Shown: in pieces, positions 1-64,000 of the stretch
Layout of the letters: every line of letters starts with the position of its first letter
Numbering within the stretch: position 1 is the stretch's first letter
Assembly: GCA_014360755.1 (NCBI GenBank)
Contig: JACIWX010000004.1
Span: forward strand, 13,172-77,171
Direction: 5' to 3'
Length of the DNA stretch: 64,000 nucleotides
DNA from: Chloroflexota bacterium
GTDB lineage: Bacteria; Chloroflexota; Anaerolineae; UBA2200
Translations under genes and position numbers: made by a program
The notes under the pieces: model-generated
Told to the model about the DNA's origin: nothing
The model's input: only the letters and a program-made list of their open reading frames with translations
Databases searched by the model: none

Positions 1-215
1 GTGATCTTGCACAAGCGCAGACACGCTTGTCTGAATTAAACGTGCCTGTACTGCGTGCTTTCCAACTGATGAACGCAGTGGCGATTTCCTGTCCAGCGGA
101 GACCGCTTTGGCACTGCTGCAGGAGCCTTGGGTGCAGGCAATCGAGGAAGATCGCCGCGTGTTTGCCCAGGCACAAAGCAAAGGAGAAGGAGGCAAGGGA
201 GACAGGAATGAGTGA
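1..215 (+). CDS. 3' end of an ORF open from the window edge; its C-terminal segment resembles a peptidase-inhibitor I9 (subtilisin propeptide-like) domain
   Basis: Frame 3 is open from nt 3 to the TGA at 213-215. The segment VLRAFQLMNAVAISCPAETALALLQEPWVQAIEEDRRVFA has the pattern of I9 propeptides. It overlaps the ATG at 208 of the next gene by 8 nt. Confidence 0.3.
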   Translation, partial: DLAQAQTRLSELNVPVLRAFQLMNAVAISCPAETALALLQEPWVQAIEEDRRVFAQAQSKGEGGKGDRNE

Positions 216-1410
216 AGGCAAAATAACCCCTGCTCTGGCGGAGGCGATGACAGCTCCGGGAGCGCCTCGGGAGCATCGCATTATCGTGAAATATCGGGAG
301 CACATTGCGCTCGCCGCGCGGCCCTTGATGGGCATTTCGCGGGTGCAGCATTTTTTCCTCATCCCGGCTGCTGCCATGCGGGCTTCAGCCGAGCAGATAC
401 AGGCGCTTGCTGCTGACCCTGCGGTGGAACACATCTGGCCGGATTTGCTCGTCCACACCTGCCTGGATGCTTCAGCCTCGCAGATCCGCGCCCCACAGGT
501 CTGGGCTGCCGGTTTTACCGGGCGCGATGTGCCCATTGCGATCGTGGATACGGGCATTGACCCGGGCCATCCTGATTTCGCCGGGCGGATTGTCGCGATG
601 GAGGATTTTACTGGCGAGGGTCCCCACGACAACCATGGACATGGCACCCATGTGGCTGGGATTGCCGCCGGGGCAGGCAATCAATATAAAGGCATCGCAC
701 CTGAAGCGCGCATCTATTCCGCCAAAGTGCTGCATGGCGATGGTTCGGGTTATATGAGCGAAGTGATGGCGGGCTTAGAATGGGCTGTACAGCAGAACGT
801 CAGGGTCATTAACCTCTCGCTCGGCGGTGTAGGGCCCTGTGATGGCACGGATGCCCTTTCCACCACTTGTGACGCAGTGGTGGACCGCGGGATAATGGTG
901 TGCGTGGCAGCGGGCAACTATGGCCCGGGCGCGTCCACCGTTGGGCCTCCCGGCTGTGCCAGGAAGGTATTGACCATAGGCGCCGCTTCCAAGCAGGATG
1001 CCATCGCGAACTTTTCGGCGCGCGGGCCCACGAGCGATGGCCGCGTCAAGCCAGACATCCTGCTACCTGGTGTGGACATCGTTTCCTGTCGTGCCCAAGG
1101 CACTGCGATGGGCACACCGGTGGATATGCTGTACACGCGGGCATCTGGCACCAGCATGGCTACGCCGCATGGCACCGGCATTGTGGCTTTGTTGCTGGAA
1201 GCTTTTCCAGATTTGACGCCGGCGCAACTGAAAGAACGGCTCATGAACACTGCCAAGAACCTGGGACTGGACGCCAATGCGCAAGGGAAAGGCCGAGCGG
1301 ATGCCTACCAGGCTTATCTCAACACGCCTTTTACACCGCCAGTAACTCCACCGCCTCCTCCAACAGGCTGTCTCTTGTCCCTTTTGCATCTCTTTATGCC
1401 AGGCGGGTAA
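208..1410 (+). CDS. Subtilisin-like serine protease (peptidase S8) with its own N-terminal I9-like propeptide
   Basis: Catalytic triad motifs are IVDTGID (Asp), HGHGTHVAG (His) and GTSMATPH (Ser). The ORF track starts at a TTG at 163; the ATG at 208 preceded by GGGAGA is preferred. No obvious signal peptide; Pro-rich C-terminus. Confidence 0.9.
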   Translation: MSEGKITPALAEAMTAPGAPREHRIIVKYREHIALAARPLMGISRVQHFFLIPAAAMRASAEQIQALAADPAVEHIWPDLLVHTCLDASASQIRAPQVWAAGFTGRDVPIAIVDTGIDPGHPDFAGRIVAMEDFTGEGPHDNHGHGTHVAGIAAGAGNQYKGIAPEARIYSAKVLHGDGSGYMSEVMAGLEWAVQQNVRVINLSLGGVGPCDGTDALSTTCDAVVDRGIMVCVAAGNYGPGASTVGPPGCARKVLTIGAASKQDAIANFSARGPTSDGRVKPDILLPGVDIVSCRAQGTAMGTPVDMLYTRASGTSMATPHGTGIVALLLEAFPDLTPAQLKERLMNTAKNLGLDANAQGKGRADAYQAYLNTPFTPPVTPPPPPTGCLLSLLHLFMPGG

Positions 1411-1464
1411 ACCTCTGATCTTGACTTCAGTGCTGATATCCCAATGGGAGGGAGAGTATCCACT

Positions 1465-3486
1465 ATGTCCGTGTCTTCAATCGCTTTTGTTTTCCCCATC
1501 GCTGGGTTATTGGGGTTGCTGTTGACCTTCTATTTCGCCCGTGTTACGATGAGCAAGGAGGTGGGGCCACCAGAAATTGCCAAATTCTCCGCTTTTATCC
1601 AGGAAGGTGCAGCCACGTTCCTGCGTCGCGAATACCGCGTCATGGCCATTGTCGCCGTGTTCTTTGCCGCCTTTTTGGTGGTAACATTGAATGTCTATAT
1701 GATGTTCACCTTCCTTATCGGCGCCGGCACCTCGGTGTTAGCAGGCTACATCGGGATGACCATTGCCACGCGTACCAATGGACGCACCACCTTTGCTGCC
1801 CGCAATGGTCTTACGCATGCCTTTGATGTCGCTTTCTCCGGAGGTACAGTGCTAGGCATGGCAGCAATCAGCCTGGGCATACTTGGCGTGTCCTCCATCT
1901 ACTTATTCTTCTCCTTGATGAAGCTGGTGCCCAATCCACTAACTGTTTTAACAGGCTATTCGATTGGCGCAAGTTTCGCGGCGATCTTTGCCCGCATTGG
2001 TGGGGGCATCTATACCAAAGCGGCAGATGTGGGCGCGGATCTGGTGGGTAAAGTCGAGGTGGGCATACCGGAGGATGATCCGCGCAATCCGGCCGTCATT
2101 GCTGACAATGTGGGGGACAATGTGGGCGATGTAGCAGGCATGGGTGCAGACACTTACCAAGCCTACGTGGATACATCCATTGCCGCGCTGATTCTGGGCG
2201 CCTCGGCAACGAGCATCTCGGGCACGTCGTTGGGCGAAAAGGGCATCCTCCTGCCCTTGTGGATCCTCTTGGCTGGGATGATTGGTTCTGTGCTGGCTAT
2301 CGTTGCGGTGAAGGCTTTGACCCACACTGGGAAGGTGGGACCGGAGATGCTCCTACGTCTGGGGATGGTTATCAGCGGAGGAACGACACTGTTGGGAGTT
2401 TTATTGCTGGCTATTTTCTACCTGGGTGACCTGCGCGCCTTTTACGCCGCGTCCTCAGGGCTGATCGCCGGCGTGGTCATCGGGTTGATTACGGATTACT
2501 TTACGTCAGGACGTCCGGTAGATGCCATTGCCCGTTCGGGAGAATCTGGCGCCGCTACCCTGCTCATCACGGGACTGGCGGTGGGTATGCAGAGTGCCAC
2601 GTTGCCAATGCTCATTTTGGGGCTGTCTATGATTGCAGCGTTCAGAGCCTGGGGAATCTATGGCATTGCCCTTTCAGGGGTTGGTTTGCTCTCGATTTTG
2701 GGCATTACGTTGACCATGGATGCGTATGGGCCCATCGCCGATAACGCTGGTGGCATCGCCCAGATGACACGGCAGCACCCATCCATCCGACGCATTACCG
2801 ATCGTTTGGACGCGGCAGGAAATACCACTGCTGCCATTGCCAAAGCCTTTGCGGTCAGTGCTACTGCGGCAGCAGCGCTTTCCTTGCTGACCGCTTACTC
2901 GGAAGCGACAAAAGTGCGCAGCCTTGATATCCGCGATGCCCGCGTGATGGCTGGGCTGCTCATTGGAGGGGCATTCCCCGCTCTGGTCTCTTCGATGACG
3001 CTGAAGGCTGTGGGCCGCACGGCAGGGTTGATTGTGGCGGAGGTGCGTCGTCAATTCAAAGAGATTGTTGGATTGCGTGAAGGCAAGGTGCCGCCAAACT
3101 ATCAGCGCTGCATTGACATTGCTACCAAAGGCGCTTTGGAACAATTGGTTGCGCCCTGCCTGATCGCGGTCGCTGCTCCCTTTGTCCTGGTTCTCTCCCT
3201 GGGGTGCGAAGCGCTGGCGGGCTTCCTGGGTGGCAACATCGTGAGCGGCATTTTCCTGGCTATTTTTATGGCTAATGCGGGTGGTGCTTGGGACAATGCC
3301 AAAAAACGTATTGAGGCTGGTGCGTATGGCGGCAAAGGTTCCCTGGCTCACCTCGCCAGTGTAGTGGGCGATACGGTAGGGGATCCACTGAAAGACACGG
3401 CGGGGCCCACTCTGAATATCCTCGTCGAATTGGTTGCCGCCGTTTCCCTTGCCTTTGTACCGCTGTTCTTGCGGTTCGTCCACTGA
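1465..3486 (+). CDS. hppA: Membrane-bound pyrophosphate-energised cation pump (H+/Na+-PPase), K+-stimulated type
   Basis: Motifs GGIYTKAADVGADLVGKVE and DNVGDNVGD. The GNTTAAIAKAF motif has Ala, not Lys, at the K+-dependence position. The ORF track start is 1444; the ATG at 1465 has a GGGAGGGAG Shine-Dalgarno about 10 nt upstream. Confidence 0.93.
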   Translation: MSVSSIAFVFPIAGLLGLLLTFYFARVTMSKEVGPPEIAKFSAFIQEGAATFLRREYRVMAIVAVFFAAFLVVTLNVYMMFTFLIGAGTSVLAGYIGMTIATRTNGRTTFAARNGLTHAFDVAFSGGTVLGMAAISLGILGVSSIYLFFSLMKLVPNPLTVLTGYSIGASFAAIFARIGGGIYTKAADVGADLVGKVEVGIPEDDPRNPAVIADNVGDNVGDVAGMGADTYQAYVDTSIAALILGASATSISGTSLGEKGILLPLWILLAGMIGSVLAIVAVKALTHTGKVGPEMLLRLGMVISGGTTLLGVLLLAIFYLGDLRAFYAASSGLIAGVVIGLITDYFTSGRPVDAIARSGESGAATLLITGLAVGMQSATLPMLILGLSMIAAFRAWGIYGIALSGVGLLSILGITLTMDAYGPIADNAGGIAQMTRQHPSIRRITDRLDAAGNTTAAIAKAFAVSATAAAALSLLTAYSEATKVRSLDIRDARVMAGLLIGGAFPALVSSMTLKAVGRTAGLIVAEVRRQFKEIVGLREGKVPPNYQRCIDIATKGALEQLVAPCLIAVAAPFVLVLSLGCEALAGFLGGNIVSGIFLAIFMANAGGAWDNAKKRIEAGAYGGKGSLAHLASVVGDTVGDPLKDTAGPTLNILVELVAAVSLAFVPLFLRFVH

Positions 3487-3498
3487 GGGGAAAAGCAC

Positions 3499-4224
3499 AT
3501 GCGTCCGTTGATTGGCATCCCTTGCCAGGGTAACCTACGCTCAGCATACCGCCGCTTTTGCGTTGGACAGAGCTACTGCCGCGCGCTGGAGATGGCAGGA
3601 GGCGCACCGGTGCTTATCCCCTTGCTCCGCGACGAGCAAGCACTGTGGGACATCTATCAGCGGCTTGATGGTTTGCTCTTAGCGGGTGGCGGGGATATTG
3701 CACCGCACCATTTTGGCCAGGTTCGCACGGCAAAAGTGAGCTATGTGGACCCGCCTCGCGATCGTGTGGAAATGTTCTTGGTACGGCGGGCAGTTGCCGA
3801 TGACCTGCCGGTGTTGGCTATCTGCCGTGGGATACAGGTGCTCAATGTCGCACTGGGGGGCACGCTGTATCAGGACATCCCTTCGCAAATCCCTCATGCC
3901 TTGCGCCATAATTTTCACCCCGATCATGCGCGCAATCACCTTGGCCACGAGGTGGAGATCAAGGGGGGGACGCGCTTGGCGGACATTCTCGGCGCGACAC
4001 GCGTGGAAGTCAACAGCTTTCACCACCAGTCCTTGCAGAACGTTCCTGACCTCCTCCAAGTAACAGCAGTGGCTCCGGACGGTGTGATTGAAGCCGTCGA
4101 GGCTTCGCGCCAACGCTTTGTCCTGGGCGTGCAGTGGCACCCCGAAGAATTGGTTGATGATGACCCCAGGATGAAACACCTCTTTGAGGTGTTTGTGGAA
4201 GAAGCAGGCAAGCATTTGCATTAG
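3499..4224 (+). CDS. Class I glutamine amidotransferase-like, gamma-glutamyl-GABA hydrolase family (peptidase C26)
   Basis: Nucleophile context LAICRGIQVLNV, and VQWHPE near the C-terminus; size is typical of the PuuD-like family. Confidence 0.8.
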   Translation: MRPLIGIPCQGNLRSAYRRFCVGQSYCRALEMAGGAPVLIPLLRDEQALWDIYQRLDGLLLAGGGDIAPHHFGQVRTAKVSYVDPPRDRVEMFLVRRAVADDLPVLAICRGIQVLNVALGGTLYQDIPSQIPHALRHNFHPDHARNHLGHEVEIKGGTRLADILGATRVEVNSFHHQSLQNVPDLLQVTAVAPDGVIEAVEASRQRFVLGVQWHPEELVDDDPRMKHLFEVFVEEAGKHLH

Positions 4225-4261
4225 GCAGAAGCGTGGGAGCATAAGCGTATTAAGCGCGCAT

Positions 4262-4291
4262 TTGGGATATTTGGGATATCCTTTGGGATAT
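4262..4291. repeat. Three direct copies of TTGGGATAT in a convergent intergenic gap
   Basis: tttgggatatttgggatatcctttgggatat read directly, between the stop codons of two convergent genes. Confidence 0.6.
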
Positions 4292-4296
4292 ATTGT

Positions 4297-5661
4297 CTAC
4301 TTAAGGATGTAATAGGCACCCTTCTTATCGCCGATGCGCAGCAAGATCCCCTTCTCCACCATGTCCGCCAGGTCCAGGCGCAGTGTTTCGGGAGTTACAT
4401 GGGGGCATAGGTCGTGGTACTCACGGTTAGTGATGCGGTCGTGTTCCTGCAGGTACTCTAGGGCTTTGATCTGTCGCTCGTTGAGCACTTTCTCCCACTT
4501 GCTCGCTGGGCGTTCGCGCACGTTGCGCAGAATCACTTTGAACGAGAAGGGCGTAGCTTCGAATTGCGGGCGGGGATGCCCCGCTTGAAGCATCTCGTCA
4601 ATCATGCGGTCAATGCCTAGGCCCAATTCCTCGATGAAGCCCCAATAGAAGAGTCCCCTCACAATGCGCGGGTTGCGCGAGAAATGCTCTTCGACGATGT
4701 TATCCAGAGTAATATGGCCTGGGAGCCCGCCGGGGCTGATGATTTCCAGTCGGTCGTCGAACATGCGCACTTCGATCCGGCGGCCCGTAATGCGATAGTC
4801 GCGGTGGGCGACGGCATTCACGATGGCTTCGCGCACTGCCGCTGGGGGGTATTCGGGGCGCTCTTCCCGTTCCAAGCCATGGATGACCGTTTCATGGCGC
4901 ATCTCCTCCCAAATGATGTTCCAGAGTTTGTCAATGATTTGGCATAGCGCTCCACGGATTTCTTCGCGTCGGGTATAGCCAGGCAGGCCATCCCGGTTGG
5001 TTGGTGTCGTGCCTGCAAAGCGCACCAAAACAGCATCGCTGTGGGGGATCATGCGCTGGGGGTTGCGCCCAAAGAGCAGCAAGCCGGCCACAGTGGGTTT
5101 GCCTTCTGCATTGATGGCGCCGCTATCCAATAAGAGCTCCTGTTCGCTCAACTGCTCGCCACGGGGGCCACGTAACCGACGCTTGGCAGCATATTCGGCG
5201 ATAATGCCCTGGTCAAAATCGTCCAAGGTCGCGCCAGGAACTGCCTCCAATTCATATTCTCCCGCCCCCTTGGCCGAAGCGAGATGTCTGATCTCTTCGC
5301 CGCTCAGAGGGCGGTTCTTCTCACCCGAGCGCAACAGGACGCGGCCGTCAAAAAGGCTGTGCAATTCTGGGCTGCGTGGCACGGAGATAGCAACTGCTGT
5401 CCCGCTCGGGGTCTCCAATGCCTGCCATTCCGTTTTGACTGGCGGACGGCACATCCCTTGTGCACGCAGGAGCACTGCTTCCAAGTGCTCCGGCTCAACC
5501 TCCTCCAGCAGCATCCCGGTGGTGCTGAGCCCAACCAGGATCGTGCCTCCATCAGCGTTGGCAAAAGCCACCAAAGTTTCTGCTAACGCTTCTGCATCAG
5601 GTTGTGGCATGAATTCCAGCAGTTGTCCGCGCCCTTTTCTCAACAGTTCTTTGAGATCCAT
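4297..5661 (-). CDS. AlbA_2 (Schlafen-like) / HATPase_c_4 / C-terminal winged-helix protein, usually annotated as a putative ATP-dependent DNA-binding regulator
   Basis: N-terminal LLEF...LVAFANADGGTILVGL (AlbA_2 pattern), central REAIVNAVAHRDY (HATPase_c_4 pattern), C-terminal HTH-like segment ITNREYHDL...VEKGILLRIG. Confidence 0.75.
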   Translation of the reverse strand: MDLKELLRKGRGQLLEFMPQPDAEALAETLVAFANADGGTILVGLSTTGMLLEEVEPEHLEAVLLRAQGMCRPPVKTEWQALETPSGTAVAISVPRSPELHSLFDGRVLLRSGEKNRPLSGEEIRHLASAKGAGEYELEAVPGATLDDFDQGIIAEYAAKRRLRGPRGEQLSEQELLLDSGAINAEGKPTVAGLLLFGRNPQRMIPHSDAVLVRFAGTTPTNRDGLPGYTRREEIRGALCQIIDKLWNIIWEEMRHETVIHGLEREERPEYPPAAVREAIVNAVAHRDYRITGRRIEVRMFDDRLEIISPGGLPGHITLDNIVEEHFSRNPRIVRGLFYWGFIEELGLGIDRMIDEMLQAGHPRPQFEATPFSFKVILRNVRERPASKWEKVLNERQIKALEYLQEHDRITNREYHDLCPHVTPETLRLDLADMVEKGILLRIGDKKGAYYILK

Positions 5662-5717
5662 ACACCTTTCCCTACTCTGCTACTCTGCCTCGCACTCTTT
5701 TCACCTTCCGCAGAACG

Positions 5718-8300
5718 CTACCCCTTGCGTGCCTTCTTCGTCGTTGCTTGAGGAGCAGCAGTGGTGTCTTGTACTTCTCCTTTCTTTGTCCGCCTGGTGC
5801 TTCCTTTCGCCTTGGTTGTGGACTGTTTCGCGGCAGGCCTGCGTGTCTGAAGAGCCCTCTTCTCCTCTCTGGAGGGTGCCTGGCGGGTAGCAGCAGACGC
5901 CTTGGATGTGGCTCGTATGCGCATGATGCTGATGACTTTATCCGTGCCTTTGAGGGGTACAATGATTGTGCCACGCGTGGAACGGCTTTGTTGGGGGATT
6001 TCGCTAGCTTTGGTTCGCAAGGTGGTTCCTCTGGCAGAGGAAATGCCAATCTCGTTATCCTTACGCACGACACAAGCTGCTGCCAGCAACCCGGTTTGCG
6101 CTAGGGCTTTGGACGAGAAGGTCTCAATGCCTTTGCCGTAACGGCTCTGGGCTGGATAGGCTGTCAGAGGCGTCTGTTTGGCATAGCCTTTTTCGCTCAC
6201 GACGAGCAGAGAAGCGCCTTCCTGCACGCCATCCATCCCGATAATGTAGTCATCAGTGGCTAGTTTGATGGCTTTCACGCCCGCGGCGTTGCGGCCCATT
6301 GCCCGTACTTCCTCTTCATGAAAACGTATCGCTTGCCCCCTTGCGGTAACTAAAATGAGCTCTTGGTTGCCGCCGGTGATCATGGCACAACGCAACTTAT
6401 CGCCTTCGTCCAATGCGATGGCAGTCAGGCCACTTGGACGGATAGCGGAGAACTCTTCTAGCGGGGTGCGTTTGATGCGGCCTTGGGCAGTGCACATGGT
6501 CAGGAAGGTGCCTGCTTGGAAGTCAGGCGTTTCTATCACTGCAGTTACCGTTTCGTCTGCTTCGGTGGTCAGCAAACTAGAGAGAGGGATGCCCGTTGCC
6601 GAATCAGGGATTTGATGCGCTTTGATGGTAAAGCAGCGGCCTTTGTCCGTGCAAAAGAGCACATTGTGCAGTGTGTTGGTCGCCACTATATGCTGTACGG
6701 CATCCCGGCTTGTCGCAGGAAACAGGTCGCTGCGCCGGGAAACCCTTTTCACATAGCCCCGTTGCGTCACGGCAACGAACACATCTTCCTCTGGAATCAG
6801 GTCTTCGACCCTGATTTCTTCGGCTTCCTTTTCCGAAATACGTGTGCGTCGGGCATCGCCATAGCGTTCTTTCAGTTCCTGCAGCTCTGCCTTGATGACC
6901 TGGAGGATTTTGCGCGGGCTAGCCAGCAGGCTCTGCAGGTATTGGATTTGCTTCAGTACATCCGCATATTCTTCCTCGATTTTGCGGCGTTCCAGTGCTG
7001 CCAAACGACGTAATTGCAAATCGAGGATGGCGCGTGCTTGTATCTCCGTCAGCTTGAACTTGCGCTGTAGATTATGCAAGGCGGTATCCGCATTTTGAGA
7101 TTGGCGGATGGTGGTGATGACTGCATCCAAGTTGTCCAGGGCAATTTTCAGCCCTTCGAGGATGTGGGCGCGCAACTTGGCGCGCTCCAGTTCAAAACGG
7201 CTGCGGCGGGTGATGACTTCCTGGCGATGTTCGATAAACAGTTGCAGGCACCGCTTCAACGATAGGACACGGGGTTCACCGTCCACCAACGCCAACAGGT
7301 TGACGTTGAACGTGCTCTGCATAGGCGTGTATTTGTACAATTGCATCAATGTGGGCTGTGGTTCCATCCCACGCTTCAGCTCAATGACGATACGCATGCC
7401 CTGGCGGTCGGATTCATCGCGCAAATCGGATATCGTCTCAATCCTTTTGTCGCGCACCAACTCGGCGATTCTCTCAATCAGGCTGGCTTTGCCCACTTGA
7501 TACGGGAGCTCGGTAACGATAATGACAGATTTGCCCCCGCCAGCGTCCTCAAAATGCGCCCTTGCCCGCACGACGATCTTCCCATTGCCAGTAGCATAGG
7601 CACTGCGGATGCCTTCCAGCCCCAGGATAGTGCCCCCGGTTGGGAAATCAGGGCCTTTGATAAACGTCATCAGTTCTTCCACAGAAATGGCATCTATACG
7701 CCGATAGTTGTCTATGAGGAAGATCAGGGCATCACACACTTCGTTCAAATTGTGCGGCGGTACATTGGTAGCCATGCCGACCGCGATGCCGGAGGCACCG
7801 TTCAGCAGGAAATTTGGCACGCGCGTGGGCAGCACCGTTGGCTCTTGCAATGTGCCATCAAAGTTGTCCATGAAATCCACGGTGTCTTTGTCTATGTCAG
7901 CCAGCAATTCCTCGGCAATGGGGGTCAGGCGCGCTTCGGTATAGCGCATCGCGGCGGGGTTGTCACCATCAATAGAGCCAAAGTTACCCTGGCCATCCAC
8001 CAGCAAATACCGCATTGTGAAATCCTGGGCCATACGCGTCATCGCATCGTAAACCGCGACATCGCCGTGGGGGTGGTACTTGCCCAGCACTTCACCGACG
8101 ATGCGGGCGCTTTTCTTGTAAGGTTTGTCGTGCTGCAAGCCCATGTCATTCATGGCGTAGAGGATACGGCGTTGTACGGGCTTTAATCCATCCCGGACAT
8201 CGGGCAGGGCGCGCGAAGTGATGACACTCATGGCGTAATCCAAATACGCTGTCTTCATTTCCTGCTCGATGTCAACCTGTCTGACGATGCCAATCTCCAT
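5718..8300 (-). CDS. gyrA: DNA gyrase subunit A with a Lys/Arg-rich C-terminal tail
   Basis: [34 protein letters not shown] and the active-site region AMRYTEARL. The ORF track start is 8330; the ATG at 8300 (MEIGIV) fits the TATAAT at 8335-8340 better. Confidence 0.97.
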
Positions 8301-8334
8301 ATCCTGGGACCTTTCCTTGCCTAATGTCATTCCT

Positions 8335-8363
8335 ATTATACCCTAAAGAGTTTGTATTCCCAA
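8335..8363 (-). promoter_or_regulatory. Candidate sigma70-type promoter for gyrA
   Basis: Minus strand reads TTGGGA, 17 nt, TATAAT, about 35 nt upstream of the ATG at 8300. Confidence 0.4.
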
Positions 8364-8388
8364 GAACCCCCCTGTTGCTGTAGACATG

Positions 8389-8417
8389 TTGACCATAAGG
8401 GCATAGCGTGCTATACT
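8389..8417 (+). promoter_or_regulatory. Candidate sigma70-type promoter (extended -10) for pfkA
   Basis: TTGACC (8389-8394), 17 nt, TGcTATACT (-10 at 8412-8417). Confidence 0.5.
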
Positions 8418-8539
8418 TGCTGACAGGGCAGGGAACATTCATTCTGATTTGCAAGGAGTTTGCTGCCCGCCTTGTGAGTGGTAGCAGAGTGAGCGTGGTG
8501 ACCTCATCGGTTTAATGCGCAAATGGATTGGAGGGGAGT

Positions 8540-9511
8540 ATGAAACGCATTGCTGTACTGACCAGTGGGGGCGATGCCCCGGGCATGAATGCGGCCATTC
8601 GCGCCGTGGTGCGAACTGGCCTTGACAAAGGATGGGAAGTATTTGGTGTGCGTCAAGGTTATGCTGGTCTCATTGTAGGCAATTTCATCCCATTGAAAGC
8701 TCGTGATGTCAGTGGAATCATCCAGCAAGGGGGTACTGTATTAGGCAGCGCCCGGTGCCTTGAGTTCAAGACGGAAGAGGGGCAATTGAAGGCATTGCGC
8801 GCCTTGCATCAGCAAGACATCGAGGCTTTGGTGGTGATTGGCGGGAATGGCTCCCAAAAAGGTGCCTATGACCTGTGGCGCATGGGGTTCCCGGTAGTGG
8901 GCATTGCTTCCACCATAGATAACGACCTCTATGGTTCCGAGGTCACTATTGGCGTGGATACTGCGCTGAATATCGCGTTGGAAGCGATAGACCGGCTGAA
9001 GGTTACCGCTTCTTCTCATCAAAGGGCATTCCTCGTAGAAGTCATGGGCCGCAATTGTGGCTACCTGGCATTGATGGCAGGCATTGCTGGCGGTGCCGAA
9101 GCCGTGGTCATCCCCGAAGTGGAAACGGATCCAGAAGCGTTGGCGGCTGAATTGCGCTCTTCTTACGAACGTGGCAAATCCCATGCTTTGGTCGTGGTCG
9201 CCGAGGGGGCAAAGTACAACGCCGAGGGCTTGCTGCAATATTTCCAGAAACACCGCGAACGGTTGGGATTTGAATTGCGTGCCACGACTCTGGGCCATGT
9301 GCAGCGCGGCGGTGCTCCCACTGCCTATGACCGCTTGCTGGCGACCCGCATGGGGGCAGCGGCGACGGAATACATCGCCTGCGGCGAATACGGTCTGCTA
9401 ATGGGCTTGGTGAAAGGTGAAATCACGGGCACGCCACTGGAAGAGGCAGCGCACAAGAAGAAAGAGATAGATATGCGACTGCTGAGATTGGCTGAGGTGC
9501 TGGCGAAATAG
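8540..9511 (+). CDS. pfkA: ATP-dependent 6-phosphofructokinase
   Basis: MKRIAVLTSGGDAPGMNAAIRAVVR, GIASTIDNDL, TTLGHVQRGG. GGAGGGGAG Shine-Dalgarno before the ATG at 8540. Confidence 0.95.
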   Translation: MKRIAVLTSGGDAPGMNAAIRAVVRTGLDKGWEVFGVRQGYAGLIVGNFIPLKARDVSGIIQQGGTVLGSARCLEFKTEEGQLKALRALHQQDIEALVVIGGNGSQKGAYDLWRMGFPVVGIASTIDNDLYGSEVTIGVDTALNIALEAIDRLKVTASSHQRAFLVEVMGRNCGYLALMAGIAGGAEAVVIPEVETDPEALAAELRSSYERGKSHALVVVAEGAKYNAEGLLQYFQKHRERLGFELRATTLGHVQRGGAPTAYDRLLATRMGAAATEYIACGEYGLLMGLVKGEITGTPLEEAAHKKKEIDMRLLRLAEVLAK

Positions 9512-9587
9512 CGTGAACCGGGTAGAAGCGTTTCACAGGGCATAATATATGGCTTGTACGTTGCTGGGATAAAGGAGGAACCACAAA

Positions 9588-10346
9588 ATGAAAAAGGTTG
9601 GACTGAGAGAAGTGCTCAATCTGCTTGCCTTTCTTGGCACAGTTACTGTAAACGGCTTAGCCAATGCTTTGCCCATTAATGGCCAGACCACGGGGGAGAT
9701 ATCCGATCGTTTCCAGGTTTATTTCGTCCCGGCGGGCTATGTTTTCTCCATTTGGGGGCTAATTTATCTGGGGCTATTGGGGTTTGTTGTGTATCAACTG
9801 CTGCCCACGCAAAGAAGCAGCCAGCGACTAGGGCGCATTGGCTATTGGTTTGTCCTGAGCTGTTTAGCAAATAGTCTATGGATTCTCCTCTGGCACTATG
9901 AGTTCTTTGCGCTGACCGTAGCGGTGATGCTGATCCTCCTTATCTCGCTTATTGCCATTTACCTGCGCTTGGACATCGGCCGCGTGCAGGTTGCAACAGC
10001 CGAGAAGTGGCTGGTAGACACCCCATTTAGTATTTACCTGGGCTGGATCACGGTAGCGACCGTGGCGAATGTCACAGCGCTTCTATCGTATTGGAATTGG
10101 AGTGGCTGGGGCATCGGTGCGCAGGTCTGGGCGGTCATCATGCTGGTCATCGCCACAGCACTAGCGGCAGCAATGAGCTTGACCCGCCGCGATATTGCCT
10201 ATGCCCTGGTCATTGTGTGGGCTTTTGTCGGTATTGCCGTCAAGCAAGGCGGGACACCACTCGTGGTTTGGAGCGCTGCATTGCTGGCAGTGATGGTGGC
10301 GGCCATAGGGGCGATCGGTGTGCTGCGGAGAAAGCCGGTAGTGTAA
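9588..10346 (+). CDS. Polytopic Trp-rich membrane protein, TspO/MBR-related
   Basis: About 7 hydrophobic segments; the N-terminal pattern NGLANALPINGQTTGEISDRF..FVPAGYVFSIWGLIYL is as in long TspO-like proteins. AAGGAGG Shine-Dalgarno. Confidence 0.5.
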   Translation: MKKVGLREVLNLLAFLGTVTVNGLANALPINGQTTGEISDRFQVYFVPAGYVFSIWGLIYLGLLGFVVYQLLPTQRSSQRLGRIGYWFVLSCLANSLWILLWHYEFFALTVAVMLILLISLIAIYLRLDIGRVQVATAEKWLVDTPFSIYLGWITVATVANVTALLSYWNWSGWGIGAQVWAVIMLVIATALAAAMSLTRRDIAYALVIVWAFVGIAVKQGGTPLVVWSAALLAVMVAAIGAIGVLRRKPVV

Positions 10347-10360
10347 CAAGCAGCAACATT

Positions 10361-10514
10361 GAGAGTGTTGAAAAAGCCCTTTCAGTGTCATGCTGAACGA
10401 AGTGAAGCATCTCACAGTACTTGGGAAAATACGGCTAAAGTTACGCGAGACCCCTTCGTTATACTCAGGGCAGGCTCTTCGCTTGCTCAGGGTGACAAGA
10501 TTTTCAACACTCTC
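10361..10514 (+). mobile_element. MITE-like palindromic repeat, copy 1 (154 bp)
   Basis: Terminal inverted repeats gagagtgttgaaaa / ttttcaacactctc. Flanked by direct repeats aacatt (10355-10360 and 10515-20). Near-identical blocks occur at 31553-31730 and, inverted, at 44528-44667. Confidence 0.8.
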
Positions 10515-10545
10515 AACATTGAGAGATCAAGAAAATGCGGTGGAA

Positions 10546-12399
10546 ATGGTCATCCCGCTGAGGAGCAGACATCACCGAAATGATTGGCTTGTTGATGCAG
10601 TGCTGTGCATCTCCATAGCGGGCTTGGCTTGCTCACTATATGTGCACACGTTGGCACCGTCGGTGTTGATCAGCGATTTGGGTGAGTACCAGTTTGTTCT
10701 GTACGAACTGGGTATCCCCCATCCTACCGGTTATCCTCTATATGTCCTTTTGGGCTATCTGTGGAGCCGTTTGCCCATTGGTTCAGTAGCGTACCGTATC
10801 AACTTGCTTTCTGCTGTCTTGGGAGCGGTAACGCTTGTACTTGTGTACCTGGGGTTACGGGATTGGACAAGGTACCGAGGAGTTGCTCTTGGTTTGACCC
10901 TCTTTTTCGCTGTGACGCCCACCTTTTGGTCTCAGATGCTCGTTGCCGGTAGCTATCCACTGAACGCGCTGCTTTTTGCACTGCTCCTCTACTTAGTTTT
11001 GTGTTACCTGGAGGATAGAGTGCGTGTAGAGTGGCTGCTGTTCGTGTTTGGGCTGGGGCTGGCGCATCACCGCACGATGATCCTGGTTACTCCAGCGTTG
11101 TTATATCTAATCTGGCAACGTCGCCAAGAGCGCTGGGAGTGGAAACGCATGCTAAAGGGAGTAGGATATCTGCTCGCACCTTTGCTGCTATATGCCTACA
11201 TTCCCATTCGCGCCTTCCAGCTCGGTCGCGATGATCTGACAACTGTCCCGGCGTTAGTTTCCTTTCTTTCTGGCAGGGTGTTCTCTGGTTTATTATTTCA
11301 ACAAGGCTGGGCAGGGCTGCCTAGCCAAATCGCGAAGTGGGTTGGATGGACAGTGCAGGAGCTCACGCCAATAGGCGTCTTGCTTGCCTTAGTTGGTATT
11401 GGCGTAGCCTGGCGTCATTGCCGCCCTTTTAGTCAGTTTACTATATTGGCTTACCTGGGGCATCTGGCTTTCAACCTGAACTATTACATTGGCAACATTT
11501 ATATCTATTACATCCCGTCCTACATGATCCTGTTGTTTTGGGCAGGGAGTTCTCTCTATGGGGTGTGTCGCTGGTTGGAACAGGCGGCTGATAAACGCGG
11601 ATGGCTACAAGTTGGAATCAGCGGCATATTGCTGGCGAGTGCCCTCCTGCGAGCCGTTGCCATTTACCCGATGGTCGATATGAGCCACGAGTACACGATG
11701 GAGAACCTCTGGCTGGATGCTTTCGCACTCCCGTTGGCAAAGGGAGGGGCAGTGCTTGCCAACTGGAACAAGCATACCTCGTTGGTTTACTATCAGCGCG
11801 TGGAAAAGCGGCGACCTGATTTACAACCTTTCATCGCCACGGATGAAAACGTACACCGGGCTATGGCGGAGGGGCGCGCGCTGTATGCTGCTGATCTGCC
11901 TCCTACCTTGGACCCTTTTTCTCTTTCCTGTATGGGACCGCTGATCGAGATACGTCCCCGCCCTTACCATCTGGCTGATATTCCTATCGCTTTTCCCACT
12001 GATGTCGTATTCGGCGGGTTTCTTCGACTACACGGTTATGACTTTACTTACCTCCGCCGGGATGTAGAGGGAAATGAGCGTTACCTCGTTACTTTATACT
12101 GGTCCCTTGTTACACCTACAGAGCGCACACTGGCTGTTTCGGTGCGTCTGTATACAGGCAACAGCCTGCTCATCCAGGTGGATGGCTTGCCTGTGCGGGG
12201 GTATTATCCACTGGCACGTTGGCAGCCAGGAGAGGTAGTCATTGACCAGTATATACTGCGCTTATCACAAGCACAGCAACCGCTGGATAAGAAGGCGGAG
12301 TTAGAGGTAGTTGTCTATACCCCCGATGACATGCAACCGTTGGTCGTAGAAGGAACGGAAGAAAAAGCATACAGGCTGGGCATAGTTGTCTTGCCATAG
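10546..12399 (+). CDS. DUF2723 family membrane protein (TMEM260/PMT-like putative glycosyltransferase)
   Basis: N-terminal DLGEYQFVLYELGIPHPTGYPLY motif and many TM segments. The ORF track start at 10390 lies inside the MITE, so the ATG at 10546 is used. Confidence 0.8.
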   Translation: MVIPLRSRHHRNDWLVDAVLCISIAGLACSLYVHTLAPSVLISDLGEYQFVLYELGIPHPTGYPLYVLLGYLWSRLPIGSVAYRINLLSAVLGAVTLVLVYLGLRDWTRYRGVALGLTLFFAVTPTFWSQMLVAGSYPLNALLFALLLYLVLCYLEDRVRVEWLLFVFGLGLAHHRTMILVTPALLYLIWQRRQERWEWKRMLKGVGYLLAPLLLYAYIPIRAFQLGRDDLTTVPALVSFLSGRVFSGLLFQQGWAGLPSQIAKWVGWTVQELTPIGVLLALVGIGVAWRHCRPFSQFTILAYLGHLAFNLNYYIGNIYIYYIPSYMILLFWAGSSLYGVCRWLEQAADKRGWLQVGISGILLASALLRAVAIYPMVDMSHEYTMENLWLDAFALPLAKGGAVLANWNKHTSLVYYQRVEKRRPDLQPFIATDENVHRAMAEGRALYAADLPPTLDPFSLSCMGPLIEIRPRPYHLADIPIAFPTDVVFGGFLRLHGYDFTYLRRDVEGNERYLVTLYWSLVTPTERTLAVSVRLYTGNSLLIQVDGLPVRGYYPLARWQPGEVVIDQYILRLSQAQQPLDKKAELEVVVYTPDDMQPLVVEGTEEKAYRLGIVVLP

Positions 12400-12412
12400 A
12401 GCGCTTGTTTGT

Positions 12413-13225
12413 CTAGCCAAAAGCCACATCCAGGATCATCATGGCGGCGAAGCCAACCATGGCGCCCATAGTAGCCCAATCGGTGTTGCCGCCGCGCTGC
12501 GATTCAGGCACGAGCTCCTCGACTACGACAAAGATCATCGCACCTGCCGCGAAAGCCAGGGCATAGGGGAGGGCGGGTTGCGCGATGAGGACGGCGGCTG
12601 CTCCGAGCACACCCGCAATGGGCTCCACGAGAGCGGACAATTGCCCGTACCAGAAGCTTTTCAACGGCGACATGCCCTCACGGCGCAGGGGCATGGAGAC
12701 AGCCATGCCTTCAGGAAAGTTTTGGATCCCGATGCCAATGGCGAGGGCGATAGCGCTAGCCAAGGTGGCCGAAGGCAAGCCGGCGGCAACCGCACCAAAG
12801 GCAACGCCCACAGCCAATCCTTCGGGGAAGTTGTGCAAGGTGATTGCCAGCACAAGCAGCGTGATGCGGCGGAATGTAGTATGGATGCCCTCTGCTTCTT
12901 CGGGTGGAGCGCCCGGATGCAGGTGTGGCAGGATTAAATCAATGCCGCGTAGAAACAGACCCCCCGCGAGAAAACCCATGGCAGCGGGGAACCAAGCGGG
13001 TACACTCTTACCTTCTGACATCTCGAGGGCAGGGGCAAGCAGGGACCAATAACTGGCCGCGATCATCACCCCAGCGGCAAAGCCAAGCAGTGTATCCAGC
13101 GTCTTTTTGCTGATGTCTTTGGCAGTGAAGACTGAGGCGGCTCCCAGAGCAGTGAGCCCCCAAGTAAAACAAGTGGCTAACAATGCCTGTAAGACGGGAT
13201 GCAAACTTGCAAAAATGTCAGCCAT
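12413..13225 (-). CDS. ZIP family divalent-metal (zinc) transporter
   Basis: About 8 TM segments; the HNFPEGLAVG and QNFPEGMAV motifs are characteristic of ZupT/ZIP. Confidence 0.88.
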   Translation of the reverse strand: MADIFASLHPVLQALLATCFTWGLTALGAASVFTAKDISKKTLDTLLGFAAGVMIAASYWSLLAPALEMSEGKSVPAWFPAAMGFLAGGLFLRGIDLILPHLHPGAPPEEAEGIHTTFRRITLLVLAITLHNFPEGLAVGVAFGAVAAGLPSATLASAIALAIGIGIQNFPEGMAVSMPLRREGMSPLKSFWYGQLSALVEPIAGVLGAAAVLIAQPALPYALAFAAGAMIFVVVEELVPESQRGGNTDWATMGAMVGFAAMMILDVAFG

Positions 13226-13227
13226 CT

Positions 13228-15810
13228 TTATGAACGTTTTGCTTTCTCCTGCAGCTCATAGAGTTTGTTGATTGCCTCCAGCGGCGACATCGAAGAAATG
13301 TCCAACTCCTTCAGTTCGTCCAGCACAGGGTGGTTGGCAGGGAAGAGGGACAATTGTTGCACCTGCATCACGCGGCGAGGAGCGGTACCTGCGGGTGAAC
13401 GCTGCACTTCTTCTTCCAGTTTTTTCAGAATCTCTTCTGCTCGGCGTATCACTGGCTTGGGCAAGCCAGCCAATTGGGCAACGTGGATGCCGTAACTGCG
13501 GTCTGCACCCCCAGGCACAATTTTACGCAGAAAGACCACCCGATCCTCCTCCTCTGCCACTGCCACATTGTAGTTGCGCACGCGGGGCAGGAACCTCGCC
13601 AATTCGGTTAGTTCGTGATAATGGGTCGCGAAAAGGGTTTTTGCCTGAAGACGAGGATGGTTGTGGATGTATTCCACGACGGCCCAGGCGATGGAAATGC
13701 CATCGTAAGTGCTCGTGCCACGCCCGATTTCATCCAGGATCAGCAAACTACGTTTCGTAGCGTGGTTGAGGATGTTCGCCGTCTCCACCATTTCTACCAT
13801 AAAGGTGCTTTGCCCCGCACTGATTTCATCCTGTGCACCCACGCGGGTGAAAATACGATCCACTAGGCCAATTTCTGCGGACTCAGCGGGCACGAAGGAA
13901 CCAATCTGCGCCATCAGCACAATAAGCGCAACCTGGCGCAGATAGGTGCTCTTGCCCGACATGTTCGGCCCTGTGATCACCAGGATTGCTTCTTGTGGTG
14001 AAAGGTGCGTGTCATTGGGCACAAAAGGCTCTTCGTGCAGGGTCAATTCGACCACTGGGTGGCGTCCACCGATGATATGGATGGAGTCTCCTTCGGTCAG
14101 GGTTGGGCGTACGTAACGATTGCGTTGCGCCACTTCAGCGAATGCTGCATACACGTCTATCTCTGCAAGAGCACGGGCAGTGGCGAGCATGCGTTGGGCG
14201 GCAGCCCCCACCTGTTCGCAGACTTGCAGGTAAATCTGGCGTTCCAATTCCGCGCGGCGCTCCTCGGCGTTAAGGATAAGCGATTCGTGTTCTTTCAGCT
14301 CCGGGGTGATAAAGCGCTCCGCATTGACCAGCGTCTGCTTGCGAATGTAATCCTTGGGCACCGCATCTAAATTGGCTTTGGTCACTTCGATATAATAGCC
14401 AAAGACTTTGTTATATCCCACCTTCAAGGACTTGATACCCGTGCGTTCGCGCTCCTGACGTTCCAGATTGGCAACCCAGGCTTTGGCATTGCGCGCTGCA
14501 TTTAACACCGTATCCAGCTCAGCGGAAAAGCCGCGTGCGATGACGCCTCCTGCCGCTAGCGTTGCCGGAGGGTCAGGCACGATAGCCCGTGAAATCAGCG
14601 TAACTACTTCAGGGCATGGATCGAGGGATTCTGCCAAAGCGGCGATACAAGGGGATGTAGCCATTTCTCGCAGCAGGGGGATGATTTCGGACACGGTCTG
14701 TAGTGAATTGCGCAGCCCAATCAGATCGCGCGGTGTAACAATGCGTTGCACGACGCGGTTGGTCAGCCGTTCCATATCGGCGACGCGCTTGAGCAAAGTG
14801 CGCAAGGCGGTGCGCCGGGGGATGTCGTCGTAAAAGGCCTGCACACCGTCCAAGCGGCGCTCCAAAGCGGCTAGGTCGAGTAATGGCTGGCTGAGCCATT
14901 GCCGCAAAAGTCTGCTGCCCATCGCCGTCTGGGTATCGTCTAGCACGCCCAGCAGTGAGCCGCGCACCGTGCCACTGCGGATAGTGCTCACAAGTTCCAG
15001 GTTGCGGCGTGTGGTTGCGTCGAGAGTCATAAATGCCTGTGTAGAGTAAGTGGATAACTGCGTGAGTTGCTGCACAGCCTTTTTTTGCGTTTCTTGCAGG
15101 TATTGCACAATGGCACCGGCTGCGGATATGGCGAGAGGTAAACCTGCACAGCCATAGCCATCGAGCGAAGCAACTTCAAAATGTTCGAGCAAGGCGCGTT
15201 GTGCGTTCCCCACATCGAAATGCCAGTCCGCGTATTTCGTGAAGGTATATTTGTTGGTCCATTCCTCTGGCAGGCTTATCTTTTCACTGATTAGCACTTC
15301 GGCTGGCTGCAGCCGTTCTATCTCTTGCCATGCCTGCTGTAAGGGCTGCTTGCCATCGAACTGCGTGGTCTTGAACTCGCCTGTGGTGATGTCCGTATAA
15401 GCCAGGCCTACTCGCTCCGGATGGAAAGCAAGGGCTGTCAGATAGTTATGGCGTTTTTCTTCCAGCAGGGCAGGTTCGACTACTGTGCCTGGTGTGACCA
15501 CGCGCACTACTTCGCGTCCCATCAAGCCCTTTGTCTCTTCCTGTTCCACCTGCTCGACGATGGCGACTTTGTGTCCAGCGGAAATCAACTTGGCTAGGTA
15601 GCTCTCAACTGCATGGTAGGGAACGCCAGCCAGGGGCACGCGTTCCCCCTTCCCAACCGGACGTGAAGTGAGCACGATGTCGCACACTTCTGAGACCAGC
15701 TTGGCATCGTCGTCAAAAGTCTCGTAAAAGTCGCCCAGGCGAAAGAGGACAATCGCATCCGGGAAGCGCTTCTTGATACGCAGATACTGTCTGCGCACAA
15801 GCGTAGTCAT
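13228..15810 (-). CDS. mutS: DNA mismatch repair protein MutS
   Basis: N-terminal RLGDFYETFDDDA, Walker A GPNMSGKST, and STFMVEM...DEIGRGTSTYDG. Confidence 0.97.
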   Translation of the reverse strand: MTTLVRRQYLRIKKRFPDAIVLFRLGDFYETFDDDAKLVSEVCDIVLTSRPVGKGERVPLAGVPYHAVESYLAKLISAGHKVAIVEQVEQEETKGLMGREVVRVVTPGTVVEPALLEEKRHNYLTALAFHPERVGLAYTDITTGEFKTTQFDGKQPLQQAWQEIERLQPAEVLISEKISLPEEWTNKYTFTKYADWHFDVGNAQRALLEHFEVASLDGYGCAGLPLAISAAGAIVQYLQETQKKAVQQLTQLSTYSTQAFMTLDATTRRNLELVSTIRSGTVRGSLLGVLDDTQTAMGSRLLRQWLSQPLLDLAALERRLDGVQAFYDDIPRRTALRTLLKRVADMERLTNRVVQRIVTPRDLIGLRNSLQTVSEIIPLLREMATSPCIAALAESLDPCPEVVTLISRAIVPDPPATLAAGGVIARGFSAELDTVLNAARNAKAWVANLERQERERTGIKSLKVGYNKVFGYYIEVTKANLDAVPKDYIRKQTLVNAERFITPELKEHESLILNAEERRAELERQIYLQVCEQVGAAAQRMLATARALAEIDVYAAFAEVAQRNRYVRPTLTEGDSIHIIGGRHPVVELTLHEEPFVPNDTHLSPQEAILVITGPNMSGKSTYLRQVALIVLMAQIGSFVPAESAEIGLVDRIFTRVGAQDEISAGQSTFMVEMVETANILNHATKRSLLILDEIGRGTSTYDGISIAWAVVEYIHNHPRLQAKTLFATHYHELTELARFLPRVRNYNVAVAEEEDRVVFLRKIVPGGADRSYGIHVAQLAGLPKPVIRRAEEILKKLEEEVQRSPAGTAPRRVMQVQQLSLFPANHPVLDELKELDISSMSPLEAINKLYELQEKAKRS

Positions 15811-16139
15811 GTCCCTCTCCAGTTAACTTCTGGCTGATTGGATAAGCCAAGTATAACGTACAAGTACGGTGCTGTCAAAGCAAAAATGCCCCAGGCGCAG
15901 GATAAAATTCTGCATCGGGATTTGACAAGAAAATAAATCAGATTAAGATATATGTTGACTCGTGCGGAACGCTTGTTCAATGGGGAACAGCGACAATACA
16001 TTGTAGATTCCCCTCACACAGTGCCGCTGATTCCCGCTCCATTGAAAGGAGGTGGTGAGTCGGCAAGTAAGCCATACCAGGCAATGCTTTACCTCGGTGA
16101 GAGGTAGAAGATTTTGGTATGCTATAGGAGGGGAGAAAA

Positions 16140-17855
16140 ATGAATACGATCTTTGTCTTAATCATTGCCGCCATTGCTTTGTTTTTGGGTTATGGGGTGT
16201 ACGCGCGCCGGATTGATCGCGATGTGATCCAACCCGACCCCAAGAGAGCCTGCCCGGCGAAATTGTACATGGACGGAGTGGATTTTATCCCCGCCAGCCG
16301 CAACGTCCTCTTTGGCTACCAATTCAAATCCATCGCTGCTCTTGGCCCCATCCTCGGTCCTATTGCAGCGGTGCAATGGGGCTGGCTGCCGGCGCTGTTG
16401 TGGATTATCTTTGGCACTTCCTTCATCGGCTGGGTGCAGGATTATGCCAGCATGATGATGGGCGTGCGTCGCGATGGAGATACTTTAGGAGCATTGAGCT
16501 ATAAGCTCATTTCCCCCCGTGCGCGCAACATTCTGATGCTTTTCCTGTATTTCTACCTGCTGCTGATCATGGGTGCATTTGGCAACACGGTTGGGAAAGG
16601 CTTGATGATTAACCCCAAAGTTCCCTTGGGCATGATCATTGTGACGCTGGCAGGCATCCTGGCTGGTCAGATGCTTTATAAGATGAAGCAGGATATTGTT
16701 CTTACCTCTATCGTTGCAGTTGCGATTTCTTTCCTGGGCATTGGGATCAGCACACTGCCGGCCGTGTCCAATATCTTCTCTGGCCTTTATGGCCTACCCA
16801 AATCACCGGTCGTGTTCCTCACTGTGACCAGGGCACAGTTCATTGGCACCTTGCTCGTTTTCGTTTTCTGCTACCTGGGTTCCGTGCTGCCTATCTGGTC
16901 ATGGGCACAGCCAGTGAACTATGTCTCCTTCTGGATCATCGCCTTGGGGATGCTGGGGGGTGTGCTGGGCATGCTCATCTGGCGGCCAGGTATGGGTGAG
17001 TTCCCTGCGTTCACCCAGTGGAGCATTCCTACCGGGCCGTTGTGGCCCATGCTGTTTGTCACTATCGCCTGCGGTGCCATCTCTGGTTGGCACAGCCTGG
17101 TGTCCACCTCTGGTACAGCGCGCCAGTTGGAGTGTGAGACAGATGCTCTGCCTGTAGGGGGCGGCGCCATGTTCATGGAGATGGTCCTGGCTACGATTGC
17201 CTTTTTGACTGCCACGGTCGCTTTCGGTAGCCTGGCCGCTTACAAGGAGACGCTAGGGAAGGTGGCCGCGTTGGGAGTATTCGCGGAGGGTTTGGCACGC
17301 TTCCTGGATCATATTGGCGTACCCCATGACTTTGGCGTAGCCTACGGCTCTGTCTTCCTGACCATCATGGGCTTGACCATCATGCAATTGGCGGTGCGTT
17401 TCATGCGCGTGGCCAGCGCTGAGTTGCTTGGGGACAAAGTGCCTGTTTTTAAGAATGTGCATGTGGGCACCATCGTGGCTCTGATTTTGACGGCTATCTT
17501 TGTCTGGATTGTGCCTTGGCTGACCATTTGGACCGCCTTTGGTGCTGCCAACCAACTGATGGCTGGCTTGGCTTTGCTGCTGATTTCGCTATGGTTAAAG
17601 GAGGAAGGGAAGAGGAACACCTGGGCACTCTATCCTTCCATCTTCATGCTTGTTACAACCGTAGCAGCGCTCATCTTGCTGGCTTACAACCAATTCAAGG
17701 GGATCGCAGTGGCCAAGACTTCTCAGGCAGCGATTGCTGCGGCGCTGGTGGCAATCATCGCGGTAGTTTTGATTGTGGCGGCGGCATTTCTCATTGCAGA
17801 TGGCTGGAAGGCGCTACAGAAGCGGCGCCCGGAGATGGCTAAGAAAACGCCATAA
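16140..17855 (+). CDS. cstA: Carbon starvation protein CstA family transporter
   Basis: 571 aa and polytopic; the FGYQFKSIAALGPILGPIAAVQWGWLPALLWI pattern is typical of CstA. Confidence 0.88.
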   Translation: MNTIFVLIIAAIALFLGYGVYARRIDRDVIQPDPKRACPAKLYMDGVDFIPASRNVLFGYQFKSIAALGPILGPIAAVQWGWLPALLWIIFGTSFIGWVQDYASMMMGVRRDGDTLGALSYKLISPRARNILMLFLYFYLLLIMGAFGNTVGKGLMINPKVPLGMIIVTLAGILAGQMLYKMKQDIVLTSIVAVAISFLGIGISTLPAVSNIFSGLYGLPKSPVVFLTVTRAQFIGTLLVFVFCYLGSVLPIWSWAQPVNYVSFWIIALGMLGGVLGMLIWRPGMGEFPAFTQWSIPTGPLWPMLFVTIACGAISGWHSLVSTSGTARQLECETDALPVGGGAMFMEMVLATIAFLTATVAFGSLAAYKETLGKVAALGVFAEGLARFLDHIGVPHDFGVAYGSVFLTIMGLTIMQLAVRFMRVASAELLGDKVPVFKNVHVGTIVALILTAIFVWIVPWLTIWTAFGAANQLMAGLALLLISLWLKEEGKRNTWALYPSIFMLVTTVAALILLAYNQFKGIAVAKTSQAAIAAALVAIIAVVLIVAAAFLIADGWKALQKRRPEMAKKTP

Positions 17856-17926
17856 TCAAATCCTGTCTTGTACGGCAGGGGCCTGCCGAAGCCTCCTGCT
17901 GTACAAGGCCCGACTGGTACAGACCA

Positions 17927-17957
17927 GAAACCAGGTTTCTAGCAGAAACCTGGTTTC
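17927..17957. promoter_or_regulatory. Nested palindrome GAAACCAGGTTTC-tagca-GAAACCTGGTTTC (candidate operator or hairpin)
   Basis: Two 13-bp units, each self-complementary and complementary to each other, 27 nt upstream of the GTG at 17984. Confidence 0.4.
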
Positions 17958-17983
17958 AAGTCATAAAAGAAGGATCGACATCG

Positions 17984-18277
17984 GTGCTGGATAGAGTGCA
18001 TAAGAAGCTCCGCAGAGCCATGCGCATGCTCAGCGAAATCCTTTACGGCATGACCGTTTTTGATTGGGTGCGCGGCTTGCGGCGCCAACGAGGGGAGATT
18101 GAGCAGCTTTTCATGCTCATCACCTTTGGTGACCTGATCGGAATTCCTGTCCTGCCTCCTTACTATGCCTTGCGCTTGTTGCCCTATGTGGTACCACACA
18201 TCAACCGCTGGAAGCATAGTTTGCTGCGGGAGCGAGATTGGACAGACTTGGCAGAACTGATTGAGGGAGTAGATTGA
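17984..18277 (+). CDS. Small conserved hypothetical protein, paralog A (97 aa)
   Basis: Shares the core LYGM...LF.LIT.GDL.G.P.LPPYY.LR.LPYVVP....WK...LRERD.TD with the next ORF. GTG start with GAAGGA upstream. Confidence 0.65.
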   Translation: MLDRVHKKLRRAMRMLSEILYGMTVFDWVRGLRRQRGEIEQLFMLITFGDLIGIPVLPPYYALRLLPYVVPHINRWKHSLLRERDWTDLAELIEGVD

Positions 18278-18332
18278 TTTTTCAAACTCGGTTTGATAAA
18301 ATCAAGGCAAATTTTTTAGAAAGGAGCCAAAG

Positions 18333-18614
18333 ATGACTGAGGAAGAAAAACAGGAGAGTGCACTTTCGCGTTTTGGCCGTTCGTTCAAAGAATTGCTCTA
18401 TGGCATGGCTGGTCATGACATGACCCGCTATGCGCTCAAGACGCGGGGCAGTATGGAGCACCTATTCATCCTGATCACCATGGGAGACTTGCTTGGCGTA
18501 CCCATTCTGCCGCCCTATTATTCATTGCGCATCCTGCCATACGTTGTGCCGCAAATCAGTACTTGGAAGCGGCGCATGTTGCGTGAGCGCGACCTGACAG
18601 ACGCGTTGGCTTAG
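18333..18614 (+). CDS. Small conserved hypothetical protein, paralog B (93 aa)
   Basis: Roughly 55-60 percent identical by eye to paralog A over about 73 residues. Strong GAAAGGAG Shine-Dalgarno. Confidence 0.7.
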   Translation: MTEEEKQESALSRFGRSFKELLYGMAGHDMTRYALKTRGSMEHLFILITMGDLLGVPILPPYYSLRILPYVVPQISTWKRRMLRERDLTDALA

Positions 18615-18628
18615 AAAGGAGCACACAC

Positions 18629-19612
18629 TTGACACTGCTTGCGCAAAGCTTCCGTGCCAATCCCAACCGCCGCTACATCGAATTCGGTGGCAAGGGTGGA
18701 TTGGGCAAGACAACCTTTTCTGCTGCTACCGCCTACTGGCTAGCCCAGCAGGGGTATAAAGTGCTGGTCTTTTCTGTAGACCCGCAAGCCTCGCTTTCGG
18801 ATATCTTTGAGCGCGATATTTTTGGCAAAGGGCCGATCGAGATCATTCCCAATCTCTTCGCACAAGAGATTGACGCTGACCGACGTATCAAGGATTACCA
18901 AGACGAGATCCGTCGCAAAATTCTCGATATGTATGGCATGGACACTGTGCCTGAGGAGATCGAGCACTATATCCAGGCTGCTGCTGCCGAGCCTGCTATG
19001 GAGGAAAGTGCCATTTTTGATGCAGTGGTGGATATTGTCGTCGGTGGTGACTATGACTATTACATCTACGACCTGGTGCCACTTGGCCATGCGCTGTACT
19101 ATTTGAGCATGGCTAGCATCTACAATGAATGGATTGAGAAGATCACCAAGTTGCGTGAAGAAATGCAGGAATATGCGCAGGTAGCAGCAATTCTGGAACG
19201 CAAGAAACAGACCGAAGAAGATCAGATATTGGCTGAGTTGCAATACATTCGGCAACGTATCAGCACTTCCTCCAGTATCCTCACTGATCGGGAAAGGACT
19301 GCCTTTTTCTTCGTGGTCACGCCGGAGGACATGATTATTCGCGACACCGTGAAAGCGGCTGCGCTGTTTGCCAAATATCAAGTGCCGATCTGTGGCTATA
19401 TTGTGAACCGCGTCATCCCACCAGAGTTGGCGCAACAGAATATCCCCGAGTATTTGCGCAACCGCATTGCTATGCAAGAGCGCTACCTAAAACAAATAGA
19501 GGAAACCTTTGGCAAAGATGTGCTGGCATGCGTGCCTGAATTTGAACGGGACATCACGGGGATGGAAATGATTGCCAAGGTAGCACATGCCCTGTATGGA
19601 GGTGAGGCATGA
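18629..19612 (+). CDS. ArsA/Get3-family P-loop ATPase, copy 1
   Basis: Deviant Walker A GGKGGLGKTT and DPQASLSD. The switch II region reads YDLVPLGHALYYL instead of DTAPTGHTLRLL. TTG start. Confidence 0.85.
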   Translation: MTLLAQSFRANPNRRYIEFGGKGGLGKTTFSAATAYWLAQQGYKVLVFSVDPQASLSDIFERDIFGKGPIEIIPNLFAQEIDADRRIKDYQDEIRRKILDMYGMDTVPEEIEHYIQAAAAEPAMEESAIFDAVVDIVVGGDYDYYIYDLVPLGHALYYLSMASIYNEWIEKITKLREEMQEYAQVAAILERKKQTEEDQILAELQYIRQRISTSSSILTDRERTAFFFVVTPEDMIIRDTVKAAALFAKYQVPICGYIVNRVIPPELAQQNIPEYLRNRIAMQERYLKQIEETFGKDVLACVPEFERDITGMEMIAKVAHALYGGEA

Positions 19613-20586
19613 TCACGACAAATACCTGCCAGTTTTTGGCTGAGCATCCGCAGATGAAGTACCTCTTTTTTGGTGGAAAGGGCGGCGTTGGCAAGACAGT
19701 GATGGCTGGAGCGGCAGCCCTATGGATGGCTCGCCAAGGGAAGCGAACTTTATTGGCTTCGACAAACCCCGTGCACTCCCTTAGCAGTTTGCTGGATCAG
19801 GATGTTTTTGGGAAGCCCACCCCGGTGAAAGGGGTGCCTAATCTCTGGGCATACGAGATCGATACCAAAGACACCATCGCCAAGTCGAAAGTGGAACTTA
19901 CACAGAAAATTGAGTGGTTTCTGCGTTATGCAGACATCAAAACCAAAGCGGATGAGTTTGTTGAGTCAGCCACAATGAACCCCGCCTTTGAAGAGTCGGC
20001 AATGTTTGAGAATATGATTGACCTCATGTTTGAGGACAAGTACGAAGCCTATGTTTTCGATACCGCCCCAACAGCCAATGCCAGGCGTCTTCTGGGCATG
20101 TCCAGCGTCTATTCGATGTGGGTAAATAAGATGTTACAGAGCCGTGAAGAGGCCAGGTCGCTGAAGGAGCTCCTCTCCTATAGCAAGAAAAAAGAGGAGA
20201 AGGACCCGCTGATGGAGTATCTAGTCAATCTCCGTTTGCGTATGGAGCGGGCCAAAAAGCTGCTTACAGATGACCAAAAAACGGCTTTCTTCTTTATCAC
20301 CTTGCCTGAAGCACTGCCTATTGCCGTCATCAAGCGTTTCATTAACTGGTTCAAAGATTTTGGCATCCCTGTGGGCGGCGTCATTGTCAACATGTTGATT
20401 GATAAAGAGTCTGTGGGGCCCGATGCACCAGAATTCGTGCGCAACCGCGTCCTGATGCAGGAGCGCTACATGGAGGAAATCTGGCGCAGTTTCCCGAACG
20501 TCTGCGCGCTGGTGCCTCTCTTCGAGACAGAGGTGCGGGGCGTGCCGATGCTAGAGCGCGTGGCAGAACGAGTTTTTGCTCGCTGA
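19609..20586 (+). CDS. ArsA/Get3-family P-loop ATPase, copy 2
   Basis: GGKGGVGKTV and NPVHSLSS. The switch II region reads FDTAPTANARRLL. The ATG overlaps the stop of copy 1 (ATGA). Confidence 0.85.
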   Translation: MITTNTCQFLAEHPQMKYLFFGGKGGVGKTVMAGAAALWMARQGKRTLLASTNPVHSLSSLLDQDVFGKPTPVKGVPNLWAYEIDTKDTIAKSKVELTQKIEWFLRYADIKTKADEFVESATMNPAFEESAMFENMIDLMFEDKYEAYVFDTAPTANARRLLGMSSVYSMWVNKMLQSREEARSLKELLSYSKKKEEKDPLMEYLVNLRLRMERAKKLLTDDQKTAFFFITLPEALPIAVIKRFINWFKDFGIPVGGVIVNMLIDKESVGPDAPEFVRNRVLMQERYMEEIWRSFPNVCALVPLFETEVRGVPMLERVAERVFAR

Positions 20587-20670
20587 GCATTTGGCCTCTG
20601 TCTTTCTCCCAGCAAATGTGCCACTTTCTGGATAAAGGTATTGCTTTTCTGCGGACTCAATGGGGTGTAG

Positions 20671-21267
20671 GTGCAGATGAATCCGTATGTGCTGCTTGTA
20701 TTGGTGGCATTGTTGTTCATTTTAGGCTTTGGCGGCCTGTCATGGCTACGAGGCGAGGGGTTGCCTGGCCGCTTTGCCTGGGAAGTGCTTGCCTTTACCG
20801 GTGTTACGCTTTTGGTAGCCTGGGTAATGCAAGTGCCTATTTCCCCTGTTTTGTTCCTGGTTTTGGTGTACCTCTTTACTATGCGGGCGCGGTTGTTGAT
20901 CGACGTGGGCAACCTCTTGTCGACACGGGGGTCCTATGCGCAGGCGTTGTCCCTTTTCCATCTAGCCTTGCGCCTGGACAGTGATGCTTTTAGCCAAGCC
21001 ATTGGACGTATCAATATCGGTGTTGTTTTGATACGGCAAAAGCGCTTTGAGGAAGCTATCGCGCTGCTGAGTGACGTGTTAGCCCATATACCTCGTGGTG
21101 GGCCAAAATATGAAGCAGCTTGTCGCTATAACCTGGGCATGGCTTATCTTCGCACCGGTCAGGAGGTGAAGGCTGTAGAACAGTTCAATGAAGTCATCCA
21201 GCTATTACCGCACTCCATCTACGCACGAAGCGCAGAGGCGATGCTCCAGAGGCGGGGCAGGAAATAA
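20671..21267 (+). CDS. Membrane-anchored tetratricopeptide-repeat protein
   Basis: Three N-terminal hydrophobic helices followed by TPR-like repeats (AQALSLFHLALRLD, EEAIALLSDVL, YNLGMAYLRTGQEVKAVEQFNEVIQL). Confidence 0.6.
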   Translation: MQMNPYVLLVLVALLFILGFGGLSWLRGEGLPGRFAWEVLAFTGVTLLVAWVMQVPISPVLFLVLVYLFTMRARLLIDVGNLLSTRGSYAQALSLFHLALRLDSDAFSQAIGRINIGVVLIRQKRFEEAIALLSDVLAHIPRGGPKYEAACRYNLGMAYLRTGQEVKAVEQFNEVIQLLPHSIYARSAEAMLQRRGRK

Positions 21268-21323
21268 GGAAACGCAGAACAAGATTATTGTGCCAGGCAG
21301 AAACGAGCTCGTATATTCTAGTC

Positions 21324-21725
21324 TTATACTGTCACTGGTTGCGGTACTTGCGGAAGGAGGACAAGTAGCAGTGGCAAGAATGCGAACAGCAGGAGCACAG
21401 ACGGCAGAACTTGTCGTAAGGGTTTGATCCCCCTTGTTCTAATATCTCTCAACAGCAGCATGACAGATGCAAGCCAGGAAAAGCACAGCGAAACAGACAG
21501 CGGTTTTCTACGTACGTCCCCAGGGTCTAGCAGGATCAGGATTGAGAGCAAGGCTAATGTCACAGTAGCAGCTACTTGCAAGAGCTCACCAGCATCAAGC
21601 AGACGCTCGTGTACCTTGACAGGGGACTGGTCAATATCCTGTCTAGTCCTCAGCTTCTGTTTAGGGCTGGCTCCTGTCGCAAGATCTTGACACGAGGCAA
21701 TAGAGTTTCCTGGTTTTCCCTTCAC
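21324..21725 (-). CDS. Hypothetical small membrane protein (weak call)
   Basis: GTG start with AAGGTGA upstream and three hydrophobic stretches. No recognisable family; it lies in a 650-bp otherwise non-coding gap. Confidence 0.3.
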   Translation of the reverse strand: MKGKPGNSIASCQDLATGASPKQKLRTRQDIDQSPVKVHERLLDAGELLQVAATVTLALLSILILLDPGDVRRKPLSVSLCFSWLASVMLLLRDIRTRGIKPLRQVLPSVLLLFAFLPLLLVLLPQVPQPVTV

Positions 21726-21840
21726 CTAGATCACCTTCTGCTGAGTAGTTCTGCTTATTATAATTATAGCTCCGAATTGCAATCCGTGCAAATTCACGGC
21801 CTGACCCACAAGTAGTAGTGGTATACCCTGATTAGGCTAC

Positions 21841-21869
21841 TAGACATTGCGTGTATTTGTAAGTAAAAT
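21841..21869 (+). promoter_or_regulatory. Candidate promoter for the beta-hydroxyacid dehydrogenase gene
   Basis: TAGACA, 17 nt, TAAAAT, about 55 nt upstream of the ATG at 21926. Confidence 0.35.
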
Positions 21870-21925
21870 TCATCGCAACTGGGGCCGCTAGAGCGTCTCC
21901 GACCAAAGATCAGGCGGAGGAGAGG

Positions 21926-22831
21926 ATGGAACGGAAAGTCATTGGCTTCATCGGTTTGGGGATTATGGGTGCACCCATGGCAACCAATTTGCTGCGCGGT
22001 GGGCATCCATTGGTTGTCTATAACCGCACGCCAGCGAAAATGCAGCCTCTGCTGGCGCTGGGCGCAGAGGCAGGCCAATCCTGCCAGGATGTAGCAGCAC
22101 GCAGTGAAGTGGTCATCTCCATGGTTTCCGATTCGCCAGATGTAGAGCAGGTTTACCTTGGTGCGGAAGGCGTGCTGGCGGGAGCGAAGCCTGGCACCTT
22201 GCTGATTGATATGTCCACCATCTCGCCGGTGACAGCGGTCAAGGTGGCTAAGGCAGCAAGTGAAAAGGGCTGCCCTATGCTCGACGCACCCGTTTCCGGT
22301 GGGGATGTAGGAGCGAGGAATGCCACGCTTGCCATTATGGTTGGCGGTGACCGAGAAGTTTTTGAGCGCGCCAAGCCTATTTTCGAACTGATGGGCAAGC
22401 CCGTCTACTGCGGGCCCTCCGGTGCGGGGCAGATTGTCAAAGCATGCAATCAGATCGCCACCGCGCTGCACATGATCGCCATGGCCGAGGCTCTTGTCCT
22501 GGGTGCCAAGGCAGGCGTTGACCCAGCCATTGTGCTGAAAGTACTCAGTGGCGGATTTGCGCAATCCCGTGTGATGGACGTGCGTGGCCCACGGGTCATC
22601 CAAGGCGACTTCCAGCCTGGATTTCGCAGTCGTTTGCACTATAAGGATCTGAATATTGTCCTGGAAACAGCACGGGCATACCAATGTAGTTTGCCGGCAT
22701 CGGCTTTAGCCCATGAGTTATTCGGCGCCATGCAAGCACAGGGCTGGGGCGAGCTCGACCATTCAGCCATTATTCAAGTGATCGAATCGCTTTCAAACGT
22801 GAAGGTGAGGAGCAGGAGAAATAACGAGTGA
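21926..22831 (+). CDS. NAD(P)-dependent beta-hydroxyacid dehydrogenase (GarR / 3-hydroxyisobutyrate dehydrogenase family)
   Basis: IGFIGLGIMGAPMATNL Rossmann motif, DAPVSGG and GAGQIVKACNQ. Confidence 0.88.
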   Translation: MERKVIGFIGLGIMGAPMATNLLRGGHPLVVYNRTPAKMQPLLALGAEAGQSCQDVAARSEVVISMVSDSPDVEQVYLGAEGVLAGAKPGTLLIDMSTISPVTAVKVAKAASEKGCPMLDAPVSGGDVGARNATLAIMVGGDREVFERAKPIFELMGKPVYCGPSGAGQIVKACNQIATALHMIAMAEALVLGAKAGVDPAIVLKVLSGGFAQSRVMDVRGPRVIQGDFQPGFRSRLHYKDLNIVLETARAYQCSLPASALAHELFGAMQAQGWGELDHSAIIQVIESLSNVKVRSRRNNE

Positions 22832-22918
22832 TCAGCGATGTGCAACGCCAGGAGAGTTAGGGGCAAAGAAACCTATGGAATGACCGTCTTTGCCCAATTT
22901 ATAGTGCTTGCTCTAGCA

Positions 22919-22952
22919 TAGAACCCCGTTTTCACAGGGAAAACGGGGTTCT
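22919..22952. terminator. Hairpin between convergent genes (bidirectional terminator candidate)
   Basis: agaaccccgttttc-acag-ggaaaacggggttct gives a 13-14 bp stem; it is flanked by A/T-rich sequence. Confidence 0.6.
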
Positions 22953-22980
22953 ATTTCCTGCCTTCCTATGCGAAGTGAAA

Positions 22981-23370
22981 TTATAGTTTGATCTCCTTGG
23001 AACTTTCCCACAGCCCATGGATGTTGCAGAAGGACAGCGCAATGAGTGTGCCGGGGTTGTTCACCTTCATGGAGAATTGTGCCTCGTGGTTGGTATACAC
23101 TGGCCCCTGATTGGCGCCTTTCACCGATTCTCCGTGGGCGCTGAATTCAAAGTGCCCTACCTGGTAAATGAATTTGTCCCCTTCTGGTTGAAAGTAGACG
23201 TCAATCCAGCGGATGTGATGCTCCGTGGTATTCGGGTGCGCGATCTCCTTACCAACACTGACCTTGACGGTGAACATCTTGTCTGCTTCAACTCGATCAG
23301 GACATTCAATCACCGGCACATGTTTTTCTGCTTTCCAATCGGCGGACTGGATCCTCTCACCTAGTTTCAT
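22981..23370 (-). CDS. Superoxide reductase (1Fe neelaredoxin-type, desulfoferrodoxin family)
   Basis: KHVPVIE, HPNTTEHHIRWI and CNIHGLWES are iron-ligand motifs. No N-terminal desulforedoxin domain. Confidence 0.88.
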   Translation of the reverse strand: MKLGERIQSADWKAEKHVPVIECPDRVEADKMFTVKVSVGKEIAHPNTTEHHIRWIDVYFQPEGDKFIYQVGHFEFSAHGESVKGANQGPVYTNHEAQFSMKVNNPGTLIALSFCNIHGLWESSKEIKL

Positions 23371-23385
23371 CGCTGATCTCCTCCC

Positions 23386-23547
23386 TCAGTTAATGGGCTC
23401 AAATTCGTCTTTCCCCGCCCCACATTCTGGACAGACCCAGTCATCGGGCAGGTCTTCAAATGCTGTTCCCGGTGGAACGCCGTTATCGGGGTCGCCTTTT
23501 GCCGGGTCATAGATGTATCCGCATACCTGACATTCCCACTTTTTCAT
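23386..23547 (-). CDS. Rubredoxin
   Basis: CQVCGYIY ... CPECGAG are the two CxxCG knuckles. GAGGAGG Shine-Dalgarno before the MKKWEC start; the ORF track start at 23580 is rejected. Confidence 0.93.
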
Positions 23548-23719
23548 AGACGCCTCCTCGCGCAGGATATTTGCTGGCAATTATGCTCCAATTTGTCCAA
23601 ATTGTCAAAATAGCAAGAAGTTCACTTTCTGGGCAAATATTGCAGAGAACAAGTTCCCTGGCTGAATAGCGGCAAGTTGGCCGAGATGAGCCAGGAATTT
23701 TCAATCCCTGGTGAGCCGG

Positions 23720-24721
23720 CTAGCGTGAAACAGTGCTCGCCATCCTAGCAGCCAATTTCAATGCTTCGATCATGCTAGTTGGCTGGGCAGTCCCCTTGCC
23801 TGCCTTGTCAAAGGCAGTGCCATGGTCAACCGAGGTACGGATAATGGGCAGACCCAGCGTAACATTCACGCCTTGCTCAAAAGCCAGGACTTTGACCGGA
23901 ATGTGCCCTTGGTCGTGGTACATAGCCACCACCGCATCGAATTGGCCTTCTTTCATGCGGTAGAAGACAGTATCTGGGGAGATGGGCCCACTCACATCCA
24001 TGCCTTGTGCCCGCGCCACCTCGACCGCCGGGCGGATTTCCCGTTCCTCTTCATCGCCAAAAAGCCCGCTTTCACCAGCATGTGGGTTGAGCCCGGCCAC
24101 CGCCAAACGCGGCTGGGCAATACCCAGCCGTTGCAAGGCATCATGTGTCAAGCGGGTCACTTCCACGATGCGCTCTTTTTTCACCCAATGGATGGCTTCG
24201 CGCAAGGGTATATGCGTGCTGACATGGCTCACGCGGAAATCCCCCGCAACCAGCAGCATCGTAACGCTTTTGACCCCGCATAGGTGGGCTAAGAGTTCCG
24301 TATGGCCTGCAAAATGGTGCCCTGCCAGGTTCAATGCTTCTTTGTGTAAGGCAGAGGTAACGATAGCAGCGATCTCTCCCGCCAGTGCCAATTCAACGGC
24401 TTTCACCACGCACTCGTATGCAGCCTGGCCTGTCATGGCATCTACTTTGGCATACTCCAAGCGGCTCAGGTCAATGTTGTGTAGGTCAATGACCTCGATG
24501 ACGTCCGCGTCGAAAGTCGCCTCGCTCACACGGTGGATAGCACGGATCGGGACACTACTGCCCACAATCCGTGCCGCCTGACGGAATGCCGCCGCATCGC
24601 CAATCACGATAGGGCGGCAAAGGCCGCGTACCTGGGATTGCGTGAGAGCCTTCACCACGATTTCTGGCCCAGCCCCACTGGCATCCCCCATTGTAACGCC
24701 TAGAATGGGTTTCTCTTTCAT
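23720..24721 (-). CDS. PdxA-family NAD-dependent 4-phospho-hydroxyacid dehydrogenase (PdxA2-like by context)
   Basis: GVTMGDASGAGPEI, HAGESGLFG, MYHDQGHIP and IRTSVDHGTAFD. The ATG at 24721 overlaps the stop of the upstream kinase (ATGA). Confidence 0.88.
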   Translation of the reverse strand: MKEKPILGVTMGDASGAGPEIVVKALTQSQVRGLCRPIVIGDAAAFRQAARIVGSSVPIRAIHRVSEATFDADVIEVIDLHNIDLSRLEYAKVDAMTGQAAYECVVKAVELALAGEIAAIVTSALHKEALNLAGHHFAGHTELLAHLCGVKSVTMLLVAGDFRVSHVSTHIPLREAIHWVKKERIVEVTRLTHDALQRLGIAQPRLAVAGLNPHAGESGLFGDEEEREIRPAVEVARAQGMDVSGPISPDTVFYRMKEGQFDAVVAMYHDQGHIPVKVLAFEQGVNVTLGLPIIRTSVDHGTAFDKAGKGTAQPTSMIEALKLAARMASTVSR

Positions 24722-25926
24722 GGCAACCTTCCCTGAATGCACTCTATACATCGCAGGATGGCTGTCTCATCCCCAAACGCACCCGCTTTGGTCACGATGC
24801 GCACGCCATCAGATAATCCGCCTACCAACGTTCCAGCGGGCACGCCGGCCTCTACTTCGCCGTGGATTTGGAGCGCTTTTGCCTCCAAAGCTCGGCACAG
24901 CGCACGGGCTATGTCCCCGCCGGTCACGACAAACCCAGCCAAGGATGAAAGGGCCCAAGCCTTTGCTGCTGCTTGGGCTAGCGCCTCAGCGATCACTTTT
25001 TCTTTTCCGCTCTGGTGCTCAGAAAAAGCCGTGGTCAAGGCTACATGGTGTCCTCGATTCAGCCGAGGAATCACTTCTGCCTGTATTTTCTGCGCCCAAT
25101 CCTCCCCGGCTGGCAAATGGATCAGATACACGTTGTTGCCCGAAGCAGCGCGCTGCAATTGACGCAGCGTCGCAGGGTGGCGGCTGCCAGCCACCACCAA
25201 CACCGGTCGGGAATCAGGGCACCAATGAAACGGCGCGTGGTCTGGCCGTGCCCATCCCAAAGCCTGTGGCCATTCCTCTGCCCAGCCAGCCGATCCACAT
25301 GGCAGCCACTGCTCCGCCATGCGGGTTAACACCCGTGCCAGTATACGTAGGTGCCTTTGTTCAGCAGCGTCGGCTGCCACAATGGAAGCTGGTTCATTCC
25401 TCAGTGCACGGATGACTGCTTGTTCCCCTTCCTCTATCACGGACAGTGGCAGATATCCAACGGAGCGGTGAGTTTGTCGCGACAGCACAGTAGGTAGGTG
25501 CGACTCGGTGGCTGGCCACAGGGGATCGTGGGCAAAGGCACTTTCGCTCAGCAATACGCCATCCACACGGTGATAGCCATCCACTGTCGTACGGCCCGCA
25601 GCGGGAAAGGCAGGCGCAACCAGCGCTCTTTGCCAACCTAACTCATCCAATGCTCCTTCTAATTCTGGGCCGATGTTCCCACGCAGATTGGAATCAATCT
25701 TCTTGTAGATAAAGCGCCCGTGCAATCGCTTGGCAGCTTGTCTTGCCCGGCGGTATGCTTCCCCAGCAGGCTCATCCCGGCTGTCGGTGCTGAGCGCTAC
25801 GACTTCGGCTGAAGGCTGTTCCTGATCGCTCAGCAGGACCAGTGTGTGCAATCCCTGTTTGGCAAATTGCGCGCCTGTATCCATGGCACCGGTCAGGTCA
25901 TCGGCAATAACGCCCAGTTGGATCAT
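24718..25926 (-). CDS. Four-carbon acid-sugar kinase (DUF1537, YgbK/OtnK/DtnK family)
   Basis: The N-terminal GVIADDLTGAMDTGAQF motif is diagnostic of DUF1537; C-terminal VTGGDIA and VTKAGAFG. Confidence 0.85.
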   Translation of the reverse strand: MIQLGVIADDLTGAMDTGAQFAKQGLHTLVLLSDQEQPSAEVVALSTDSRDEPAGEAYRRARQAAKRLHGRFIYKKIDSNLRGNIGPELEGALDELGWQRALVAPAFPAAGRTTVDGYHRVDGVLLSESAFAHDPLWPATESHLPTVLSRQTHRSVGYLPLSVIEEGEQAVIRALRNEPASIVAADAAEQRHLRILARVLTRMAEQWLPCGSAGWAEEWPQALGWARPDHAPFHWCPDSRPVLVVAGSRHPATLRQLQRAASGNNVYLIHLPAGEDWAQKIQAEVIPRLNRGHHVALTTAFSEHQSGKEKVIAEALAQAAAKAWALSSLAGFVVTGGDIARALCRALEAKALQIHGEVEAGVPAGTLVGGLSDGVRIVTKAGAFGDETAILRCIECIQGRLP

Positions 25927-26009
25927 TTATCTTCGCTTGCCCCTACAGGCTACAATCTCAGCAAGGTTTCTCCCTACCGACTGTAGGATGATGCAACTTG
26001 CATCGTTTG

Positions 26010-26804
26010 TCAAATGCTGGTATCCATAGCAAATCCCAGCACGCGCTCAAAGCGGCGCAGCACCTTGAGCAAAGGGGTGCCGAGAGAAAGAATAAGTACG
26101 GCATTGCCTGCCGCACGCCATGCATCCCACCATAAAGATGTGGCCAGATAGAAGACGGCGTAGCGCTTGATTGCCTCACGGAATGGCAGCCCTGTTTCCC
26201 AAGCCTGTCCGGGGGACACTTGCGCTGTGGAGATATAGGGCCAGAACCAGAGGTTCATGATCGCACCAAAGATGAATCCCCACAGGGCAGTCCAGGCAGC
26301 CAGCATGAGCAATTCGGCGATCCTCCATCGGCGTAGATCGGGCAGCCAACCCGAGGTTAATCCCATCCAGCCGGCGGTGAACATCTGGTAAGGAAGCCAT
26401 GGTCCCACGCCCCCGCCAATCAGCGCGGAAACCAGGAGCGATAGCACACCCACCAGGAAGCCCAATGTGCTACCATATACATAGCCGCAGAGTACAAGGA
26501 GGAAAAAGATCGCTGAAAAGCCGCCAGGCCCGGGGATAGTGCGCAGGATGGCATTCACTGCGCTCAGTACGCCAAGCACGGCGATCGTCCTAGCGCTCAT
26601 CTGGCGGCTGGTCAGGTTGGCGACGATGATGACCACGCACAATAAGGTCAGGATCAAGGTGACAGAGGGCGCGTCCTGAGCGTGCGCTATGGCAAAGGGG
26701 CTACCGCCTGTCGTTGGAGTGAAAAAAGGATAGGCAAAAGCGGCGATGCCAGTGAGGGTGGCGAGTATCAGGATGGCAGAATTCACCCATTGCCCCCATT
26801 TCAT
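26010..26804 (-). CDS. Putative ECF-transporter substrate-capture (S) component
   Basis: 264 aa and polytopic. It is the last gene of the ECF module and overlaps the ATPase gene by 4 nt. No family motif recognised. Confidence 0.5.
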   Translation of the reverse strand: MKWGQWVNSAILILATLTGIAAFAYPFFTPTTGGSPFAIAHAQDAPSVTLILTLLCVVIIVANLTSRQMSARTIAVLGVLSAVNAILRTIPGPGGFSAIFFLLVLCGYVYGSTLGFLVGVLSLLVSALIGGGVGPWLPYQMFTAGWMGLTSGWLPDLRRWRIAELLMLAAWTALWGFIFGAIMNLWFWPYISTAQVSPGQAWETGLPFREAIKRYAVFYLATSLWWDAWRAAGNAVLILSLGTPLLKVLRRFERVLGFAMDTSI

Positions 26805-28429
26805 CTTCCCAGAGCCTCCAGGACGTCCTTTACGGTGAGCAGGCGAGGATCGCGGAACAATTTGTTCACCTGTGAAGCAAAGACCAGCGACTGGCTCATT
26901 ACTTCGCGCGTTGGCCCATCTACTGCTACCTGGCCTTCGCTGAGGATGACCACGCGGTGTGCGCAGGCGGCGGCCAGTTCTACATCGTGCGTGGCAAGAA
27001 TGACAGTACGGCCTTGTTCTGTCTGGGCGCGCAGAAAATCAGCCAATGCCTGCTTCTCCACGGGGTCAAGCCCACGTGTCGGTTCATCAAGCAGCAAAGT
27101 AGGAGGCTCAGCAACGAGGATCGCAGCGATTGCTACGCGTTGCCGCTGGCCAACGCTCAGCTCGCGCGGATACAGTTCAGCCAGTTGGGTTAGTCCCAGC
27201 TTTTCCAACCAGGACTGTACTCCTGCTAAGGATAGTGCGTGGGCACGACGCGTGAATTCCAGTTCTTGGCGAACGGTATCGGCAAAAAGTAAAGTGCTTG
27301 GGTCTTGGGGGACATAGCCCACATAGCGGATGAGGGTTTCCAACGATGTCCGGCGTGTATCCTGTCCGTGCACCACGACATAGCCGCGCTTGGGCTGCAA
27401 AAGTCCCACGAGGTGCTTCAACAAAGTGGTTTTGCCCGATCCATTGCGTCCCATGAGCGCGATCAACTCACCCTCTCCGGCGCGCAAGGAGACCCGGCGC
27501 AGTGCCTCCACGCCATTGTAATTGAACCACACCTCGTGCGCTTCAACATGCACGGGGTTGTATTCGCGTCGCAACCCTGGCTGGTGAGTCTCACGAGGCA
27601 AAGCACGCTGCATGTCCATTTGGCTGATGAAAGGACGTGCTTCTTTGATAGTCAAGGGCAGAGGTTGCCAATGGAATGCCTTAGCCAGTTGCACCAGAGG
27701 AGGCGCAAAGGGAACTTGGGGCAGTACTTCTTCCGCCTTGCCCAGCATTGGCTGGCTACCTAGTGCAGGAAGATAGATGATCTGGTCTGCGTATTGCACG
27801 ACCCGTTCCAGACGGTGTTCTGAGAGCACAACCGTCAAGCCCAGGTCTTGGTTCAGATGGCGTAGCGTAGTCAGCACTTCTTCTGCCGCCTGAGGGTCGA
27901 GTTGTGAAGTTGGCTCATCCAGTACGAGCACTTTGGGCTGCAGCGTGAGCACAGAACCGATGGCAACGCGTTGCTTTTCGCCCGCCGAAAGGCTGCTAAT
28001 CCGCCGCTGACGCAGGTGCGCAATGCCCAGTTGATCCAGTACTTCTTCCACGCGCTTGCGCATTACCGTCTGTGGAAGCCCTTGGTTCTCCATGCCAAAG
28101 GCTAGTTCATCCTCTACTGTGTCTACCACGAACTGCGCTTCTGGATCCTGCTGCACCAAGCCAACGATAGGGCTCATCCGATGGGGGCCTTCCGCGATGG
28201 GATCGTGGCCTGCCACCGTGATCTTCCCGGCAATGCGTCCGCCACTGAAATGGGGCACCAGTCCGTTCAGTGTACGCAACAGGGTAGATTTGCCAGCGCC
28301 AGAGGGCCCAATGACCAGAACAAAATCCCCCTCTTGGATGGCCACGTTCACTTGGTTCAATGCAGGGCGATCACTATGCGGATAATGAAAAGTTACGTTC
28401 TGTAGTCTAATTAACGGTGTATGCATCAA
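26801..28429 (-). CDS. ECF transporter ATPase, fused EcfA-EcfA' (two ABC domains)
   Basis: Walker A GPSGAGKST and GRNGSGKTT; signatures LSAGEKQRV and LSVGQRQRV; Walker B LVLDEPTS and LLLDEPT. Confidence 0.92.
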   Translation of the reverse strand: MMHTPLIRLQNVTFHYPHSDRPALNQVNVAIQEGDFVLVIGPSGAGKSTLLRTLNGLVPHFSGGRIAGKITVAGHDPIAEGPHRMSPIVGLVQQDPEAQFVVDTVEDELAFGMENQGLPQTVMRKRVEEVLDQLGIAHLRQRRISSLSAGEKQRVAIGSVLTLQPKVLVLDEPTSQLDPQAAEEVLTTLRHLNQDLGLTVVLSEHRLERVVQYADQIIYLPALGSQPMLGKAEEVLPQVPFAPPLVQLAKAFHWQPLPLTIKEARPFISQMDMQRALPRETHQPGLRREYNPVHVEAHEVWFNYNGVEALRRVSLRAGEGELIALMGRNGSGKTTLLKHLVGLLQPKRGYVVVHGQDTRRTSLETLIRYVGYVPQDPSTLLFADTVRQELEFTRRAHALSLAGVQSWLEKLGLTQLAELYPRELSVGQRQRVAIAAILVAEPPTLLLDEPTRGLDPVEKQALADFLRAQTEQGRTVILATHDVELAAACAHRVVILSEGQVAVDGPTREVMSQSLVFASQVNKLFRDPRLLTVKDVLEALGR

Positions 28430-28432
28430 TCC

Positions 28433-29587
28433 TCATCCTCGATCGGTTTCGTAGTAGGATACGTGTAGAGAGGGCCATAGCCAAGCAGGTGTGGCGGTTA
28501 GGAGAATGGCTAGCCCAAGCGCTGGTGAAAACCCAGGCCAGGGGGAGTAAGGGGGATAGGGATAATAAAACAAGGCTGCGGGGTCCCGCACCTGGGTGTA
28601 GGCAGTGATGGCAAGGGATGCTAGACAAGCCAGGGATACCAGAGTATCCCGTTGTTGCCACAATTCATGGTGGTAGTGCGTACGTTTCAGACGTCTGCCT
28701 TGCGTGTAAAGAGCCGCAAATAAGAGCAATATACCCAGCGCAACTGATAACAGTCCTAGCCACTGTACAGAATCTGTCGCTCGCCACAGGAGACCCACTA
28801 GTAGCGCCAGCAATCCAGCCAACGTTGTCCCACGTTGGAGGTTTGTTGTGCTCCTTTCCGTCGTTGTTGGCATTGGGGAAACGCTCGAATCAGCCACTGC
28901 AAAGCGATCAATCCCGCCAAAGCCGCGTGCCTCCATTGATTCGGCTAGGGTCAAGGAACGCTCCAGGGCTGTCGTCAGTAAAGGCACAAACAGTGGTATC
29001 CAATCTCGGATGGCGCGAAACTTGTGTCCACGGAGGAGCTGAGCTTCCCGTATCTCTCGGAGGCTAGCGATTAGTTGTGGGATAAAAGACAAAGCAATAG
29101 AGACAATCAATCCAGCTTGGTAGAGCCCAGCGGGGAGCCAGCGCAACAATCGGTGTGCATCCAAACCTAGATTAAAGGTGGCAAAAACCAATAGCACGGC
29201 AAAAAGACTGGCGCCATTTGCCAATCCATATAGCAAGGCTTCTAATGTGATTGGTCCGCCGATGAATGGCCAGTTGCGTGGCAGCACCAATAATACGATG
29301 TTGCCGGCATGGGCAAAAAGCAGGTTGAAAAAGAGTGCTACCAACCAGACTGACAAGCCAAAGCGCAGAAAAGCGCTCCACCCTTGGACTTTCCAAGCCT
29401 GACCCGCATGTGAGGACGCATTTCTAGCCCCGGGGTTGGCTTCTGGTTGGTTTGCGCGGCTGACCGCGGCAAAAACCGTGCCCGTGGCTAGGATGAGCAA
29501 TATCGATTGGAGCGGCTGCTGGTTCACCAAGGCTAGGTATGCTGCAGCGCCAAGCCATGCTAGCCAAGTAAGCGTATGGTAGGCCAT
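28433..29587 (-). CDS. ECF transporter transmembrane (T) component, CbiQ/EcfT family, with an extra C-terminal polytopic extension
   Basis: Coupling-helix motifs LREIREAQLLRG and AESMEARGFG. About 130 residues with further hydrophobic helices follow the CbiQ core. Confidence 0.8.
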   Translation of the reverse strand: MAYHTLTWLAWLGAAAYLALVNQQPLQSILLILATGTVFAAVSRANQPEANPGARNASSHAGQAWKVQGWSAFLRFGLSVWLVALFFNLLFAHAGNIVLLVLPRNWPFIGGPITLEALLYGLANGASLFAVLLVFATFNLGLDAHRLLRWLPAGLYQAGLIVSIALSFIPQLIASLREIREAQLLRGHKFRAIRDWIPLFVPLLTTALERSLTLAESMEARGFGGIDRFAVADSSVSPMPTTTERSTTNLQRGTTLAGLLALLVGLLWRATDSVQWLGLLSVALGILLLFAALYTQGRRLKRTHYHHELWQQRDTLVSLACLASLAITAYTQVRDPAALFYYPYPPYSPWPGFSPALGLAILLTATPAWLWPSLHVSYYETDRG

Positions 29588-29590
29588 GAG

Positions 29591-30208
29591 TTACCGCTCC
29601 TGTCGGCGCAAGTGCAGGAAGAAAAAGCTGCCAACTAGCACTGCCGTCATCAGAGCAAAGGCAGCATATTGCATCAGTATAGTGCTTCGGCTATCCCTTG
29701 TGGTAGCATCCAGCTGGTTTGCGGTCACAGCTGCCCCGCGAGCACAAATTTGTTCTACAGGCACAACCGGAGGCGGTTGGCCATTGCTCCAAGCCCAGCC
29801 TTCGATATCGCCATCGCGTACGAGATAATCCGCAGCCCCTACTTGTGAGTAGACCCAACGGCCTTCGCGCCAATGCCAATAACTCCAATAGAGGCATTTT
29901 GCCCCCGTACATTGGCAGAAGCATGGCTCGGTAGGATAATCACAGCCATCCTGGTCGATGCGGCATACCGCGCCGCCCCATGTGACAACGTGCAATCCAG
30001 AGCGCATAAGCAGCTCCAGGCCGCTGAGGCTGTCCTCAGCAAAGGGTATACAGCGCGTGATGTAACTGCCATCGCCCAATTGTATCACCAGGCCAGCACG
30101 ATGGCTTGGTTGAGAGGCTGCCGCTGCAGTGGCGGCGGCATAGTAAGTTATTGCGATGGTGACCAAAGCCAGGGCTAGGATAGCGAGTGCCCATTTATTG
30201 CCATTCAT
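29591..30208 (-). CDS. Exported DUF4430-like (transcobalamin beta-domain-like) protein with a C-terminal membrane anchor
   Basis: N-terminal signal/anchor. YWSYWHWREGRWVYSQVGAADYLVRDGDIEGWAW resembles the DUF4430 pattern GW.Y.VNG....a..Y.l.dGD.i.W.Y. Cys-rich insert CRIDQDGCDYPTEPCFCQCTGAKC. C-terminal TM helix. Confidence 0.5.
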   Translation of the reverse strand: MNGNKWALAILALALVTIAITYYAAATAAAASQPSHRAGLVIQLGDGSYITRCIPFAEDSLSGLELLMRSGLHVVTWGGAVCRIDQDGCDYPTEPCFCQCTGAKCLYWSYWHWREGRWVYSQVGAADYLVRDGDIEGWAWSNGQPPPVVPVEQICARGAAVTANQLDATTRDSRSTILMQYAAFALMTAVLVGSFFFLHLRRQER

Positions 30209-30276
30209 CCGCGATGTTCCTCTAAGGAGAAGTATGGTGACCGGTGTCTTCCTTGACGCCGGTCACCTATTGCTCG

Positions 30277-31245
30277 CTAGCGCAGGCTGCGCAGCGGGAG
30301 GGTCTTGCCCAGCAGGGCTGGGATAGCCTGTACAGTAGCCATAACTGGGCTGCCCACTCCACGCTGGAACTCGATTTTGCCATCTTCCGCTTGCAGTGCG
30401 AGCAACGCGGTCACTGGGTTGCCACCAGCCTTGCTCCATTTCGCATCTTCTGGCTTTTCGCCAACGGCATACAACGCCATAATCACAGCAGCAGTGGAAT
30501 TGGCATTGGTGTCCGTACCCCACTCAGAAGGTTTGATAGCTGGAAACCCGCCGTCATCGTTCTGTTGCTCCAGGAAAAAGGCCAAGGCTTTACGGATCGC
30601 CGGGGAGTTGGTAGGTTCGCCTCCCGCGACAAGCGCCTGCAAGACACAGGAGACAGTATCATTGTCTGGACCAAAAGCGGAAGCCCACGCACCGTTTTCG
30701 AGTTGATAACTTTTGAGCACCGTTAAGGCTTCTGCTGGCACCTCCTGCCCTGCGGCCTTTAGGGCGAGGATAGCCCAGGCTTGGCCCACTGAACCTGGGT
30801 CATAGATTCCCTTGCTGCTGGCAAAGGATTGCAAGCGATCCACGTAATTGATACCCCCAAAGTTCTTGGGGTCAAGACCAGCTGCAACCACTGTTACAAT
30901 CAGTTTGCCTGTTGTCGCTGCATCCATGGCATACTCGTTGCCGTTGGCAGCCAAGTAATCCATGAGCGATGGCTTACCTGCGGCAGAGCGCCATGTCGCG
31001 GGATCGCCACCGCTGGCAACAATCGCCAGCACCGCATCGCAGGTTACGCCAGCGGGATGGCCAAAGCCAATATTGAAACTGCCGTCTTCCTGCAGTTGCG
31101 TACGCAGCCAGGTCAGAGCTTTCTCAGCTGCTTGTTGTCCACGGCTGGGTTGTGTTTTCGGTACACGAGGGCTGCAGGCACTGATGCAGAGCAACGCTAT
31201 AATCAGTGCCAGTGCAGCTAGTAAATACAGTTGTTTTTTTCGCAT
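30277..31245 (-). CDS. Lipoprotein with prenyltransferase/squalene-oxidase-like alpha/alpha-toroid repeats
   Basis: Lipobox LLCISAC. Repeated helical-hairpin units contain DGSF, NGAW, DGGF and DGKI turns, as in terpenoid cyclase / prenyltransferase repeats. Confidence 0.75.
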   Translation of the reverse strand: MRKKQLYLLAALALIIALLCISACSPRVPKTQPSRGQQAAEKALTWLRTQLQEDGSFNIGFGHPAGVTCDAVLAIVASGGDPATWRSAAGKPSLMDYLAANGNEYAMDAATTGKLIVTVVAAGLDPKNFGGINYVDRLQSFASSKGIYDPGSVGQAWAILALKAAGQEVPAEALTVLKSYQLENGAWASAFGPDNDTVSCVLQALVAGGEPTNSPAIRKALAFFLEQQNDDGGFPAIKPSEWGTDTNANSTAAVIMALYAVGEKPEDAKWSKAGGNPVTALLALQAEDGKIEFQRGVGSPVMATVQAIPALLGKTLPLRSLR

Positions 31246-31271
31246 CGCAAGGTCCTTTCTCCGTGTGATGG

Positions 31272-31307
31272 TAAAAAGAAACCCCCTGCCTCTTCGGACA
31301 AGGGGTT
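31272..31307 (-). terminator. Intrinsic terminator in the riboswitch expression platform
   Basis: Minus strand reads AACCCCTTGTC-cgaaga-GGCAGGGGGTT followed by TCTTTTTA. The stem is 11 bp including two G-U pairs. Confidence 0.7.
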
Positions 31308-31367
31308 AAATGGATTTTTTCTCTTTTCTCTCCCACCCCCTTTCTCGCGAAGGGTCGCTAGGAGCAC

Positions 31368-31487
31368 CACAGAGGCGGGTAATCTGGCTCCCTCGGATAA
31401 ACCGAGGCTACAGTTGCGGGACAGCGCCGGACTGAACCGGTCTTCCCCCATCGTCGCCGGGCTTCCGGGCCTTGGGCGACCTCTGTG
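31368..31487 (-). promoter_or_regulatory. Cobalamin (B12) riboswitch aptamer
   Basis: Minus strand has a closing helix CACAGAGG...CCTCTGTG, the core GGGAAGACCGGTTCAGTCCGGCGCTGTCCCGCAACTGTAG, and a B12-box-like GAGCCAGATTACCCGCC. Confidence 0.75.
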
Positions 31488-31511
31488 TTGCAGATATGCG
31501 ATTCATTTGCT

Positions 31512-31540
31512 AATATAGCAAATAAAAATGTTTTCGTCAA
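31512..31540 (-). promoter_or_regulatory. Sigma70-type promoter of the B12-regulated operon
   Basis: Minus strand reads TTGACG (31540-31535), 17 nt, TATATT (31517-31512). Confidence 0.6.
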
Positions 31541-31552
31541 ACACAGTGGCAC

Positions 31553-31730
31553 GAGAGTGTTGAAAAAGCCCTTTCAATGTCATGCTGAACCTTCGCCCTG
31601 AGCCTTGCTCTGAGCGAAGCGAAGGGAAAGCGAAGGGGAAGTGAAGCATCTCGCAGTACTTGGGAAAATACGGCTAAAGTTACGCGAGGCCCTTCGCTTT
31701 GCTCAGGGTGACAGGATTTTCAACACTCTC
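31553..31730 (+). mobile_element. MITE-like palindromic repeat, copy 2 (178 bp)
   Basis: Same termini as copy 1 plus an extra internal hairpin module (cttcgccctgagc...gcgaagg). Flanks are gtggcac / gtggtac. Confidence 0.8.
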
Positions 31731-31807
31731 GTGGTACCGGTTTTTACTAAGACTCGAGAATGCGCGAGATCGCTTACAAAGGATGTAGACATCTGCAGGA
31801 GGGTTTC

Positions 31808-32401
31808 ATGGATAACATTGGTTGGCGCAGGTTGATTTACCTAGTGCTTATCTTGTGGATTGGGCTCCTTCTCTACTCGCTTTTTCGCATCCCCGCGCCG
31901 GCGTTGTATCTGGCTGTGCGGGCCACTGCCTTGTTTAGCTATACAGCCGTTTTCTTAGCCATCCTCTCGGCCGAATACCTGCGCGAAATGCGCAGGCTCT
32001 TTGGCGAGCCTTTCCTTACCGTGCACCACATTTTGGCAGTAGCCGGATTGCTGCTTATGAGCTTGCATGCTGTACTCTTCGCTCTGCTGATGCGTGATAT
32101 AACAGTGTTTTTGCCGCGTTTTGACTCCTTGCGTATTTTCCTATCCTTAGGCGGTCGGCCTGCTCTGTATCTCTTTGCCATAGCCGCGTTGGCAGCAGTA
32201 GTACGAGGTCGTATTCGCCATATCTGGAGAACGATCCACTGGCTCAACTACCTCGCTTTCGCGCTGGCTTTTGTCCACTCCTGGCTGATTGGCACAGATG
32301 TTTCCAACCTCTTGCTGCGCTCCATCTGGGTAGTTCTCGCTGGGATTGTATTATGGGTTTTCATACGCAAGCGGCTGTTGCAGCGCAGAACACGACATTG
32401 A
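31808..32401 (+). CDS. Ferric-reductase-like transmembrane (di-haem, MsrQ/YedZ-like) protein
   Basis: Six hydrophobic helices with conserved His pairs (VHHILAVAGLLLMSLHAV; IHWLNYLAFALAFVHSW). GGAGG Shine-Dalgarno before the ATG at 31808. Confidence 0.6.
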   Translation: MDNIGWRRLIYLVLILWIGLLLYSLFRIPAPALYLAVRATALFSYTAVFLAILSAEYLREMRRLFGEPFLTVHHILAVAGLLLMSLHAVLFALLMRDITVFLPRFDSLRIFLSLGGRPALYLFAIAALAAVVRGRIRHIWRTIHWLNYLAFALAFVHSWLIGTDVSNLLLRSIWVVLAGIVLWVFIRKRLLQRRTRH

Positions 32402-32403
32402 TC

Positions 32404-33654
32404 TTATGCGTCTTCCAGTAACCTTCGCTCGCCAGTCAGTTCGCGGATACGCGTGATGTCCTGTGTCACTTCTATAGTGCCCACATATGCACCATTCTCG
32501 TCACGCACCGCAAAGTAGCGGATGTGCACGAATTTGCCCTTCATCTGAATCCAGAACTCAGCCACGTCTCGCTTGCCTTGCCGGAAATCATCCAAGATGC
32601 GGTTCACCACATGTATACTGGCGGGTGGGTGGCAATTCTGGACTTTACGACCAATAATGGCTTTGGCGCGTGGGAAAATGCGTTCTGGAGTCTGTGAAAA
32701 GTATCTCACAGTATCGTCCTTATCCACAAAGGTGATGTCAACCGGCAGGTGCTTCAGGAGCAAGTTAATTTCCTGGGGCGTCAAACTGCCTGTATCCAGG
32801 GACAAGGCGCTCGGTATCACTTGTGCCTCGGCAGGCTGCGCTGCTGCCGCGGGTTGTTCCTTGGCTACAGCCTGTGGCCATTCATCTCCCGGTTGAATCA
32901 AGCAATAGCCCAGCTCAGCGCTTTGTTCCTTAATTGCCAACCATTCTGCATCTGAGAACCTCTCTAAGGCTGCCGGATAGAGGATGTTGTTCTCCTTGTA
33001 GATCATCTCAGTAATGGCGGTGCTCAAAGGCTGGACTACTTGTTTAATGGCTGCCACCAGCGCAGCGAAATCATAATCTCGGTACTTGGTCAGTATCTGC
33101 TGCAGTTCCTTGAGTTTAGCGCGGATATCGTCATGAATAGCCCACATGACCGAAGATGGCCCGTAGAAACCATGCTTTTCTAGATAGGGGAAGAGCAGGT
33201 TTTCTTTGCGTAAATAGTGTTTATTGACTTGCATCAACCTGTCCAGAGTTTCGCGTGCGCGCTGTATTGGCTCACCTGCCGCCTCAATCGTCCCCGCCGC
33301 GGCTATCTGCTGTATCCTCTCTGCAAGTTCTTCCACTACTTTGGCTATGGCTTCGTTTTCAGCGCGGAAAGTATGCACCGGATGCCCAGGCACCATTTCG
33401 GGTGGCACTTGCTTGTCCAGTGACTCGCGGAACACCTGCACATGGACGTCGCATAGCTCTTTGATCTGCTCGCTAGGCACCCCTTCTGCAATCAGTGCTT
33501 GCTCCATTTGCGCGATTTCCGTCGCGCTGACATCCTTTATGAGCGCACGAAACTCTTCCTTTACCGCTTCAAGGTCACGTCCCTCGTGCAGTTCGCGGAT
33601 GAGTCGTTTTAGCGTTTCCTGTCGGTATTGACGGTTATTGATGTACTCGCTCAT
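32404..33654 (-). CDS. DUF438 protein (hemerythrin-like HHE domain plus C-terminal PAS)
   Basis: The N-terminal LIRELHEGRDLEAVKEEFRALIKDVSATEIAQMEQALI pattern is typical of DUF438. His/Glu-rich central domain; PAS-like C-terminus. Confidence 0.75.
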   Translation of the reverse strand: MSEYINNRQYRQETLKRLIRELHEGRDLEAVKEEFRALIKDVSATEIAQMEQALIAEGVPSEQIKELCDVHVQVFRESLDKQVPPEMVPGHPVHTFRAENEAIAKVVEELAERIQQIAAAGTIEAAGEPIQRARETLDRLMQVNKHYLRKENLLFPYLEKHGFYGPSSVMWAIHDDIRAKLKELQQILTKYRDYDFAALVAAIKQVVQPLSTAITEMIYKENNILYPAALERFSDAEWLAIKEQSAELGYCLIQPGDEWPQAVAKEQPAAAAQPAEAQVIPSALSLDTGSLTPQEINLLLKHLPVDITFVDKDDTVRYFSQTPERIFPRAKAIIGRKVQNCHPPASIHVVNRILDDFRQGKRDVAEFWIQMKGKFVHIRYFAVRDENGAYVGTIEVTQDITRIRELTGERRLLEDA

Positions 33655-33694
33655 TGATCCTCCTCAACCTTTCTCTCAGAAATCTGGTTTGTAA

Positions 33695-34912
33695 TCATCC
33701 TTCCTCACGGATGCTGCGGGCAAAGGCAGCGGCGAGTTCCTCTGCTTTGTGCAGGTCTTCGAGGGTTGGTGCCCCCTGAAATTCCAACGGAGTGAATTGT
33801 TCCCATTTTAAAGTTTGTGCGATGGCATCAAACTCGCGCTGGGCCCCACCTGACCAGCCATACGACCCATAACGGAAAACTTTTTTATTGGTCATATTCT
33901 TGCGCATAATGCTGTCCAGGACATGCGCCATAGGCGGGAACAGCTTGGTCTCGTAAGTCGGAGCGCCAACAACAACGCCCTTGTTCTTAAAGACGGAAGC
34001 CAGGATGTAAGATTCATCTGCCAAGGGTACTTCAAAGACTTCCATGGGCACTTGCTCGCGGGCGATGCCGCGCATTACGGCATCGGTGGCGATTTTGGTA
34101 TTGCCGTACATGCTGCTCCAAAGCAAGGTAATGCCCTTTTCAGCCTTTCCGGTGGGGTATTCGGCGAATTTCTTGTAATAGGCGACCACCTCTCCAGGGT
34201 TTTTGCGCCAGACCAAGCCATGGGAGGGCGCAATCACAGAGACTTCTGTCCCGGCCAGTTTGTCAATAGCCCGCAGCACCATGCGGGAAAAGTTCGCCAC
34301 GATGTTGGCATAGTAGCGCAGCATTTCATCGTAATAGAAAGCCCAGTCGGATTCCTGAACCTGGTCGTCAAAAAGGATGCCTTTCAACGCACCAAAGCCA
34401 CCGAACGCATCGCAGGAAAACAACACTTTCGTTGTGAGTTCGTAGGTCATCATCGTTTCAGGCCAATGGACAAATGGCGTGTGGACAAAAAGTAGCCTCT
34501 TGCCTCCACCTAAGTCGAGCTGTTCGCCATCCTCCACCGCTTTTAGCCCTTCGGTGATGCCAAAGAAGTGTTTGGTCATCTCGATTCCCTTGGGCGTGGA
34601 AATAATGACCGCTTGCGGGGCTATGCGGCGAAAGTTCTGCACAAACTCTGTATGATCTGGTTCTAGATGGTTCAAGATGACATAGTCAACATCCTGCGGT
34701 GCTATGCCTGTGGAGTGCAATTGGGTGAGGAGGTTGCGCGAACTGCCGCTCCACTCACGCACCAAGTCGATAATGGCGGTCTTTTCACCCTTTACCAAGT
34801 AGGAGTTAAGGGATACGCCATGCGGAATGGGCCAGAGGCCCTCAAACAAGTCATGCGATCTGACATTGACGCCAATCCACCAAATTCCTGGCTTAATTTC
34901 TATTGCAGTCAT
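33695..34912 (-). CDS. Flavodiiron protein (FprA-type A-flavoprotein, O2/NO reductase)
   Basis: Metallo-beta-lactamase-like di-iron motif NHLEPDH plus a C-terminal flavodoxin domain (LLWSSMYGNT). Confidence 0.9.
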   Translation of the reverse strand: MTAIEIKPGIWWIGVNVRSHDLFEGLWPIPHGVSLNSYLVKGEKTAIIDLVREWSGSSRNLLTQLHSTGIAPQDVDYVILNHLEPDHTEFVQNFRRIAPQAVIISTPKGIEMTKHFFGITEGLKAVEDGEQLDLGGGKRLLFVHTPFVHWPETMMTYELTTKVLFSCDAFGGFGALKGILFDDQVQESDWAFYYDEMLRYYANIVANFSRMVLRAIDKLAGTEVSVIAPSHGLVWRKNPGEVVAYYKKFAEYPTGKAEKGITLLWSSMYGNTKIATDAVMRGIAREQVPMEVFEVPLADESYILASVFKNKGVVVGAPTYETKLFPPMAHVLDSIMRKNMTNKKVFRYGSYGWSGGAQREFDAIAQTLKWEQFTPLEFQGAPTLEDLHKAEELAAAFARSIREEG

Positions 34913-34941
34913 TTTGCTCCTTTCTGAGAGGGCTGTAGATT

Positions 34942-35030
34942 GAGAGCGCTGAAAAAGTCCGCACTGTCATGCTGAGGCGAAGCCGAAGCATCTCGAAGAA
35001 ATGGTGACCTCTGAATGTTTTTCAACGCTC
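34942..35030 (+). mobile_element. MITE-like repeat, short derivative, copy 4 (89 bp)
   Basis: Termini gagagcgctgaaaaag / tgtttttcaacgctc, core gtcatgctgag..gaagcatctc. Flanked by tagatt on both sides. Confidence 0.65.
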
Positions 35031-35105
35031 CTAGATTTTTGTACGGAAAATGGACAAAACCCATTTCAGGTAAATGATAATGCGGGTAGTGAGATGTCCG
35101 TGAAG

Positions 35106-36062
35106 TCATCGGTTGATGGAAGCAGCCATGCGCCGATAGGTATGGCGGTGGCCACGGATAGCGAGCGAAAAAGCGATGATATTTTCTGGAATGGCCATGC
35201 CGCTGTATCCTGCGTCGCCAATGTGCAGAATGTCCGCTCCGGTCATCTTGCTCAGCAAAGCGATGCGTCGCACCGTATCCTCATCGCTGCCTTCCTGGGA
35301 TGTGCCTATCGCCGTCATGGCTAGTTTGCCCAGGTTGTGCGCTAGGTCCACAAGGGCTTTGATCGCCTCCAGTGTGGCGCCTGGTGTGGTGCCAGGAGCA
35401 GGTACGAGGATCACGTCCGCCCCGGCTGTGGCGAACTGCTCCACTGCTTCTGCGGAGACAATGCCCGCTGCGCCCAGCCCCGCTCCATGCATTTTCCCCG
35501 CAATAATGATGAGACGGTCGCCAAGGGCTTGGGCAATCTCTGCAGTTGCCTGCGCGATGGTTTCTGTGGAGACACCAGAACCTGGGTTGCCCGTTAACAC
35601 CAGGTAATCAGCTCCCAACTCCCATGCCCGGCGAGCATTCTCCACTGTCGCTACCCGCCCGCGGTACTCTTCGCTGATCCTCTCCGCTGGCACTGGCTCC
35701 AGGTTGATGCCAACCGGTCGGCCTACTAACGTTTTCACCTCATGGATCGTCATATTGATGCCTGCAGGTAACTTTGGAAGTATGGGCACTCCCGGCAACG
35801 TTGGCAGTGCCCCTTTGCGATAGCCCATGACCAAGGGCTGGAGCACGTCATAGACATTGAGGGTGATTAAATCCGCACCGCATGCAGCGGCGACCTCAGC
35901 GTTGGTCACGCCATCTATCAATGGCAGTGTGGTACAGACCACCTCCGCGCACACAGTACGGCCCTCAGCGAGGCGGATGCTTTCCAAAAGATCCGCTTTA
36001 CTCATGGCACAAAAATCACTGGCATAAGCATCAAGGATTCGTTTTACCACGTTTTTCTCCAT
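35106..36062 (-). CDS. Conserved hypothetical protein, probably a TIM-barrel enzyme, last gene of the PTS operon
   Basis: A recurrent strand-end pattern GAD(L/Y/V/I) occurs five times (GADLITLN, GADYLVLTG, GADVILVP, GADILHIG). No catalytic motif recognised. Confidence 0.4.
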   Translation of the reverse strand: MEKNVVKRILDAYASDFCAMSKADLLESIRLAEGRTVCAEVVCTTLPLIDGVTNAEVAAACGADLITLNVYDVLQPLVMGYRKGALPTLPGVPILPKLPAGINMTIHEVKTLVGRPVGINLEPVPAERISEEYRGRVATVENARRAWELGADYLVLTGNPGSGVSTETIAQATAEIAQALGDRLIIIAGKMHGAGLGAAGIVSAEAVEQFATAGADVILVPAPGTTPGATLEAIKALVDLAHNLGKLAMTAIGTSQEGSDEDTVRRIALLSKMTGADILHIGDAGYSGMAIPENIIAFSLAIRGHRHTYRRMAASINR

Positions 36063-36070
36063 CCAAACGT

Positions 36071-37354
36071 TTACGACTTCTTGCCGAAGAACTGGGGCAG
36101 ATATTCTTTGTTTGCCTCCAGCAACTCTGTCAGCATGGCTTTCGCTACGGAATAGGAAGGCACAAGCGGGTGAGTGAACAGGGCTTTGAGTGCTGTCTCT
36201 CGTGAACCGCTCACGCCAGCCTCTACCGCATACTGCTCATAGGCTTTGACGGTTTGCACCAAGGGCCGGATGATTTCTGGCAGATGGCCGACATGAAGTG
36301 GGCTGACTCCATGTGCTCCCACAACGCAAGGCACTTCAATCGAAGCAGATGCAGGCAGGTCAAGGATGCACCCATTGTTGCGAGTAATGACAATCTGCAC
36401 ATCCCGCCGGTCGGTGAGCAAGGAAGTGATCAAGCGCACAGCCATTTCCGAATAGTAGGCGCCACCGCGTTTCATCAGTTCTGGTGGCTTAACTACCAAA
36501 TTCGGATCCGCGTACATCTTCAGCAATTCCCCTTCCACTTCCTTGACCACCTCACCGCGTGTCTTCCCTGCTCTCTGGGCTTCCCGTACCGCTTCATCGT
36601 GATAGTAATAATAGGCAAGGTAGCCAATGGGCAGCATGCCCAGGAGGCGTATCAGGTCCGGCTCAAAGGGGAAATGACCGTGCTGGCTTGCCAGTTGTAC
36701 CAATTCTTCGATTTCCAGTGCTCGTCCTTTAACCCAGGCTCTGCGAATCCATGCCAGGTGGTTGAGCCCCACCCAATCCAGAAATACTTCTTCGTCAGGG
36801 ACACCAGCATATTCGGCAATCGCCATAATCGCATTGATGGGGTTGTTGCATAGCCCGACAACCTTCAGCGGGGTGTGGGTAAGCAGGGCTTCTGTAATAA
36901 TGCCGGAGGGGTTAGTGAAATTGAGGTACCAGGCATTGGGCGCGTAGCGCTCTACATCACGGGCAATGTCGAGGGTTGCTGGAATCGTGCGCATCGCTTT
37001 CATGAAGCCGCCAGGGCCTGTAGTCTCCTGGCCGATAACATTGTATTTCAGGGGGATCTTCTCGTCACGGATGCGGGCATCCACGCCACCGACACGGATC
37101 TGAGAGATGATGAAATCAGCGCCTTCAATCGCCGCCGGGCGGTTGGTGTAAGTAGCAACCGTTGTTTCCAGGCCAGCGTGAGCGGCCATGCGTCTCACCA
37201 GCCCGCCTACTAACTCCAATCTCTCAGCATTGATGTCGTACAGGGCAATTTCTCCGACGCTGAGCTGCTCACGTCGTTGGATAAACCCGTCTACGAATTC
37301 CGGGGTGTATGTGCTGCCTCCACCAATGACCGTAATTTTCTGGATAGGGATCAT
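36071..37354 (-). CDS. 6-phospho-beta-glucosidase, glycoside hydrolase family 4
   Basis: KITVIGGGSTYTPEF NAD motif, VVGLCNNP metal/catalytic Cys motif; size is typical of CelF/ChbF. Confidence 0.88.
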   Translation of the reverse strand: MIPIQKITVIGGGSTYTPEFVDGFIQRREQLSVGEIALYDINAERLELVGGLVRRMAAHAGLETTVATYTNRPAAIEGADFIISQIRVGGVDARIRDEKIPLKYNVIGQETTGPGGFMKAMRTIPATLDIARDVERYAPNAWYLNFTNPSGIITEALLTHTPLKVVGLCNNPINAIMAIAEYAGVPDEEVFLDWVGLNHLAWIRRAWVKGRALEIEELVQLASQHGHFPFEPDLIRLLGMLPIGYLAYYYYHDEAVREAQRAGKTRGEVVKEVEGELLKMYADPNLVVKPPELMKRGGAYYSEMAVRLITSLLTDRRDVQIVITRNNGCILDLPASASIEVPCVVGAHGVSPLHVGHLPEIIRPLVQTVKAYEQYAVEAGVSGSRETALKALFTHPLVPSYSVAKAMLTELLEANKEYLPQFFGKKS

Positions 37355-37719
37355 TTTCCTGCTCCTTGCGCCTTCTCTAGCTCGGCAATGCGCTTGTGCA
37401 GTTTGATAAACTGTTCAGCATAGTCAATCTCTGCCCAAGCCAGAAGAAGGAGGTCTAGCGCGTGTACCAATAAGATAGAAAAGGGAATCTGTTCTCCGCG
37501 TGCTTCGCGATGCAAGATATCCGCTTGCATCTTATGCGCAGCCAATTGTGCTTCGTTCGCTCGCTTCAGGGCTTCTTCTGCCCGTTCCCAATCGTTCTCA
37601 GCAGCATAGTCTGCTGCCTCTTTGGCAGCGCAGCGTGCATCCCCGCCATGGATAATCAGTGTACACAACGTTTGTTCCCAATCAGTGCCGCAAGTTTGTG
37701 TTGACATGCATTCCTCCAA
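37351..37719 (-). CDS. PTS lactose/cellobiose-family EIIA component
   Basis: IIHGGDARCAAKEA, AHKMQADIL and LLVHALD match the EIIA-Lac pattern. The stop overlaps the GH4 start (ATGA). Confidence 0.8.
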   Translation of the reverse strand: MEECMSTQTCGTDWEQTLCTLIIHGGDARCAAKEAADYAAENDWERAEEALKRANEAQLAAHKMQADILHREARGEQIPFSILLVHALDLLLLAWAEIDYAEQFIKLHKRIAELEKAQGAGK

Positions 37720-37783
37720 AAGATAACAACTTTGCCTTGATAGCGCGTTGGTTTGCCTTCCAAACTGGAAGGGCTTAGCGCGA

Positions 37784-38515
37784 TCACGATGGCTCTGGCG
37801 CTGTTTGTTTCTCGCCAGCGCTGGCAGCGGACACTGCGCTGGCGCTCATGACGCAACGGAAGCCCGTGTAATCGTTGCGGCGGCGAGGGGTATAAGGCAG
37901 CCGCGAAAAGCAACGGGCAGAATCGTGCGTGGTATTCCATGACCCACCGCGCATAGGTTGCAAGACACGCCCTCCTGGCCCGGAGGTCCATTCCCAGACA
38001 TTGCCAGACATATCTGCCACGCCGTAGGGGCTATCGCCCTGGGGCGAAAATTGGCCTACAGGTGTCGTATCAAAGATACGCGTTTCGCTGGTGTTCGCAC
38101 GGGACTTGTCCCATTCGTTGCCCCATGGATATATACGCCCGTCTGTGCCTCGTGCGGCTTTCTCCCATTCATCCTCAGTCGGCAACCTTTTACCAGCCCA
38201 TTTGGCATAGGCAGCAGCGTCATCCCAGTTGACCTGCACAACGGGATGGTTCTCCTTGCCTTCAGGGATCTTGCCCTGTCGCCAATGCGGTGGTGGAGGA
38301 TAGCCAGTGGCATCCACAAATCTCTTGTACTCCGCGTTGGTTACAGGGTATTTGTCTATATAGAAAGCCTCGACATAGACGAGCTTTTTCTCTTCGCCTT
38401 TGAGGAATTCACCAGCAGGGATATAAATCATCTCCTTGCCGTCTTTAGCGATGATCACAGGAGGGGGTTGTTGCACCTTTTTCTCTCCTTCCTTTTCGTT
38501 ATTGTTTTGATCCAA
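37784..38515 (-). CDS. Formylglycine-generating-enzyme (SUMF1/EgtB-like) domain protein, cytoplasmic
   Basis: YIDKYPVTNAEY, HPVVQVNWDDAAAYAKWAGKRLPTEDEWEKAARG, NVWEWT and RGGSW. No signal peptide. Confidence 0.85.
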   Translation of the reverse strand: MDQNNNEKEGEKKVQQPPPVIIAKDGKEMIYIPAGEFLKGEEKKLVYVEAFYIDKYPVTNAEYKRFVDATGYPPPPHWRQGKIPEGKENHPVVQVNWDDAAAYAKWAGKRLPTEDEWEKAARGTDGRIYPWGNEWDKSRANTSETRIFDTTPVGQFSPQGDSPYGVADMSGNVWEWTSGPGGRVLQPMRGGSWNTTHDSARCFSRLPYTPRRRNDYTGFRCVMSASAVSAASAGEKQTAPEPS

Positions 38516-38545
38516 TAAACATTTTAACTGCAGTGCTGTTCGTAG

Positions 38546-39328
38546 TCACTTACGCGCTTTCTTGCGTTTGACCGTCCGTGCGGGCGCAGGCAACTGTCCC
38601 TGCAACCACCACCACCCTACGGCAACTAGTACGCACTCAAAAGCCAAAGCAAGCACAGTGGGGAGTTGTCCCCTTCCTGCCAGCCCAAGGGTGATGGCGT
38701 TGTAAACCAGTTCGATCGCCGCATGGATCAACATGGCATAGAGCAGTAGATGCAGTTTTTTGTTCAGGATAGCATAGCCTGCTACTGCTCCCAAGCAGGC
38801 ATTGAAAAACAGCAGGGATAGCCGGTCTACCACTGAGACAACCGCAGACAAACCTAGGTCCGGTAGGGAGCGGGCTGCCGTCTCTGCGAGCAAAGCAGTG
38901 GAGGTGTCACCAAAAAGCAAACGGATGCCTACTCCAATCAACGCAAAACCCAGGAAAATCCTGGTAATCATACCTACCCCAAGCCCTACGGCGATGCCTG
39001 AGGGCACAAGTGCCTGGCCTGTTAAACGTTTGTATTTTAGCACAAGGTACTTCATGCCTTCGACAAAGAAACCCGTCAGCAGTGCCGTAATAGTGAACTG
39101 GATCACGGCACGGTCCGCTCCACCGGAAGCAGCCAGAATTTGACGGGACAGGCTGGTGAAAAAGTTCAGCGGCAGAAGGGCCAGCAGTAGGCCGCCTGCG
39201 CCCCACCAAATTAGCGCTCGGTTCACGGTGGGCATACGCTGTAAGAAAAGGAACATGACATAGCCTGGCAACAGCACAAAGAGGAAGCCTTGGCTGCAGA
39301 GCAAAATCCCTTTCAGAGCCATGTGCAT
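38546..39328 (-). CDS. Polytopic membrane protein of unknown function
   Basis: About 7 hydrophobic helices and a basic C-terminal tail. No motif recognised. Confidence 0.5.
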   Translation of the reverse strand: MHMALKGILLCSQGFLFVLLPGYVMFLFLQRMPTVNRALIWWGAGGLLLALLPLNFFTSLSRQILAASGGADRAVIQFTITALLTGFFVEGMKYLVLKYKRLTGQALVPSGIAVGLGVGMITRIFLGFALIGVGIRLLFGDTSTALLAETAARSLPDLGLSAVVSVVDRLSLLFFNACLGAVAGYAILNKKLHLLLYAMLIHAAIELVYNAITLGLAGRGQLPTVLALAFECVLVAVGWWWLQGQLPAPARTVKRKKARK

Positions 39329-39334
39329 CCCTTT

Positions 39335-40780
39335 CTACCAGCCATATTTTGCCGGACCCCACTCCTTGCGTTCTACTTCTTGCTTGAGCAGGAGCAGGCT
39401 ATTCTCGGGCACATCCCCGCTGATCATCACGCCGGGGCCAATCGCCGAGTATGCACCCACTTTGGAACCGGGCATAAAGATGGCGTTCACTCCGGTGCGG
39501 CAAAAGTCGCCAATGAACGTGGCGCAGGAAGCATACTGTGGGGTCTCCCAGCGGCCTTTTACTCTATGGGGTTGGGGTTGATCGTCGAAACGCAGAGTGC
39601 CGAACACTGTGCCCGCGCCAATGTCCACTGCTTCGCCTAACACTCCCCATACTTCACATTGATGCATTACGGTGCTGCGCCCAAACAAAACCCCGTGGAT
39701 TTCCGCACAGTATCCAATTTTGCAACGTGGGCCTATGCTGGTGCGCTCTCCGAGCAGGGCGTAATCCTTTATCTGTGTGTGCGGGCCGATATACGTATTG
39801 CCTCCGATAATCGCACCGTTGGTAACCACTGCATCCTTGTCAATCCAGACATTGCCCTCAATCACCACTCCTGGGCCAATAACGGCGTTCTCGCCTAACA
39901 CGACATGGCCCTGAATGTCCGCCCGTTCGGAAATCCGAGCAGAGGAATGGATGATGTTAGTGGACAGGGCTTGGCCCAGGAAACCAAGCCACACGTAATT
40001 GGCTGCAAGGATATCCCAAGGCCGGTCTATATCCAGAGCGAAAGCAACAGGTTCCACTGCCCGCACGGGCAGGCCATCCTCAATCATCATCTGTATGGTC
40101 TGAGCCAAATCAGCCTCATTCTGAGGAGGCATGCCCCCAGAAGGGATAGCGGCGACATAGCCAGGATGGGCGTCCAGGTAGGGCAAGATCATTTTGGGCT
40201 GGAAAACAAACGCGCCAGCCAGGCGATGGGTGACGCTATGGCGGGGATGGGCAATCACCTCTTCCACGCAGCCTTTTTGTACCCGTATCGCTAGGTACAT
40301 GGTTTGATTTTCCAGTTCGTGCAGTGGTGCGGCCAGGACTAGTGGGGTGCCTGGATCTTCTCTGTGTGCCGAAAGCAGCTTGGATAGTGTCTCTGGATCC
40401 CAGAGCATATCGCCATAGAGGACCAGCACAGGCTCATCCTCTGCGCTTTGCAAAGCGTAGTGCAAAGCCACGGCTGTGCCTTGTGGGGGGTCCCAAGCCA
40501 GAACCTGGACATTGGAACTCGGCGTTGAGTCTCCAAGCCGTCCCATGCCTGCTGCGCCAAGCGATTGCTCGCCTTTGCCCGAGACGAGATGCCTCAAATG
40601 TGCCTCAAAGCGCGAGGTCGCTACGACGATGATGGAGTCAATGCCTTCTGCCGCGAGGCTACGGATCTGCTGCTGCAGCAATGGCGCCCCACCAACCGGT
40701 ACAGCGGCTTTGGGCCGTGTTGTGCTAAAGGGCCAGAGCTTGCTGCCTGTTCCTTGAGCCAGAATGATCGCCCTTCTCAC
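39335..40780 (-). CDS. Sugar-phosphate nucleotidyltransferase fused to a left-handed beta-helix (hexapeptide) domain, GlmU-like architecture
   Basis: N-terminal AIILAQGTGSKLWP...PKAAVPVGG; C-terminal hexapeptide repeats (IGPGVVIEGNVWI..., IGPRCKIGYCAEI...). The GTG start overlaps the stop of the upstream EIIB (GTGA). Confidence 0.75.
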   Translation of the reverse strand: MRRAIILAQGTGSKLWPFSTTRPKAAVPVGGAPLLQQQIRSLAAEGIDSIIVVATSRFEAHLRHLVSGKGEQSLGAAGMGRLGDSTPSSNVQVLAWDPPQGTAVALHYALQSAEDEPVLVLYGDMLWDPETLSKLLSAHREDPGTPLVLAAPLHELENQTMYLAIRVQKGCVEEVIAHPRHSVTHRLAGAFVFQPKMILPYLDAHPGYVAAIPSGGMPPQNEADLAQTIQMMIEDGLPVRAVEPVAFALDIDRPWDILAANYVWLGFLGQALSTNIIHSSARISERADIQGHVVLGENAVIGPGVVIEGNVWIDKDAVVTNGAIIGGNTYIGPHTQIKDYALLGERTSIGPRCKIGYCAEIHGVLFGRSTVMHQCEVWGVLGEAVDIGAGTVFGTLRFDDQPQPHRVKGRWETPQYASCATFIGDFCRTGVNAIFMPGSKVGAYSAIGPGVMISGDVPENSLLLLKQEVERKEWGPAKYGW

Positions 40781-41112
40781 GATTGCTTCTTCCGTTGCAG
40801 AACATTCATGATTTGTTCAAATAACTTTTCCCCGTCCATCATGCCGTACGTAACCGATTCGATGTCTTCGACGGGAATGCCCAGGGGAGCTGCAGCTTGC
40901 ATGATGGAGCGCTTCTTGAAGCGTACCTGCGGTGCGACCAAGACCACATCCACAGGCTTGGCTGCAAAATCATAGACTGCTGCTTCGGCTGCGGAAAGCA
41001 AAACCATCTCCAAATCAGTTCCCTTGGCTTTGGCTGCTTCCTCCGTCCTAGCAGCTAGAAGGCTGGAAGATGCCCCCAAGGCACAGAACATGAGAACTTT
41101 GATTTTGTCCAT
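40777..41112 (-). CDS. PTS lactose/cellobiose-family EIIB component, copy 2
   Basis: KVLMFCALGASSSLL contains the phospho-Cys loop; 111 aa. Confidence 0.85.
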   Translation of the reverse strand: MDKIKVLMFCALGASSSLLAARTEEAAKAKGTDLEMVLLSAAEAAVYDFAAKPVDVVLVAPQVRFKKRSIMQAAAPLGIPVEDIESVTYGMMDGEKLFEQIMNVLQRKKQS

Positions 41113-41160
41113 TGTTCCCCCTTATTTGCTTGGATGGTTCATTTTACCACCAAATGGCGT

Positions 41161-41487
41161 TCATTTCTTCACCGCTTGCATAATCTGCTCGAATAGCTTT
41201 TCTCCATCCACCATGCCATATGTAACTGGGTCAATGCTTTGGACGACAATGCCCAATGGCTCAGCCATCTGAGCGATAGTGCGCCGCTTGTACACCACTT
41301 GCGGCGCAACCAAGACGATGTCCACTGCGCGTGCTTTAAAATCGTAGGTGGTTACCTCCGGCACAGGGATGGCATGTATCTCTAATTGGTGTCCACGCCG
41401 TTGTGCAGCTTCGATCGTGCTCGCCTCCAGCAGGCTGGAGGACATCCCTGCTGCACATACTAGCAGAACTTTATATACAGCCATCAT
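41161..41487 (-). CDS. PTS lactose/cellobiose-family EIIB component, copy 1
   Basis: KVLLVCAAGMSSSLL contains the phospho-Cys loop; paralogous to 40777-41112. Confidence 0.85.
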   Translation of the reverse strand: MMAVYKVLLVCAAGMSSSLLEASTIEAAQRRGHQLEIHAIPVPEVTTYDFKARAVDIVLVAPQVVYKRRTIAQMAEPLGIVVQSIDPVTYGMVDGEKLFEQIMQAVKK

Positions 41488-41554
41488 TGCCCCCTTACTC
41501 GCTATCCGGATCGGACTCGCTTTTCACAAAATTAGCGCTAGGCGCCCTAGTTTT

Positions 41555-42934
41555 TCAATGCAAGGAGGGGAAAGTGCCACCATGAGCCTGAATATAATCG
41601 TCCAGGATATGCTTGGCAATTTCGTAACTGGGCACCAGCGGATGCAAGGCTAGGGCGTTGAGAGCCAATTGATAAGAGGAAGAGAGAGTCGCTTCGATGG
41701 TGAGGCGTTCGTACTCCTTCACCTGCTTCATCAGGCCAAGGGCATGGTCAGGAACCGAACCAATGGCGATAGGGCGCACCACGGATTTGCCTAGGTAACA
41801 AGTGACTTCTACCACATCTTGTTCCCTCATGCCTGCGATAGCCCCTCGGTTCGGGACATTCACAATAGAAACACCTGGTCGCATACCACTGAGGCACTCC
41901 ATTACTCCTAGGGCAACTCCTTCATACCCTTCCTCTTCTATAGCCGACCTTATTTCTTCTTTCGCGAAGGGCTTGTGGCCGGTCTCGGTGGCCATGTACG
42001 TCTCGCCGCGCTTCACGAGATAGGAGATATAAGCCTCCTGAACCTGGTCTTCGTTCCCCTCTTCCCGCAGCCGCTTTAGTTCGGCAAAGAGCCAGTCATT
42101 GAGTTCCTGGATTTGTTCCCCACGCGTTTTTTCCGCGCTCAATATATGCTGCACCGCTTCTTCGGTATGATAATAAAAGTACAAGTACTCGTTAGGGATC
42201 ATGCCCAACGCACCGAGGAAGTCGGGGGGAAATGGCAAGTGCGCTATGGTCATACCGCTTTGCTGCAAGGCTGCAATCACTTCGGGCAGGATGTCCCGCC
42301 CACCGAGATAAACTGCCTTTACCCAACCCAGGTGGTTGAGGCCGAAATATTCGAGGAACAGGTCTTCAGGCGGCACATGCAAGGCAGCAGCCATGGCCCG
42401 CTGCATGGCGGCAGGGTTATCACAGATGCCAATGACACGTGGAAAACCTGCGTAGTTGATGACGGCTTCGGTAATCAGCCCAGATGGGTTGGTGAAGTTG
42501 ATTAACCAGGCTTTTGGAGCTAGTTCCTCGATTAGTTTCACATACTGGAAAATCACCGGGATGGTGCGCAATGCCATGGCAAAACCGCCGGGGCCTGTGG
42601 TCTCTTGTCCCAGCACGCGGTAGCGTAGGGGCACACGTTCATCAATGACGCGGGAGCGGATGCCTCCGACGCGAAAGGTGGTCAACACATAGTCAGCACC
42701 CTCGATGGCTTCGCGAGCGTCTGTTGTCCAGATGGTGCGGAAGGAAACTTCCTGCTGACGCAATACCGGCTCGCAGACCATGCGGATCAAGTCGAGGTGC
42801 TCGGCGTTGACGTCCATCAAGTATAGATCGGTCAGCCGCAGTTTTTCCTGTCGGCGCAGTATCCCGCGCAGCATAAGCGGGGTGCGCACACCCGCTGTGC
42901 CAATAATCGTTAGTTTCAACTGGTTACCTCTCAC
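41555..42934 (-). CDS. Glycoside hydrolase family 4 paralog with an atypical N-terminal dinucleotide motif
   Basis: Collinear with the other GH4 (VIGICDNP, NFTNPSG), but the N-terminus reads LTIIGTAGVRTPLM instead of IGGGSTYTPE. Confidence 0.8.
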   Translation of the reverse strand: MRGNQLKLTIIGTAGVRTPLMLRGILRRQEKLRLTDLYLMDVNAEHLDLIRMVCEPVLRQQEVSFRTIWTTDAREAIEGADYVLTTFRVGGIRSRVIDERVPLRYRVLGQETTGPGGFAMALRTIPVIFQYVKLIEELAPKAWLINFTNPSGLITEAVINYAGFPRVIGICDNPAAMQRAMAAALHVPPEDLFLEYFGLNHLGWVKAVYLGGRDILPEVIAALQQSGMTIAHLPFPPDFLGALGMIPNEYLYFYYHTEEAVQHILSAEKTRGEQIQELNDWLFAELKRLREEGNEDQVQEAYISYLVKRGETYMATETGHKPFAKEEIRSAIEEEGYEGVALGVMECLSGMRPGVSIVNVPNRGAIAGMREQDVVEVTCYLGKSVVRPIAIGSVPDHALGLMKQVKEYERLTIEATLSSSYQLALNALALHPLVPSYEIAKHILDDYIQAHGGTFPSLH

Positions 42935-43010
42935 CGCAGGATTAGGAATAAGGGAGGGTGCTGCTTAAGCACCCTCCCCTATGCCCGTGAAATTGGAGGA
43001 GAAAAGTGGG

Positions 43011-44282
43011 CTAGGCTCCCTCTTTCTCCAATACCTGGCGCTCCCAGGCGCGGAAGAACGGATACCAAATAATGCCTGGGATGATGAACTCGGTGAAGAT
43101 GACCAAGATGCTAGCCCTTATATCATATCCCGTTGCTAGGTACATGAGGATGGGCGAGGGCAATGTCCACGGCGCAGCGACCGCTGTAGCCCTGACCAAA
43201 CCAAGCACGTGGGCCGCGTATGCGACGGTGGCATTGATAAAGGTAATCACGATGAATGGGATGGCCATCACGGGGTTAAAGATGACCGGCGTGCCAAAGG
43301 TAATGGGCTCATTGATGTTGAAAATGCCAGGCCAAATGCCCAACCACCCCACGCGGCGCAGGCGGGCTGACTTGGATCGGAGCATGTAAATGGCCAATGG
43401 CAACGTGGCTCCAGAACCGCCAGGCACGACATAGCTGCGGAAGAGTTCCGTGTAAATCCACGGCAGGGGCTTGCCGGCAGCCAATGCCGCCGCGTTGTCT
43501 GCCAGGTTGCTGGTCCAAATCGGCGAGAGCACGATGCCAATGGTCAGATCGCCGTGAATGCCCAGTGTCCACAGGAAGCCATGCAGCGTCTCCGCGATGG
43601 CAACTGCTACATAGGAGGAGGCAGCAGGCACGATCTTGGACAAGGCCACCACTACTCCGTGGGCGAGGTCAATCCCCAATACAACGCGCACGATCCAAGC
43701 CAACGCAAAGACGGCAATCATGGGGATCAGGGCGATGAAAGCGGCTGTAATGGATGGCGGCACGCCAGCGGGCATTCTGATGACCAGGTTGCGCTTCACA
43801 AACCAATTGTAAATCTCTACGGTCAGCAGGCTGACGATGATGGCGGTGAACAAACCTTGGTTATCGAAATAGGTGCCGGGCAATCCCTGCTCACCCCATG
43901 CGCCCAAAATAGGGCTAGCGATAGTGATAAAGGCTAGCAATGATAGAGCAGAGGGCATCAGAGGATCCAGGCCTTTGCGCCGTGCGAGATGATAAGAAAT
44001 AGTAACTGACGCAAAGAGGGACAACAAACCATAAGCCATGTTAAACGGCACCCACAGCTTGCTGGCTAGGTCCGGGTTCGCATCCAGGTAATCCAACCAG
44101 GATTGTACAGGGAACTGCAGGAACAGGAGGCTAAATGCGCCAGTGATCAAGAGGGGCATCAACCCAGCCAAGCCATCGCGTACAGAAGCCAGATGGGGCT
44201 GGTCAAACAGAGGCGCCAATGCCTCCATTGCCTCAGACAGCCTATCAGCCCAACTTTTCTTTTCAGCAGATGCAGTAGCCAC
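43011..44282 (-). CDS. PTS lactose/cellobiose-family EIIC permease
   Basis: 423 aa and polytopic; N-terminal pattern ...SVRDGLAGLMPLLITGAFSLL and the general EIIC type-3 layout. GTG start with AAGGAG upstream. Confidence 0.85.
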   Translation of the reverse strand: MATASAEKKSWADRLSEAMEALAPLFDQPHLASVRDGLAGLMPLLITGAFSLLFLQFPVQSWLDYLDANPDLASKLWVPFNMAYGLLSLFASVTISYHLARRKGLDPLMPSALSLLAFITIASPILGAWGEQGLPGTYFDNQGLFTAIIVSLLTVEIYNWFVKRNLVIRMPAGVPPSITAAFIALIPMIAVFALAWIVRVVLGIDLAHGVVVALSKIVPAASSYVAVAIAETLHGFLWTLGIHGDLTIGIVLSPIWTSNLADNAAALAAGKPLPWIYTELFRSYVVPGGSGATLPLAIYMLRSKSARLRRVGWLGIWPGIFNINEPITFGTPVIFNPVMAIPFIVITFINATVAYAAHVLGLVRATAVAAPWTLPSPILMYLATGYDIRASILVIFTEFIIPGIIWYPFFRAWERQVLEKEGA

Positions 44283-44484
44283 TTGAGTACTCCTTTCTTT
44301 TAATAATGATTGTTTTCATTCGGAAAGTTAGCTCAGTAACCAATCCTTATGTTTCCCCTTGCATCACCTCCTTGTGCCGCAAGATAGGGCCCGCTTGGGC
44401 TTGCTGAGATGCCTGAGCGCAAACAAGTGGACCCGCTAATCTACTGAACTGCGATGGGACAAGAAGCACATTGCCTACGATAGT

Positions 44485-44513
44485 ATATTACATGAAAATA
44501 CCCTGTCTGTCAA
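44485..44513 (-). promoter_or_regulatory. Sigma70-type promoter of the PTS operon
   Basis: Minus strand reads TTGACA (44513-44508), 17 nt, TAATAT (44490-44485); this leaves a leader of about 195 nt. Confidence 0.55.
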
Positions 44514-44527
44514 AGTTTATTTAGATA

Positions 44528-44667
44528 GGGTGTTGAAAATCTTGTCACCCTATGCGAAGGGTCTCGCGTAACTTTATTTTCCCAAGTACTGCGAGATGCT
44601 TCACTCCCCCTTCGCGTTGCTCAGGGCGATGGTTCAGCATGACATTGAAAGGGCTTTTTCAACACTC
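44528..44667 (-). mobile_element. MITE-like palindromic repeat, copy 3 (inverted orientation, 140 bp)
   Basis: The reverse complement aligns block by block with copies 1 and 2 (gtcatgctgaac, gtgaagcatctcgcagtacttgggaaaata, agggtgacaagattttcaacac). Confidence 0.75.
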
Positions 44668-44674
44668 ATTGGGG

Positions 44675-44798
44675 GAGGTATTGAAAAAGCCTCTCGATGT
44701 CGCCCTGAAAATCTCCGTGCCGCCGCAGATCGGCATAGGAGCCCGATTTGCTGAACGGGTCATGTCCAGTCTACGCGAGATGCTTCACTTCGGTTCAG
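44675..44798. repeat. Degenerate or rearranged relative of the MITE family
   Basis: Starts gaggtattgaaaaagcctctcgatgtc (like the left end) and ends with the inverted gaagtgaagcatctcgcg block. It includes the stop codon of the adjacent gene. Confidence 0.4.
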
Positions 44799-46078
44799 TT
44801 GGCATCCTCCTGCACCAGTCGCGCTACTTTTTGCCCCATCTCCACTGCATAATTTGATCCCCTATCCCAAGGATAGACCTGGCTCATGCTGGCGAAATAT
44901 AGACCCGCTACAGGGGTGCGGACGGCTGGGATTTGTCGGGAATAGTAAACGGGCACAACCGGTTGCGCATATTTGCGCCGAAACAGCCAGCTTTTGCGCA
45001 CCCAAGATGGTTCAAACGCCGCATTAAACGCAGTCATGGCAGGCAGGAACTCTTGCAAGATTTCCTCTTCGCTCATGCGAAAGTAACGGTGCTCTGGCGG
45101 CGGATAGGCCCCCAGGTAAACAATGTAGTCACCACCATAATGTTCTGGAGACTGATAGTTCGTGTGCTCTACAAAAGCCAGGAAGGGGAATTCGCCTTTG
45201 GGCAGATTGATCCAATAGAAGCCATCCGTAACGGGCCGCTTCAAAGCGAGGATGAGAGTTAAAGCACCAATAGCGCGTAACTCGCGTATCTGCGCGGCAT
45301 AATGCTCTGGCAAGTCCGTTGCTAGGTGGAGCATCGTCTGCGGTGGAACCGTCGCAATCACCGCCTCAAACTCATGCACCCCTTTTGCTTCATATAAACG
45401 GAGCCTTGGTGCCGTTCCTGTGATACGATATACTGGCGTATTCAGGCGGATGACTCCACCTTGAGCCTGCACTTTGTCCATCAGGGCATTGATGAGCGTC
45501 TGATAGCCCCCAATGTAGTAACCCAAGCGCGGCGTGCGCTTGTGAAAGCGCGCCCAGAACCAAGCCATGTTGACTTCTCGGTAATAGTCTCCGAACTTGC
45601 CCGCTAGCAGCGGCTCCCAGAGCGCTTGATAGGCTCGTTGTCCTACGTAGCGAGGGAGCCACTCGTGCGCTGTGACGCGTTCCAGCGGTTGCCAGTTCTG
45701 GGAAAGCCGCAAGTAGAGGATCACGAGCCCAACGCGCATTTTGTCCACAAAGGATAGATATGGATAGCGCAGCACAGCAAGCGGGCTGTCAAAAGCATGG
45801 GCACCGCCGTTTTGCCAGATGGCGGTGATCGGCCTGGGGAAGAACACTTTGTCTGCAATCCCCAGCTCTCGATTCAGGTTCAATAGGATGTGGTCCGAGG
45901 CGAAGATGTGATGATAAAACATCTCCAGTGGCCACTCCCAATTTTCGTCTTTGAAAGTTCCACTCAAGCCGCCAGCCTGGGGTGCTTGCTCAAAAACGGT
46001 TACTTTGTGCCCTTGTTTGCCCAACTCATATGCGGCTGTCAGGCCCGTGAAGCCCGCACCAATGATGCCAATCTCCAT
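44795..46078 (-). CDS. FAD-dependent oxidoreductase (amine oxidase / phytoene desaturase-like)
   Basis: MEIGIIGAGFTGLTAAYEL dinucleotide motif at the proposed start. The ORF track start at 46222 would overlap the SWIM gene. Confidence 0.8.
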   Translation of the reverse strand: MEIGIIGAGFTGLTAAYELGKQGHKVTVFEQAPQAGGLSGTFKDENWEWPLEMFYHHIFASDHILLNLNRELGIADKVFFPRPITAIWQNGGAHAFDSPLAVLRYPYLSFVDKMRVGLVILYLRLSQNWQPLERVTAHEWLPRYVGQRAYQALWEPLLAGKFGDYYREVNMAWFWARFHKRTPRLGYYIGGYQTLINALMDKVQAQGGVIRLNTPVYRITGTAPRLRLYEAKGVHEFEAVIATVPPQTMLHLATDLPEHYAAQIRELRAIGALTLILALKRPVTDGFYWINLPKGEFPFLAFVEHTNYQSPEHYGGDYIVYLGAYPPPEHRYFRMSEEEILQEFLPAMTAFNAAFEPSWVRKSWLFRRKYAQPVVPVYYSRQIPAVRTPVAGLYFASMSQVYPWDRGSNYAVEMGQKVARLVQEDAN

Positions 46079-46119
46079 ATCCTCATTGCTCCTATCCCAT
46101 TCACCGGCATTGCCGCGTG

Positions 46120-46359
46120 CTACTGCCCCTTCTCTGGCAGCATGCCAGCCAGAATCCGTTCCATAGCCATTGTATGACTGCATACCCCTCGCTGCGCGAA
46201 GAAGTGACAGCCGCATTGCCACAATCCATGATCGTAACGAACGGTGTAGGTATCATGGTCGCCCCGAAAAGTCACAGCGAATTGCAGAAAACACACACGA
46301 TCCTTTTCTCCCGCGTAGCGCCTTGCTTTTTCGATCTTGCTCACCATCCCCGAGTCCAT
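46120..46359 (-). CDS. Small SWIM zinc-finger protein
   Basis: The CxC...CxH signature is WQCGCHFFAQRGVCSH; 79 aa. Confidence 0.65.
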   Translation of the reverse strand: MDSGMVSKIEKARRYAGEKDRVCFLQFAVTFRGDHDTYTVRYDHGLWQCGCHFFAQRGVCSHTMAMERILAGMLPEKGQ

Positions 46360-46368
46360 ACGTCCTCC

Positions 46369-47460
46369 TTACTGACAATCAGCCTGAGTTTCACTCAACC
46401 TTTTCTTGACAAAATTAATGTTCCCAATAGACCATGGATCAACCTGATACAACATAGCCAAATAAAAAGCGACGTAATCACCAAAATGCACTGCTGACAA
46501 CATCTGTGCGAGTTTGCTGCGACCGCGCGCTTCAATTATATCGAAAGAGAGGCCATCCCGGTGCAGCAAATCGCGCACAATCTCGAAACGCATTTGTACG
46601 CGGGGATGGTTCAATGAGGAAACCAGCATCACCACATGGACGTGTTGTGGCAAATCGGATGGAGCGGGGTAGCCTACCACTGAGTTGTGGCAGAGCTCAG
46701 GCAATACGTCGAAGAAAGCCCATGTTTTCGCGTTTTCATTGAACTGTCCCTTCCAACGACGTGCAACTTCGCTCAAGTGCTCCGCGCCATATACTACAGG
46801 CATCCGCCCGTAGAGCTTTTGGGCGAGCGATTTGGCTGCATTTTCTGGGGCAGGCACTGTCTCTCGAATCTCTTCCTGCCATTGGCGCATGACTGTGATG
46901 GCTTCAGCGACATCGGCTGACTTGTCGCTCACCAACCCCAGGCGCTGGACAATGCCCAGCAAAGACATGAAGGCGTAGCCAAGCGCCGCCCGAGGCTGTG
47001 TCTTGTAATGATATAAATACAGGGGCAGGCCATGCGCGCGGGTGCGCTGTGCCAGCTCACCACCTGTGGCAATGGACAGCAGTTTTGCACCACGCCGTAA
47101 GGCTTCTTCAAAGCCGCTCAGCGTTTCTTCTGTGTTCCCGGAATAACTGCAGGCAATAACCAACGTGCGCTGGTCAACGAAAGCTGGCACGCCATAGTCC
47201 CTGTGCACAATGATTGGGAGCGAACACTCCTCGAGCAATAGACAGCGCAGTAAATCGCCGCCAATTGCTGAACCACCCATGCCTAGGATGACCACTTGAT
47301 CCACCTGCTGATAGCTATCTGGCAATGCCAGCCCTTGGATTTCTTTCCAAGCCTCCGCGCATTGCTGGGGCAATCCTGCGATATGGTTCAGCATTCCCTG
47401 TGGATCAAACGCGGAAAAGTTTTGGTAAGCATCCAGGTCAAGCATGGTTTCCTCTTTCAC
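46369..47460 (-). CDS. Bifunctional phosphoglucose/phosphomannose isomerase (SIS domain)
   Basis: LGMGGSAIGGDL and SYSGNTEETL SIS motifs; the N-terminal pattern is typical of the PGI/PMI family. The start could be the Met at 47445. Confidence 0.85.
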   Translation of the reverse strand: MKEETMLDLDAYQNFSAFDPQGMLNHIAGLPQQCAEAWKEIQGLALPDSYQQVDQVVILGMGGSAIGGDLLRCLLLEECSLPIIVHRDYGVPAFVDQRTLVIACSYSGNTEETLSGFEEALRRGAKLLSIATGGELAQRTRAHGLPLYLYHYKTQPRAALGYAFMSLLGIVQRLGLVSDKSADVAEAITVMRQWQEEIRETVPAPENAAKSLAQKLYGRMPVVYGAEHLSEVARRWKGQFNENAKTWAFFDVLPELCHNSVVGYPAPSDLPQHVHVVMLVSSLNHPRVQMRFEIVRDLLHRDGLSFDIIEARGRSKLAQMLSAVHFGDYVAFYLAMLYQVDPWSIGNINFVKKRLSETQADCQ

Positions 47461-47497
47461 AACGATGATGGTTCTGCTGTTTGATGGGCATCTCGCC

Positions 47498-48343
47498 TCA
47501 TTTATTGTTCTCGCTTTGCCCTAGTTCTTGTACCGCGAGGCGGTAGACAGTGCGTCTGGGCCAGTGTGCCATACGGGCAACCTGGCATGCGGCATCGCGA
47601 CGACTCATCCCGCTTTGGATCATCTCAAATAATACCCGCCGCACACGTGACTCCTCCCAGGCACTTTCTTCATGGTCAGGCGCGCCAGCGAGCACCAGTG
47701 TAAACTCTCCACGTGGAGCATTTTGGCGAAAGTGGGTCAAGGCGGTCTGAACCGTTCCGCGCCAGATCTCTTCATATTTCTTGGTCAATTCACAGGCGAC
47801 TACCAACTGTCTGTCCCCGCAAATGGCGAGGATGTCTTCCAGGGCAGCCAGCAGGCGATGTGGTGCCTCAAAGCAGACGATGGTACGCGGTTCATCACGT
47901 ATAGAAGCCAGCACCCGCTGTCGAGCAGGGCGACGCCGGGGAAGGAAACCGAGGAAGATGAAGCTGTCTGTCGGAAGACCTGATACGGCAAGGGCAGCTA
48001 GGACCGCGGAGGGTCCTGGCACGACTTGCACAGGGAAGCCAGCAGCGATTACTGCCTGCACCAGACGGTATCCCGGGTCGGAGATGGTCGGCATGCCTGC
48101 TTCTGAGACCAGGGCAACATTCTGTGTTTCCAGAGCCTGCAAGATCTCTTCCTGTCTGACCAATTCGTTGTGTTCGAAGAAGCTGATCATCGGCGTGTGA
48201 ATGTCATAGCGGGTCAGGAGTTTGGCTGTTGTCCGTGTATCTTCCGCAGCGATAAGTTGCACCTCTCGCAATACGCGCAATGCGCGTAGGGTAATGTCTT
48301 CTAAATTTCCAATCGGTGTCGCTACGACATACAGTACGCCCAT
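47498..48343 (-). CDS. rsmI: 16S rRNA (cytidine1402-2'-O)-methyltransferase
   Basis: LYVVATPIGNLEDITLRALRVL, AEDTR and ISDPG motifs. Confidence 0.93.
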   Translation of the reverse strand: MGVLYVVATPIGNLEDITLRALRVLREVQLIAAEDTRTTAKLLTRYDIHTPMISFFEHNELVRQEEILQALETQNVALVSEAGMPTISDPGYRLVQAVIAAGFPVQVVPGPSAVLAALAVSGLPTDSFIFLGFLPRRRPARQRVLASIRDEPRTIVCFEAPHRLLAALEDILAICGDRQLVVACELTKKYEEIWRGTVQTALTHFRQNAPRGEFTLVLAGAPDHEESAWEESRVRRVLFEMIQSGMSRRDAACQVARMAHWPRRTVYRLAVQELGQSENNK

Positions 48344-48399
48344 CAGTTCGAATTATAACAGAGAAATCGCCCCATGCCTAACACTGTATCCAGAGGCTG

Positions 48400-49341
48400 T
48401 CATGCCCTCGCAGGCGAGCGACCTGATAGACGGCGGAAGAGGTTACGCCATTCCCCTTTCTCCCAGACGACAAGAAGGGGCACAGCGGTGAAGATGGATG
48501 AGTAGGTGCCGCTGAGCAAGCCTATCAGCAGGGTGGCAACAAACTGGTGGATAGTCGCTCCTCCAAAGAACAAGATAGCCACAAGGATAAAGATTGCATT
48601 CAATTGTGTAGCCAATGAGCGATGGATTGTCTCCAATAGGCTACGGTTAACAATCAACTCATACGGTTCGCCGCGACGCTTGGGGATATTCTCGCGGATG
48701 CGGTCAAAGACCACAATGGTATCCTGTACGGAATAGCCGGTCACGGTGAGCATGGCTGTAAGAAAGAGGGCATCAGCTTCCCAACCTAGCAATAAGCCAA
48801 AAAGGGAGAAGACTCCCATAGTAACCAAGACGTCATGCAATGTCGCGGCGGTAGCACAAATGCCATAGCGCAGGGCATTAGGCACTTTCCGCCAGGCAAA
48901 GATAATAAAGCTCATGATCACGATGGCAGCCGCAGCGATTGCCGTGATGGCGCTGCGCGTGACCTCGCGTCCTACCGTAGGGCCTACCTGATCGAAACGC
49001 AATTCAGTCAAGGGCCCGAACCTATCCACCAAGTCGGCCTGAATCTTAGCCTTCTCCCCTTCTTCCAGCTCTTTCGAACGGATCAGAACCGTCTTGGCAT
49101 CCAGAGTCGTCTGCACCAACGTGTCGCCATAGCCATGCTCGACGAACACTTGCCGAACCTCGGCAGGCGTCACCGGTTGCTCGAAAGCCAATTCCATAAG
49201 CGCGCCGCCGGTAAAATCAATACTCAACCGCACCGGACTGCCAAACCGTACCATGGAGATACCCATGGCGATCAGGCCAGGTACGATAATCAAAGCGGAA
49301 ATCAAAAAGTACCAGTATCGCTTGCCAACAATGTCTGTCAT
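48400..49341 (-). CDS. secF: Protein translocase subunit SecF
   Basis: Six-TM layout, IDFTGG and VVFDRIREN motifs; lies directly downstream of secD. Confidence 0.92.
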   Translation of the reverse strand: MTDIVGKRYWYFLISALIIVPGLIAMGISMVRFGSPVRLSIDFTGGALMELAFEQPVTPAEVRQVFVEHGYGDTLVQTTLDAKTVLIRSKELEEGEKAKIQADLVDRFGPLTELRFDQVGPTVGREVTRSAITAIAAAAIVIMSFIIFAWRKVPNALRYGICATAATLHDVLVTMGVFSLFGLLLGWEADALFLTAMLTVTGYSVQDTIVVFDRIRENIPKRRGEPYELIVNRSLLETIHRSLATQLNAIFILVAILFFGGATIHQFVATLLIGLLSGTYSSIFTAVPLLVVWEKGEWRNLFRRLSGRSPARA

Positions 49342-49423
49342 GAAACCTCCACAAAAATCGCGGGATTCAAGCCCCTGTTTGTCGTAGGCACTTCAGCATC
49401 TGAAAAATCGCGCCCTTGGGATG

Positions 49424-50893
49424 TTACAAACCGATCAGCCATTTGCTGTCGCGCAGGTTCTCGCCCCCGATCGCGTAAAGTGTACGGATAATGGTGCGTG
49501 TAACGGTGATCGCGGTGAACATGCTGACTAGCACGCCCAGGAAAAGTGTAACAGCAAAGCCTTTGACCATGCTGGCACCAAAATTGGAACCAAACCAGTA
49601 AAGAATCACACAGGTAATCAGAGTGGAAAGGTTGGAATCTCGAATAGAAGTCCAAGCGCGGTCAAAACCCGCTTGAATAGCTGAGCCGAACCGTTTTCCT
49701 TGGCGAAGTTCTTCCTTCATGCGTTCGAAAATCAAGATATTGGCATCTACCGCAGTGCCTACAGAAAATAGAAAGCCAGCCACACCAGGCAAAGTCAATG
49801 TTACAGGGATCAATTTGAATAAACTGAAAGTGACCAGCGCATAGAGAACCAGTGCAATGTCAGCTACTATGCCATGCAGGCGATAGTAGACCAGCATGAA
49901 CAGTAGGACGATGATGACACCGATGATGCCCGCGCGGGTGCTCTTGGCGACCGAATCTTGACCCAAAGTAGGGCCTACGGTACGGTTTTGGATGACTTTC
50001 AGTGGTACAGGCAGCGCGCCATAGCGCAATTGGATGACAATGCTGCGCGCTTCCGAGAGCTTAAAGTCACCAGTGATACGTCCTGATCCTTCCGTGATAG
50101 CGCTTTCGATGCGCGGGCAGGAGATGATCACCCCGTCCATCGCAATAGCCAGATAACGTCCAATGTTGGCTGCCGTATGCTCGGCAAAGATTTTTGCTCC
50201 CTCTTCGGTGAGAGTGAAATTGATCTGTGGCCGGCCGTATTCATCCTGTCCGACCTGTGCCGTCTTCAAGTGTCTTCCAGTGATCACCGTGCGGAAGATA
50301 CGCGGACGCGGGGTAGGTGAAGGCGTGGCTTCAGCGGTTACCGTGGGCGAGATGGCTTCCGTAGGAGTAACCGCTGGGGTAGGCGTCGCTGTCTCTGTAG
50401 CGGTTGCGGTTGGTTCAGGCGTAGGCGTTGGGATGCCGAATTCACCGCTCTCTCGGAAGCTGGTCTGAACTTCTAGACCCGGGGGCAGAAAAGTATTGCC
50501 AGCGTCTACGAATTCCAGGAGGCCGGTCTGGCGCAGAGTGGAAATAGCCAGTTCAGGATCCTGAATGCCAGGCAATTCGACCACAATCCGGTTGGAGCCT
50601 GCCAGTTGTACAATAGGCTCTACTACTCCTAGGCCATTCACCCGGTTGTCAATAATTCCTTTGACTGCGGCCATAGCATCTGCATCTACCTGTTGTCCCG
50701 GGGGCAAATCAGCTTCCAGTACTACCTGTACACCACCTTGCAGATCAAGGCCACGATGCACTTTGATGTCCCGGTCAAAGTGAATTGGGCCAAAATGGAT
50801 ATGCAAGCCAGGATTATTAGGCCAGACAATCCAGATGGTGATGCCTGTCAAAATGATGATGAGCATCAATAGAGTCATGTCACGCTGCTGCAT
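49424..50893 (-). CDS. secD: Protein translocase subunit SecD with a Thr/Pro-rich insertion in the periplasmic domain
   Basis: LGLDLQGG, GPTLG and LIFERMKEE motifs. The ORF track start is 50935; the Met at 50893 is preferred. Confidence 0.92.
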   Translation of the reverse strand: MQQRDMTLLMLIIILTGITIWIVWPNNPGLHIHFGPIHFDRDIKVHRGLDLQGGVQVVLEADLPPGQQVDADAMAAVKGIIDNRVNGLGVVEPIVQLAGSNRIVVELPGIQDPELAISTLRQTGLLEFVDAGNTFLPPGLEVQTSFRESGEFGIPTPTPEPTATATETATPTPAVTPTEAISPTVTAEATPSPTPRPRIFRTVITGRHLKTAQVGQDEYGRPQINFTLTEEGAKIFAEHTAANIGRYLAIAMDGVIISCPRIESAITEGSGRITGDFKLSEARSIVIQLRYGALPVPLKVIQNRTVGPTLGQDSVAKSTRAGIIGVIIVLLFMLVYYRLHGIVADIALVLYALVTFSLFKLIPVTLTLPGVAGFLFSVGTAVDANILIFERMKEELRQGKRFGSAIQAGFDRAWTSIRDSNLSTLITCVILYWFGSNFGASMVKGFAVTLFLGVLVSMFTAITVTRTIIRTLYAIGGENLRDSKWLIGL

Positions 50894-50984
50894 CGAAATC
50901 CTCCAAAAGTTTGAGCAGGCAAATAATAACCACACCCTGCCGGGTGTGGCCGGCTTGTGCCTGTTCAGGTTGCTCGATTATATG

Positions 50985-51362
50985 CTATCCTCCCTGACCT
51001 GTCAAATGATCCTTGCGCTTGGACGTATAATGCTCCAGGAACTCTCGCACCTTGTCCAGCACCTGCGATTCAGTGAGTTCGTCGGTCATGATGTACAAAT
51101 CGCAGTGGGCACGGGCATGGGCTAGACGTCGCCGTTGCTCCTCCACACATCCCGTCACATAGTGGCGCTGCCCGCGCCGATAGACCACCTCTTCGCTCGC
51201 ATCTAGGTAAATCAGCACGTCAGGTCGAGAGATAACCTGCCACATATAAGGGACTTCGGAATGCTCCTGTCCGCATTCGCGTACCTCATAACCCAACTTG
51301 CGCAGCCCTTGCGCTAAGGCAGTTTTGCCACTTCCACAAACGCCTACCAGCACTATGCGCAT
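50985..51362 (-). CDS. Small P-loop NTPase / kinase-like protein
   Basis: Walker A GVCGSGKT at the N-terminus; 125 aa. Confidence 0.5.
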   Translation of the reverse strand: MRIVLVGVCGSGKTALAQGLRKLGYEVRECGQEHSEVPYMWQVISRPDVLIYLDASEEVVYRRGQRHYVTGCVEEQRRRLAHARAHCDLYIMTDELTESQVLDKVREFLEHYTSKRKDHLTGQGG

Positions 51363-51407
51363 GATATCGCCCCTTATCTTACTGTGGGCATGCCAGTTGC
51401 GATTTTC

Positions 51408-52142
51408 TCAAAAAGGAGGCAATGGAAAGCGAACGGCCAGCCGCCGGATATTGTCCGTTGTTTGAATGGGTACAAGAGCCAGCACAAGCACGCTCATATC
51501 GTCTTGTGGGCGGCCCTGGTCTAACTCTATGGCGCGTGCCAACAGAGCATCAGCCAACGCGGAGGCGGTGCACTGGTTCTGTTTGACCAGAGGCGCGGCA
51601 TAGGCCATCACATCAAACGGCGTGCCAAACCGGCGCCCTGCATGGAGCACGCCATCTGTGAATGTGATCACCCAGATGTTGGCTGCTATTGGGATTTCGG
51701 TAATGATCGGCTTTGTGCCCATATAAATACCAATAGGCTGGGTGGGCTCATCAAGCGTATGCCACCCCTCCTTGTCCAATAGCAGCACTGGACAATGGGT
51801 GTTACGGGATACGACCAATGTGCGTGTAACCAGGTCAAGCGAAACCATACTGAGTTCAGCGGATACTTTGCCTTGGCGATAGGTACGCAGGTAATCATGC
51901 GCGGCTCTGGCTACTGCGCCATCCCGCACGCCTTCAGCCAGCAAGGAGATGGCTTTGCGTGCTACCAGGTTGCTAATGCGTTTGGCAGATAGCCCACTCT
52001 GCTGGCCATCCGCGAGGACCAGCGACAATCCCCCATGAGGCCGCTCGATCATCTCCAAGGTGTCACCGCTTTCCTGGACCGCGTACTTGCTGATTTTGGC
52101 TACTCCCACCTGCAGTTCTAGTTCTTCTTTCTGCGTTTGCAT
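51408..52142 (-). CDS. PP2C/SpoIIE-family protein phosphatase-like protein
   Basis: SGDTLEM...LADGQQSG and FTDGVLHAG match the metal-binding Asp motifs. The Met at 52142 is used as the start. Confidence 0.55.
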   Translation of the reverse strand: MQTQKEELELQVGVAKISKYAVQESGDTLEMIERPHGGLSLVLADGQQSGLSAKRISNLVARKAISLLAEGVRDGAVARAAHDYLRTYRQGKVSAELSMVSLDLVTRTLVVSRNTHCPVLLLDKEGWHTLDEPTQPIGIYMGTKPIITEIPIAANIWVITFTDGVLHAGRRFGTPFDVMAYAAPLVKQNQCTASALADALLARAIELDQGRPQDDMSVLVLALVPIQTTDNIRRLAVRFPLPPF

Positions 52143-52232
52143 AGTTGCAATTATAATTCCTGCAGCCCTCTGCTCAAAAGCGAGCAGGAAAACCTTGCAA
52201 AAGTTTGACAAAACACCGCAGTAGTTTCTATA

Positions 52233-52784
52233 ATGAAGATACAGGAGGCCGTGGTGGAAATTACGTTGGGTTTATGTTGGACCTTCTGGGGGTGGGTGGG
52301 AACAGCTTTTTCTCCCCATGGTTTGGCTGGCACCACCTTGCCATTCCCTACACTAGAGGAAGCCATGGCGCCTTTGTTACATAAATGGCCAGGCGCTCAA
52401 GAGGGAGTGCATCCGCGTTTGATGGCTCTGCACGAAAAGTTGCAACGCTATTTTCGAGGCGAACTTGTTGATTTCCGCAATGAGACCCTCGATGTGCATC
52501 AGTGTACTGACTTTCAGGCGCGCGTGTGGGATGTTGTGCGTTCCATTCCTTGCGGACAGGTTCGTTCCTATGGTTGGGTGGCTGCTCAGGTTGGGTCTCC
52601 TCAGGCTGCTCGTGCGGTGGGACGGGTTATGGCTACCAATCCTTTCCCCATTGTGGTGCCCTGTCATCGCGTTGTAGGATGGAATGGCCAATTGGTCGGG
52701 TTTGGCGGCGGGCTGGATATGAAACGCCGCTTGCTCGCACTCGAAGCAGCACAGGCTCAAGGCAGACCGTTCTATACGACGTGA
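52233..52784 (+). CDS. ogt: Methylated-DNA-protein-cysteine methyltransferase
   Basis: Active site VPCHRVVG; the helix-turn-helix region SYGWVAAQVGSPQAARAVG. Confidence 0.9.
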   Translation: MKIQEAVVEITLGLCWTFWGWVGTAFSPHGLAGTTLPFPTLEEAMAPLLHKWPGAQEGVHPRLMALHEKLQRYFRGELVDFRNETLDVHQCTDFQARVWDVVRSIPCGQVRSYGWVAAQVGSPQAARAVGRVMATNPFPIVVPCHRVVGWNGQLVGFGGGLDMKRRLLALEAAQAQGRPFYTT

Positions 52785-52869
52785 TATGTTGATCTAATGG
52801 CGGTGATCGGCTGTGGGTTTGACGAATCAGGTTTTGTGTGGTAAAATTTTTTACACCTGGGTCGCTGCT

Positions 52870-52910
52870 GCCCCCCATTTCTCGTGGTGGAAGTGGGGGG
52901 CTTGTTTATG
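52870..52910 (+). terminator. Rho-independent terminator after ogt
   Basis: gccccccatttc-tcgtggtg-gaagtggggggc is followed by ttgtttatgattt. Confidence 0.65.
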
Positions 52911-52945
52911 ATTTATCTAGCGGATAAGAGAGTAGGTCGCAGCCC

Positions 52946-54052
52946 ATGCGCATAGGTATAGACGCCCGACTGGTTTATTATCGGCAAGCCGGCATTAGCC
53001 AATACACACTTCGTCTCTTGGAAGAATTTGCTGTGATTGATCAAGACGACGAGTTCATTGTCTTTCAAAGTCGTAAGGACCACGCAGCCTTGGTCAATCA
53101 ACCCAATTTTCGCAGACATTCACTGTGGACGCCTCCCCACCATCGTTTGGAGCAAATATTTTTACCTCTGGAAATCGCTATGGTAGACATGGATGTCCTG
53201 CATAGCCCAGATTTCATCCCTCCATTTCGGCGCCGCTGTAAATCCGTTATTACGATTCACGACCTCAACTTCCTGCTCTATCCCCATTTTTTAACCCCTG
53301 AAAGCGCCAGCTACTATGGTCAGATAGACCAAGCAGTTCGTAATTGTGACCACATTATCGCCGTATCGGAGAGTACGAAACGGGATATCGTTCGGCTGAC
53401 AGGTGCACCTGAAAACAAGATTACCGTAGTGTATGAAGCAGCAAATCCTATCTACCGGCCTCTCCAAGACAAACGCCTCTGCCAGCAGGTCAAGGAAAAA
53501 TTCAACATTCACAATGACTATATCCTCTTTGTGAGCACTATCGAACCACGTAAAAATGTGCCTACCTTGCTCATGGCCTATAAGCAATTATTGGACAGTT
53601 ACCACGTGGATGTCAGTTTGCTGTTGGGTGGCGAAAAGGGCTGGCTTTTCGATGAAGTGTTCGCTTTGGTCGAAAAGCTAGGCCTTCAAGGGCGTGCTCG
53701 TTTTCTGGGTCGTGTCTCACCAGAGGATTTACTGGGACTTTACAATGCAGCACGGCTGCTGGTGCACCCCGCTTTTTACGAAGGTTTTGGGCTGCCTCCG
53801 CTAGAAGCCATGGCTTGTGGAACGCCAGTGGTGGCATCCAATACCTCCTCGTTGCCAGAAGTGGTGGGAGATGCGGCGCTTTTGGTCGATCCTACCGATG
53901 TGGATGGCATGGCTGTGGCAATGTGGCGCCTGCTGTCCGATGAGGCACTGCGCCAGCAGATGATCGAGAAAGGATTGAAGCGTGCTCGCCTGTTCTCTTG
54001 GAGAAGGGCAGCGCTGGAAACGTTAGAGATTTACCGCCGCTTGGCACAATAG
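52946..54052 (+). CDS. Glycosyltransferase family 4 (GT-B)
   Basis: The C-terminal EGFGLPPLEAMACGTPVV motif is typical of GT4. Confidence 0.88.
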   Translation: MRIGIDARLVYYRQAGISQYTLRLLEEFAVIDQDDEFIVFQSRKDHAALVNQPNFRRHSLWTPPHHRLEQIFLPLEIAMVDMDVLHSPDFIPPFRRRCKSVITIHDLNFLLYPHFLTPESASYYGQIDQAVRNCDHIIAVSESTKRDIVRLTGAPENKITVVYEAANPIYRPLQDKRLCQQVKEKFNIHNDYILFVSTIEPRKNVPTLLMAYKQLLDSYHVDVSLLLGGEKGWLFDEVFALVEKLGLQGRARFLGRVSPEDLLGLYNAARLLVHPAFYEGFGLPPLEAMACGTPVVASNTSSLPEVVGDAALLVDPTDVDGMAVAMWRLLSDEALRQQMIEKGLKRARLFSWRRAALETLEIYRRLAQ

Positions 54053-54057
54053 CCAAA

Positions 54058-55275
54058 ATGGGCAAGCGTATTCTTTTTCTGACACCACAACTGCCTTATC
54101 CCCCACAGCAGGGCACTGCCATACGTAACTACAACTTGATCAGGCAGGCAGCCAAGCGACATGAGGTGCATTTGCTTTCGTTTGAAGGCATTCCAGCCTC
54201 GGTGGCTGATCTCGGGCCGCTCCGAGATCTATGCGCTGCTCTGGATGTAGTACCGATTCCGCGTCGCAGCAACTGGCAGCGGTTGTTCACCGTTCTGGCT
54301 TCACCCAGACCAGACATTGCCTACCGTTTGTCTTCTCCCCTTTTCACCCAGAAGCTGGAAGCAGTGCTCAGGGAAACAAAACCAGATATTGTGCAGATAG
54401 AAGGGCTGGAGATGGCTCAGTACGGCTTATGGGCGCGTCAGCTCGCTAGTGAGTCCCTATGGCTGGTGTATGATGCGCATAACGCGGAGTACCTGCTGCA
54501 GCAGCGCATTTTTGAAACTGATGCACGCCGTCCACGGCGCTGGCTAGGAGCGCTCTATTCCTTTATCCAATGGCAGAAATTACACCGTTACGAAGCGCTG
54601 GTTTGTCGCCAGGTACAGCGGGTGATTGCCTGTTCTCTTGCTGATTCCAAGGCGTTGGCGCGCTTGGTCCCTGGCCTGGAAGCCGTGATTATCCCCAACG
54701 GTGTGGATACGCAGTATTATCAGCCCGATGCAGTAGCTGCTCTGCCATTGCACACGCAATCCTTGGTGTTCACCGGCAAAATGGATTTCCGGCCTAATGT
54801 GGATGCTGTCCTCTGGTTTTGTACAGAGGTTCTACCCATTATCCAGCGTGCCGTGCCAGATGTGCACTTTTACATTGTAGGCAAGAATCCCCATCCGCGG
54901 CTTGCACCACTGAGGAACATGCCGAACGTGACCATGACTGGTTTTGTTGAGGATGTGCGCCCCTACATCGCTGCCGCAGCGGTTTACGTTGTGCCGCTCC
55001 TCACGGGCGGTGGAACACGTCTCAAAGTTCTGGAAGCGATGGCCATGGGCAAAGCGGTTGTCTCTACTACACTTGGCTGTGAAGGCATCCATGTTGCTCC
55101 GGGCCAAGATGTCATACTGGCTGATGACCCTGCTGCTTTTGCTGCGCAGGTACTCGCCTTGTTGCAGGACAAGGCAAGGCGCGAGCAATTAGGGCGTGCA
55201 GCACGGACCTTCGTCGAGCGCTATTTCGATTGGGATACTGTCGCCGCCCCCTTGGAGCAAGTGTATGCCCACTAA
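54058..55275 (+). CDS. Glycosyltransferase family 4 (GT-B)
   Basis: MGKRILFLTPQLPYPP start and GGGTRLKVLEAMAMGKAVVST motif. The ORF track start at 53998 overlaps the previous gene. Confidence 0.85.
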   Translation: MGKRILFLTPQLPYPPQQGTAIRNYNLIRQAAKRHEVHLLSFEGIPASVADLGPLRDLCAALDVVPIPRRSNWQRLFTVLASPRPDIAYRLSSPLFTQKLEAVLRETKPDIVQIEGLEMAQYGLWARQLASESLWLVYDAHNAEYLLQQRIFETDARRPRRWLGALYSFIQWQKLHRYEALVCRQVQRVIACSLADSKALARLVPGLEAVIIPNGVDTQYYQPDAVAALPLHTQSLVFTGKMDFRPNVDAVLWFCTEVLPIIQRAVPDVHFYIVGKNPHPRLAPLRNMPNVTMTGFVEDVRPYIAAAAVYVVPLLTGGGTRLKVLEAMAMGKAVVSTTLGCEGIHVAPGQDVILADDPAAFAAQVLALLQDKARREQLGRAARTFVERYFDWDTVAAPLEQVYAH

Positions 55276-56431
55276 TCGTCAGCGTTTGCGCCTGGCTTTA
55301 TTGCGTATTTTTGCTACCTGCACTCCTTTCCTGCAACATCCCCCAAGAAGAGCCAGGGGTGATGGCTTGCGCATTTTAGTGATTCGCCCAGATCATATCG
55401 GGGACTTGCTTTTTGCCACGCCAACGTTGCGTGTATTGCGCAAAGCCTTTCCGGATGCGCATCTGGCAGGCATGGTAGGTCCCTGGGCTAAGGCAGTGGT
55501 AGAGCGTATCCCCCATTTCAATGAAGTCATCATTTGCCCATTCCCGGGATTCACACGGCGGCCAAAGGGCTCTGCTTTTGCCCCATATCGGATGCTCTGG
55601 GAATGGGCTAACCGATTGCGCACACGACACTTTGACATGGCGATTGTGCTGCGGTTCGATCATTGGTGGGGAGCATTGCTAGCCTATTTGGTTGGCATCC
55701 CTTATCGTTTGGGTTATGCAGTGGCTGAATGCGAACCGTTTCTGACCACAGCCGTCCCTTATGTGAGCCAGCGGCATGAAGTGCAGCAGAACTTGACCTT
55801 GGTCGCACAAGCCATCCGCGACTGTCATCGGGATATGCCACAGGATCCAGGGCATCTGGAGTTTTTCGTGGCGGAACAAGACCGGGAGTACATTGCCCAT
55901 TACCTGGCAGAGTGTGGCGTGGCTGCGGATGAAGCAATGATTGTCATTCATCCAGGTGCAGGGGCAGCGGTTAAGGAATGGCAAGCAGAATCTTTTGCGC
56001 AGGTTGCTGACGCGATCGTAGCACATTGGCGGGCTAGGATCGTGCTTACTGGCAGCCGTGATGACCTGGATAAGGTTTGGTCTATCTATGCCCGCATGCG
56101 CGGTGAGCCCATCGTCGCTGTAGGACACACCACACTCGGCCAGCTTGCTGCCTTGTACCAGCGCTCACGCTTGGTCATTGGACCGGATTGTGGGCCCTTG
56201 CACTTGGCAGTCGCAGTGGGGACACCAACGGTACATCTCTATGGCCCAGTAGACAAGCACAAATTTGGCCCATGGGGACCCCCGGAGAGGCATCTGGTTC
56301 TCACCTCGAGCCGTTCATGCATTCCCTGCAATCGCCTCGACTATACTGCCCAAGAATTGCCAGACCATCCTTGCGTGCGCGAGATCACTCCTGAAATGGT
56401 GCTGGATGCCATTCGAAAGTTGCTAGGGTAG
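55265..56431 (+). CDS. Glycosyltransferase family 9 (heptosyltransferase-like)
   Basis: ILVIRPDHIGDLLFATPTLRVLR, IHPGAGAAVKEW and VIGPDCGPLHLAVAVGTP motifs. The Met at 55265 overlaps the previous gene by 11 nt. Confidence 0.85.
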   Translation: MPTNRQRLRLALLRIFATCTPFLQHPPRRARGDGLRILVIRPDHIGDLLFATPTLRVLRKAFPDAHLAGMVGPWAKAVVERIPHFNEVIICPFPGFTRRPKGSAFAPYRMLWEWANRLRTRHFDMAIVLRFDHWWGALLAYLVGIPYRLGYAVAECEPFLTTAVPYVSQRHEVQQNLTLVAQAIRDCHRDMPQDPGHLEFFVAEQDREYIAHYLAECGVAADEAMIVIHPGAGAAVKEWQAESFAQVADAIVAHWRARIVLTGSRDDLDKVWSIYARMRGEPIVAVGHTTLGQLAALYQRSRLVIGPDCGPLHLAVAVGTPTVHLYGPVDKHKFGPWGPPERHLVLTSSRSCIPCNRLDYTAQELPDHPCVREITPEMVLDAIRKLLG

Positions 56432-56491
56432 GAGCACGTACCTGCAATTGAGATGGATGGCTCACAGTCAAGAGCATTGATTCAACGGGGC

Positions 56492-58087
56492 TTATAGGGG
56501 CAAACTGAAGATAAAGGTAGAGCCTTTGCCTACCTTGCTCTTGACCCAAATTTCGCCGCCATGGGCAACCACAATCTGTTTGCAGATATACAGACCCAGA
56601 CCAGTTCCACCAGCACGCCGCGTGGCAGAGCTATCTACCTGGTAGAAGCGCTCGAAGAGGTGTGGTAAAGCCTCTGGAGGGATACCAATGCCATCGTCTT
56701 GCACAGAAATCACGATTCGGCCGGGTTCCACTGTAGCGGAAATCGTTACATGGCCTCCTTTGGGGGTGAATTTGATAGCATTGTGGATCAAATTCCTGAC
56801 CACTTGTTTCAGGCGTTCCTTATCCCCGAAAACCGTAGGGAGTGCTGGAGCGAGGTTGTGGGTGAGTGTGATCTGTGCTTGTTCGGCCAGAGGTTCTAGT
56901 TCCGCAATGACTTCCTGGACAGCAGTGTACATTTGGACGGGTTCCTTCTGCAGTACCAGGCTAGCAGATTCCATGCGTGATGCATCGAGCAGGTCATTGA
57001 TCAAGTTGGTCAGGTGCTGCGTTTGCCGATAGATAATTTCTAGGCATTCTTGCCGTGTGGCTTCATCCGGAGCCTTGCCATCCAGCAGCAACTGTACATA
57101 GCCACTGATGGAATGCAAAGGAGAGCGCAGTTCATGGGATACCGTGCTGATGAAATCGCTTTTCATGCGATCGAGTTCCTTCAGTTGCTCATACGCGTTG
57201 CGGAGGCGAGTAAAAAGGCGTGCATTTTGAATGGCAATGGCAGCCTGACTGGCCAACACGGACAAAAGTTCGAGATCGCTGCGCATAAAGGCGTGCTCTT
57301 TCTTCTCCTTGCACAAGCCCAAGACGCCGATTTTCTCTTCTTTAACAACCAGAGGCAAAGCAACTGCTGTGGTGATGCGCTTGTTGATTGATTCGGATAC
57401 CAGAAAGGAACCCTGGCCTGGTCCCGCACGCCAAATGATGGGTTGTCCGCTTTGCAGCGCATTCCAGACTAGTTGGTCGTTTATCCTGTATTCTGGGCTG
57501 GGTGGCTGTGCGCCCTGCTCTGTAACTAGGCCGCATATTTCCAAACGCCCGCTATCTTCGTTCTTTAACATCAGCACGCCGAGATTGGCAGCCGTTTCTT
57601 GGGCTGCCAATTGTAACACCTGTTTCAATAGCATATCGAGGTCAGTAACCGTAATAAAAGTCTGGCTCAGTTGGAAAAGCGGAATGAGTGCCTTGAGGCG
57701 TTCGTTTTCTTTTTCCAGCCTTTTCCTGCTCAGAGCTTTAGCGACCGCAGCCTTGAGTTCATTCAGGGAGAAGGGTTTGAGCAGGAAGTCATCCATACCC
57801 AGCTTGAGTGCCTGTATGGCTGACTCCATGGAGCCATATCCAGTGATGATGATTCCAACGATGTCCGGGTTTGATTGCTGAATTGCCTGGAAGAGCTCAA
57901 GCCCGCTCATCCCGGGCATCTTGATATCGGTCAACACCAGATCAAAGTCGTGTTTCTTGGCTAATTCGATGCCTTCGAGCCCATTACGAGCGCTCCAAAT
58001 CTGGTAGCCCTCCCGGGAAAGTGCCTGGAGGCATAAATCCAGAATGCCCTCTTCGTCATCTACGATCAAAATGCGTTCATCCGGCAT
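56492..58087 (-). CDS. Hybrid sensor: receiver, GAF, HisKA and HATPase histidine kinase
   Basis: ILIVDDEEG...DLVLTDIKMPGMSG (REC), H-box SHELRSPL, N-box HNAIKFT, G-box GTGLGL. The start is placed at MPDERI, because the ORF track extension overlaps the upstream gene. Confidence 0.9.
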   Translation of the reverse strand: MPDERILIVDDEEGILDLCLQALSREGYQIWSARNGLEGIELAKKHDFDLVLTDIKMPGMSGLELFQAIQQSNPDIVGIIITGYGSMESAIQALKLGMDDFLLKPFSLNELKAAVAKALSRKRLEKENERLKALIPLFQLSQTFITVTDLDMLLKQVLQLAAQETAANLGVLMLKNEDSGRLEICGLVTEQGAQPPSPEYRINDQLVWNALQSGQPIIWRAGPGQGSFLVSESINKRITTAVALPLVVKEEKIGVLGLCKEKKEHAFMRSDLELLSVLASQAAIAIQNARLFTRLRNAYEQLKELDRMKSDFISTVSHELRSPLHSISGYVQLLLDGKAPDEATRQECLEIIYRQTQHLTNLINDLLDASRMESASLVLQKEPVQMYTAVQEVIAELEPLAEQAQITLTHNLAPALPTVFGDKERLKQVVRNLIHNAIKFTPKGGHVTISATVEPGRIVISVQDDGIGIPPEALPHLFERFYQVDSSATRRAGGTGLGLYICKQIVVAHGGEIWVKSKVGKGSTFIFSLPL

Positions 58088-58116
58088 GCCACTTCCCCTT
58101 TCTGGGTGATGCTCCG

Positions 58117-59265
58117 CTAGCGAGGCCTGAGCATGCGGCCAGAGAGCTGGGAATGTACGCGTTCCGACAATTCGCGCAAAGAGAGTGCAGCAGTACCCCC
58201 TGATTCGGCAAGCACAAGGGGCACACCCTGTTGGTAGGAGTAGGCTAATTCTTCTGCGGCAGGCGGGATAAAGCCCCACGCTGCTTTTTTCAACTGCTGC
58301 TCGATCTGGGGCACGGGTAGAGTTACTGCGGAGGGTGCACGGTTGACCACCACCAAATTGATTGCCTCTCCAGCCAACCCAACCCCCTCCAGCATGGTTT
58401 TCAGTTGCTCTGCGCACGCTACATCGGTGGGATGAGGACCTAGCACAAGCAATGCAACATCACTCAGAGCCAGCGCTTCTTTCGCACCAGGGGATAGCAT
58501 GTGAGGCAAATCCAGAAAGATGACATCGGCAAGTGGCCTAGAGCTACGTACAATGGCGCTGACCTGGGCTGGCGGCAATTCAATCATACCAGACCCAATT
58601 GGTGGGCTGGGCAGCACAGCTAGGCCCGAAGCATGCATATAGAGCCTCTTCGTTAGTTGGTGGCTGTCAATTTGGTGGGCTTCCATGGTCAGCAGTTCAG
58701 TTAAAGAAAGGCGATCGGGAAGCTTGAGTTGCCAGGCAACGGTGCCAGAATGGTGGTGTAAATCAATCAACATGGTAGGCACTTTACGCCGCGCCAGTGC
58801 TACGCCAAGGTTTACCGCAATAGTGGTGGTGCCTACGCCTCCTTTGGCTCCGATCAGGCTAATTATCCAACCCTGCTTCGCTACGGGGACACGTCTGGTG
58901 CGCGCTAACACAGCTTTTACCCGCGCGACAACTTCCCTGGGGTCTGCTGGCTTGGTAATGTAATCATCGGCGCCCGCTTGTAGGCCGGCGATTTTGTCAT
59001 CGAGTTGAATTTTAGCAGTGAGGAAAATAATAGGGATGTTAGCCGTTTGCGGGCGGCTGCGTAGCTGACGGCACATCTCCAGCCCATCTACGCCTGGCAT
59101 CATAATGTCTAAGAGGATTAGGTCGGGCTGTTCAGTCTGTACCGCAAGCAAGCCTTCTCGTGCATCCAAAGCGGTGGTTATTTCGAAGCCTTCAGCCGCG
59201 AGTGCAAGCCTCATCAATTTGACCGCCAGTGGGTCATCATCTACGATCAGAATCTTGTCCGGCAT
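58117..59265 (-). CDS. Response-regulator receiver fused to a MinD/ParA-type ATPase (CpaE/TadZ-like)
   Basis: ILIVDDDP...DLILLDIMMPGVDG (REC) followed by a deviant Walker A GAKGGVGTTTIAVNL. Confidence 0.85.
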   Translation of the reverse strand: MPDKILIVDDDPLAVKLMRLALAAEGFEITTALDAREGLLAVQTEQPDLILLDIMMPGVDGLEMCRQLRSRPQTANIPIIFLTAKIQLDDKIAGLQAGADDYITKPADPREVVARVKAVLARTRRVPVAKQGWIISLIGAKGGVGTTTIAVNLGVALARRKVPTMLIDLHHHSGTVAWQLKLPDRLSLTELLTMEAHQIDSHQLTKRLYMHASGLAVLPSPPIGSGMIELPPAQVSAIVRSSRPLADVIFLDLPHMLSPGAKEALALSDVALLVLGPHPTDVACAEQLKTMLEGVGLAGEAINLVVVNRAPSAVTLPVPQIEQQLKKAAWGFIPPAAEELAYSYQQGVPLVLAESGGTAALSLRELSERVHSQLSGRMLRPR

Positions 59266-59402
59266 CCATACACCTCGATAGGTTCTGTGGCTAAGCGCGC
59301 GGCATATACATATAACAGAACTTTTTCGCGTGCTACTTTGTTATTTATTTTAAACCCATTGATGAAACCTGTCAATCTGAGAGCGCTAAAGAATTTACGC
59401 AA

Positions 59403-59431
59403 TTGATAAAATAGGGAATTATTGCTATAAT
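59403..59431 (+). promoter_or_regulatory. Sigma70-type promoter
   Basis: TTGATA, 17 nt, TATAAT, then a GAGGAGG Shine-Dalgarno and the ATG at 59463. Confidence 0.6.
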
Positions 59432-59462
59432 AGCCTGCACATTTTGAGGAGGAATTGCCGTC

Positions 59463-59951
59463 ATGGTTCTACCTGCTACTGTGAAAACGATCATCAGCTT
59501 TGCCCTGATGTTAATAGGGGCTTATGCGGTGCTTTTCTTGATCAGTCTGGTTATCTGGACGTTCCGCGACATCCGTTCTCGTACGCGCGATGTATTGGTA
59601 CAAATCCTGGCTACATTGCTCGTGGTGGTATTCAATATCCCAGGATTGTTGCTCTATTTTGTCTTACGTCCGCGGGAAACGCTGACCGAGGCTTACGAAC
59701 ATGCGCTAGGGCAGGAAGCTTTGCTGCAGGACATTGAAGAGCGCTACATTTGCCCCAATTGCAAGCGTAAGGCAGATGCTGACTTTCTGATTTGCCCTTA
59801 TTGCCATCATGGATTGAGGAAGCGCTGCCCCAAGTGTGGACGCTTGCTAAGCCTGAACTGGGATATCTGTCCCTATTGCGGATTGCAGCAGGGCAGTGAA
59901 CAAATTGCGCAGAGCGAACAAAATGAAATGGGCAGTGAGGGTGTCACCTAA
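59463..59951 (+). CDS. Membrane protein with a PLDc_N-like N-terminal domain and a double zinc-ribbon
   Basis: IWTFRDIRSR...IPGLLLYFVLRP matches the PLDc_N pattern; four CxxC pairs (CPNC, CPYC, CPKC, CPYC). Confidence 0.7.
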   Translation: MVLPATVKTIISFALMLIGAYAVLFLISLVIWTFRDIRSRTRDVLVQILATLLVVVFNIPGLLLYFVLRPRETLTEAYEHALGQEALLQDIEERYICPNCKRKADADFLICPYCHHGLRKRCPKCGRLLSLNWDICPYCGLQQGSEQIAQSEQNEMGSEGVT

Positions 59952-59999
59952 TACCCACCTGCCCATCGCTGCTGTATATTCGCTCTGGTTTCTAATACG

Positions 60000-60962
60000 C
60001 TATTTGACCTCTTTGCTACCTTTGTAATGCACGTAGCCTGGCAAGAGGATGCCGCCCTTTGTTTGCCGCAGAGGTTCACCCGTTTCTTCTTCTGGAGGCA
60101 CTGTGTCGCCCCATTGTTTTTCAGCTTGCAAGGTCACTCTCTCTTGCTGCCTTTGCTCAGCCTCACGGAGCCTTTCCAGGGTCTCATAGGGGTCGTAATA
60201 CACCTTAGAAGCATATTGCGCCTTCCCAGTCACGGCCGCAGATCTGAGCAGATAGTGGTTGAACATGTAGCCATAATGGGACAGGAACTCAGGCCAAGGG
60301 GCCTGGGGGTGAATCTCCTGGTATTGCTTGTAGCCCTCTTTCACAAAGGTGGAGAATCCTTCCTCCATTGTCGCAGGCAGTAGAATAGCAGCCCAGGAAA
60401 AGTGCGGCGTGGTTGAGGAACGCAGTAGGCGTCCCAGGATGAGGTCCCCGCGTAATCCGCGCAGGCTCACCCCATCCCCTAGGATACGCTTTGGCACCTC
60501 CTGTAGCACATCAACGACAGGGATTGTTTCTCCTTCTACAGGGCCAGTGATGCGATACAAACTCAAATAAGAATTTTGCCAGACTCGCACACATTCTCGC
60601 TCGGCAGGCAGTAGTTCTGGTTCCAGTTCCTCAATGAACAGGTCAATAATGCGTCTTCGCTGCCTTTCCAGGCGATAATCATACATGTACCATTCCAGAA
60701 AGCGACTCACTTCGTGCCTGGGCAGTGTGTCCAGGGCATCTTGGCCATAGTTCCCATTCCAGAACAGGTTAAAAGCAACGGGAAACTGATCAGAAAACTC
60801 TGGTTGCTGCGCAAAGTCAACCAGTTTGTCCAGAACAAGCTGTTCATCGCGTCGCCAGGTGCTTTCGCGAATGCGCCTGGCGCGGTCCTTGAGGAGACAA
60901 CAATTTTTGTACTTTTTACCGCTGCCGCAAGGGCATGGGTCATTGCGTCCGATTTTATCCAC
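60000..60962 (-). CDS. SEC-C metal-binding motif protein
   Basis: N-terminal [17 protein letters not shown]. Confidence 0.7.
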
Positions 60963-60980
60963 AGTCTGTATCCCTCTTTT

Positions 60981-62732
60981 TTACCCCTCGAGCCAGCGAG
61001 GCACATAAATAATTAGAGAAAGCAGTGAATCCGTCAAGACGAAGATGAGATAGGCAGTGAAAAGCGTGTGGTATTTCGTTCTGCGGAAGTAAAACCACAA
61101 AGCTCCCAAAGCGACCAGTAGGGTAAAAAAGGGAGTGCCAAGCACGGGCAGGAAATGCAAGTTTTGCGGCAATCTATCCAGCAACGGAGCGTAGAGCAGC
61201 ACTCCCGGCATCAAGAACAGCTTGGAGAAAAGATATAGTAGGATCGCTATTGCCAATGCAATTTGCGAGGGTCGCCGATCTAACCCACCTTCCACTTTGA
61301 CAAAGTAGAAAAGGACAATCCAGGCAAAAGAGGCAAAGCTCCACAAGAGGAAGATGGCGGGGAAAAATCCAAAGGCGGGAGCCAGACCCCACACGCTGTT
61401 GAGGAAATCCATAGCTCGGTCTTGCATGGTTACACGGTCTAGATTGGCTTTGACTGCCGCAGAGGTGCTTGCATAGTATATTTCATAGCGGCCAAAACCC
61501 CCCGCGTTCAGCCAGGCCAAGTGCACATTTCCTTCTGCATCTAATACGCCTACAGGGCGTAGGGCGTTACCGAGCTTGGTAGGTACTTGATAGCCCTTGA
61601 CCTTGCCATCAGCCAGGATGACCCATATTACTTCCCGACTCGACTTACGTTGTGTAGCCACCTCACCGACGAGCAGCACACCCAATTCCTCACGTTGACC
61701 ATTCAATACCTTAGGCATATACAATAAGGATGTGGGCCAGCCCATTTCTGCCGAGGCTAATCGTTGGTACGGTAGGCTGCCAGATGTAGCCTGGTACATC
61801 GGCCTAGCCGTGCCCGGGATTTCCAATATCATCGCTTCAGCCTCGCGTGGTTCCTTTAGGGGAAAGGATACGAAATATGTCTTGGCTTCTCCAGGAGTCA
61901 AGCCTCCGCCGCGCTGCTCCAAAGCCCAGAGTAGGTAGCCATTTTCCTTGTCCAGCCCCAGGACAGGCGGATAGGAAACGAGTCCAGTGGCGGTCTTGTA
62001 CGTGCCCACTTTGGTTTTTTGGCTTACCTCTCCCGTAGCGGGATGAAACAGTGCATAATAAATGTAATTCACGCGAATCGCGGGCTCTTCTATCCAAGCG
62101 AGGTGAACTACCCCGTCCGAGGTCACCTGTGCGGTTGGTTTCTCCGCATTTGGGATGAGCAAACGGTTGTCGCTGATGACCCGACCATCTGTAGCCAGCC
62201 GCAAGTGGTGTATGCCACCCTCTGTCGGTATCTCATCAGACCAGAAGACATCTAAAGTGCCGTCTGGGTTACAAGCCAGTGCGTAATCGGACACACGGGC
62301 GTTATCTGGAGATAGCCGTGTTGGGCCGCTCAGCAGTTGTCCATCGTAGGTAAACCTGGCGAGGAATAATGCACGAGGGATCGCAGGATTGTCTGTCCAC
62401 AGCAGACCCAGCGTTCCATCTGCAGCAGGGAAAAGCTGTGGATAACTCGGATGTGCCGTGTCAATCGCCAAATTCACGCCGAGCTCAGCGTCTCCAGAAG
62501 CCGATAGACGAACGTAGCGCAATCCCTGGTCCTCGGCTGTCACAAAAATCAGGTGAATATTATTACCCTCAGCTAACAAACCTATAGGTTGGTTAAGAGC
62601 AGCAATGCCTACCTGTTGCCCGCGGCTCCATTCAGGCAAAACTTTGCGCGTTTTCAAAGCACCAGCCTGACACCCAACTATAGTGATGGCAAAGCACAGC
62701 ATGATACAAACCACGGATATTCGTTTCGTCAC
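60981..62732 (-). CDS. Lipoprotein with a repeat-rich, beta-propeller-like ectodomain and a C-terminal polytopic membrane domain
   Basis: Lipobox TIVGC. A recurring h-h-L-x-W strand motif (IHLIF, LGLLWTD, LDVFWSD, VHLAWIE, YLLWALE, VHLAWLN), then about 5 TM helices. Confidence 0.55.
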   Translation of the reverse strand: MTKRISVVCIMLCFAITIVGCQAGALKTRKVLPEWSRGQQVGIAALNQPIGLLAEGNNIHLIFVTAEDQGLRYVRLSASGDAELGVNLAIDTAHPSYPQLFPAADGTLGLLWTDNPAIPRALFLARFTYDGQLLSGPTRLSPDNARVSDYALACNPDGTLDVFWSDEIPTEGGIHHLRLATDGRVISDNRLLIPNAEKPTAQVTSDGVVHLAWIEEPAIRVNYIYYALFHPATGEVSQKTKVGTYKTATGLVSYPPVLGLDKENGYLLWALEQRGGGLTPGEAKTYFVSFPLKEPREAEAMILEIPGTARPMYQATSGSLPYQRLASAEMGWPTSLLYMPKVLNGQREELGVLLVGEVATQRKSSREVIWVILADGKVKGYQVPTKLGNALRPVGVLDAEGNVHLAWLNAGGFGRYEIYYASTSAAVKANLDRVTMQDRAMDFLNSVWGLAPAFGFFPAIFLLWSFASFAWIVLFYFVKVEGGLDRRPSQIALAIAILLYLFSKLFLMPGVLLYAPLLDRLPQNLHFLPVLGTPFFTLLVALGALWFYFRRTKYHTLFTAYLIFVLTDSLLSLIIYVPRWLEG

Positions 62733-62880
62733 GATTGTTCCTCCCTTTTCAAACAGGATATTATAATGTAGAGAAGCACTTATACAAAGCGGCGGCTCTC
62801 AGCCATGCACGTACTGCCCAAGCGTATCTGCATTGATAGGGTAGGATAAATAGGGTATAATGAAGCGCAAAGGAGGACCA

Positions 62881-63258
62881 ATGCGACAGATTCAAATTCG
62901 TGCAGGGGATGTTCAGGTCATCGCTGAACTAAATGACACCTATACCGCCGATGCCATTTGGAAAGCGTTACCTCTCTCTGCGGTTGGCAATAGGTGGGGG
63001 GATGAAATCTATTTTTCTATCCCTGTACAATTGCAGGAAGAAAACGCGCAGGCGGTAGTCTCCTCGGGCGATTTGGGGTATTGGCCACCGGGGTGCGCCT
63101 TTTGCATTTTCTTTGGCCCCACGCCTGTGAGCAGGGGAAAAGAGATCCGGCCAGCCAGTCCGGTCAATATTTTTGGCCGAGTGGTTGGTGATCCTACCGT
63201 GCTTAAGAAAGTGCAAGATGGGGAAACCGTCGTTGTAGAACCGCTCTCGACGATGTAA
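62881..63258 (+). CDS. Cyclophilin-like fold protein (non-PPIase, Cyclophil_like2-type)
   Basis: The pattern IAELNDTYTADAIWKALPL...GDEIYF...GDLGYWPPGCAFCIFFG is typical of this small family. Confidence 0.6.
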   Translation: MRQIQIRAGDVQVIAELNDTYTADAIWKALPLSAVGNRWGDEIYFSIPVQLQEENAQAVVSSGDLGYWPPGCAFCIFFGPTPVSRGKEIRPASPVNIFGRVVGDPTVLKKVQDGETVVVEPLSTM

Positions 63259-63298
63259 CATCATGACAGAATTTCACAGTGTAGAGGATGTGGGGAGA

Positions 63299-63838
63299 AT
63301 GGCGAAACGCAATATCCTTGTGGCTGGAGAACCGGTCTTGCGTCAGAAAGCCAAGAAGGTTACCAGTTTTGGACCGTTTCTTGAGGATTTGGTTACTGAT
63401 ATGATCGATACGATGCGGGCAGTCAATGGCCTTGGCCTTGCCGCACCGCAGATTGGCGTGCCTCTGCGCTTGATCGTGATTGAGATGCCAGCAGAGGAAG
63501 ATGAAGAGGGAAACGAAATCCAGCCGAGCCAGTTGTATGTTTACTGCAACCCAGAAATCGTCAAAGCCTATGGGGAAGAAGAAGATGAGGAAGGCTGTCT
63601 TTCCGTGCCTGGCTACGTAGGGATAGTCAAACGCGCTGCCGTTGTCACGGTAAAGGGCCAGGACCTGAAGGGGCGCCCTATCCGTACCAAGGCAGAAGGT
63701 TTGCTGGCTCGAGCCTTTCAGCACGAAATAGACCACCTGGATGGCAAGCTTTTCCTGGATCGTGTGGAAAGTCCAGAGAAACTACGCCGTATTGAGCCTA
63801 GAGCGAAACGACAAGAACAGGGCGCAGAGCCAATTTAG
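63299..63838 (+). CDS. def: Peptide deformylase
   Basis: GLGLAAPQIG, EGCLSVPG and HEIDHLDG motifs. GGGGAGA Shine-Dalgarno before the Met at 63299. Confidence 0.95.
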   Translation: MAKRNILVAGEPVLRQKAKKVTSFGPFLEDLVTDMIDTMRAVNGLGLAAPQIGVPLRLIVIEMPAEEDEEGNEIQPSQLYVYCNPEIVKAYGEEEDEEGCLSVPGYVGIVKRAAVVTVKGQDLKGRPIRTKAEGLLARAFQHEIDHLDGKLFLDRVESPEKLRRIEPRAKRQEQGAEPI

Positions 63839-63839
63839 G

Positions 63840-64000
63840 ATGAGACGACAGACAGATATACACGGGTTCCACAAGAAACTCTTATATCTCGATGTGACGC
63901 AGCGCCGTTATCAGGTAGAAGAACTGCCTGAGAACTTCTTGCGCCGTTACTTGGGAGGGCGTGGGCTGGGGAGCTATCTGCTGTGGCGGGAACTGCACGC
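63840..64000 (+). CDS. Aldehyde:ferredoxin oxidoreductase family, N-terminal fragment (runs off the window)
   Basis: Translation by hand gives MRRQTDIHGFHKKLLYLDVTQRRYQVEELPENFLRRYLGGRGLGSYLLWRELH, matching the AOR N-terminal pattern (L.vDLt......e.l.......yLGGRGLg..ll). Confidence 0.6.
   Translation, partial: MRRQTDIHGFHKKLLYLDVTQRRYQVEELPENFLRRYLGGRGLGSYLLWRELH

Follow-up and report, generated by a model that had tools for sequence, protein, structure and literature searches.

Operons that join a gene for a CstA-family permease to a gene for a homologue of the ArsA ATPase have been on record since the survey of Castillo and Saier in 2010 (Int J Microbiol, PMC2963123), who described 26 operons with cstA and an arsA homologue, 24 of them with an additional component, CstX, described as always accompanied by cstA. 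The trees of CstA, CstX and the ATPase pointed to co-evolution, ars and cst genes were never found in one operon, and it was proposed that the ATPase energises CstA through CstX. The same authors noted of the Asp in switch I that it "can be substituted only by N" and reported adjacent ATPase pairs in Pyrobaculum arsenaticum and Symbiobacterium thermophilum, duplicated CstX in P. arsenaticum and Thermococcus kodakarensis, and a protein of about 210 aa with one transmembrane segment, listed as "CstY". Their work was done by comparative genomics only, on 26 genomes of 2010 with no representative of Anaerolineae.

A similar order of genes is present in Escherichia coli, where btsT-yjiX-yjiA runs from transporter to small protein to a P-loop NTPase of the SIMIBI class (YjiA). 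E. coli CstA and BtsT import pyruvate and possibly peptides. The gene of E. coli CstA is likewise followed by that of a small protein, YbdD, and genetic evidence shows that CstA-dependent uptake of pyruvate needs it (PMC5847655).

On the side of the ATPases, ArsA is one chain of about 590 aa with two similar halves, both of which carry the DTAPTGH motif and metalloid-binding Cys/His residues. Its partner is ArsB or Acr3, and as a (pseudo)dimeric ATPase it makes a carrier able to work alone ATP-driven. To our knowledge, ArsAB has no small coupler. The mycobacterial BagA/BagB proteins (Rv3679/Rv3680) are encoded by two adjacent single-domain ArsA-like genes, and their heterodimer is regarded as established. 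We know of no CstA or DUF7990 gene at the BagA/BagB locus. Get3/TRC40 forms a homodimer in which both switches are canonical; a CXXC motif at the dimer interface serves as zinc hinge, and clients bind in a hydrophobic groove. The catalytic role of its switch I Asp has been described for yeast Get3 (D57), and some bona fide Get3 proteins also have no CXXC (PMC10248533).

Composition and conservation of the operon

The window, that is, the whole stretch of 64,000 nucleotides of a Chloroflexota genome analysed here, contains a cluster which the initial annotation had placed at 17984-21267, as two small ORFs, two ATPases and a membrane protein. These limits were too narrow. The segment makes up the rear portion of a conserved operon, cstA-S1-S2-A1-A2-TM-TPR gene, all on the plus strand, and the conserved unit begins with the overlooked gene of a CstA-family permease (16140-17855, plus strand). 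This head gene codes for 571 aa (PF02554 CstA, E 5e-110) and lies 128 nt upstream of S1 on the same strand. Over its N-terminal 373 residues the product is 30% identical to E. coli CstA, and a second match lies at the C-terminus; the median identity to its own orthologues is 62%. The spacer between cstA and S1 (17856-17983, plus strand) folds at -60.7 kcal/mol (z = -7.6 against shuffled sequences); it has two strong stem-loops, no T tract and a perfect 13-nt inverted repeat, GAAACCAGGTTTC / GAAACCTGGTTTC. An Rfam search with this spacer gave no match; it is possibly an element of mRNA processing or stability.

How constant is this arrangement across the different lineages? We surveyed 80 related loci from distinct species genomes of Chloroflexota, mostly Anaerolineae. 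CstA was found 5' of S1 on the same strand in 61 of the 62 loci with room for it, and no other partner is as constant as this permease. S2, A1 and A2 follow S1 in 59 of 61 loci, a tight linkage of the small proteins to paired ArsA-like genes. The gene order is kept in the divergent lineages L084, L086 and L090-L092, where the flanking genes differ, and in L091 cstA overlaps the DUF7990 gene by 4 nt. The related distant lineage L090-L092 has a single DUF7990 gene beside the same A1/A2 pair with the same motif asymmetry, which means that the composition of two small proteins and two ATPases is not obligatory, and the suggested coupling of an ATPase heterodimer to a heterodimer of small proteins is not general. 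At two loci (L017 and L057) the DUF7990 gene is present and the ATPases are not nearby. The module occupies a large clade of Chloroflexota; at least 593 matches among GTDB species-representative genomes were confirmed by tblastn. Because CstA is the most constant partner, the likely role of the cluster moves from a free-standing Get3-like system of clients and receptors to an accessory module of a transporter.

Apparent fusions of S to S and of A to A, which if natural would have favoured the dimers, were rejected as frameshift artefacts. The neighbours of the cluster are genes for MutS, a ZIP transporter, a dehydrogenase, superoxide reductase, rubredoxin and PdxA. Neither the cluster nor the scanned flanks (about 9.6-26 kb of the window) contain arsB, acr3, arsR, arsC or arsD.

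The last gene (20671-21267, plus strand) codes for a protein of 198 aa with a C-terminal TPR domain (TPR_1/2/12, E 1e-13 to 1e-15) and a strongly hydrophobic N-terminal region of about 80 residues (KD19 up to 2.5), where about three transmembrane segments can be seen by eye in the hydropathy profile, in agreement with the three-TM TPR protein first described. The gene is present in 55 of 76 loci, 41 times downstream of A2 and 14 times in divergent orientation upstream of cstA. With a median identity of 44%, its product is the least conserved member of the cluster, a frequent and not universal companion.

The small proteins and the tandem ATPases

The two paralogous small ORFs were confirmed as S1 (17984-18277, plus strand, 97 aa, GTG start) and S2 (18333-18614, plus strand, 93 aa). 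Their identity, put at 55-60% by eye, was close and slightly high, the BLASTP value being 53% across 86 residues (E 4e-34). S1 is identical to a protein (P0001) that bears the precomputed label PF25952 (DUF7990), as do all listed homologues; the second, S2-type small genes of L084 and L086 have the same label. The homologues number in the thousands (883 and 4919 clusters at E<=1e-3; 438 clusters at 50% identity). All of them are named "hypothetical protein" in their sources, and our literature search found no paper naming the family, in accordance with the impression that it is uncharacterised. S1 orthologues have a median identity of 59%, while S2, with a median of 84%, exceeds all other proteins of the cluster in conservation, the ATPases and CstA included. 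Such conservation would fit a small protein that touches several partners.

The AlphaFold2 model of S1 (pLDDT 72) consists of a helix (2-52), a loop (G53-P58) and a second helix (59-95), and the fold predicted for both small proteins is a long hairpin of helices whose tip is hydrophobic. Each has one borderline hydrophobic segment by hydropathy, located centrally at the hairpin turn and flanked by Arg/Lys on both arms. One Asp and one Arg in this stretch are invariant, and several of its residues are Pro; the proteins are not tail-anchored. The invariant residues of S1 include G49, D50, G53, P55, L57-P58-P59-Y60-Y61 and R64.

Is DUF7990 a relative of the enterobacterial small partners? YbdD and YjiX belong to DUF466 (PF04328) and are soluble-looking proteins of about 65 aa with a Cys-Cys end, whereas S1 and S2 have the hydrophobic hairpin tip and end in EGVD and DALA, with no Cys-Cys. 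No match of DUF7990 to PF04328 was obtained by hmmscan at E<=10 (YbdD as control, 1.6e-30), and hhalign gave a probability of 0.4%. The cory-CC-star family (NCBIfam NF041419) was also rejected, as S1 and S2 have no CC terminus and score 36.7 and 32.0 bits, below the cut-off of 80; the E values of these scores, 3e-9 and 9e-8, suggest remote homology. DUF7990 is probably the CstX of Castillo and Saier, to which the size (97 and 93 aa), the single hydrophobic segment and the position would fit.

The two tandem ArsA/Get3-like ATPases proposed at first were borne out by domain searches. A1 (18629-19612, plus strand, 327 aa, TTG start) and A2 (19609-20586, plus strand, 325 aa) have 35% identity to each other (E 4e-65) and match PF02374 ArsA_ATPase (E 1e-72 and 3e-65) and TIGR00345 (GET3/ArsA/TRC40; 232 and 212 bits, cut-off 135). 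Their reading frames share the ATGA that had been noticed, ...gaggcATGAtcacg, at 19609-19612, where the A1 stop codon is overlapped by A2. Both have a P-loop with deviant Walker A, GGKGGLGKTT in A1 (G20-T29) and GGKGGVGKTV in A2 (G22-V31). The complementary degeneration of switch II is as quoted in the initial annotation (YDLVPLGHALYYL at residues 147-159 of A1, FDTAPTANARRLL at 150-162 of A2), and it extends to switch I. A1 keeps the catalytic Asp of switch I (D51, DPQAS) and has a degenerate switch II (D148-H154, DLVPLGH). In A2 the catalytic Asp is replaced by Asn53 (NPVHS), aligned to the Asp of "stDpahs" in archaeal Get3 3UG6, and switch II reads DTAPTAN (D151-N157). DTAPTGH is incomplete in both. 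These motifs are at least 95% conserved among 69 A1 and 64 A2 orthologues, and the asymmetry of the switches persists at 44-46% identity (L092). Such conservation of degenerate motifs, together with the number of small-ORF homologues, means that the features of the cluster are not due to chance.

Like Get3, A1 and A2 have a deviant Walker A and the A-loop region and, to judge from the sequences, they share its fold. Among solved proteins, two archaeal Get3 structures, 3UG6 and 3ZQ6, come closest to both (E about 1e-58 and 1e-52), with values of 3e-58 and 2e-57 for A1. In contrast to Get3, they have PEYL (A1) and PEFV (A2) at the position of the CXXC motif ("CDFC" in 3UG6), lack one half of the switch motifs each and are encoded in a transporter operon. 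The region aligned to the hydrophobic Get3 motif/TRC40 insert is shorter and more polar in both than in 3UG6, no conserved Cys occurs in either orthologue set, and the helical subdomains are almost invariant among orthologues. Because of the 1:1 co-occurrence, the translational coupling and the complementary, conserved motif losses, a heterodimer of A1 and A2, as initially suggested, appears to be the most reasonable reading.

Possible role of the module and other explanations

The window looks like a further example of the kind of operon with cstA, cstX and an arsA homologue, known since 2010 and uncharacterised experimentally. Both accounts have in common the CstA permease, a protein of about 90 aa with one hydrophobic segment and one or more single-domain ArsA homologues of about 330 aa, with no ars genes. 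The complementary split of switches I and II between A1 and A2, the hairpin fold, the TM-TPR partner and the size of the Chloroflexota clade are absent from the account of Castillo and Saier. We consider it slightly more probable than the opposite that the whole operon encodes a single membrane complex, in which the ATPase pair energises or gates CstA by means of DUF7990 couplers. Gene composition, linkage, motif asymmetry and the predicted hairpin fold are what the analysis shows directly; the pairing of A1 with A2, every contact between the proteins, the choice of substrate and the way in which coupling runs are inferred.

On the model of E. coli CstA and BtsT, transport in such a complex would fall to the CstA-family permease, while A1 and A2 would pair as a heterodimer, an asymmetric P-loop ATPase of the ArsA/Get3 class. 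The signature lysine of the P-loop, which acts across the dimer interface, is kept in both. A1 would supply the hydrolytic switch I Asp. In Get3 the substitution D57N, equivalent to the Asn of A2, blocks hydrolysis, and for this reason the nucleotide site of A2 may be non-catalytic or regulatory. S1 and S2, as the couplers or "CstX", would dip their hydrophobic, Pro/Tyr-rich tips into the membrane or into CstA, while the charged stalks of the two helices would remain cytoplasmic and provide the docking place of the ATPase, and the TM-TPR protein could be an optional scaffold. By binding and hydrolysing ATP, the pair would then drive substrate uptake or gate it, much as ArsA makes a pump of the carrier ArsB. 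ArsAB is the mechanistic template here; the window differs from it in having two separate asymmetric chains with no Cys, CstA as partner, DUF7990 in addition and a direction that is likely uptake, not efflux. Against ATP coupling as a requirement of the family, E. coli CstA and BtsT are proton symporters that work with no ATPase. YjiA of the E. coli operon is a COG0523 GTPase and not an ArsA/Get3 ATPase. We propose only tentatively the complete version, in which A1 with its one hydrolytic site and A2 with its nucleotide-sensing Asn site are joined by membrane-dipping DUF7990 hairpins to a CstA-family secondary carrier and make it an ATP-driven or ATP-gated nutrient importer.

That the nearest solved relatives are archaeal Get3 proteins counts against a transporter module. 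Archaeal Get3 proteins bind tail-anchored proteins in vitro, and A1/A2 could be a Get3-type chaperone of a bacterial GET-like system, which would capture S1/S2 by their hydrophobic tips, or CstA by some of its segments, in the cytosol and deliver them to the membrane, with the TM-TPR protein as receptor or Sgt2-like co-chaperone. The cluster would then serve the biogenesis of the transporter and not its energisation. The TIGR00345 scores above cut-off, the single borderline hydrophobic segment of S1 and of S2 and the TPR protein that often adjoins the cluster speak for this explanation. However, the replacement of the zinc hinge, the absence of conserved Cys and the shorter, more polar insert region speak against it, the near-invariant helical subdomains suggest one fixed partner and not many clients, and S1/S2, with charged residues and prolines in a central turn, are not tail-anchored substrates. 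A dedicated chaperone encoded stoichiometrically with one permease would also be unusual. We regard this explanation as unlikely, and the cluster is probably not a GET pathway.

Still less probable, in our opinion, is a stress-protection pair in the manner of BagAB, merely co-located or co-regulated with cstA, acting on another target in carbon starvation and anchored in the membrane by its DUF7990 proteins. The arrangement does recall BagA/BagB, in that single-domain ArsA-like genes stand in tandem and their motifs are asymmetric, and E. coli cstA is a starvation gene, for which co-regulation alone could yield some linkage. But the near-absolute linkage to cstA over deep divergence, with short or overlapping spacing, exceeds usual co-regulation, and the co-evolving trees of CstA, CstX and the ATPase (PMC2963123) are a further objection. 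The NCBIfam models of BagA/BagB (NF053622, NF053621), which have cut-offs of 400 and 521 bits, reach at best 50.3 and 39.6 here; A1 and A2 are not their orthologues, the genomic partners differ, and the comparison with Rv3679/Rv3680 made at first is reduced to an analogy. The name of the Pfam domain, "anion-transporting ATPase", and partial matches to TIGR04291 (97 and 103 bits) might recall an ATPase of an arsenite, antimonite or other oxyanion pump split in two genes. Yet the equivalog cut-off of that model is 650 bits, neither protein has a conserved Cys for a metalloid site, both are single-domain with incomplete DTAPTGH, the ars genes sought are absent from the cluster and its scanned flanks, and ars and cst genes never share an operon (PMC2963123). 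This last explanation, extremely improbable, is effectively refuted by the sequence.

Significance for CstA-family transport

Transporters of the CstA family are widespread systems of starvation response and pyruvate uptake, whose small partners are genetically required in E. coli. The idea of coupling dates from 2010, and the value of the present module lies in its testability, not in discovery. It offers a clean system to ask whether ArsA-class ATPases energise carriers beyond the arsenite ones, the asymmetry of Asp in A1 and Asn in A2 provides ready-made mutational tests, and the module bears on the recruitment of the Get3/ArsA fold to different membrane tasks. If the cluster does encode an ATP-coupled importer, its architecture would be new to primary active transport, distinct from the ABC, P-type and ArsAB classes, and DUF7990/CstX would gain a first function, with implications for YbdD and YjiX in enterobacteria.

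The cstA-led cluster and its conservation

The five genes recognised in the initial annotation occur in the ORF listing at the coordinates given there, and all are co-directional on the plus strand: the small-protein genes S1 (17984-18277, 97 aa) and S2 (18333-18614, 93 aa), the tandem ArsA/Get3-class ATPase genes A1 (18629-19612, 327 aa) and A2 (19609-20586, 325 aa), and a gene for a TM+TPR protein (20671-21267, 198 aa). The A1/A2 overlap at ATGA is present in the sequence. S1 and S2 are indeed paralogous (E 4e-34), with 53% identity as against the 55-60% estimated by eye. The TM+TPR protein has clear TPR matches and a strongly hydrophobic N-terminal third, in agreement with its description as a TPR membrane protein; the gene directly upstream of the set had been overlooked. 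It encodes a CstA-family permease (16140-17855, plus strand; PF02554, E 5e-110), 30% identical to E. coli CstA, and is the immediate 5′ neighbour of S1 on the same strand, 128 nt off.

The spacer between cstA and S1 (17856-17983) folds into a pair of very stable stem-loops (-60.7 kcal/mol, z = -7.6); a perfect 13-nt inverted repeat, GAAACCAGGTTTC/GAAACCTGGTTTC, forms one of them. The spacer has no T tract, and an Rfam scan of 15700-22000, spacer included, gave no match. These stem-loops could set the expression ratio of permease to downstream genes. Beyond the cluster, the minus strand at 22981-23580 carries adjacent genes for a desulfoferrodoxin-type superoxide reductase and a rubredoxin, a pair that fits an anaerobic or microaerophilic host within the Chloroflexota.

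Scanning the GTDB species genomes with an alignment of the small-protein family, DUF7990, yielded at least 593 tblastn-confirmed matches, from which 80 loci were kept, nearly all from Anaerolineae or other Chloroflexota. The six window proteins were mapped onto these loci. Of the 62 loci with enough upstream sequence, 61 had CstA upstream in the same orientation. The linkage of the small proteins to paired ArsA-like genes in other genomes, a check proposed in the initial annotation, is borne out by 59 of 61 loci, in which S2-A1-A2 lie downstream. Of 76 loci, 55 have the TM-TPR gene, 41 after A2 and 14 divergent upstream of cstA. Median identity to the window proteins was highest for S2 (84%), A2 (79%) and A1 (77%), followed by CstA (62%), S1 (59%) and TPR (44%). 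The flanking genes vary between lineages (MutS and a dehydrogenase in the window, Lon in locus L086, SDR and DnaE in locus L084), and therefore the conserved unit runs from cstA through A2, with or without TPR. The module very probably belongs with CstA.

A search for DUF7990 in archaea or other organisms with the divergent family member P0221 as query gave 39 matches, the organism-assigned ones being Chloroflexota, and a tblastn search of plasmids with S2 gave no match. In four MAGs labelled Desulfuromonadales, Spirochaetes/Spirochaetales or Hyphomicrobiales (L015, L024, L025, L069) the cluster is the same as in Chloroflexota, with a Chloroflexota-like S1 identity of 58-65%. These cases probably reflect mis-binning and possibly horizontal transfer.

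Variants and apparent fusions

The arrangement of two small proteins with two ATPases, put forward in the initial annotation, holds for the window and fails as a general rule. In a related lineage (L090-L092), cstA is accompanied by a single DUF7990 gene, the A1/A2 pair as in the window and then a gene for a 162-aa protein without Pfam domains; in L091 there is a 4-nt overlap between cstA and the small gene. The 2+2 set is thus a feature of a lineage. Two loci have a third DUF7990 gene directly after A2 (L070, 5989-6252; L073, 5738-5998), and in L017 and L057 a DUF7990 gene is found with no ATPase nearby. The orphan of L057 (5968-6252) adjoins a WD40 protein and a gene resembling the archaeal 'CstY', with cstA and ATPase absent within 6 kb.

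Insertions occur as well. In L001, a 207-aa V4R-domain protein (6303-6926, plus strand; PF02830, E 1e-14) lies between two DUF7990 genes, and S1-S2 gaps of similar size, about 460-680 nt, are present in L002, L003, L047 and L055. In L084, two small genes separate A1 from A2 (10693-11164), one with a HicA_toxin match and, beside it, one of 90 aa that matches nothing in Pfam; the ATPase pair tolerates the separation of its genes.

Many of the loci L001-L080 are flanked by a conserved protein of about 210 aa that has a single TM helix, at its N-terminus, and lacks Pfam domains; its gene is often divergent from or beside cstA and is also found on the minus strand in L083 (8323-8952) and L084 (8258-8914). 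It agrees in size and topology with Saier's 'CstY'. In the window, no CstY-like gene matched below E = 1.

Several apparent fusions did not withstand inspection. Translation of the tandem DUF7990 protein P0275 and of the 690-aa double ArsA of L083 revealed junctions that are out of frame and rich in Arg/Pro/Ala, together with a garbage C-terminus, and genes beside them are split too. Both were rejected as indel artefacts. The 460-kb contig of L083 contains several split or fused genes with out-of-frame tails, typical of indel errors, and protein clusters from it, such as P0275, should not count as natural fusions. Being frameshift artefacts, the S-S and A-A fusions were therefore excluded as evidence. 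P0272, P0277 and P0121 are singletons whose junctions resemble frameshift, deletion or chimera, while that of P0271, also a singleton, resembles stop-codon read-through. No gene is on record for the CstA-DUF7990 'fusion' P0197, which probably arises at a 4-nt cstA/S overlap as in L091. The DUF7990 proteins P0122, P0141 and P0146 are called with some 90-130 additional N-terminal residues, thioredoxin/glutaredoxin-like by eye and with no Pfam match; either an upstream gene has been merged into the call or the fusion may be real.

Small proteins and the ATPase pair

S1 and S2 carry the precomputed label DUF7990 (Pfam PF25952), a family of 438 clusters when grouped at 50% identity, or about 4900 when grouped at 90%. 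Its members bear the source name 'hypothetical protein' in every case and we found no paper on DUF7990, so the family is uncharacterised, as had been suspected. The sole other annotated match of S1 and S2 is NCBIfam NF041419, 'cory-CC-star' (E 3e-9 and 9e-8), at 37 and 32 bits, below its cut-off of 80. That family ends in Cys-Cys, a terminus lacking in S1 and S2, and we found no paper on it either.

In the AlphaFold2 model (pLDDT 72), S1 is a long helical hairpin: helix 2-52, the loop G53-IPVL-P58 and helix 59-95. The tandem protein P0271 is predicted to have the same hairpin in each of its domains, with pLDDT of about 85 in the well-sampled half; in its alignment the single-domain sequences all fell on the second half. 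Each hairpin is confident in this single-chain model, whereas the packing between domains is unreliable (pTM 0.32) and gives no dimer geometry for the small proteins. Foldseek found no similar structure in the PDB. The conserved core, FGDxxGxPxLPPYYxLRLLPYVVP, lies at and around the hairpin turn; one Asp and one Arg within it are invariant, it includes several Pro, its hydropathy (KD19 1.6) is borderline for a TM segment, and Arg/Lys flank both arms. From these features we infer that DUF7990 may enter the membrane as a hairpin, monotopic or re-entrant, or else plug its tip into a partner, with both termini cytoplasmic.

A1 and A2 are 35% identical, match PF02374 (ArsA_ATPase) and score above the cut-off with TIGR00345, which models GET3/ArsA/TRC40. 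Their P-loops read GGKGGLGKTT and GGKGGVGKTV, respectively. In this class the signature lysine acts across the dimer interface, and it is present in both. The switch II strings had been quoted correctly as D148LVPLGH in A1 and D151TAPTAN in A2, and their complementary loss is nearly invariant in alignments of 69 A1 and 64 A2 orthologues. The asymmetry is wider than had been claimed and extends to switch I, which is SVD51PQAS in A1 and STN53PVHS in A2. The substitution D57N in Get3 abolishes hydrolysis. In the alignment to archaeal Get3 3UG6, N53 of A2 falls where Get3 has its switch I Asp, the residue that primes the attacking water (PMC10248533). An earlier survey of related operons described the switch I Asp as replaceable only by Asn (PMC2963123). 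A1 retains the catalytic Asp and the switch II GH, and A2 the His of DPAHS and the switch II DTAPT; by this motif alignment, therefore, each chain retains half of each switch. The simplest reading of these motifs is a heterodimer with a hydrolytic site in A1 and a non-hydrolytic nucleotide site in A2. The same asymmetry is seen in L084, L086 and L092; since L092 keeps it at only 46% (A1) and 44% (A2) identity, the A1/A2 split is old.

A candidate CstA-centred complex

Clusters of this kind have already been described in silico, with a putative function. Using SEED, Castillo and Saier reported in 2010 a set of 26 bacterial and archaeal operons of cstA with single-domain ArsA homologues, 24 of them also with a one-TMS protein of about 90 aa, 'CstX', and some archaeal ones with 'CstY' of about 210 aa (PMC2963123). 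Adjacent ATPase pairs were noted in P. arsenaticum and S. thermophilum, and a duplication of CstX in P. arsenaticum and T. kodakarensis; the trees of CstA, CstX and ATPase were reported to co-evolve, and CstA was proposed to be energised by the ATPase with CstX as coupler (PMC2963123). We did not find the term CstX in the later papers searched, nor any paper on an operon joining a carbon starvation protein and Get3.

A parallel architecture is found in E. coli K-12 (NC_000913, 4587909-4591279), where btsT, yjiX and yjiA lie on one strand, 49 and 10 nt apart, and code in turn for a transporter of the CstA family, a small protein of the DUF466 family and a P-loop GTPase of COG0523 and the SIMIBI class. 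Both CstA and the small protein YbdD are required for constitutive pyruvate uptake in E. coli (PMC5847655). YbdD/YjiX (DUF466) is the small partner type of E. coli CstA; that DUF7990 is a divergent form of it was unsupported by hmmscan or hhalign, despite a by-eye resemblance in YGM...D and RER.D.

How might such a module work? With ArsAB as the template, we lean towards a CstA-centred complex in which DUF7990 hairpins would hold an A1/A2 heterodimer at CstA and A1/A2 would couple ATP to uptake, by driving or gating it, with the TM-TPR protein as an optional scaffold; as a whole, this statement seems to us somewhat better than an even bet. A GET-like role in biogenesis is rather unlikely. In its favour, both ATPases pass the model that includes GET3; against it, neither has a conserved cysteine among the 69 and 64 orthologues, the Get3 CXXC aligns with PEYL in A1 and PEFV in A2, and the stretch corresponding to Get3's hydrophobic insert is shorter and polar. 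Less probable still is a BagAB-like ATPase for stress that acts independently and only happens to sit beside cstA. The initial annotation had pointed to the Rv3679/Rv3680 pair, a likeness that is no more than an analogy, as A1 and A2 score far under the cut-offs of the BagA/BagB equivalog models. A true arsenic pump is very improbable; the pair matches the ArsA_ATPase domain and scores far under the cut-off of the ArsA equivalog model.

To the CstA-centred complex, whose central idea is not new, our analysis adds the extent and age of the complementary degeneracy of A1 and A2, the predicted DUF7990 hairpin, the association with a TM-TPR gene, the finding of a 1+2 variant and an estimate of how large the Chloroflexota clade is. 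The cluster lends itself well to experiments.

Follow-up and report, generated by a model that had tools for sequence, protein, structure and literature searches.

A B12-riboswitch-controlled ECF operon with transcobalamin-like surface proteins, a likely corrinoid scavenging system in Chloroflexota

The window, that is, the whole 64 kb stretch of DNA analysed here, carries on its minus strand a leader followed by five packed genes, coding in order for a toroid lipoprotein, a Cys-rich anchored protein, EcfT, a fused EcfA-A' ATPase and an S component. We consider it likely that this is an operon by which a monoderm Chloroflexota scavenges corrinoids (vitamin B12 or cobinamide), with regulated expression, capture by a split transcobalamin-like pair of proteins, and import by an ECF transporter. 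An earlier reading of the sequence alone had described a complete corrinoid capture-and-import system, a description that is partly supported: the ECF module is complete, two accessory proteins are anchored at the surface, and a link to corrinoids emerges from the conservation of the riboswitch and from neighbouring salvage genes in related bacteria.

Leader and gene order

The cobalamin riboswitch aptamer RF00174 (31357..31499, minus strand) scored 46.5 bits (E 1.7e-8), above the gathering score of 31.5 bits. The match is full length (model positions 1-189) and is the sole Rfam match across the window. It is followed by an expression-platform linker (31308..31356, minus strand) that contains a short hairpin, CCCTT..AAGGG; the 3′ half of this hairpin (AAGGGG) could instead base-pair with the 5′ strand of the terminator stem, making it a candidate antiterminator. 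The sequence CCCTTCGCGAGAAAGGGGGTGGGAG, or a near-identical one, is found 3′ of the aptamer in the window and in the related loci L002, L009, L010 and L015. The intrinsic terminator (31270..31307, minus strand), lying between the aptamer and gene 1, consists of an 11-pair G+C-rich hairpin (31307..31280) and the run TCTTTTT; of 11 Chloroflexota leaders compared, window included, 10 have a hairpin with a run of at least four T between aptamer and start codon. Control of the operon by a B12 riboswitch is supported. At high intracellular cobalamin, the aptamer would bind the ligand, and the downstream hairpin and T run would end transcription; at low cobalamin, the alternative pairing would block termination and all five genes would be transcribed.

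Upstream lies a sigma-70-type promoter (31512..31540, minus strand), with TTGACG, a 17-nt spacer and TATATT preceded by the TG of an extended −10 box (10 of 12 positions matched). A scan of the region found 4 promoter-like sites, where 3.0 are expected by chance, and what makes the match credible is its place 13 nt 5′ of the aptamer start, not statistics. Near-consensus promoter, riboswitch leader and terminator had all been proposed from the bare sequence, and each was recovered. A palindromic repeat element overlaps the promoter, one of its arms containing the −35 box.

Each of the five tightly packed genes was found where expected. In operon order they are spaced by 68, 3 and 3 nt, then by a 4-nt ATGA overlap, which is near enough to the gaps of 2-68 nt and one overlap announced earlier. 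Genes 2 and 3, separated by one of the 3-nt gaps, are in the same frame.

Surface proteins and ECF module

Gene 1 (30277..31245, minus strand) codes for a surface lipoprotein of 322 aa with a lipobox (ISAC, Cys24) and a SQHop_cyclase_C match (E 5e-10). Its AF2 model (pLDDT 94) matches toroid folds, so that the alpha/alpha-toroid lipoprotein first recognised from the sequence holds. The lipobox is retained in close homologues, and distant ones have a signal peptide with an LPxTG-like or TM-RRR C-terminal anchor. By sequence and by fold, the top matches of the toroid are terpene cyclases (Foldseek E 1e-7), not transcobalamin, whose alpha domain was matched at E 1.4e-4 to 3e-4 with a TM of 0.53-0.58. 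Cobalamin_bind (PF01122) was not found in the window toroid itself; 5 of 33 toroid homologues match it (best E 3e-9). The gene 1 product is a candidate analogue of the transcobalamin alpha domain.

The product of gene 2 (29591..30208, minus strand; 205 aa) is an anchored protein of the SCO2322 family, in which a signal peptide is followed by a core and a variable linker and the chain ends in a C-terminal TM anchor; hydrophobic segments lie at residues 7-25 and 182-200. Alignment of homologues delimits a core of ~110 aa with 8 invariant cysteines and the motif CFCQC, and a database protein identical to the gene 2 product carries PF28005 (SCO2322). For the AF2 model (pLDDT 87), the top Foldseek match is 3u7z, a bacterial DUF4430 structure (E 9e-4, TM 0.68), after which rank the beta domains of transcobalamin, haptocorrin and intrinsic factor. 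The protein had been termed DUF4430-like and anchored: anchor and predicted fold stand, but membership of PF14478 by sequence falls, with no match in the gene 2 product or in any of the 27 aligned homologues. Comparison of SCO2322 with DUF4430 by hhalign gave a probability of 20%, limited to a C-terminal hairpin motif, which did not link the two families by sequence. The gene 2 product is DUF4430-like solely in its predicted fold.

In transcobalamin, intrinsic factor and haptocorrin, an alpha6/alpha6 toroid and a small beta domain sandwich cobalamin; these eukaryotic carriers combine Pfam Cobalamin_bind PF01122 with a DUF4430-type C-terminal domain. The products of genes 1 and 2 match the alpha and beta domains, respectively, by predicted fold, some toroid homologues match PF01122, and some Anaerolineae fuse both parts in the same alpha-then-beta order. 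Unlike in the carriers, toroid and beta domain are made here as individual polypeptides, each tethered to the membrane, that go with a transporter; the sequences of the window's own proteins show marginal similarity or none, and ligand binding is putative. The lipid-anchored toroid and the disulfide-rich, helix-tethered beta protein would form a split, membrane-tethered analogue of transcobalamin, the human B12 carrier, gripping the corrinoid with the toroid face on one side and the beta domain on the other.

Extracytoplasmic high-affinity B12 binders that feed a transporter, namely BtuF of BtuFCD and the Bacteroides surface lipoproteins BtuG and BtuH, are also B12-riboswitch-controlled. The window operon resembles these systems in its riboswitch control and its dedicated extracytoplasmic proteins, for which B12 binding is putative. 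However, the folds are unrelated, since BtuF belongs to the class III periplasmic binding proteins and BtuG is a beta-propeller, and their transporter is a type II ABC importer or TonB-dependent BtuB, whereas that of the window is of the ECF type. It was rightly stated that the surface components are not BtuB, BtuF or BtuG, as the two accessory proteins are unrelated to these.

The ECF module is encoded by genes 3 to 5. Gene 3 (28433..29587, minus strand) codes for EcfT of the CbiQ family (384 aa; CbiQ E 1.4e-11, residues 76-225), which matches PDB EcfT chains at E 4e-7, has an ARG motif at residue 220, and bears an additional C-terminal membrane extension of ~150 aa with hydrophobic segments at 256-333; this extension aligns in part with the T component of L. 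curvatus. The fused EcfA-EcfA' ATPase of gene 4 (26801..28429, minus strand; 542 aa) has two ABC_tran domains (E 5e-62), with two Walker A, two signature and two Walker B motifs, and exceeds the curated cut-offs of TIGR04520 (372.7 bits, cut-off 315) and TIGR04521 (349.9, cut-off 330). Gene 5 (26010..26804, minus strand) codes for the S component, the substrate-translocating subunit (264 aa; about 6-7 hydrophobic segments), matching ECF_trnsprt PF12822 at E 1.5e-12 (48.3 bits, cut-off 30.7) and sharing 28% identity with the S component of Hazenella (E 8e-15). Sequence similarity between gene 5 and the S components of the PDB, CbrT included, was not detected. The three assignments agree with those made initially, and completeness of the ECF module is supported.

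A proven ECF-type importer of B12 and cobinamide is ECF-CbrT of Lactobacillus delbrueckii (PMC5997447). The window transporter would likewise be an ECF-type ABC corrinoid importer of a monoderm, and the B12 genomic context of CbrT includes pduO; however, CbrT, as a group II S component, relies on a general, shared ECF module and works without extracytoplasmic accessory proteins (PMC5997447), whereas the window has a dedicated module with fused ATPases and an extended T component. Genes 3 to 5 form a real ECF system that probably imports corrinoids. The capture pair would pass the corrinoid to the gene 5 S component, and the dedicated EcfT and fused EcfA-A' would use ATP to carry it through the membrane. 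We infer that the two surface proteins bind the corrinoid, hand it over to the S component, and dock at the extended EcfT.

Related loci and the lactobacillar precedent

The gene set recurs behind B12 riboswitches in relatives, a point on which the sequence-only reading depended. In the 11 related Chloroflexota loci having upstream DNA (L001, L002, L004, L005, L006, L009, L010, L012, L013, L014 and L015), RF00174 without exception lies directly 5′ of the toroid gene, which it also precedes in one Bacillales locus, that of Hazenella (Bacillota; L020, 117 bits). In L001, the gene after that for the ATPase codes for a PduO-type adenosyltransferase, and the neighbours in L002 include CobA/BtuR, CobS and CobU genes. 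Because this gene set is found behind the riboswitch in relatives and corrinoid-salvage genes adjoin it, comparative genomics argues strongly for a link between the operon and corrinoids.

Natural fusions join the parts in several ways. Toroid and beta domain are fused into one protein, in alpha-then-beta order, in L005 and L006 (Anaerolineae), the beta-then-toroid order is found in the single proteins P0241 and P0372, and beta domain and EcfT form one ORF of 611-630 aa in the complete genome to which locus L015 belongs. Both accessory proteins are anchored at the surface in every case, whether through a lipobox, through an LPxTG-like signal or through a C-terminal helix. An orphan SCO2322 gene, with neither ECF genes nor riboswitch, occurs in L011.

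It had been stated that no characterised system of this composition was known. This is not so: lsa1836-1840 of Latilactobacillus sakei is built from the same five parts. Its authors described an ECF system whose exported alpha and beta proteins resemble transcobalamin, and had already proposed the idea of an alpha/beta "transcobalamin-like" scavenger (10.1101/864751). The counterpart cluster of L. curvatus has a gene order identical to that of the window, with identities of 33% for the toroid, 33% for S (E 8e-17), 31% for T and 34% for A-A' (over the full length). The operon type had one earlier description, from a Lactobacillus, with an assignment to heme, and lsa1836-1840 is its single member studied by experiment. 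Both systems have an anchored toroid, an exported protein resembling the transcobalamin beta domain, EcfT, fused EcfA-A' and an S component; in contrast to L. sakei, the window beta protein is a Cys-rich SCO2322 (PF28005) protein, not DUF4430, with only the fold and a short C-terminal motif in common, it is anchored by a C-terminal membrane helix, and the window toroid is a lipoprotein, not LPXTG-anchored. RF00174, present in the window, was not found in the three Lactobacillaceae loci examined.

Could the window operon then import heme, or tetrapyrroles in general, as proposed for L. sakei, with the B12 riboswitch being a regulatory link only? Cells deleted for lsa1836-1840 were impaired in accumulating heme, a defect that complementation reversed, and this led to an assignment to heme uptake, not B12 (10.1101/864751), and the 31-34% identity and shared order speak for a common function. 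We nevertheless judge this unlikely, as the riboswitch stands 5′ of the operon in every one of the 12 Chloroflexota and Hazenella loci whose upstream DNA could be examined, and adenosyltransferase, CobS and CobU genes adjoin it in relatives, where no heme-related neighbours were seen. Moreover, the L. sakei assignment was made without cobalamin among the compounds tested, and the Lactobacillaceae may be a derived or re-purposed branch, since their three loci lack the riboswitch.

Function of the accessory proteins and nature of the substrate

Corrinoid scavenging by capture also has to be weighed against other roles of the accessory proteins, the toroid being an extracellular enzyme or envelope protein, and the Cys-rich protein processing corrinoids (for example by decyanation or reduction) or stabilising the transporter. 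Squalene-hopene and other class II terpene cyclases are indeed the toroid's top matches, and toroid genes paired with DUF4430-like or SCO2322-like genes, without ECF genes, occur in Vescimonas (L018) and Embleya (L017). PMC6072759 further gives the precedent of BtuM, where a cysteine can ligate and decyanate B12. Such roles seem quite improbable to us, for the toroid is extracytoplasmic, its gene is invariably transcribed together with the ECF genes 3′ of the riboswitch, and the toroid-beta and beta-EcfT fusions point to a single physical machine. The window toroid also reads DNDT at residues 194-197 (DNNT in the homologue consensus), at what may be the position of the class II cyclase catalytic DxDD.

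As for the substrate, cobalt ions rather than corrinoids would make the transporter a functional equivalent of CbiMNQO, with the surface proteins as metal-binding accessories. CbiMNQO and NikMNQO are group I ECF metal importers, often B12-riboswitch-controlled, as is common for cobalt transporters, and the window shares with them a dedicated ECF module and a T component of the CbiQ family. The S component has a weak CbiM match (E 0.0025), 3u7z was deposited as a "putative metal binding protein", and gene 2 has its 8 invariant cysteines. However, those metal importers have no counterpart of the surface proteins, whose capture role is putative, and the CbiM score (18.1) is below the cut-off (23.1) for an S component that is of the PF12822 type. 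Its N-terminus, MKWGQW, presumably differs from the metal-ligating one of CbiM/NikM, and CbiN was detected in none of the five products of an operon that has no sixth gene. Cobalt import is the least probable of these readings: the genes adjoining the operon in relatives belong to late corrinoid salvage and do not code for chelatases, and the two-part transcobalamin-like architecture, with its fusions, suits a large ligand clamped between two domains.

Riboswitch leader and layout of the operon

All the elements named in the sequence-only reading were found, on the minus strand of the window. The leader, read there as cobalamin-riboswitch-like, matches RF00174 above the gathering score and across the full aptamer (31499..31357, minus strand; 46.5 bits for a gathering score of 31.5, E-value 1.7e-8, model positions 1-189), and this is the sole Rfam match within the 64-kb window. 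Downstream of the aptamer and ahead of the gene 1 start codon, a hairpin of 11 pairs followed by TCTTTTT (31307..31280, minus strand) forms a candidate switching expression platform. A hairpin and T run were present in 10 of the 11 leaders compared, the window counted among them. Control of the operon would be exerted by a termination-type riboswitch, repressed by cobalamin. The promoter-like site (TTGACG-17-TATATT, TG-extended) is placed at 31540..31512 (minus strand). The promoter scan returned 4 such sites in the region for 3.0 expected by chance; it is the position of this one, 13 nt 5' of the aptamer, that makes it credible, the match itself having no statistical support.

The -35 box of this promoter falls within one outer arm of a palindromic element, nested and some 225 nt long, that lies directly upstream of the riboswitch promoter (31530-31753; outer arms 31530-31566 and 31717-31753, inner arms 31610-31626 and 31690-31706). 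Another copy, very like the first, is found in opposite orientation in the 44.3-44.8 kb intergenic region (approximately 44545-44700). The element has the look of a repeat of MITE or REP type, and may supply promoter sequence.

Five genes follow on the minus strand: an alpha/alpha-toroid lipoprotein (gene 1, 30277-31245, 322 aa), an anchored protein annotated as SCO2322 (gene 2, 29591-30208, 205 aa), EcfT of the CbiQ family (gene 3, 28433-29587, 384 aa), a fused EcfA-A' (gene 4, 26801-28429, 542 aa) and an ECF S component (gene 5, 26010-26804, 264 aa). They are separated by 68, 3 and 3 nt, and the ATPase and S genes overlap by 4 nt (ATGA). The assignment of the last three genes to an ECF importer, already made by the first reading, was borne out, as the S and T components and the two ATPase domains each pass their family cut-offs. 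Gene 3 reaches 44.9 bits with PF02361 (cut-off 25, E-value 1.4e-11), matches EcfT chains of the PDB at an E-value of 4e-7, and carries the Ala-Arg-Gly coupling motif at residue 220 (MEARGFG). Its C-terminus is extended by some 150 residues with more hydrophobic segments; part of this extension can be aligned to the T component of a Latilactobacillus curvatus locus, L016, so that it may be a class-wide feature. Gene 4 exceeds both curated ECF ATPase cut-offs (TIGR04520, 372.7 for 315; TIGR04521, 349.9 for 330), and the single protein holds two full sets of Walker A, signature and Walker B motifs. Gene 5 is of the ECF_trnsprt type (PF12822, 48.3 bits for a cut-off of 30.7). When it was compared with all PDB chains (phmmer, E-value up to 10), no S component was matched, the B12-specific CbrT (6fnp) included, and its assignment as a CbrT-type B12 S component was dropped for this reason.

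The two surface proteins

We refer to the toroid as alpha and to the gene 2 type as beta, after the two domains of transcobalamin. Gene 1 has a lipobox, ISAC, with Cys24 as the lipidated residue. Near homologues keep the lipobox, and distant ones combine a signal peptide with an LPxTG-like or TM-RRR C-terminal anchor, so that the toroid family is always surface-tethered. The AF2 model (pLDDT 94) is an alpha/alpha toroid; Foldseek matches it best to class II terpene cyclases (E-value about 1e-7) and, more weakly, to the alpha domains of transcobalamins (about 1e-4, TM 0.53-0.58). Squalene-hopene cyclase repeats are also the nearest sequence families, PF13243 being above its cut-off. Residues 194-197 of gene 1 read DNDT (DNNT in the consensus of homologues), at what we take to be the site equivalent to the catalytic DxDD of class II cyclases. 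The Pfam family Cobalamin_bind, PF01122, gave no match with gene 1 at E-values up to 0.1, and was matched by 5 of 33 homologues (best E-value 3e-9).

In the gene 2 protein, a signal-like helix at the N-terminus precedes a core of about 110 residues; a variable Pro/Thr-rich linker then leads to a C-terminal membrane helix with a basic tail. The eight cysteines of the core, motif CFCQC included, are all invariant among the aligned homologues. The first reading had called this protein DUF4430-like, which stands for the predicted fold and fails for family membership. The AF2 model (pLDDT 87) has as its top Foldseek match the DUF4430 crystal structure 3u7z (E-value 9e-4, TM 0.68 normalised to the target), and then the beta domains of transcobalamin, haptocorrin and intrinsic factor, with none other under an E-value of 0.1. 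The DUF4430 profile PF14478, on the other hand, matched none of the 28 family members, gene 2 and 27 homologues, at E-values up to 10. Alignment of SCO2322 with DUF4430 by hhalign gave a probability of 20% over 28 columns, the overlap of the two profiles being confined to a C-terminal hairpin motif, W.Y..G...Y.V..GD...W. We consequently abandoned DUF4430 membership by sequence and retained the likeness in fold. DUF4430 itself is already labelled transcobalamin-like in domain databases, and one UniRef name begins "Transcobal...".

The family to which gene 2 probably belongs is SCO2322: precomputed annotation places PF28005 on the identical database protein P0001 and on most homologues. A local Pfam scan of gene 2 gave no PF28005 match, possibly because the profile is absent from that copy of Pfam. 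It is a large family: at E-values up to 1e-3 it comprises 4,622 clusters of 50% identity. A link to actinobacterial SCO2321/SCO2322 was considered and set aside, NCBIfam scores being under the cut-offs (31.8 bits for gene 2 with NF040672, cut-off 85); a literature search on SCO2321 returned no relevant paper, and a search of PDB sequences with the beta profile nothing relevant.

Related loci and the probable substrate

Related loci were gathered by means of both surface proteins. The gene set of the window recurs in Chloroflexota, in Caldilinea (L001), an Ardenticatenaceae member (L002), Brevefilum (L005), and in loci L003 and L004, L006, L007, L009, L010, L012, L013, L014 and L015; the closest relative is the Anaerolineae MAG that carries L003 and L004. 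Fourteen loci of Chloroflexota and Bacillota were seen to carry the complete operon. Within Chloroflexota the genes stand in one of two orders, alpha-beta-T-AA'-S or alpha-beta-S-T-AA'. The association with B12 riboswitches recurs, RF00174 being found 5' of the toroid gene in all 11 related Chloroflexota loci with upstream DNA, at 47 to 77 bits. In L001 a PduO-type adenosyltransferase gene comes after the ATPase gene, and L002 has CobA/BtuR, CobS and CobU genes as neighbours. No S-component gene was found within 8 kb in L002, which suggests an S component that is shared or has its gene at another site; between the EcfT and ATPase genes of this locus lies an inserted rhodanese-domain gene (9031-12368). 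One locus, L008 (Magnetospira, 38 aa), among six from a scan of genome contigs with a single protein, was spurious.

The first reading knew of no experimentally characterised system of this composition. One exists: both the composition and the transcobalamin-like idea have been published for a Lactobacillus homologue. The lsa1836-1840 cluster of L. sakei codes for S and T components, a fused A-A' and a pair of exported proteins; its deletion lowered heme accumulation and complementation rescued it, in a study that covered heme, the cluster having been automatically annotated as a cobalamin transporter (Verplaetse et al., bioRxiv 10.1101/864751). The L. curvatus locus L016, recovered by tblastn against a plasmid collection, has its genes in the same order as the window, with an LPXTG-anchored toroid and then a DUF4430 protein ahead of EcfT, the fused ATPase and, last, the S component. 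Four of the five window proteins are homologous to their L. curvatus counterparts (E-values 5e-13 to 9e-81), with identities of 33% for the toroid, 33% for S (8e-17), 31% for T and 34% for A-A'. Given this shared order and these four homologous proteins, we concluded that the window operon is a distant member of the lsa1836-1840/L. curvatus class. The two differ in the toroid anchor, a lipobox in the window and LPXTG in L. curvatus, and in the beta protein, which is assigned to SCO2322 in the former and to a different sequence family, DUF4430, in the latter (BLASTP E-value 0.16, with a short C-terminal motif alone in common).

None of the three Lactobacillaceae loci (L016, L019, L021) has a riboswitch at the gathering score. 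The locus of Hazenella (Bacillales, L020) does, at 117 bits, in front of genes for DUF4430, toroid, DUF4430, CbiQ, fused ATPase and S. B12 control is thus present in both phyla, and it is the Lactobacillaceae without a riboswitch that look exceptional. In the Hazenella, Secundilactobacillus and Lentilactobacillus loci, the gene in toroid position is flanked by two DUF4430 genes. Just upstream of the Secundilactobacillus paracollinoides cluster (L019, 687-5953) are a group II intron (RF02001, RF01998 and RF00029, with a reverse-transcriptase ORF) and a DDE transposase gene.

The L. sakei phenotype raises the possibility that these operons import heme, or tetrapyrroles in general; this we find unlikely in view of the riboswitch linkage and the salvage-gene neighbours. 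We argue that this consistent B12 context, which is new, favours corrinoids as the main substrate of the class.

Natural fusions tie the toroid, beta and EcfT parts of the system together. Toroid and beta form a single protein of 815 aa in L005 (6222-8669) and of 827 aa in L006, and in the order beta-then-toroid in the database proteins P0241 and P0372. In the complete Anaerolineales genome CP070814.1 (L015, 9156-10991), beta and EcfT share an uninterrupted ORF. Genes 2 and 3 of the window are in frame and 3 nt apart, so that loss of a stop codon would suffice for such a fusion, and it should be topologically allowed, since the basic tail behind the anchor helix is expected to put the beta C-terminus in the cytoplasm. 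That toroid and beta are accessory proteins with a role other than capture we regard as very unlikely. Cobalt import is the least probable alternative, as no CbiN was detected among the five products, gene 5 scores below the CbiM family cut-off, and the neighbourhoods are without chelatase genes.

The operon is well supported as a real system, and it probably encodes a corrinoid importer, in which a cobalamin-repressed switch, a split-transcobalamin capture device and hand-over to a dedicated ECF module would be combined. The toroid and the beta protein would act as a membrane-tethered, split analogue of transcobalamin that captures its ligand at the cell surface, and the pair would hand it to the S component. 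More tentatively, and at somewhat less than an even chance, we propose that bacterial split transcobalamins exist, in which a lipid-anchored alpha toroid and a disulfide-rich beta protein clamp the corrinoid between them and, docked on the extended EcfT, deliver it directly to the ECF transporter.

To our knowledge, B12 uptake in monoderms without BtuFCD is poorly mapped, ECF-CbrT, BtuM and BacA being the few characterised routes we know of, and ECF transporters are viewed in textbooks as working without extracytoplasmic substrate-binding proteins. The present operon class couples a B12 riboswitch to an ECF transporter with its own two-part candidate surface capture device. If the split-transcobalamin reading is true, a widespread ECF class relies on extracytoplasmic binding proteins, contrary to that view; the class is a candidate prokaryotic source of the transcobalamin/intrinsic factor/haptocorrin architecture of eukaryotes; and the L. 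sakei "heme" system is primarily, or also, a corrinoid importer. Should both proteins bind corrinoids, ECF transporters would be able to use external binding proteins, the two-domain transcobalamin architecture would have an evolutionary precedent, the L. sakei transporter would need re-examination, and a new marker of B12 scavenging would be available for uncultured Chloroflexota of sediments, sludge and hot springs. The link between riboswitch and operon puts these consequences within direct experimental reach. The class was already known from Lactobacillus, though barely studied; besides the B12 context, what is new is a distinct beta family (SCO2322), rich in cysteine and anchored in the membrane, the fusions of beta with the toroid and with EcfT, and the breadth of the class within Chloroflexota.

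Neighbouring genes and outlying surface-protein genes

The neighbouring genes of the window (PdxA family, four-carbon acid sugar kinase, DUF438-hemerythrin-PAS, flavodiiron-like and ArsA-like types) carry no B12-related domains. On the minus strand, 83 nt past the S gene, lie a four-carbon acid sugar kinase-like gene (SBD_N/NBD_C) and then a PdxA-family gene (23720-25926). No terminator was found in the 83-nt gap, and transcription of the riboswitch operon might therefore run on into these two genes; a downstream PdxA gene is also present in the relative L009. On the other side, beyond a divergent membrane-protein gene (31760-32401), a DUF438-hemerythrin-PAS_10 gene and a flavodiiron-like gene (ODP metallo-beta-lactamase and flavodoxin; 32404-34912, minus strand) point to oxygen or NO stress functions, without a B12 link.

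Among the related loci, L010 (4302-8951) has a gene for a multi-toroid protein of 933 aa ahead of two SCO2322 genes in tandem and then the ECF genes, and in L013 the riboswitch is directly preceded by a tRNA-Sec gene (7539-7634, 70.8 bits) on the opposite strand. An orphan SCO2322 gene adjoins an M48 peptidase gene in L011 (8001-8840), with neither toroid, ECF genes nor riboswitch, about 6 kb from a downstream B12-binding radical SAM gene. Toroid and beta-like genes, the latter DUF4430-like or SCO2322-like, also occur as pairs devoid of ECF genes and riboswitch: in Vescimonas fastidiosa pMM35_02 (L018, 4888-8053), next to MoxR, DUF58 and transglutaminase genes, and in Embleya (L017, 7596-11273), where the toroid and SCO2322-like genes are convergent. 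Such pairs suggest that the two-protein module may be used beyond transport.

Follow-up and report, generated by a model that had tools for sequence, protein, structure and literature searches.

Five genes on the minus strand of the analysed DNA, a stretch of 64,000 nt from a Chloroflexota bacterium (contig JACIWX010000004.1; hereafter the window), form an operon with the order promoter-like site, cobalamin riboswitch, terminator-like hairpin, gene A, gene B, EcfT gene, fused EcfA-A′ gene, and EcfS gene. Genes A (30277..31245, 322 aa) and B (29591..30208, 205 aa), in which a first-pass annotation had suspected a transcobalamin divided between two proteins, are both present as real ORFs and are the first two genes of this operon. 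A sigma-70-like promoter (31512..31540, minus strand) was assigned by its consensus match (TTGACG-17-TATATT, 10/12, with an extended-10 TG) and is the sole minus-strand match within 25900-31800. The riboswitch starts 13 nt downstream of it. Here, the Rfam covariance model RF00174 matched the aptamer at 31357..31499 (minus strand) over the full model (1-189) with 46.5 bits (E 1.7e-8), the gathering score being 31.5 bits. The aptamer lies on the same strand as A, 112 nt ahead of its start codon, and the interval contains a terminator-like hairpin (31280..31307, minus strand) consisting of an 11-bp stem with 6 GC pairs followed by the T-run TCTTTTT. This hairpin is likely the expression platform of an OFF switch. 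Downstream of the hairpin, the leader contains the RBS GGAGAAAGGA and then the ATG of A at 31245. Promoter-like site, aptamer, and terminator hairpin stand in the expected order upstream of A.

Downstream of B, three transporter genes follow on the minus strand. The gene of EcfT, a CbiQ-type transmembrane coupling component (28433..29587, 384 aa; PF02361, 1.4e-11), starts 3 nt past the stop codon of B. The next gene (26801..28429, 542 aa) encodes a fused EcfA-A′ double ATPase with two ABC_tran domains, which matched TIGR04520 (1e-111) and TIGR04521 (8e-105), both above the cut-offs. The last gene, encoding the substrate-specific membrane protein or S-component (26010..26804, 264 aa; PF12822, 1.5e-12), shares its first 4 nt with the end of the ATPase gene. 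From B via EcfT and EcfA-A′ to EcfS, the genes are packed with 3-nt gaps or the 4-nt overlap. With T, A-A′, and S being contiguous, the locus encodes an ECF-type ABC transporter in a dedicated (group I) operon. CbiM matched the S-component below the cut-off (0.0025; 18.1 bits vs. 23.1 bits). The comparison of the S-component with solved S-components, CbrT included, yielded no sequence match and therefore no sequence link to CbrT.

Gene A encodes a lipoprotein with a single alpha/alpha-toroid domain. As had been noticed before, its signal peptide ends with a lipobox (ISAC, Cys24), assigned by pattern match using [LVI][ASTVI][GAS]C closing a signal peptide. This lipobox is kept in the closest relatives of A (about 13), and 15 of the 42 members of the family, for the most part those nearest to A, have a lipobox-like motif. 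Also the turns read earlier from the protein sequence were found (DGSF54, NGAW184, and DGGF231), along with the turn DGKI288, and A gave matches to SQHop_cyclase_C (5e-10) and SQHop_cyclase_N, with Prenyltrans remaining below its cut-off. The AlphaFold model of A (pLDDT 94.4) comprises one alpha/alpha toroid of about 290 residues with 12 helices past the signal peptide. The anticipated structural similarity to transcobalamin was recovered for this predicted toroid by Foldseek (E 5.7e-5, TMq 0.54-0.56). Terpene cyclases outranked transcobalamin in this comparison (1.7e-7 vs. 5.7e-5), and both by sequence and by fold A is nearer to squalene-hopene-type cyclases than to transcobalamin. SCO2321_fam (NCBIfam NF053823) matched A with 1.4e-23 and 83.5 bits, which is below the curated cut-off of 300. 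The Pfam model PF01122 (Cobalamin_bind; cut-off 25 bits) gave no match to A itself at E<=1 and was passed by 6 of the 42 A-family members. Relatives with 42-45% identity to A are among those passing it (3e-9), and the best match, P0221, reached 36.7 bits (3e-9) over profile positions 86-301 of 317. We regard A as a candidate analogue of the alpha domain of transcobalamin.

Gene B encodes an exported protein, as was noticed at first sight, with an N-terminal signal peptide. The C-terminal TM anchor (167-204; a TM helix with a basic tail), also noticed then, was confirmed as well. The protein consists of a conserved domain of about 120 residues (about 33-156) with a Cys-rich insert (82-105), a low-complexity linker, and the TM anchor. 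The insert had been described as carrying 7 Cys; its existence was corroborated, and the number was corrected to 6 in 24 residues (C82, C89, C96, C98, C100, and C105), with two further Cys (C53 and C155) located outside the cluster. C82, C89, C96, and C98 are invariant across 48 homologues. An Fe-S cluster in B was considered unlikely because export is of the Sec type, the signal peptide lacking a twin-arginine motif. A precomputed match of B to Pfam PF28005 ('SCO2322'), which is given for most homologues, is marked 'weak', and SCO2322_fam (NCBIfam NF040672) matched residues 106-143 only (1.6e-7, 31.8 bits, cut-off 85). The B family comprises 4,629 representative clusters at E<=1e-3 in a 50%-identity library, and relatives of B were located at 509 places in GTDB species genomes.

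By eye, the segment YW.Y...G......Y.vrDGD.i.GWAW of B had been taken as a DUF4430 pattern, and this assignment could not be upheld. The DUF4430 HMM (PF14478; gathering score 23.8 bits) missed B at E<=1 and matched 0 of 56 sequences, i.e., neither the 48 B-family members (E<=10) nor 8 paralogues and fusions, though human transcobalamin beta as positive control was recognized with 29.1 bits (1.4e-6); membership in this family was thus rejected. Alignment of the B family by hhalign with human or six mammalian transcobalamin beta sequences resulted in a Prob of 0.3-0.4%, with mammalian sequences only on the DUF4430 side of the profile comparison. When human transcobalamin beta served as the query of a homologue search, the yield was confined to 20 fragments from mammals; therefore, a bacterial DUF4430 profile could not be built. 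In a comparison of the B-family profile with all PDB sequences, only the low-complexity tail matched, namely to an archaeal S-layer protein (E 4.6), and no bridge from the B family to DUF4430 was visible among the best 150 library matches, all of which were close family members. The best local pairwise alignment of B and transcobalamin (GAADYLVRDGD / GIADYRPKDGE, score 34) was reached in 40 of 1000 shuffles. Since HMM, hhalign, and shuffle tests give no significance, the motif seen by eye is at most marginal.

In its predicted structure, B does resemble transcobalamin beta as had been proposed. The AlphaFold model of B (pLDDT 88.2) contains the elements E36-43, E49-56, H63-68, a hairpin formed by E74-77/E80-84, E107-114, E117-120, and E135-141, and its best PDB matches are of the transcobalamin type. 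Transcobalamin, haptocorrin, and 3u7z, a DUF4430 protein of bacterial origin, occupy the first six Foldseek ranks, and intrinsic factor follows at rank 8. The top matches, obtained from the predicted structure, have a prob of 1.00 and E values of 1e-3 to 4e-2, including 7qbg_C (transcobalamin; 1.3e-3), 3u7z (2.3e-3; TM 0.69 on target), 4kki, and 3kq4, and all other beta-grasp proteins rank below the transcobalamin-type matches. The modelled domain of B thereby fits the fold of the transcobalamin-like clade of the SLBB beta-grasp superfamily (PMC1796856). In transcobalamin, B12 is touched by the hairpin SGPY, the strand FWQLL, and the connector QGIADY..DGE (PMC1796856). In the hhalign register, the invariant B-family residues G78, W108, Y110, G124, and G133 lie on these three segments. 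As judged from the model, the likeness of B to transcobalamin beta is real and confined to the level of the predicted fold.

For comparison, 80 related loci from Chloroflexota were analyzed. The toroid gene was located upstream in 48 of 59 loci with sufficient flank, all three ECF genes were found downstream in 36 of 44 loci, and when 13 related loci were tested for RF00174, 12 of them carried it in front of the toroid gene (44-77 bits). A single ORF joining a beta-like domain and the toroid was present at 11 of the 80 loci. The protein P0261 has the architecture beta-beta-toroid, in which the first beta domain is of the B type, bearing the CFCQC motif of B, and the second is of a paralogue type.

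By the predicted folds, the riboswitch, the recurrent gene order, and the fusion proteins, capture of a corrinoid by A and B is indirectly well supported, and the genomic context with the riboswitch upstream, the ECF genes downstream, and the natural beta-toroid fusions strongly favours a corrinoid role. We consider it probable, with some reserve, that the locus encodes a dedicated corrinoid ECF importer whose surface proteins A and B catch the ligand in the manner of transcobalamin and pass it to the S-component. The substrate could be cobalamin, a different cobamide, or a precursor of large size, e.g., cobinamide. With plentiful B12, the riboswitch with its terminator-type platform would turn the operon off. 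The one-toroid lipoprotein A would be tethered at the outer face of the cytoplasmic membrane, on which B would expose its putative transcobalamin-beta-like beta-grasp (SLBB) domain on a flexible linker and a C-terminal TM helix. Scarce corrinoid would be caught at the cell surface by A and B, for which we infer corrinoid binding and formation of an A-B heterodimer, probably closing on the corrinoid from two sides like the two domains of transcobalamin. The ligand would then be handed over to the S-component, followed by ATP-driven import.

A different division of labour appears unlikely, though it deserves some attention. There, B would be an extracytoplasmic 'receiver' docking on EcfT or on the S-component, and A would scavenge alone or with other beta proteins without an A-B sandwich. 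Orthologues of B always directly precede the ECF genes, and in one representative, P0388, B is fused to EcfT, with the TM helix of B continuing into the N-terminus of EcfT. Also, where a locus has two beta genes, it is mostly the second paralogue (28-43% identical to B), and not the B orthologue, that is fused to the toroid or lies next to it; therefore, B may pair with the transporter instead of A. However, there is one beta gene in the window, so that any sandwich here must involve B, and in P0261 a single chain contains two beta domains, one of the B type and one of the paralogue type, together with a toroid. P0388, in turn, could be a sequencing or read-through artefact because its source genes are only 3 nt apart.

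We see only a small chance that the system transports cobalt or another metal of B12 synthesis, with A and B capturing the metal and the Cys-rich loop being the metal site. This would agree with B12 riboswitches commonly governing cobalt ECF importers (PMC11477304), the weak CbiM match of the S-component, the position of EcfT within a Pfam family named CbiQ, the name 'putative metal binding protein' given by its depositors to 3u7z, the bacterial structure that B matches best, and the six Cys clustered in B. However, the S-component is of the vitamin type (PF12822) with CbiM below its cut-off, and no CbiN-like gene is present. Furthermore, a large ligand suits a toroid of 290 residues in combination with a transcobalamin-like beta-grasp domain, and the eight conserved Cys of B are more likely engaged in disulfides because the protein is exported as a Sec substrate.

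We give similarly little credence to an active role of the Cys cluster, in which C82/C89/C96/C98 would provide a thiolate ligating or processing the cobalt, B would deliver the corrinoid to EcfT or the S-component, and such loci would represent a large unrecognised class of ECF importers. The cluster is inserted where hairpin and strand 3 of transcobalamin face the corrin. The cobalt chemistry in question would consist either in binding of the base-off form or in removal of the upper ligand; in BtuM, a single Cys acts on the cobalt centre of the corrinoid (PMC6072759).

Very improbable is another tetrapyrrole such as haem as substrate, as proposed for lsa1836-1840 of Lactobacillus sakei, a similar-looking ECF operon reported to be involved in haem uptake (bioRxiv 10.1101/864751). 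Here, a cobalamin riboswitch governs the operon, as it does in 12 of 13 relatives, and expression therefore follows the B12 status and not iron or haem; moreover, none of the adjacent genes is haem-related. Finally, an extracytoplasmic enzyme of the terpenoid cyclase/prenyltransferase type without a role for B12, suggested for A by squalene-hopene cyclase repeats as best sequence and fold matches and by the public annotation 'terpene cyclase/mutase family protein', was discarded as extremely improbable, since neither DxDD nor DDxxD was found when searched for in A, which has one toroid vs. two (a beta-gamma architecture) in squalene-hopene cyclases, is a lipoprotein with a lipobox, sits in an ECF operon with a B12 riboswitch (12 of 13 loci tested), and has family members passing the Cobalamin_bind HMM (6 of 42).

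Capture of a corrinoid by A and B can be compared with several known or predicted systems. Burroughs, Balaji, Iyer, and Aravind (2007) predicted bacterial systems of transcobalamin-like SLBB domains and toroids (PMC1796856), which share with the locus described here a beta-grasp domain that is secreted or located at the surface and has a hairpin inserted after the helix, an alpha/alpha toroid partner either fused in either order or encoded by a neighbouring gene, often a second paralogous SLBB gene, and accompanying genes for an ATPase resembling CbiO and a membrane protein resembling CbiQ; scavenging of B12 or its precursors was predicted. The clade was taken as a Gram-positive innovation in that study, and Chloroflexi and Streptomyces are absent from its text. 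In contrast to these systems, the B family is missed by the DUF4430 HMM, is TM-anchored, and has four invariant Cys in an insert that separates the hairpin from strand 3.

Verplaetse et al. (2019) described an ECF operon of L. sakei with separate genes for the beta-like Lsa1839 and the alpha-like Lsa1840 (bioRxiv 10.1101/864751). As in the operon studied here, its five genes encode ECF S, A-A′, and T and two exported transcobalamin-like proteins. An alpha-beta heterodimer capturing the ligand and passing it to S was proposed there, and haem was docked in the modelled heterodimer, lsa1836-1840 having a reported role in haem uptake (bioRxiv 10.1101/864751). Unlike the present locus, the L. sakei system has been linked to haem and comes without any report of a B12 riboswitch, its host is a Firmicute, and its beta protein is HHpred-detectable against transcobalamin, haptocorrin, and intrinsic factor.

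Mammalian transcobalamin, intrinsic factor, and haptocorrin (e.g., PDB 2bb5, 2pmv, and 4kki) resemble A and B in the predicted folds of both halves, and B has conserved equivalents of the three glycine-containing beta segments through which transcobalamin contacts B12. However, each of these carriers is one soluble polypeptide, whereas A and B are encoded by two genes and membrane-tethered. They lack the Cys-rich insert of B, to which they have no significant sequence similarity, and A is nearer to terpene cyclases. Also, mammalian carriers release the ligand by receptor-mediated endocytosis and proteolysis. ECF-CbrT of Lactobacillus delbrueckii is likewise an ECF-type importer, for cobalamin and cobinamide, with a membrane-embedded S-component, but its ECF module is of the shared type (group II), and the description of it mentions no helper proteins outside the cytoplasm (PMC5997447). 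The same adjacent gene pair is represented by the SCO2321/SCO2322 families (NF053823, NF040672; PF28005), the names of which derive from adjacent genes of Streptomyces coelicolor. These families carry no functional assignment, and a literature search yielded no paper dealing with them.

The concept of a two-part transcobalamin-like capture system has already been published for Firmicutes (PMC1796856; bioRxiv 10.1101/864751). New in this study are the divergent beta family, in which the four-Cys insert is invariant, the anchoring in the membrane, and the phylum. In the literature searched, we found no measured B12 binding by a bacterial transcobalamin-like protein. To our knowledge, ECF transporters are usually described without extracytoplasmic binding proteins. 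The locus, which combines a single toroid with a single beta domain and a single ECF module, offers a compact, riboswitch-certified test case, thereby opening the questions whether monoderm-type bacteria use a two-piece transcobalamin for corrinoid scavenging, by which route the ligand would get from such a carrier to the S-component, and where the B12 carriers of animals originated. If a Cys thiolate of B did act on the cobalt, the extracytoplasmic receptor of such ECF importers would be a dedicated and chemically active one. The proposed role also provides a functional prediction for two large families which are at present uncharacterised or misleadingly annotated, namely SCO2322/PF28005 ('hypothetical protein') and the SCO2321-like toroids ('terpene cyclase/mutase family protein'), whose members may act together in the capture of corrinoids.

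Both open reading frames named in the first-pass annotation are present on the minus strand, A (31245..30277; 322 aa) and B (30208..29591; 205 aa). According to the ORF calls in the window they are not an isolated pair, being the first two of five same-strand genes. B is followed after a gap of 3 nt by the gene for EcfT (29587..28433; Pfam CbiQ 1.4e-11), then after another 3 nt by that for a fused double ATPase (28429..26801; TIGR04520 1e-111 and TIGR04521 8e-105) and, overlapping the latter by 4 nt, by that for an ECF S-component (26804..26010; PF12822 1.5e-12). The leader of A on the same strand comprises a promoter-like sequence TTGACG-17-TATATT (31540..31512), a full-length cobalamin riboswitch aptamer (31499..31357; 46.5 bits in Rfam at a gathering score of 31.5), a GC-rich hairpin of 11 bp followed by TCTTTTT (31307..31280), a ribosome binding site read from the leader sequence (GGAGAAAGGA), and the ATG at 31245. 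As judged from the sequence, this order of promoter-like site, aptamer, hairpin and RBS is that of an OFF switch acting by transcription termination. The riboswitch and ECF setting, absent from the first-pass annotation, is the strongest single argument for A and B having to do with B12.

Several other genes surround the operon. Directly 3′ of the S-component, at 23720-25926 (minus strand), genes for a four-carbon acid sugar kinase (SBD_N/NBD_C, 402 aa) and a PdxA-family dehydrogenase (343 aa) overlap by 34 nt; the pair is tetronate-catabolism-like and has no obvious B12 link. No clean terminator was found between it and the ECF operon, the sole hairpin (26116..26096) lying inside the S gene. 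Divergent from the riboswitch promoter, a 213-aa membrane protein (31760-32401, plus strand) could by its sequence be an MsrQ-like haem-binding membrane reductase, its match to the Ferric_reduct transmembrane family being sub-threshold (23.6 bits, cut-off 28). Just past PdxA, at about 22981-23547 (minus strand), precomputed Pfam annotation of the identical contig places rubredoxin and desulfoferrodoxin genes, and beyond the opposite end of the operon (32404-34912, minus strand) two ORFs, of 416 aa and 405 aa, resemble by eye a hemerythrin/PAS-type and a flavodiiron protein; taken together, these genes point to an oxygen-stress cluster belonging to an anaerobe. Further away, no Pfam match was found at E<=1e-5 for a 583-aa ORF at 60981-62732 (minus strand).

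By its sequence A is a lipoprotein, as annotated, with the signal peptide MRKKQLYLLAALALIIALLCISAC and a lipobox at Cys24. The described turns were also recovered (DGSF, NGAW, DGGF), together with DGKI, and Pfam matches the protein to the repeat families of squalene-hopene cyclases, with a weaker match to Prenyltrans. Its confident AlphaFold model (pLDDT 94.4) forms one alpha/alpha toroid, for which Foldseek ranked single-domain squalene-hopene-type cyclases best (1.7e-7) and listed transcobalamin from rank 30 on (5.7e-5; TMq about 0.55). Searched against PDB sequences, the family profile of A matched cyclase repeats and did not match transcobalamin. A also matches, below the cut-off, NCBIfam SCO2321_fam, named after the Streptomyces gene next to SCO2322.

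B begins with a Sec-type signal peptide, followed by a conserved domain (about residues 33-156), a linker that shows little conservation, and a C-terminal TM helix that ends in a basic tail, in agreement with the proposed exported and membrane-anchored protein. The reported Cys-rich insert exists, with six rather than seven cysteines in 24 residues (82, 89, 96, 98, 100, 105), besides C53 and C155. Invariant in 48 homologues are C82, C89, C96, C98, W108, Y110, W118, G124, G133, W138 and W140. The resemblance to DUF4430 that had been seen by eye found no sequence support: the Pfam HMM recognised the beta domain of human transcobalamin as positive control (1.4e-6) and matched neither B nor the 48 family members (E<=10) nor eight paralogues and fusions. 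Also, hhalign of the B family with transcobalamin beta gave a probability below 1%, and the best local alignment (GAADYLVRDGD with GIADYRPKDGE) was equalled by 4% of shuffles. Precomputed annotation places B, by a hit marked as weak, in PF28005 'SCO2322', a recent Pfam family, and NCBIfam SCO2322_fam also matches it weakly. Representative clusters of the B family number 4,629 at E<=1e-3 and 1,214 at E<=1e-30, which makes it a large family.

In the family alignment A1, the tails (window 29591-29710) show a Pro/Thr/Ala-rich linker, the consensus P-L-x-Q-Y-A-x-F, the TM helix and the basic tail. Gram_pos_anchor was weakly matched by five members, and a haloarchaeal S-layer protein gave the B profile a weak match in its PGF-CTERM tail. 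The tail resembles a sorting signal of PGF-CTERM, PEP-CTERM or LPXTG type and, rather than a plain anchor, may be a Chloroflexota sorting signal not yet catalogued.

The proposed likeness to transcobalamin emerged at the level of predicted structure. For B, AlphaFold gave from 48 sequences a model (pLDDT 88.2) that runs strand, strand, short helix, beta-hairpin, Cys-rich loop, and three to four strands. [quoted passage not shown] Top-ranked by Foldseek in the PDB was transcobalamin (7qbg_C, E 1.3e-3), in one group with the bacterial DUF4430 protein 3u7z (E 2.3e-3; TM 0.69 normalised to target), haptocorrin (4kki) and intrinsic factor (3kq4), while ubiquitin-like and superantigen beta-grasps followed only at E>0.09; for this model the E-values are modest, but the order of the matches is specific. 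The hhalign register, which is not statistically significant, makes the Cys-rich segment an insertion when compared with transcobalamin, and the invariant glycines and aromatics of the B family align with hairpin SGPY, strand 3 FWQLL and connector QGIADY..DGE, the three regions of transcobalamin described as contacting B12 (PMC1796856).

The family pattern of B detected 509 relatives in GTDB species genomes, the best 80 of which, all from Chloroflexota, were used for locus counts. Where the flank is 2.5 kb or longer (59 loci), 48 loci have a toroid gene upstream, and where it is 4.5 kb or longer (44 loci), 36 have all three ECF genes downstream. Some of the 80 loci have two or three toroid genes, and in L018, L022 and L029 three consecutive ones precede the beta genes. 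Of 13 loci tested for a cobalamin riboswitch, 12 have one ahead of the toroid gene; the only one without a detectable riboswitch, L028:11213-12364, has the same gene order, and its 16S rRNA gene, beginning about 1.2 kb past the ECF S gene, could place the lineage taxonomically. Beta-like domain and toroid form one ORF, beta domain first, in 11/80 loci. Among related proteins, P0358 is a beta domain plus a toroid, and P0261 (587 aa) joins a CFCQC-type beta domain like B, a paralogue-type beta domain and a toroid in one chain. In P0388 (575 aa), a B-type domain and TM helix continue, with no stop codon between, into a complete EcfT (CbiQ 1.5e-10); in the window the two genes are 3 nt apart. This is either a genuine fusion or an artefact of read-through or sequencing. 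P0298 (483 aa) carries three tandem beta domains. The fusion proteins tie beta domain, toroid and transporter parts together. Overall, the observation of the first-pass annotation is partly confirmed, and the possible split transcobalamin that it suggested is partly supported, by fold, context and fusions but not by sequence.

Two or more beta-like domains occur in 45/80 loci. Many loci (L002, L015, L032, L067; e.g. L002:5268-5828) encode a second, shorter beta paralogue, 28-43% identical to B, which keeps only the four invariant cysteines and has a PEP-CTERM signal (Pfam 4e-7 to 5e-6) at its C-terminus in place of the TM tail, implying exosortase-type surface attachment in Chloroflexota. In two-beta loci the usual toroid partner is this paralogue, not the orthologue of B, and B always abuts ECF genes. 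B may therefore primarily serve the transporter rather than pair with the toroid, a rival reading that we consider unlikely. With only one beta gene in the window, B would need to do both jobs here.

The best-supported reading is a dedicated ECF importer for a corrinoid, repressed by B12. A and B, tethered to the membrane at the surface, would capture the presumed corrinoid, probably sandwiched between them, and hand it over to the S-component. The analysis shows the regulation, the transporter parts, the predicted folds, and the conservation and fusions, from which the identity of the ligand, the sandwich of A and B and the hand-over are inferred. Cobalt uptake is less likely than either this or a B that mainly serves the transporter, as the S-component is of vitamin type and there is no CbiN; likewise less likely is haem uptake, against which the cobalamin riboswitch argues. 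An enzymatic role for A is also less likely, since it lacks a DxDD motif and the eukaryotic Cobalamin_bind HMM recognises 6/42 family members (best 3e-9), which share 42-45% identity with A. A chemical role of the Cys cluster is speculation, for which the B12 uptake protein BtuM, where a Cys can be the axial cobalt ligand (PMC6072759), is the only precedent.

The transcobalamin-like idea itself is already published. Bacterial transcobalamin-like SLBB proteins are fused to or adjoin alpha/alpha toroids, often with second SLBB paralogues and with CbiO and CbiQ in the same operons, for which B12 scavenging was predicted; the clade was seen as an innovation of Gram-positive bacteria, with Chloroflexi and Streptomyces unmentioned (Burroughs, Balaji, Iyer, Aravind 2007, PMC1796856). 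In the L. sakei operon lsa1836-1840, separate exported beta-like and alpha-like proteins adjoin ECF S, A-A' and T, and their modelled heterodimer was assigned to haem (Verplaetse et al., bioRxiv 10.1101/864751). For the characterised B12 importer ECF-CbrT, no such helper proteins are described (PMC5997447). The kind of system is hence known, yet still only predicted. New are the divergent, Cys-rich, TM-anchored beta-domain family (SCO2322/PF28005), missed by standard DUF4430 models, its presence in Chloroflexota, and the clean riboswitch link of the system to B12. The locus is less a surprise than a good place to start experiments.
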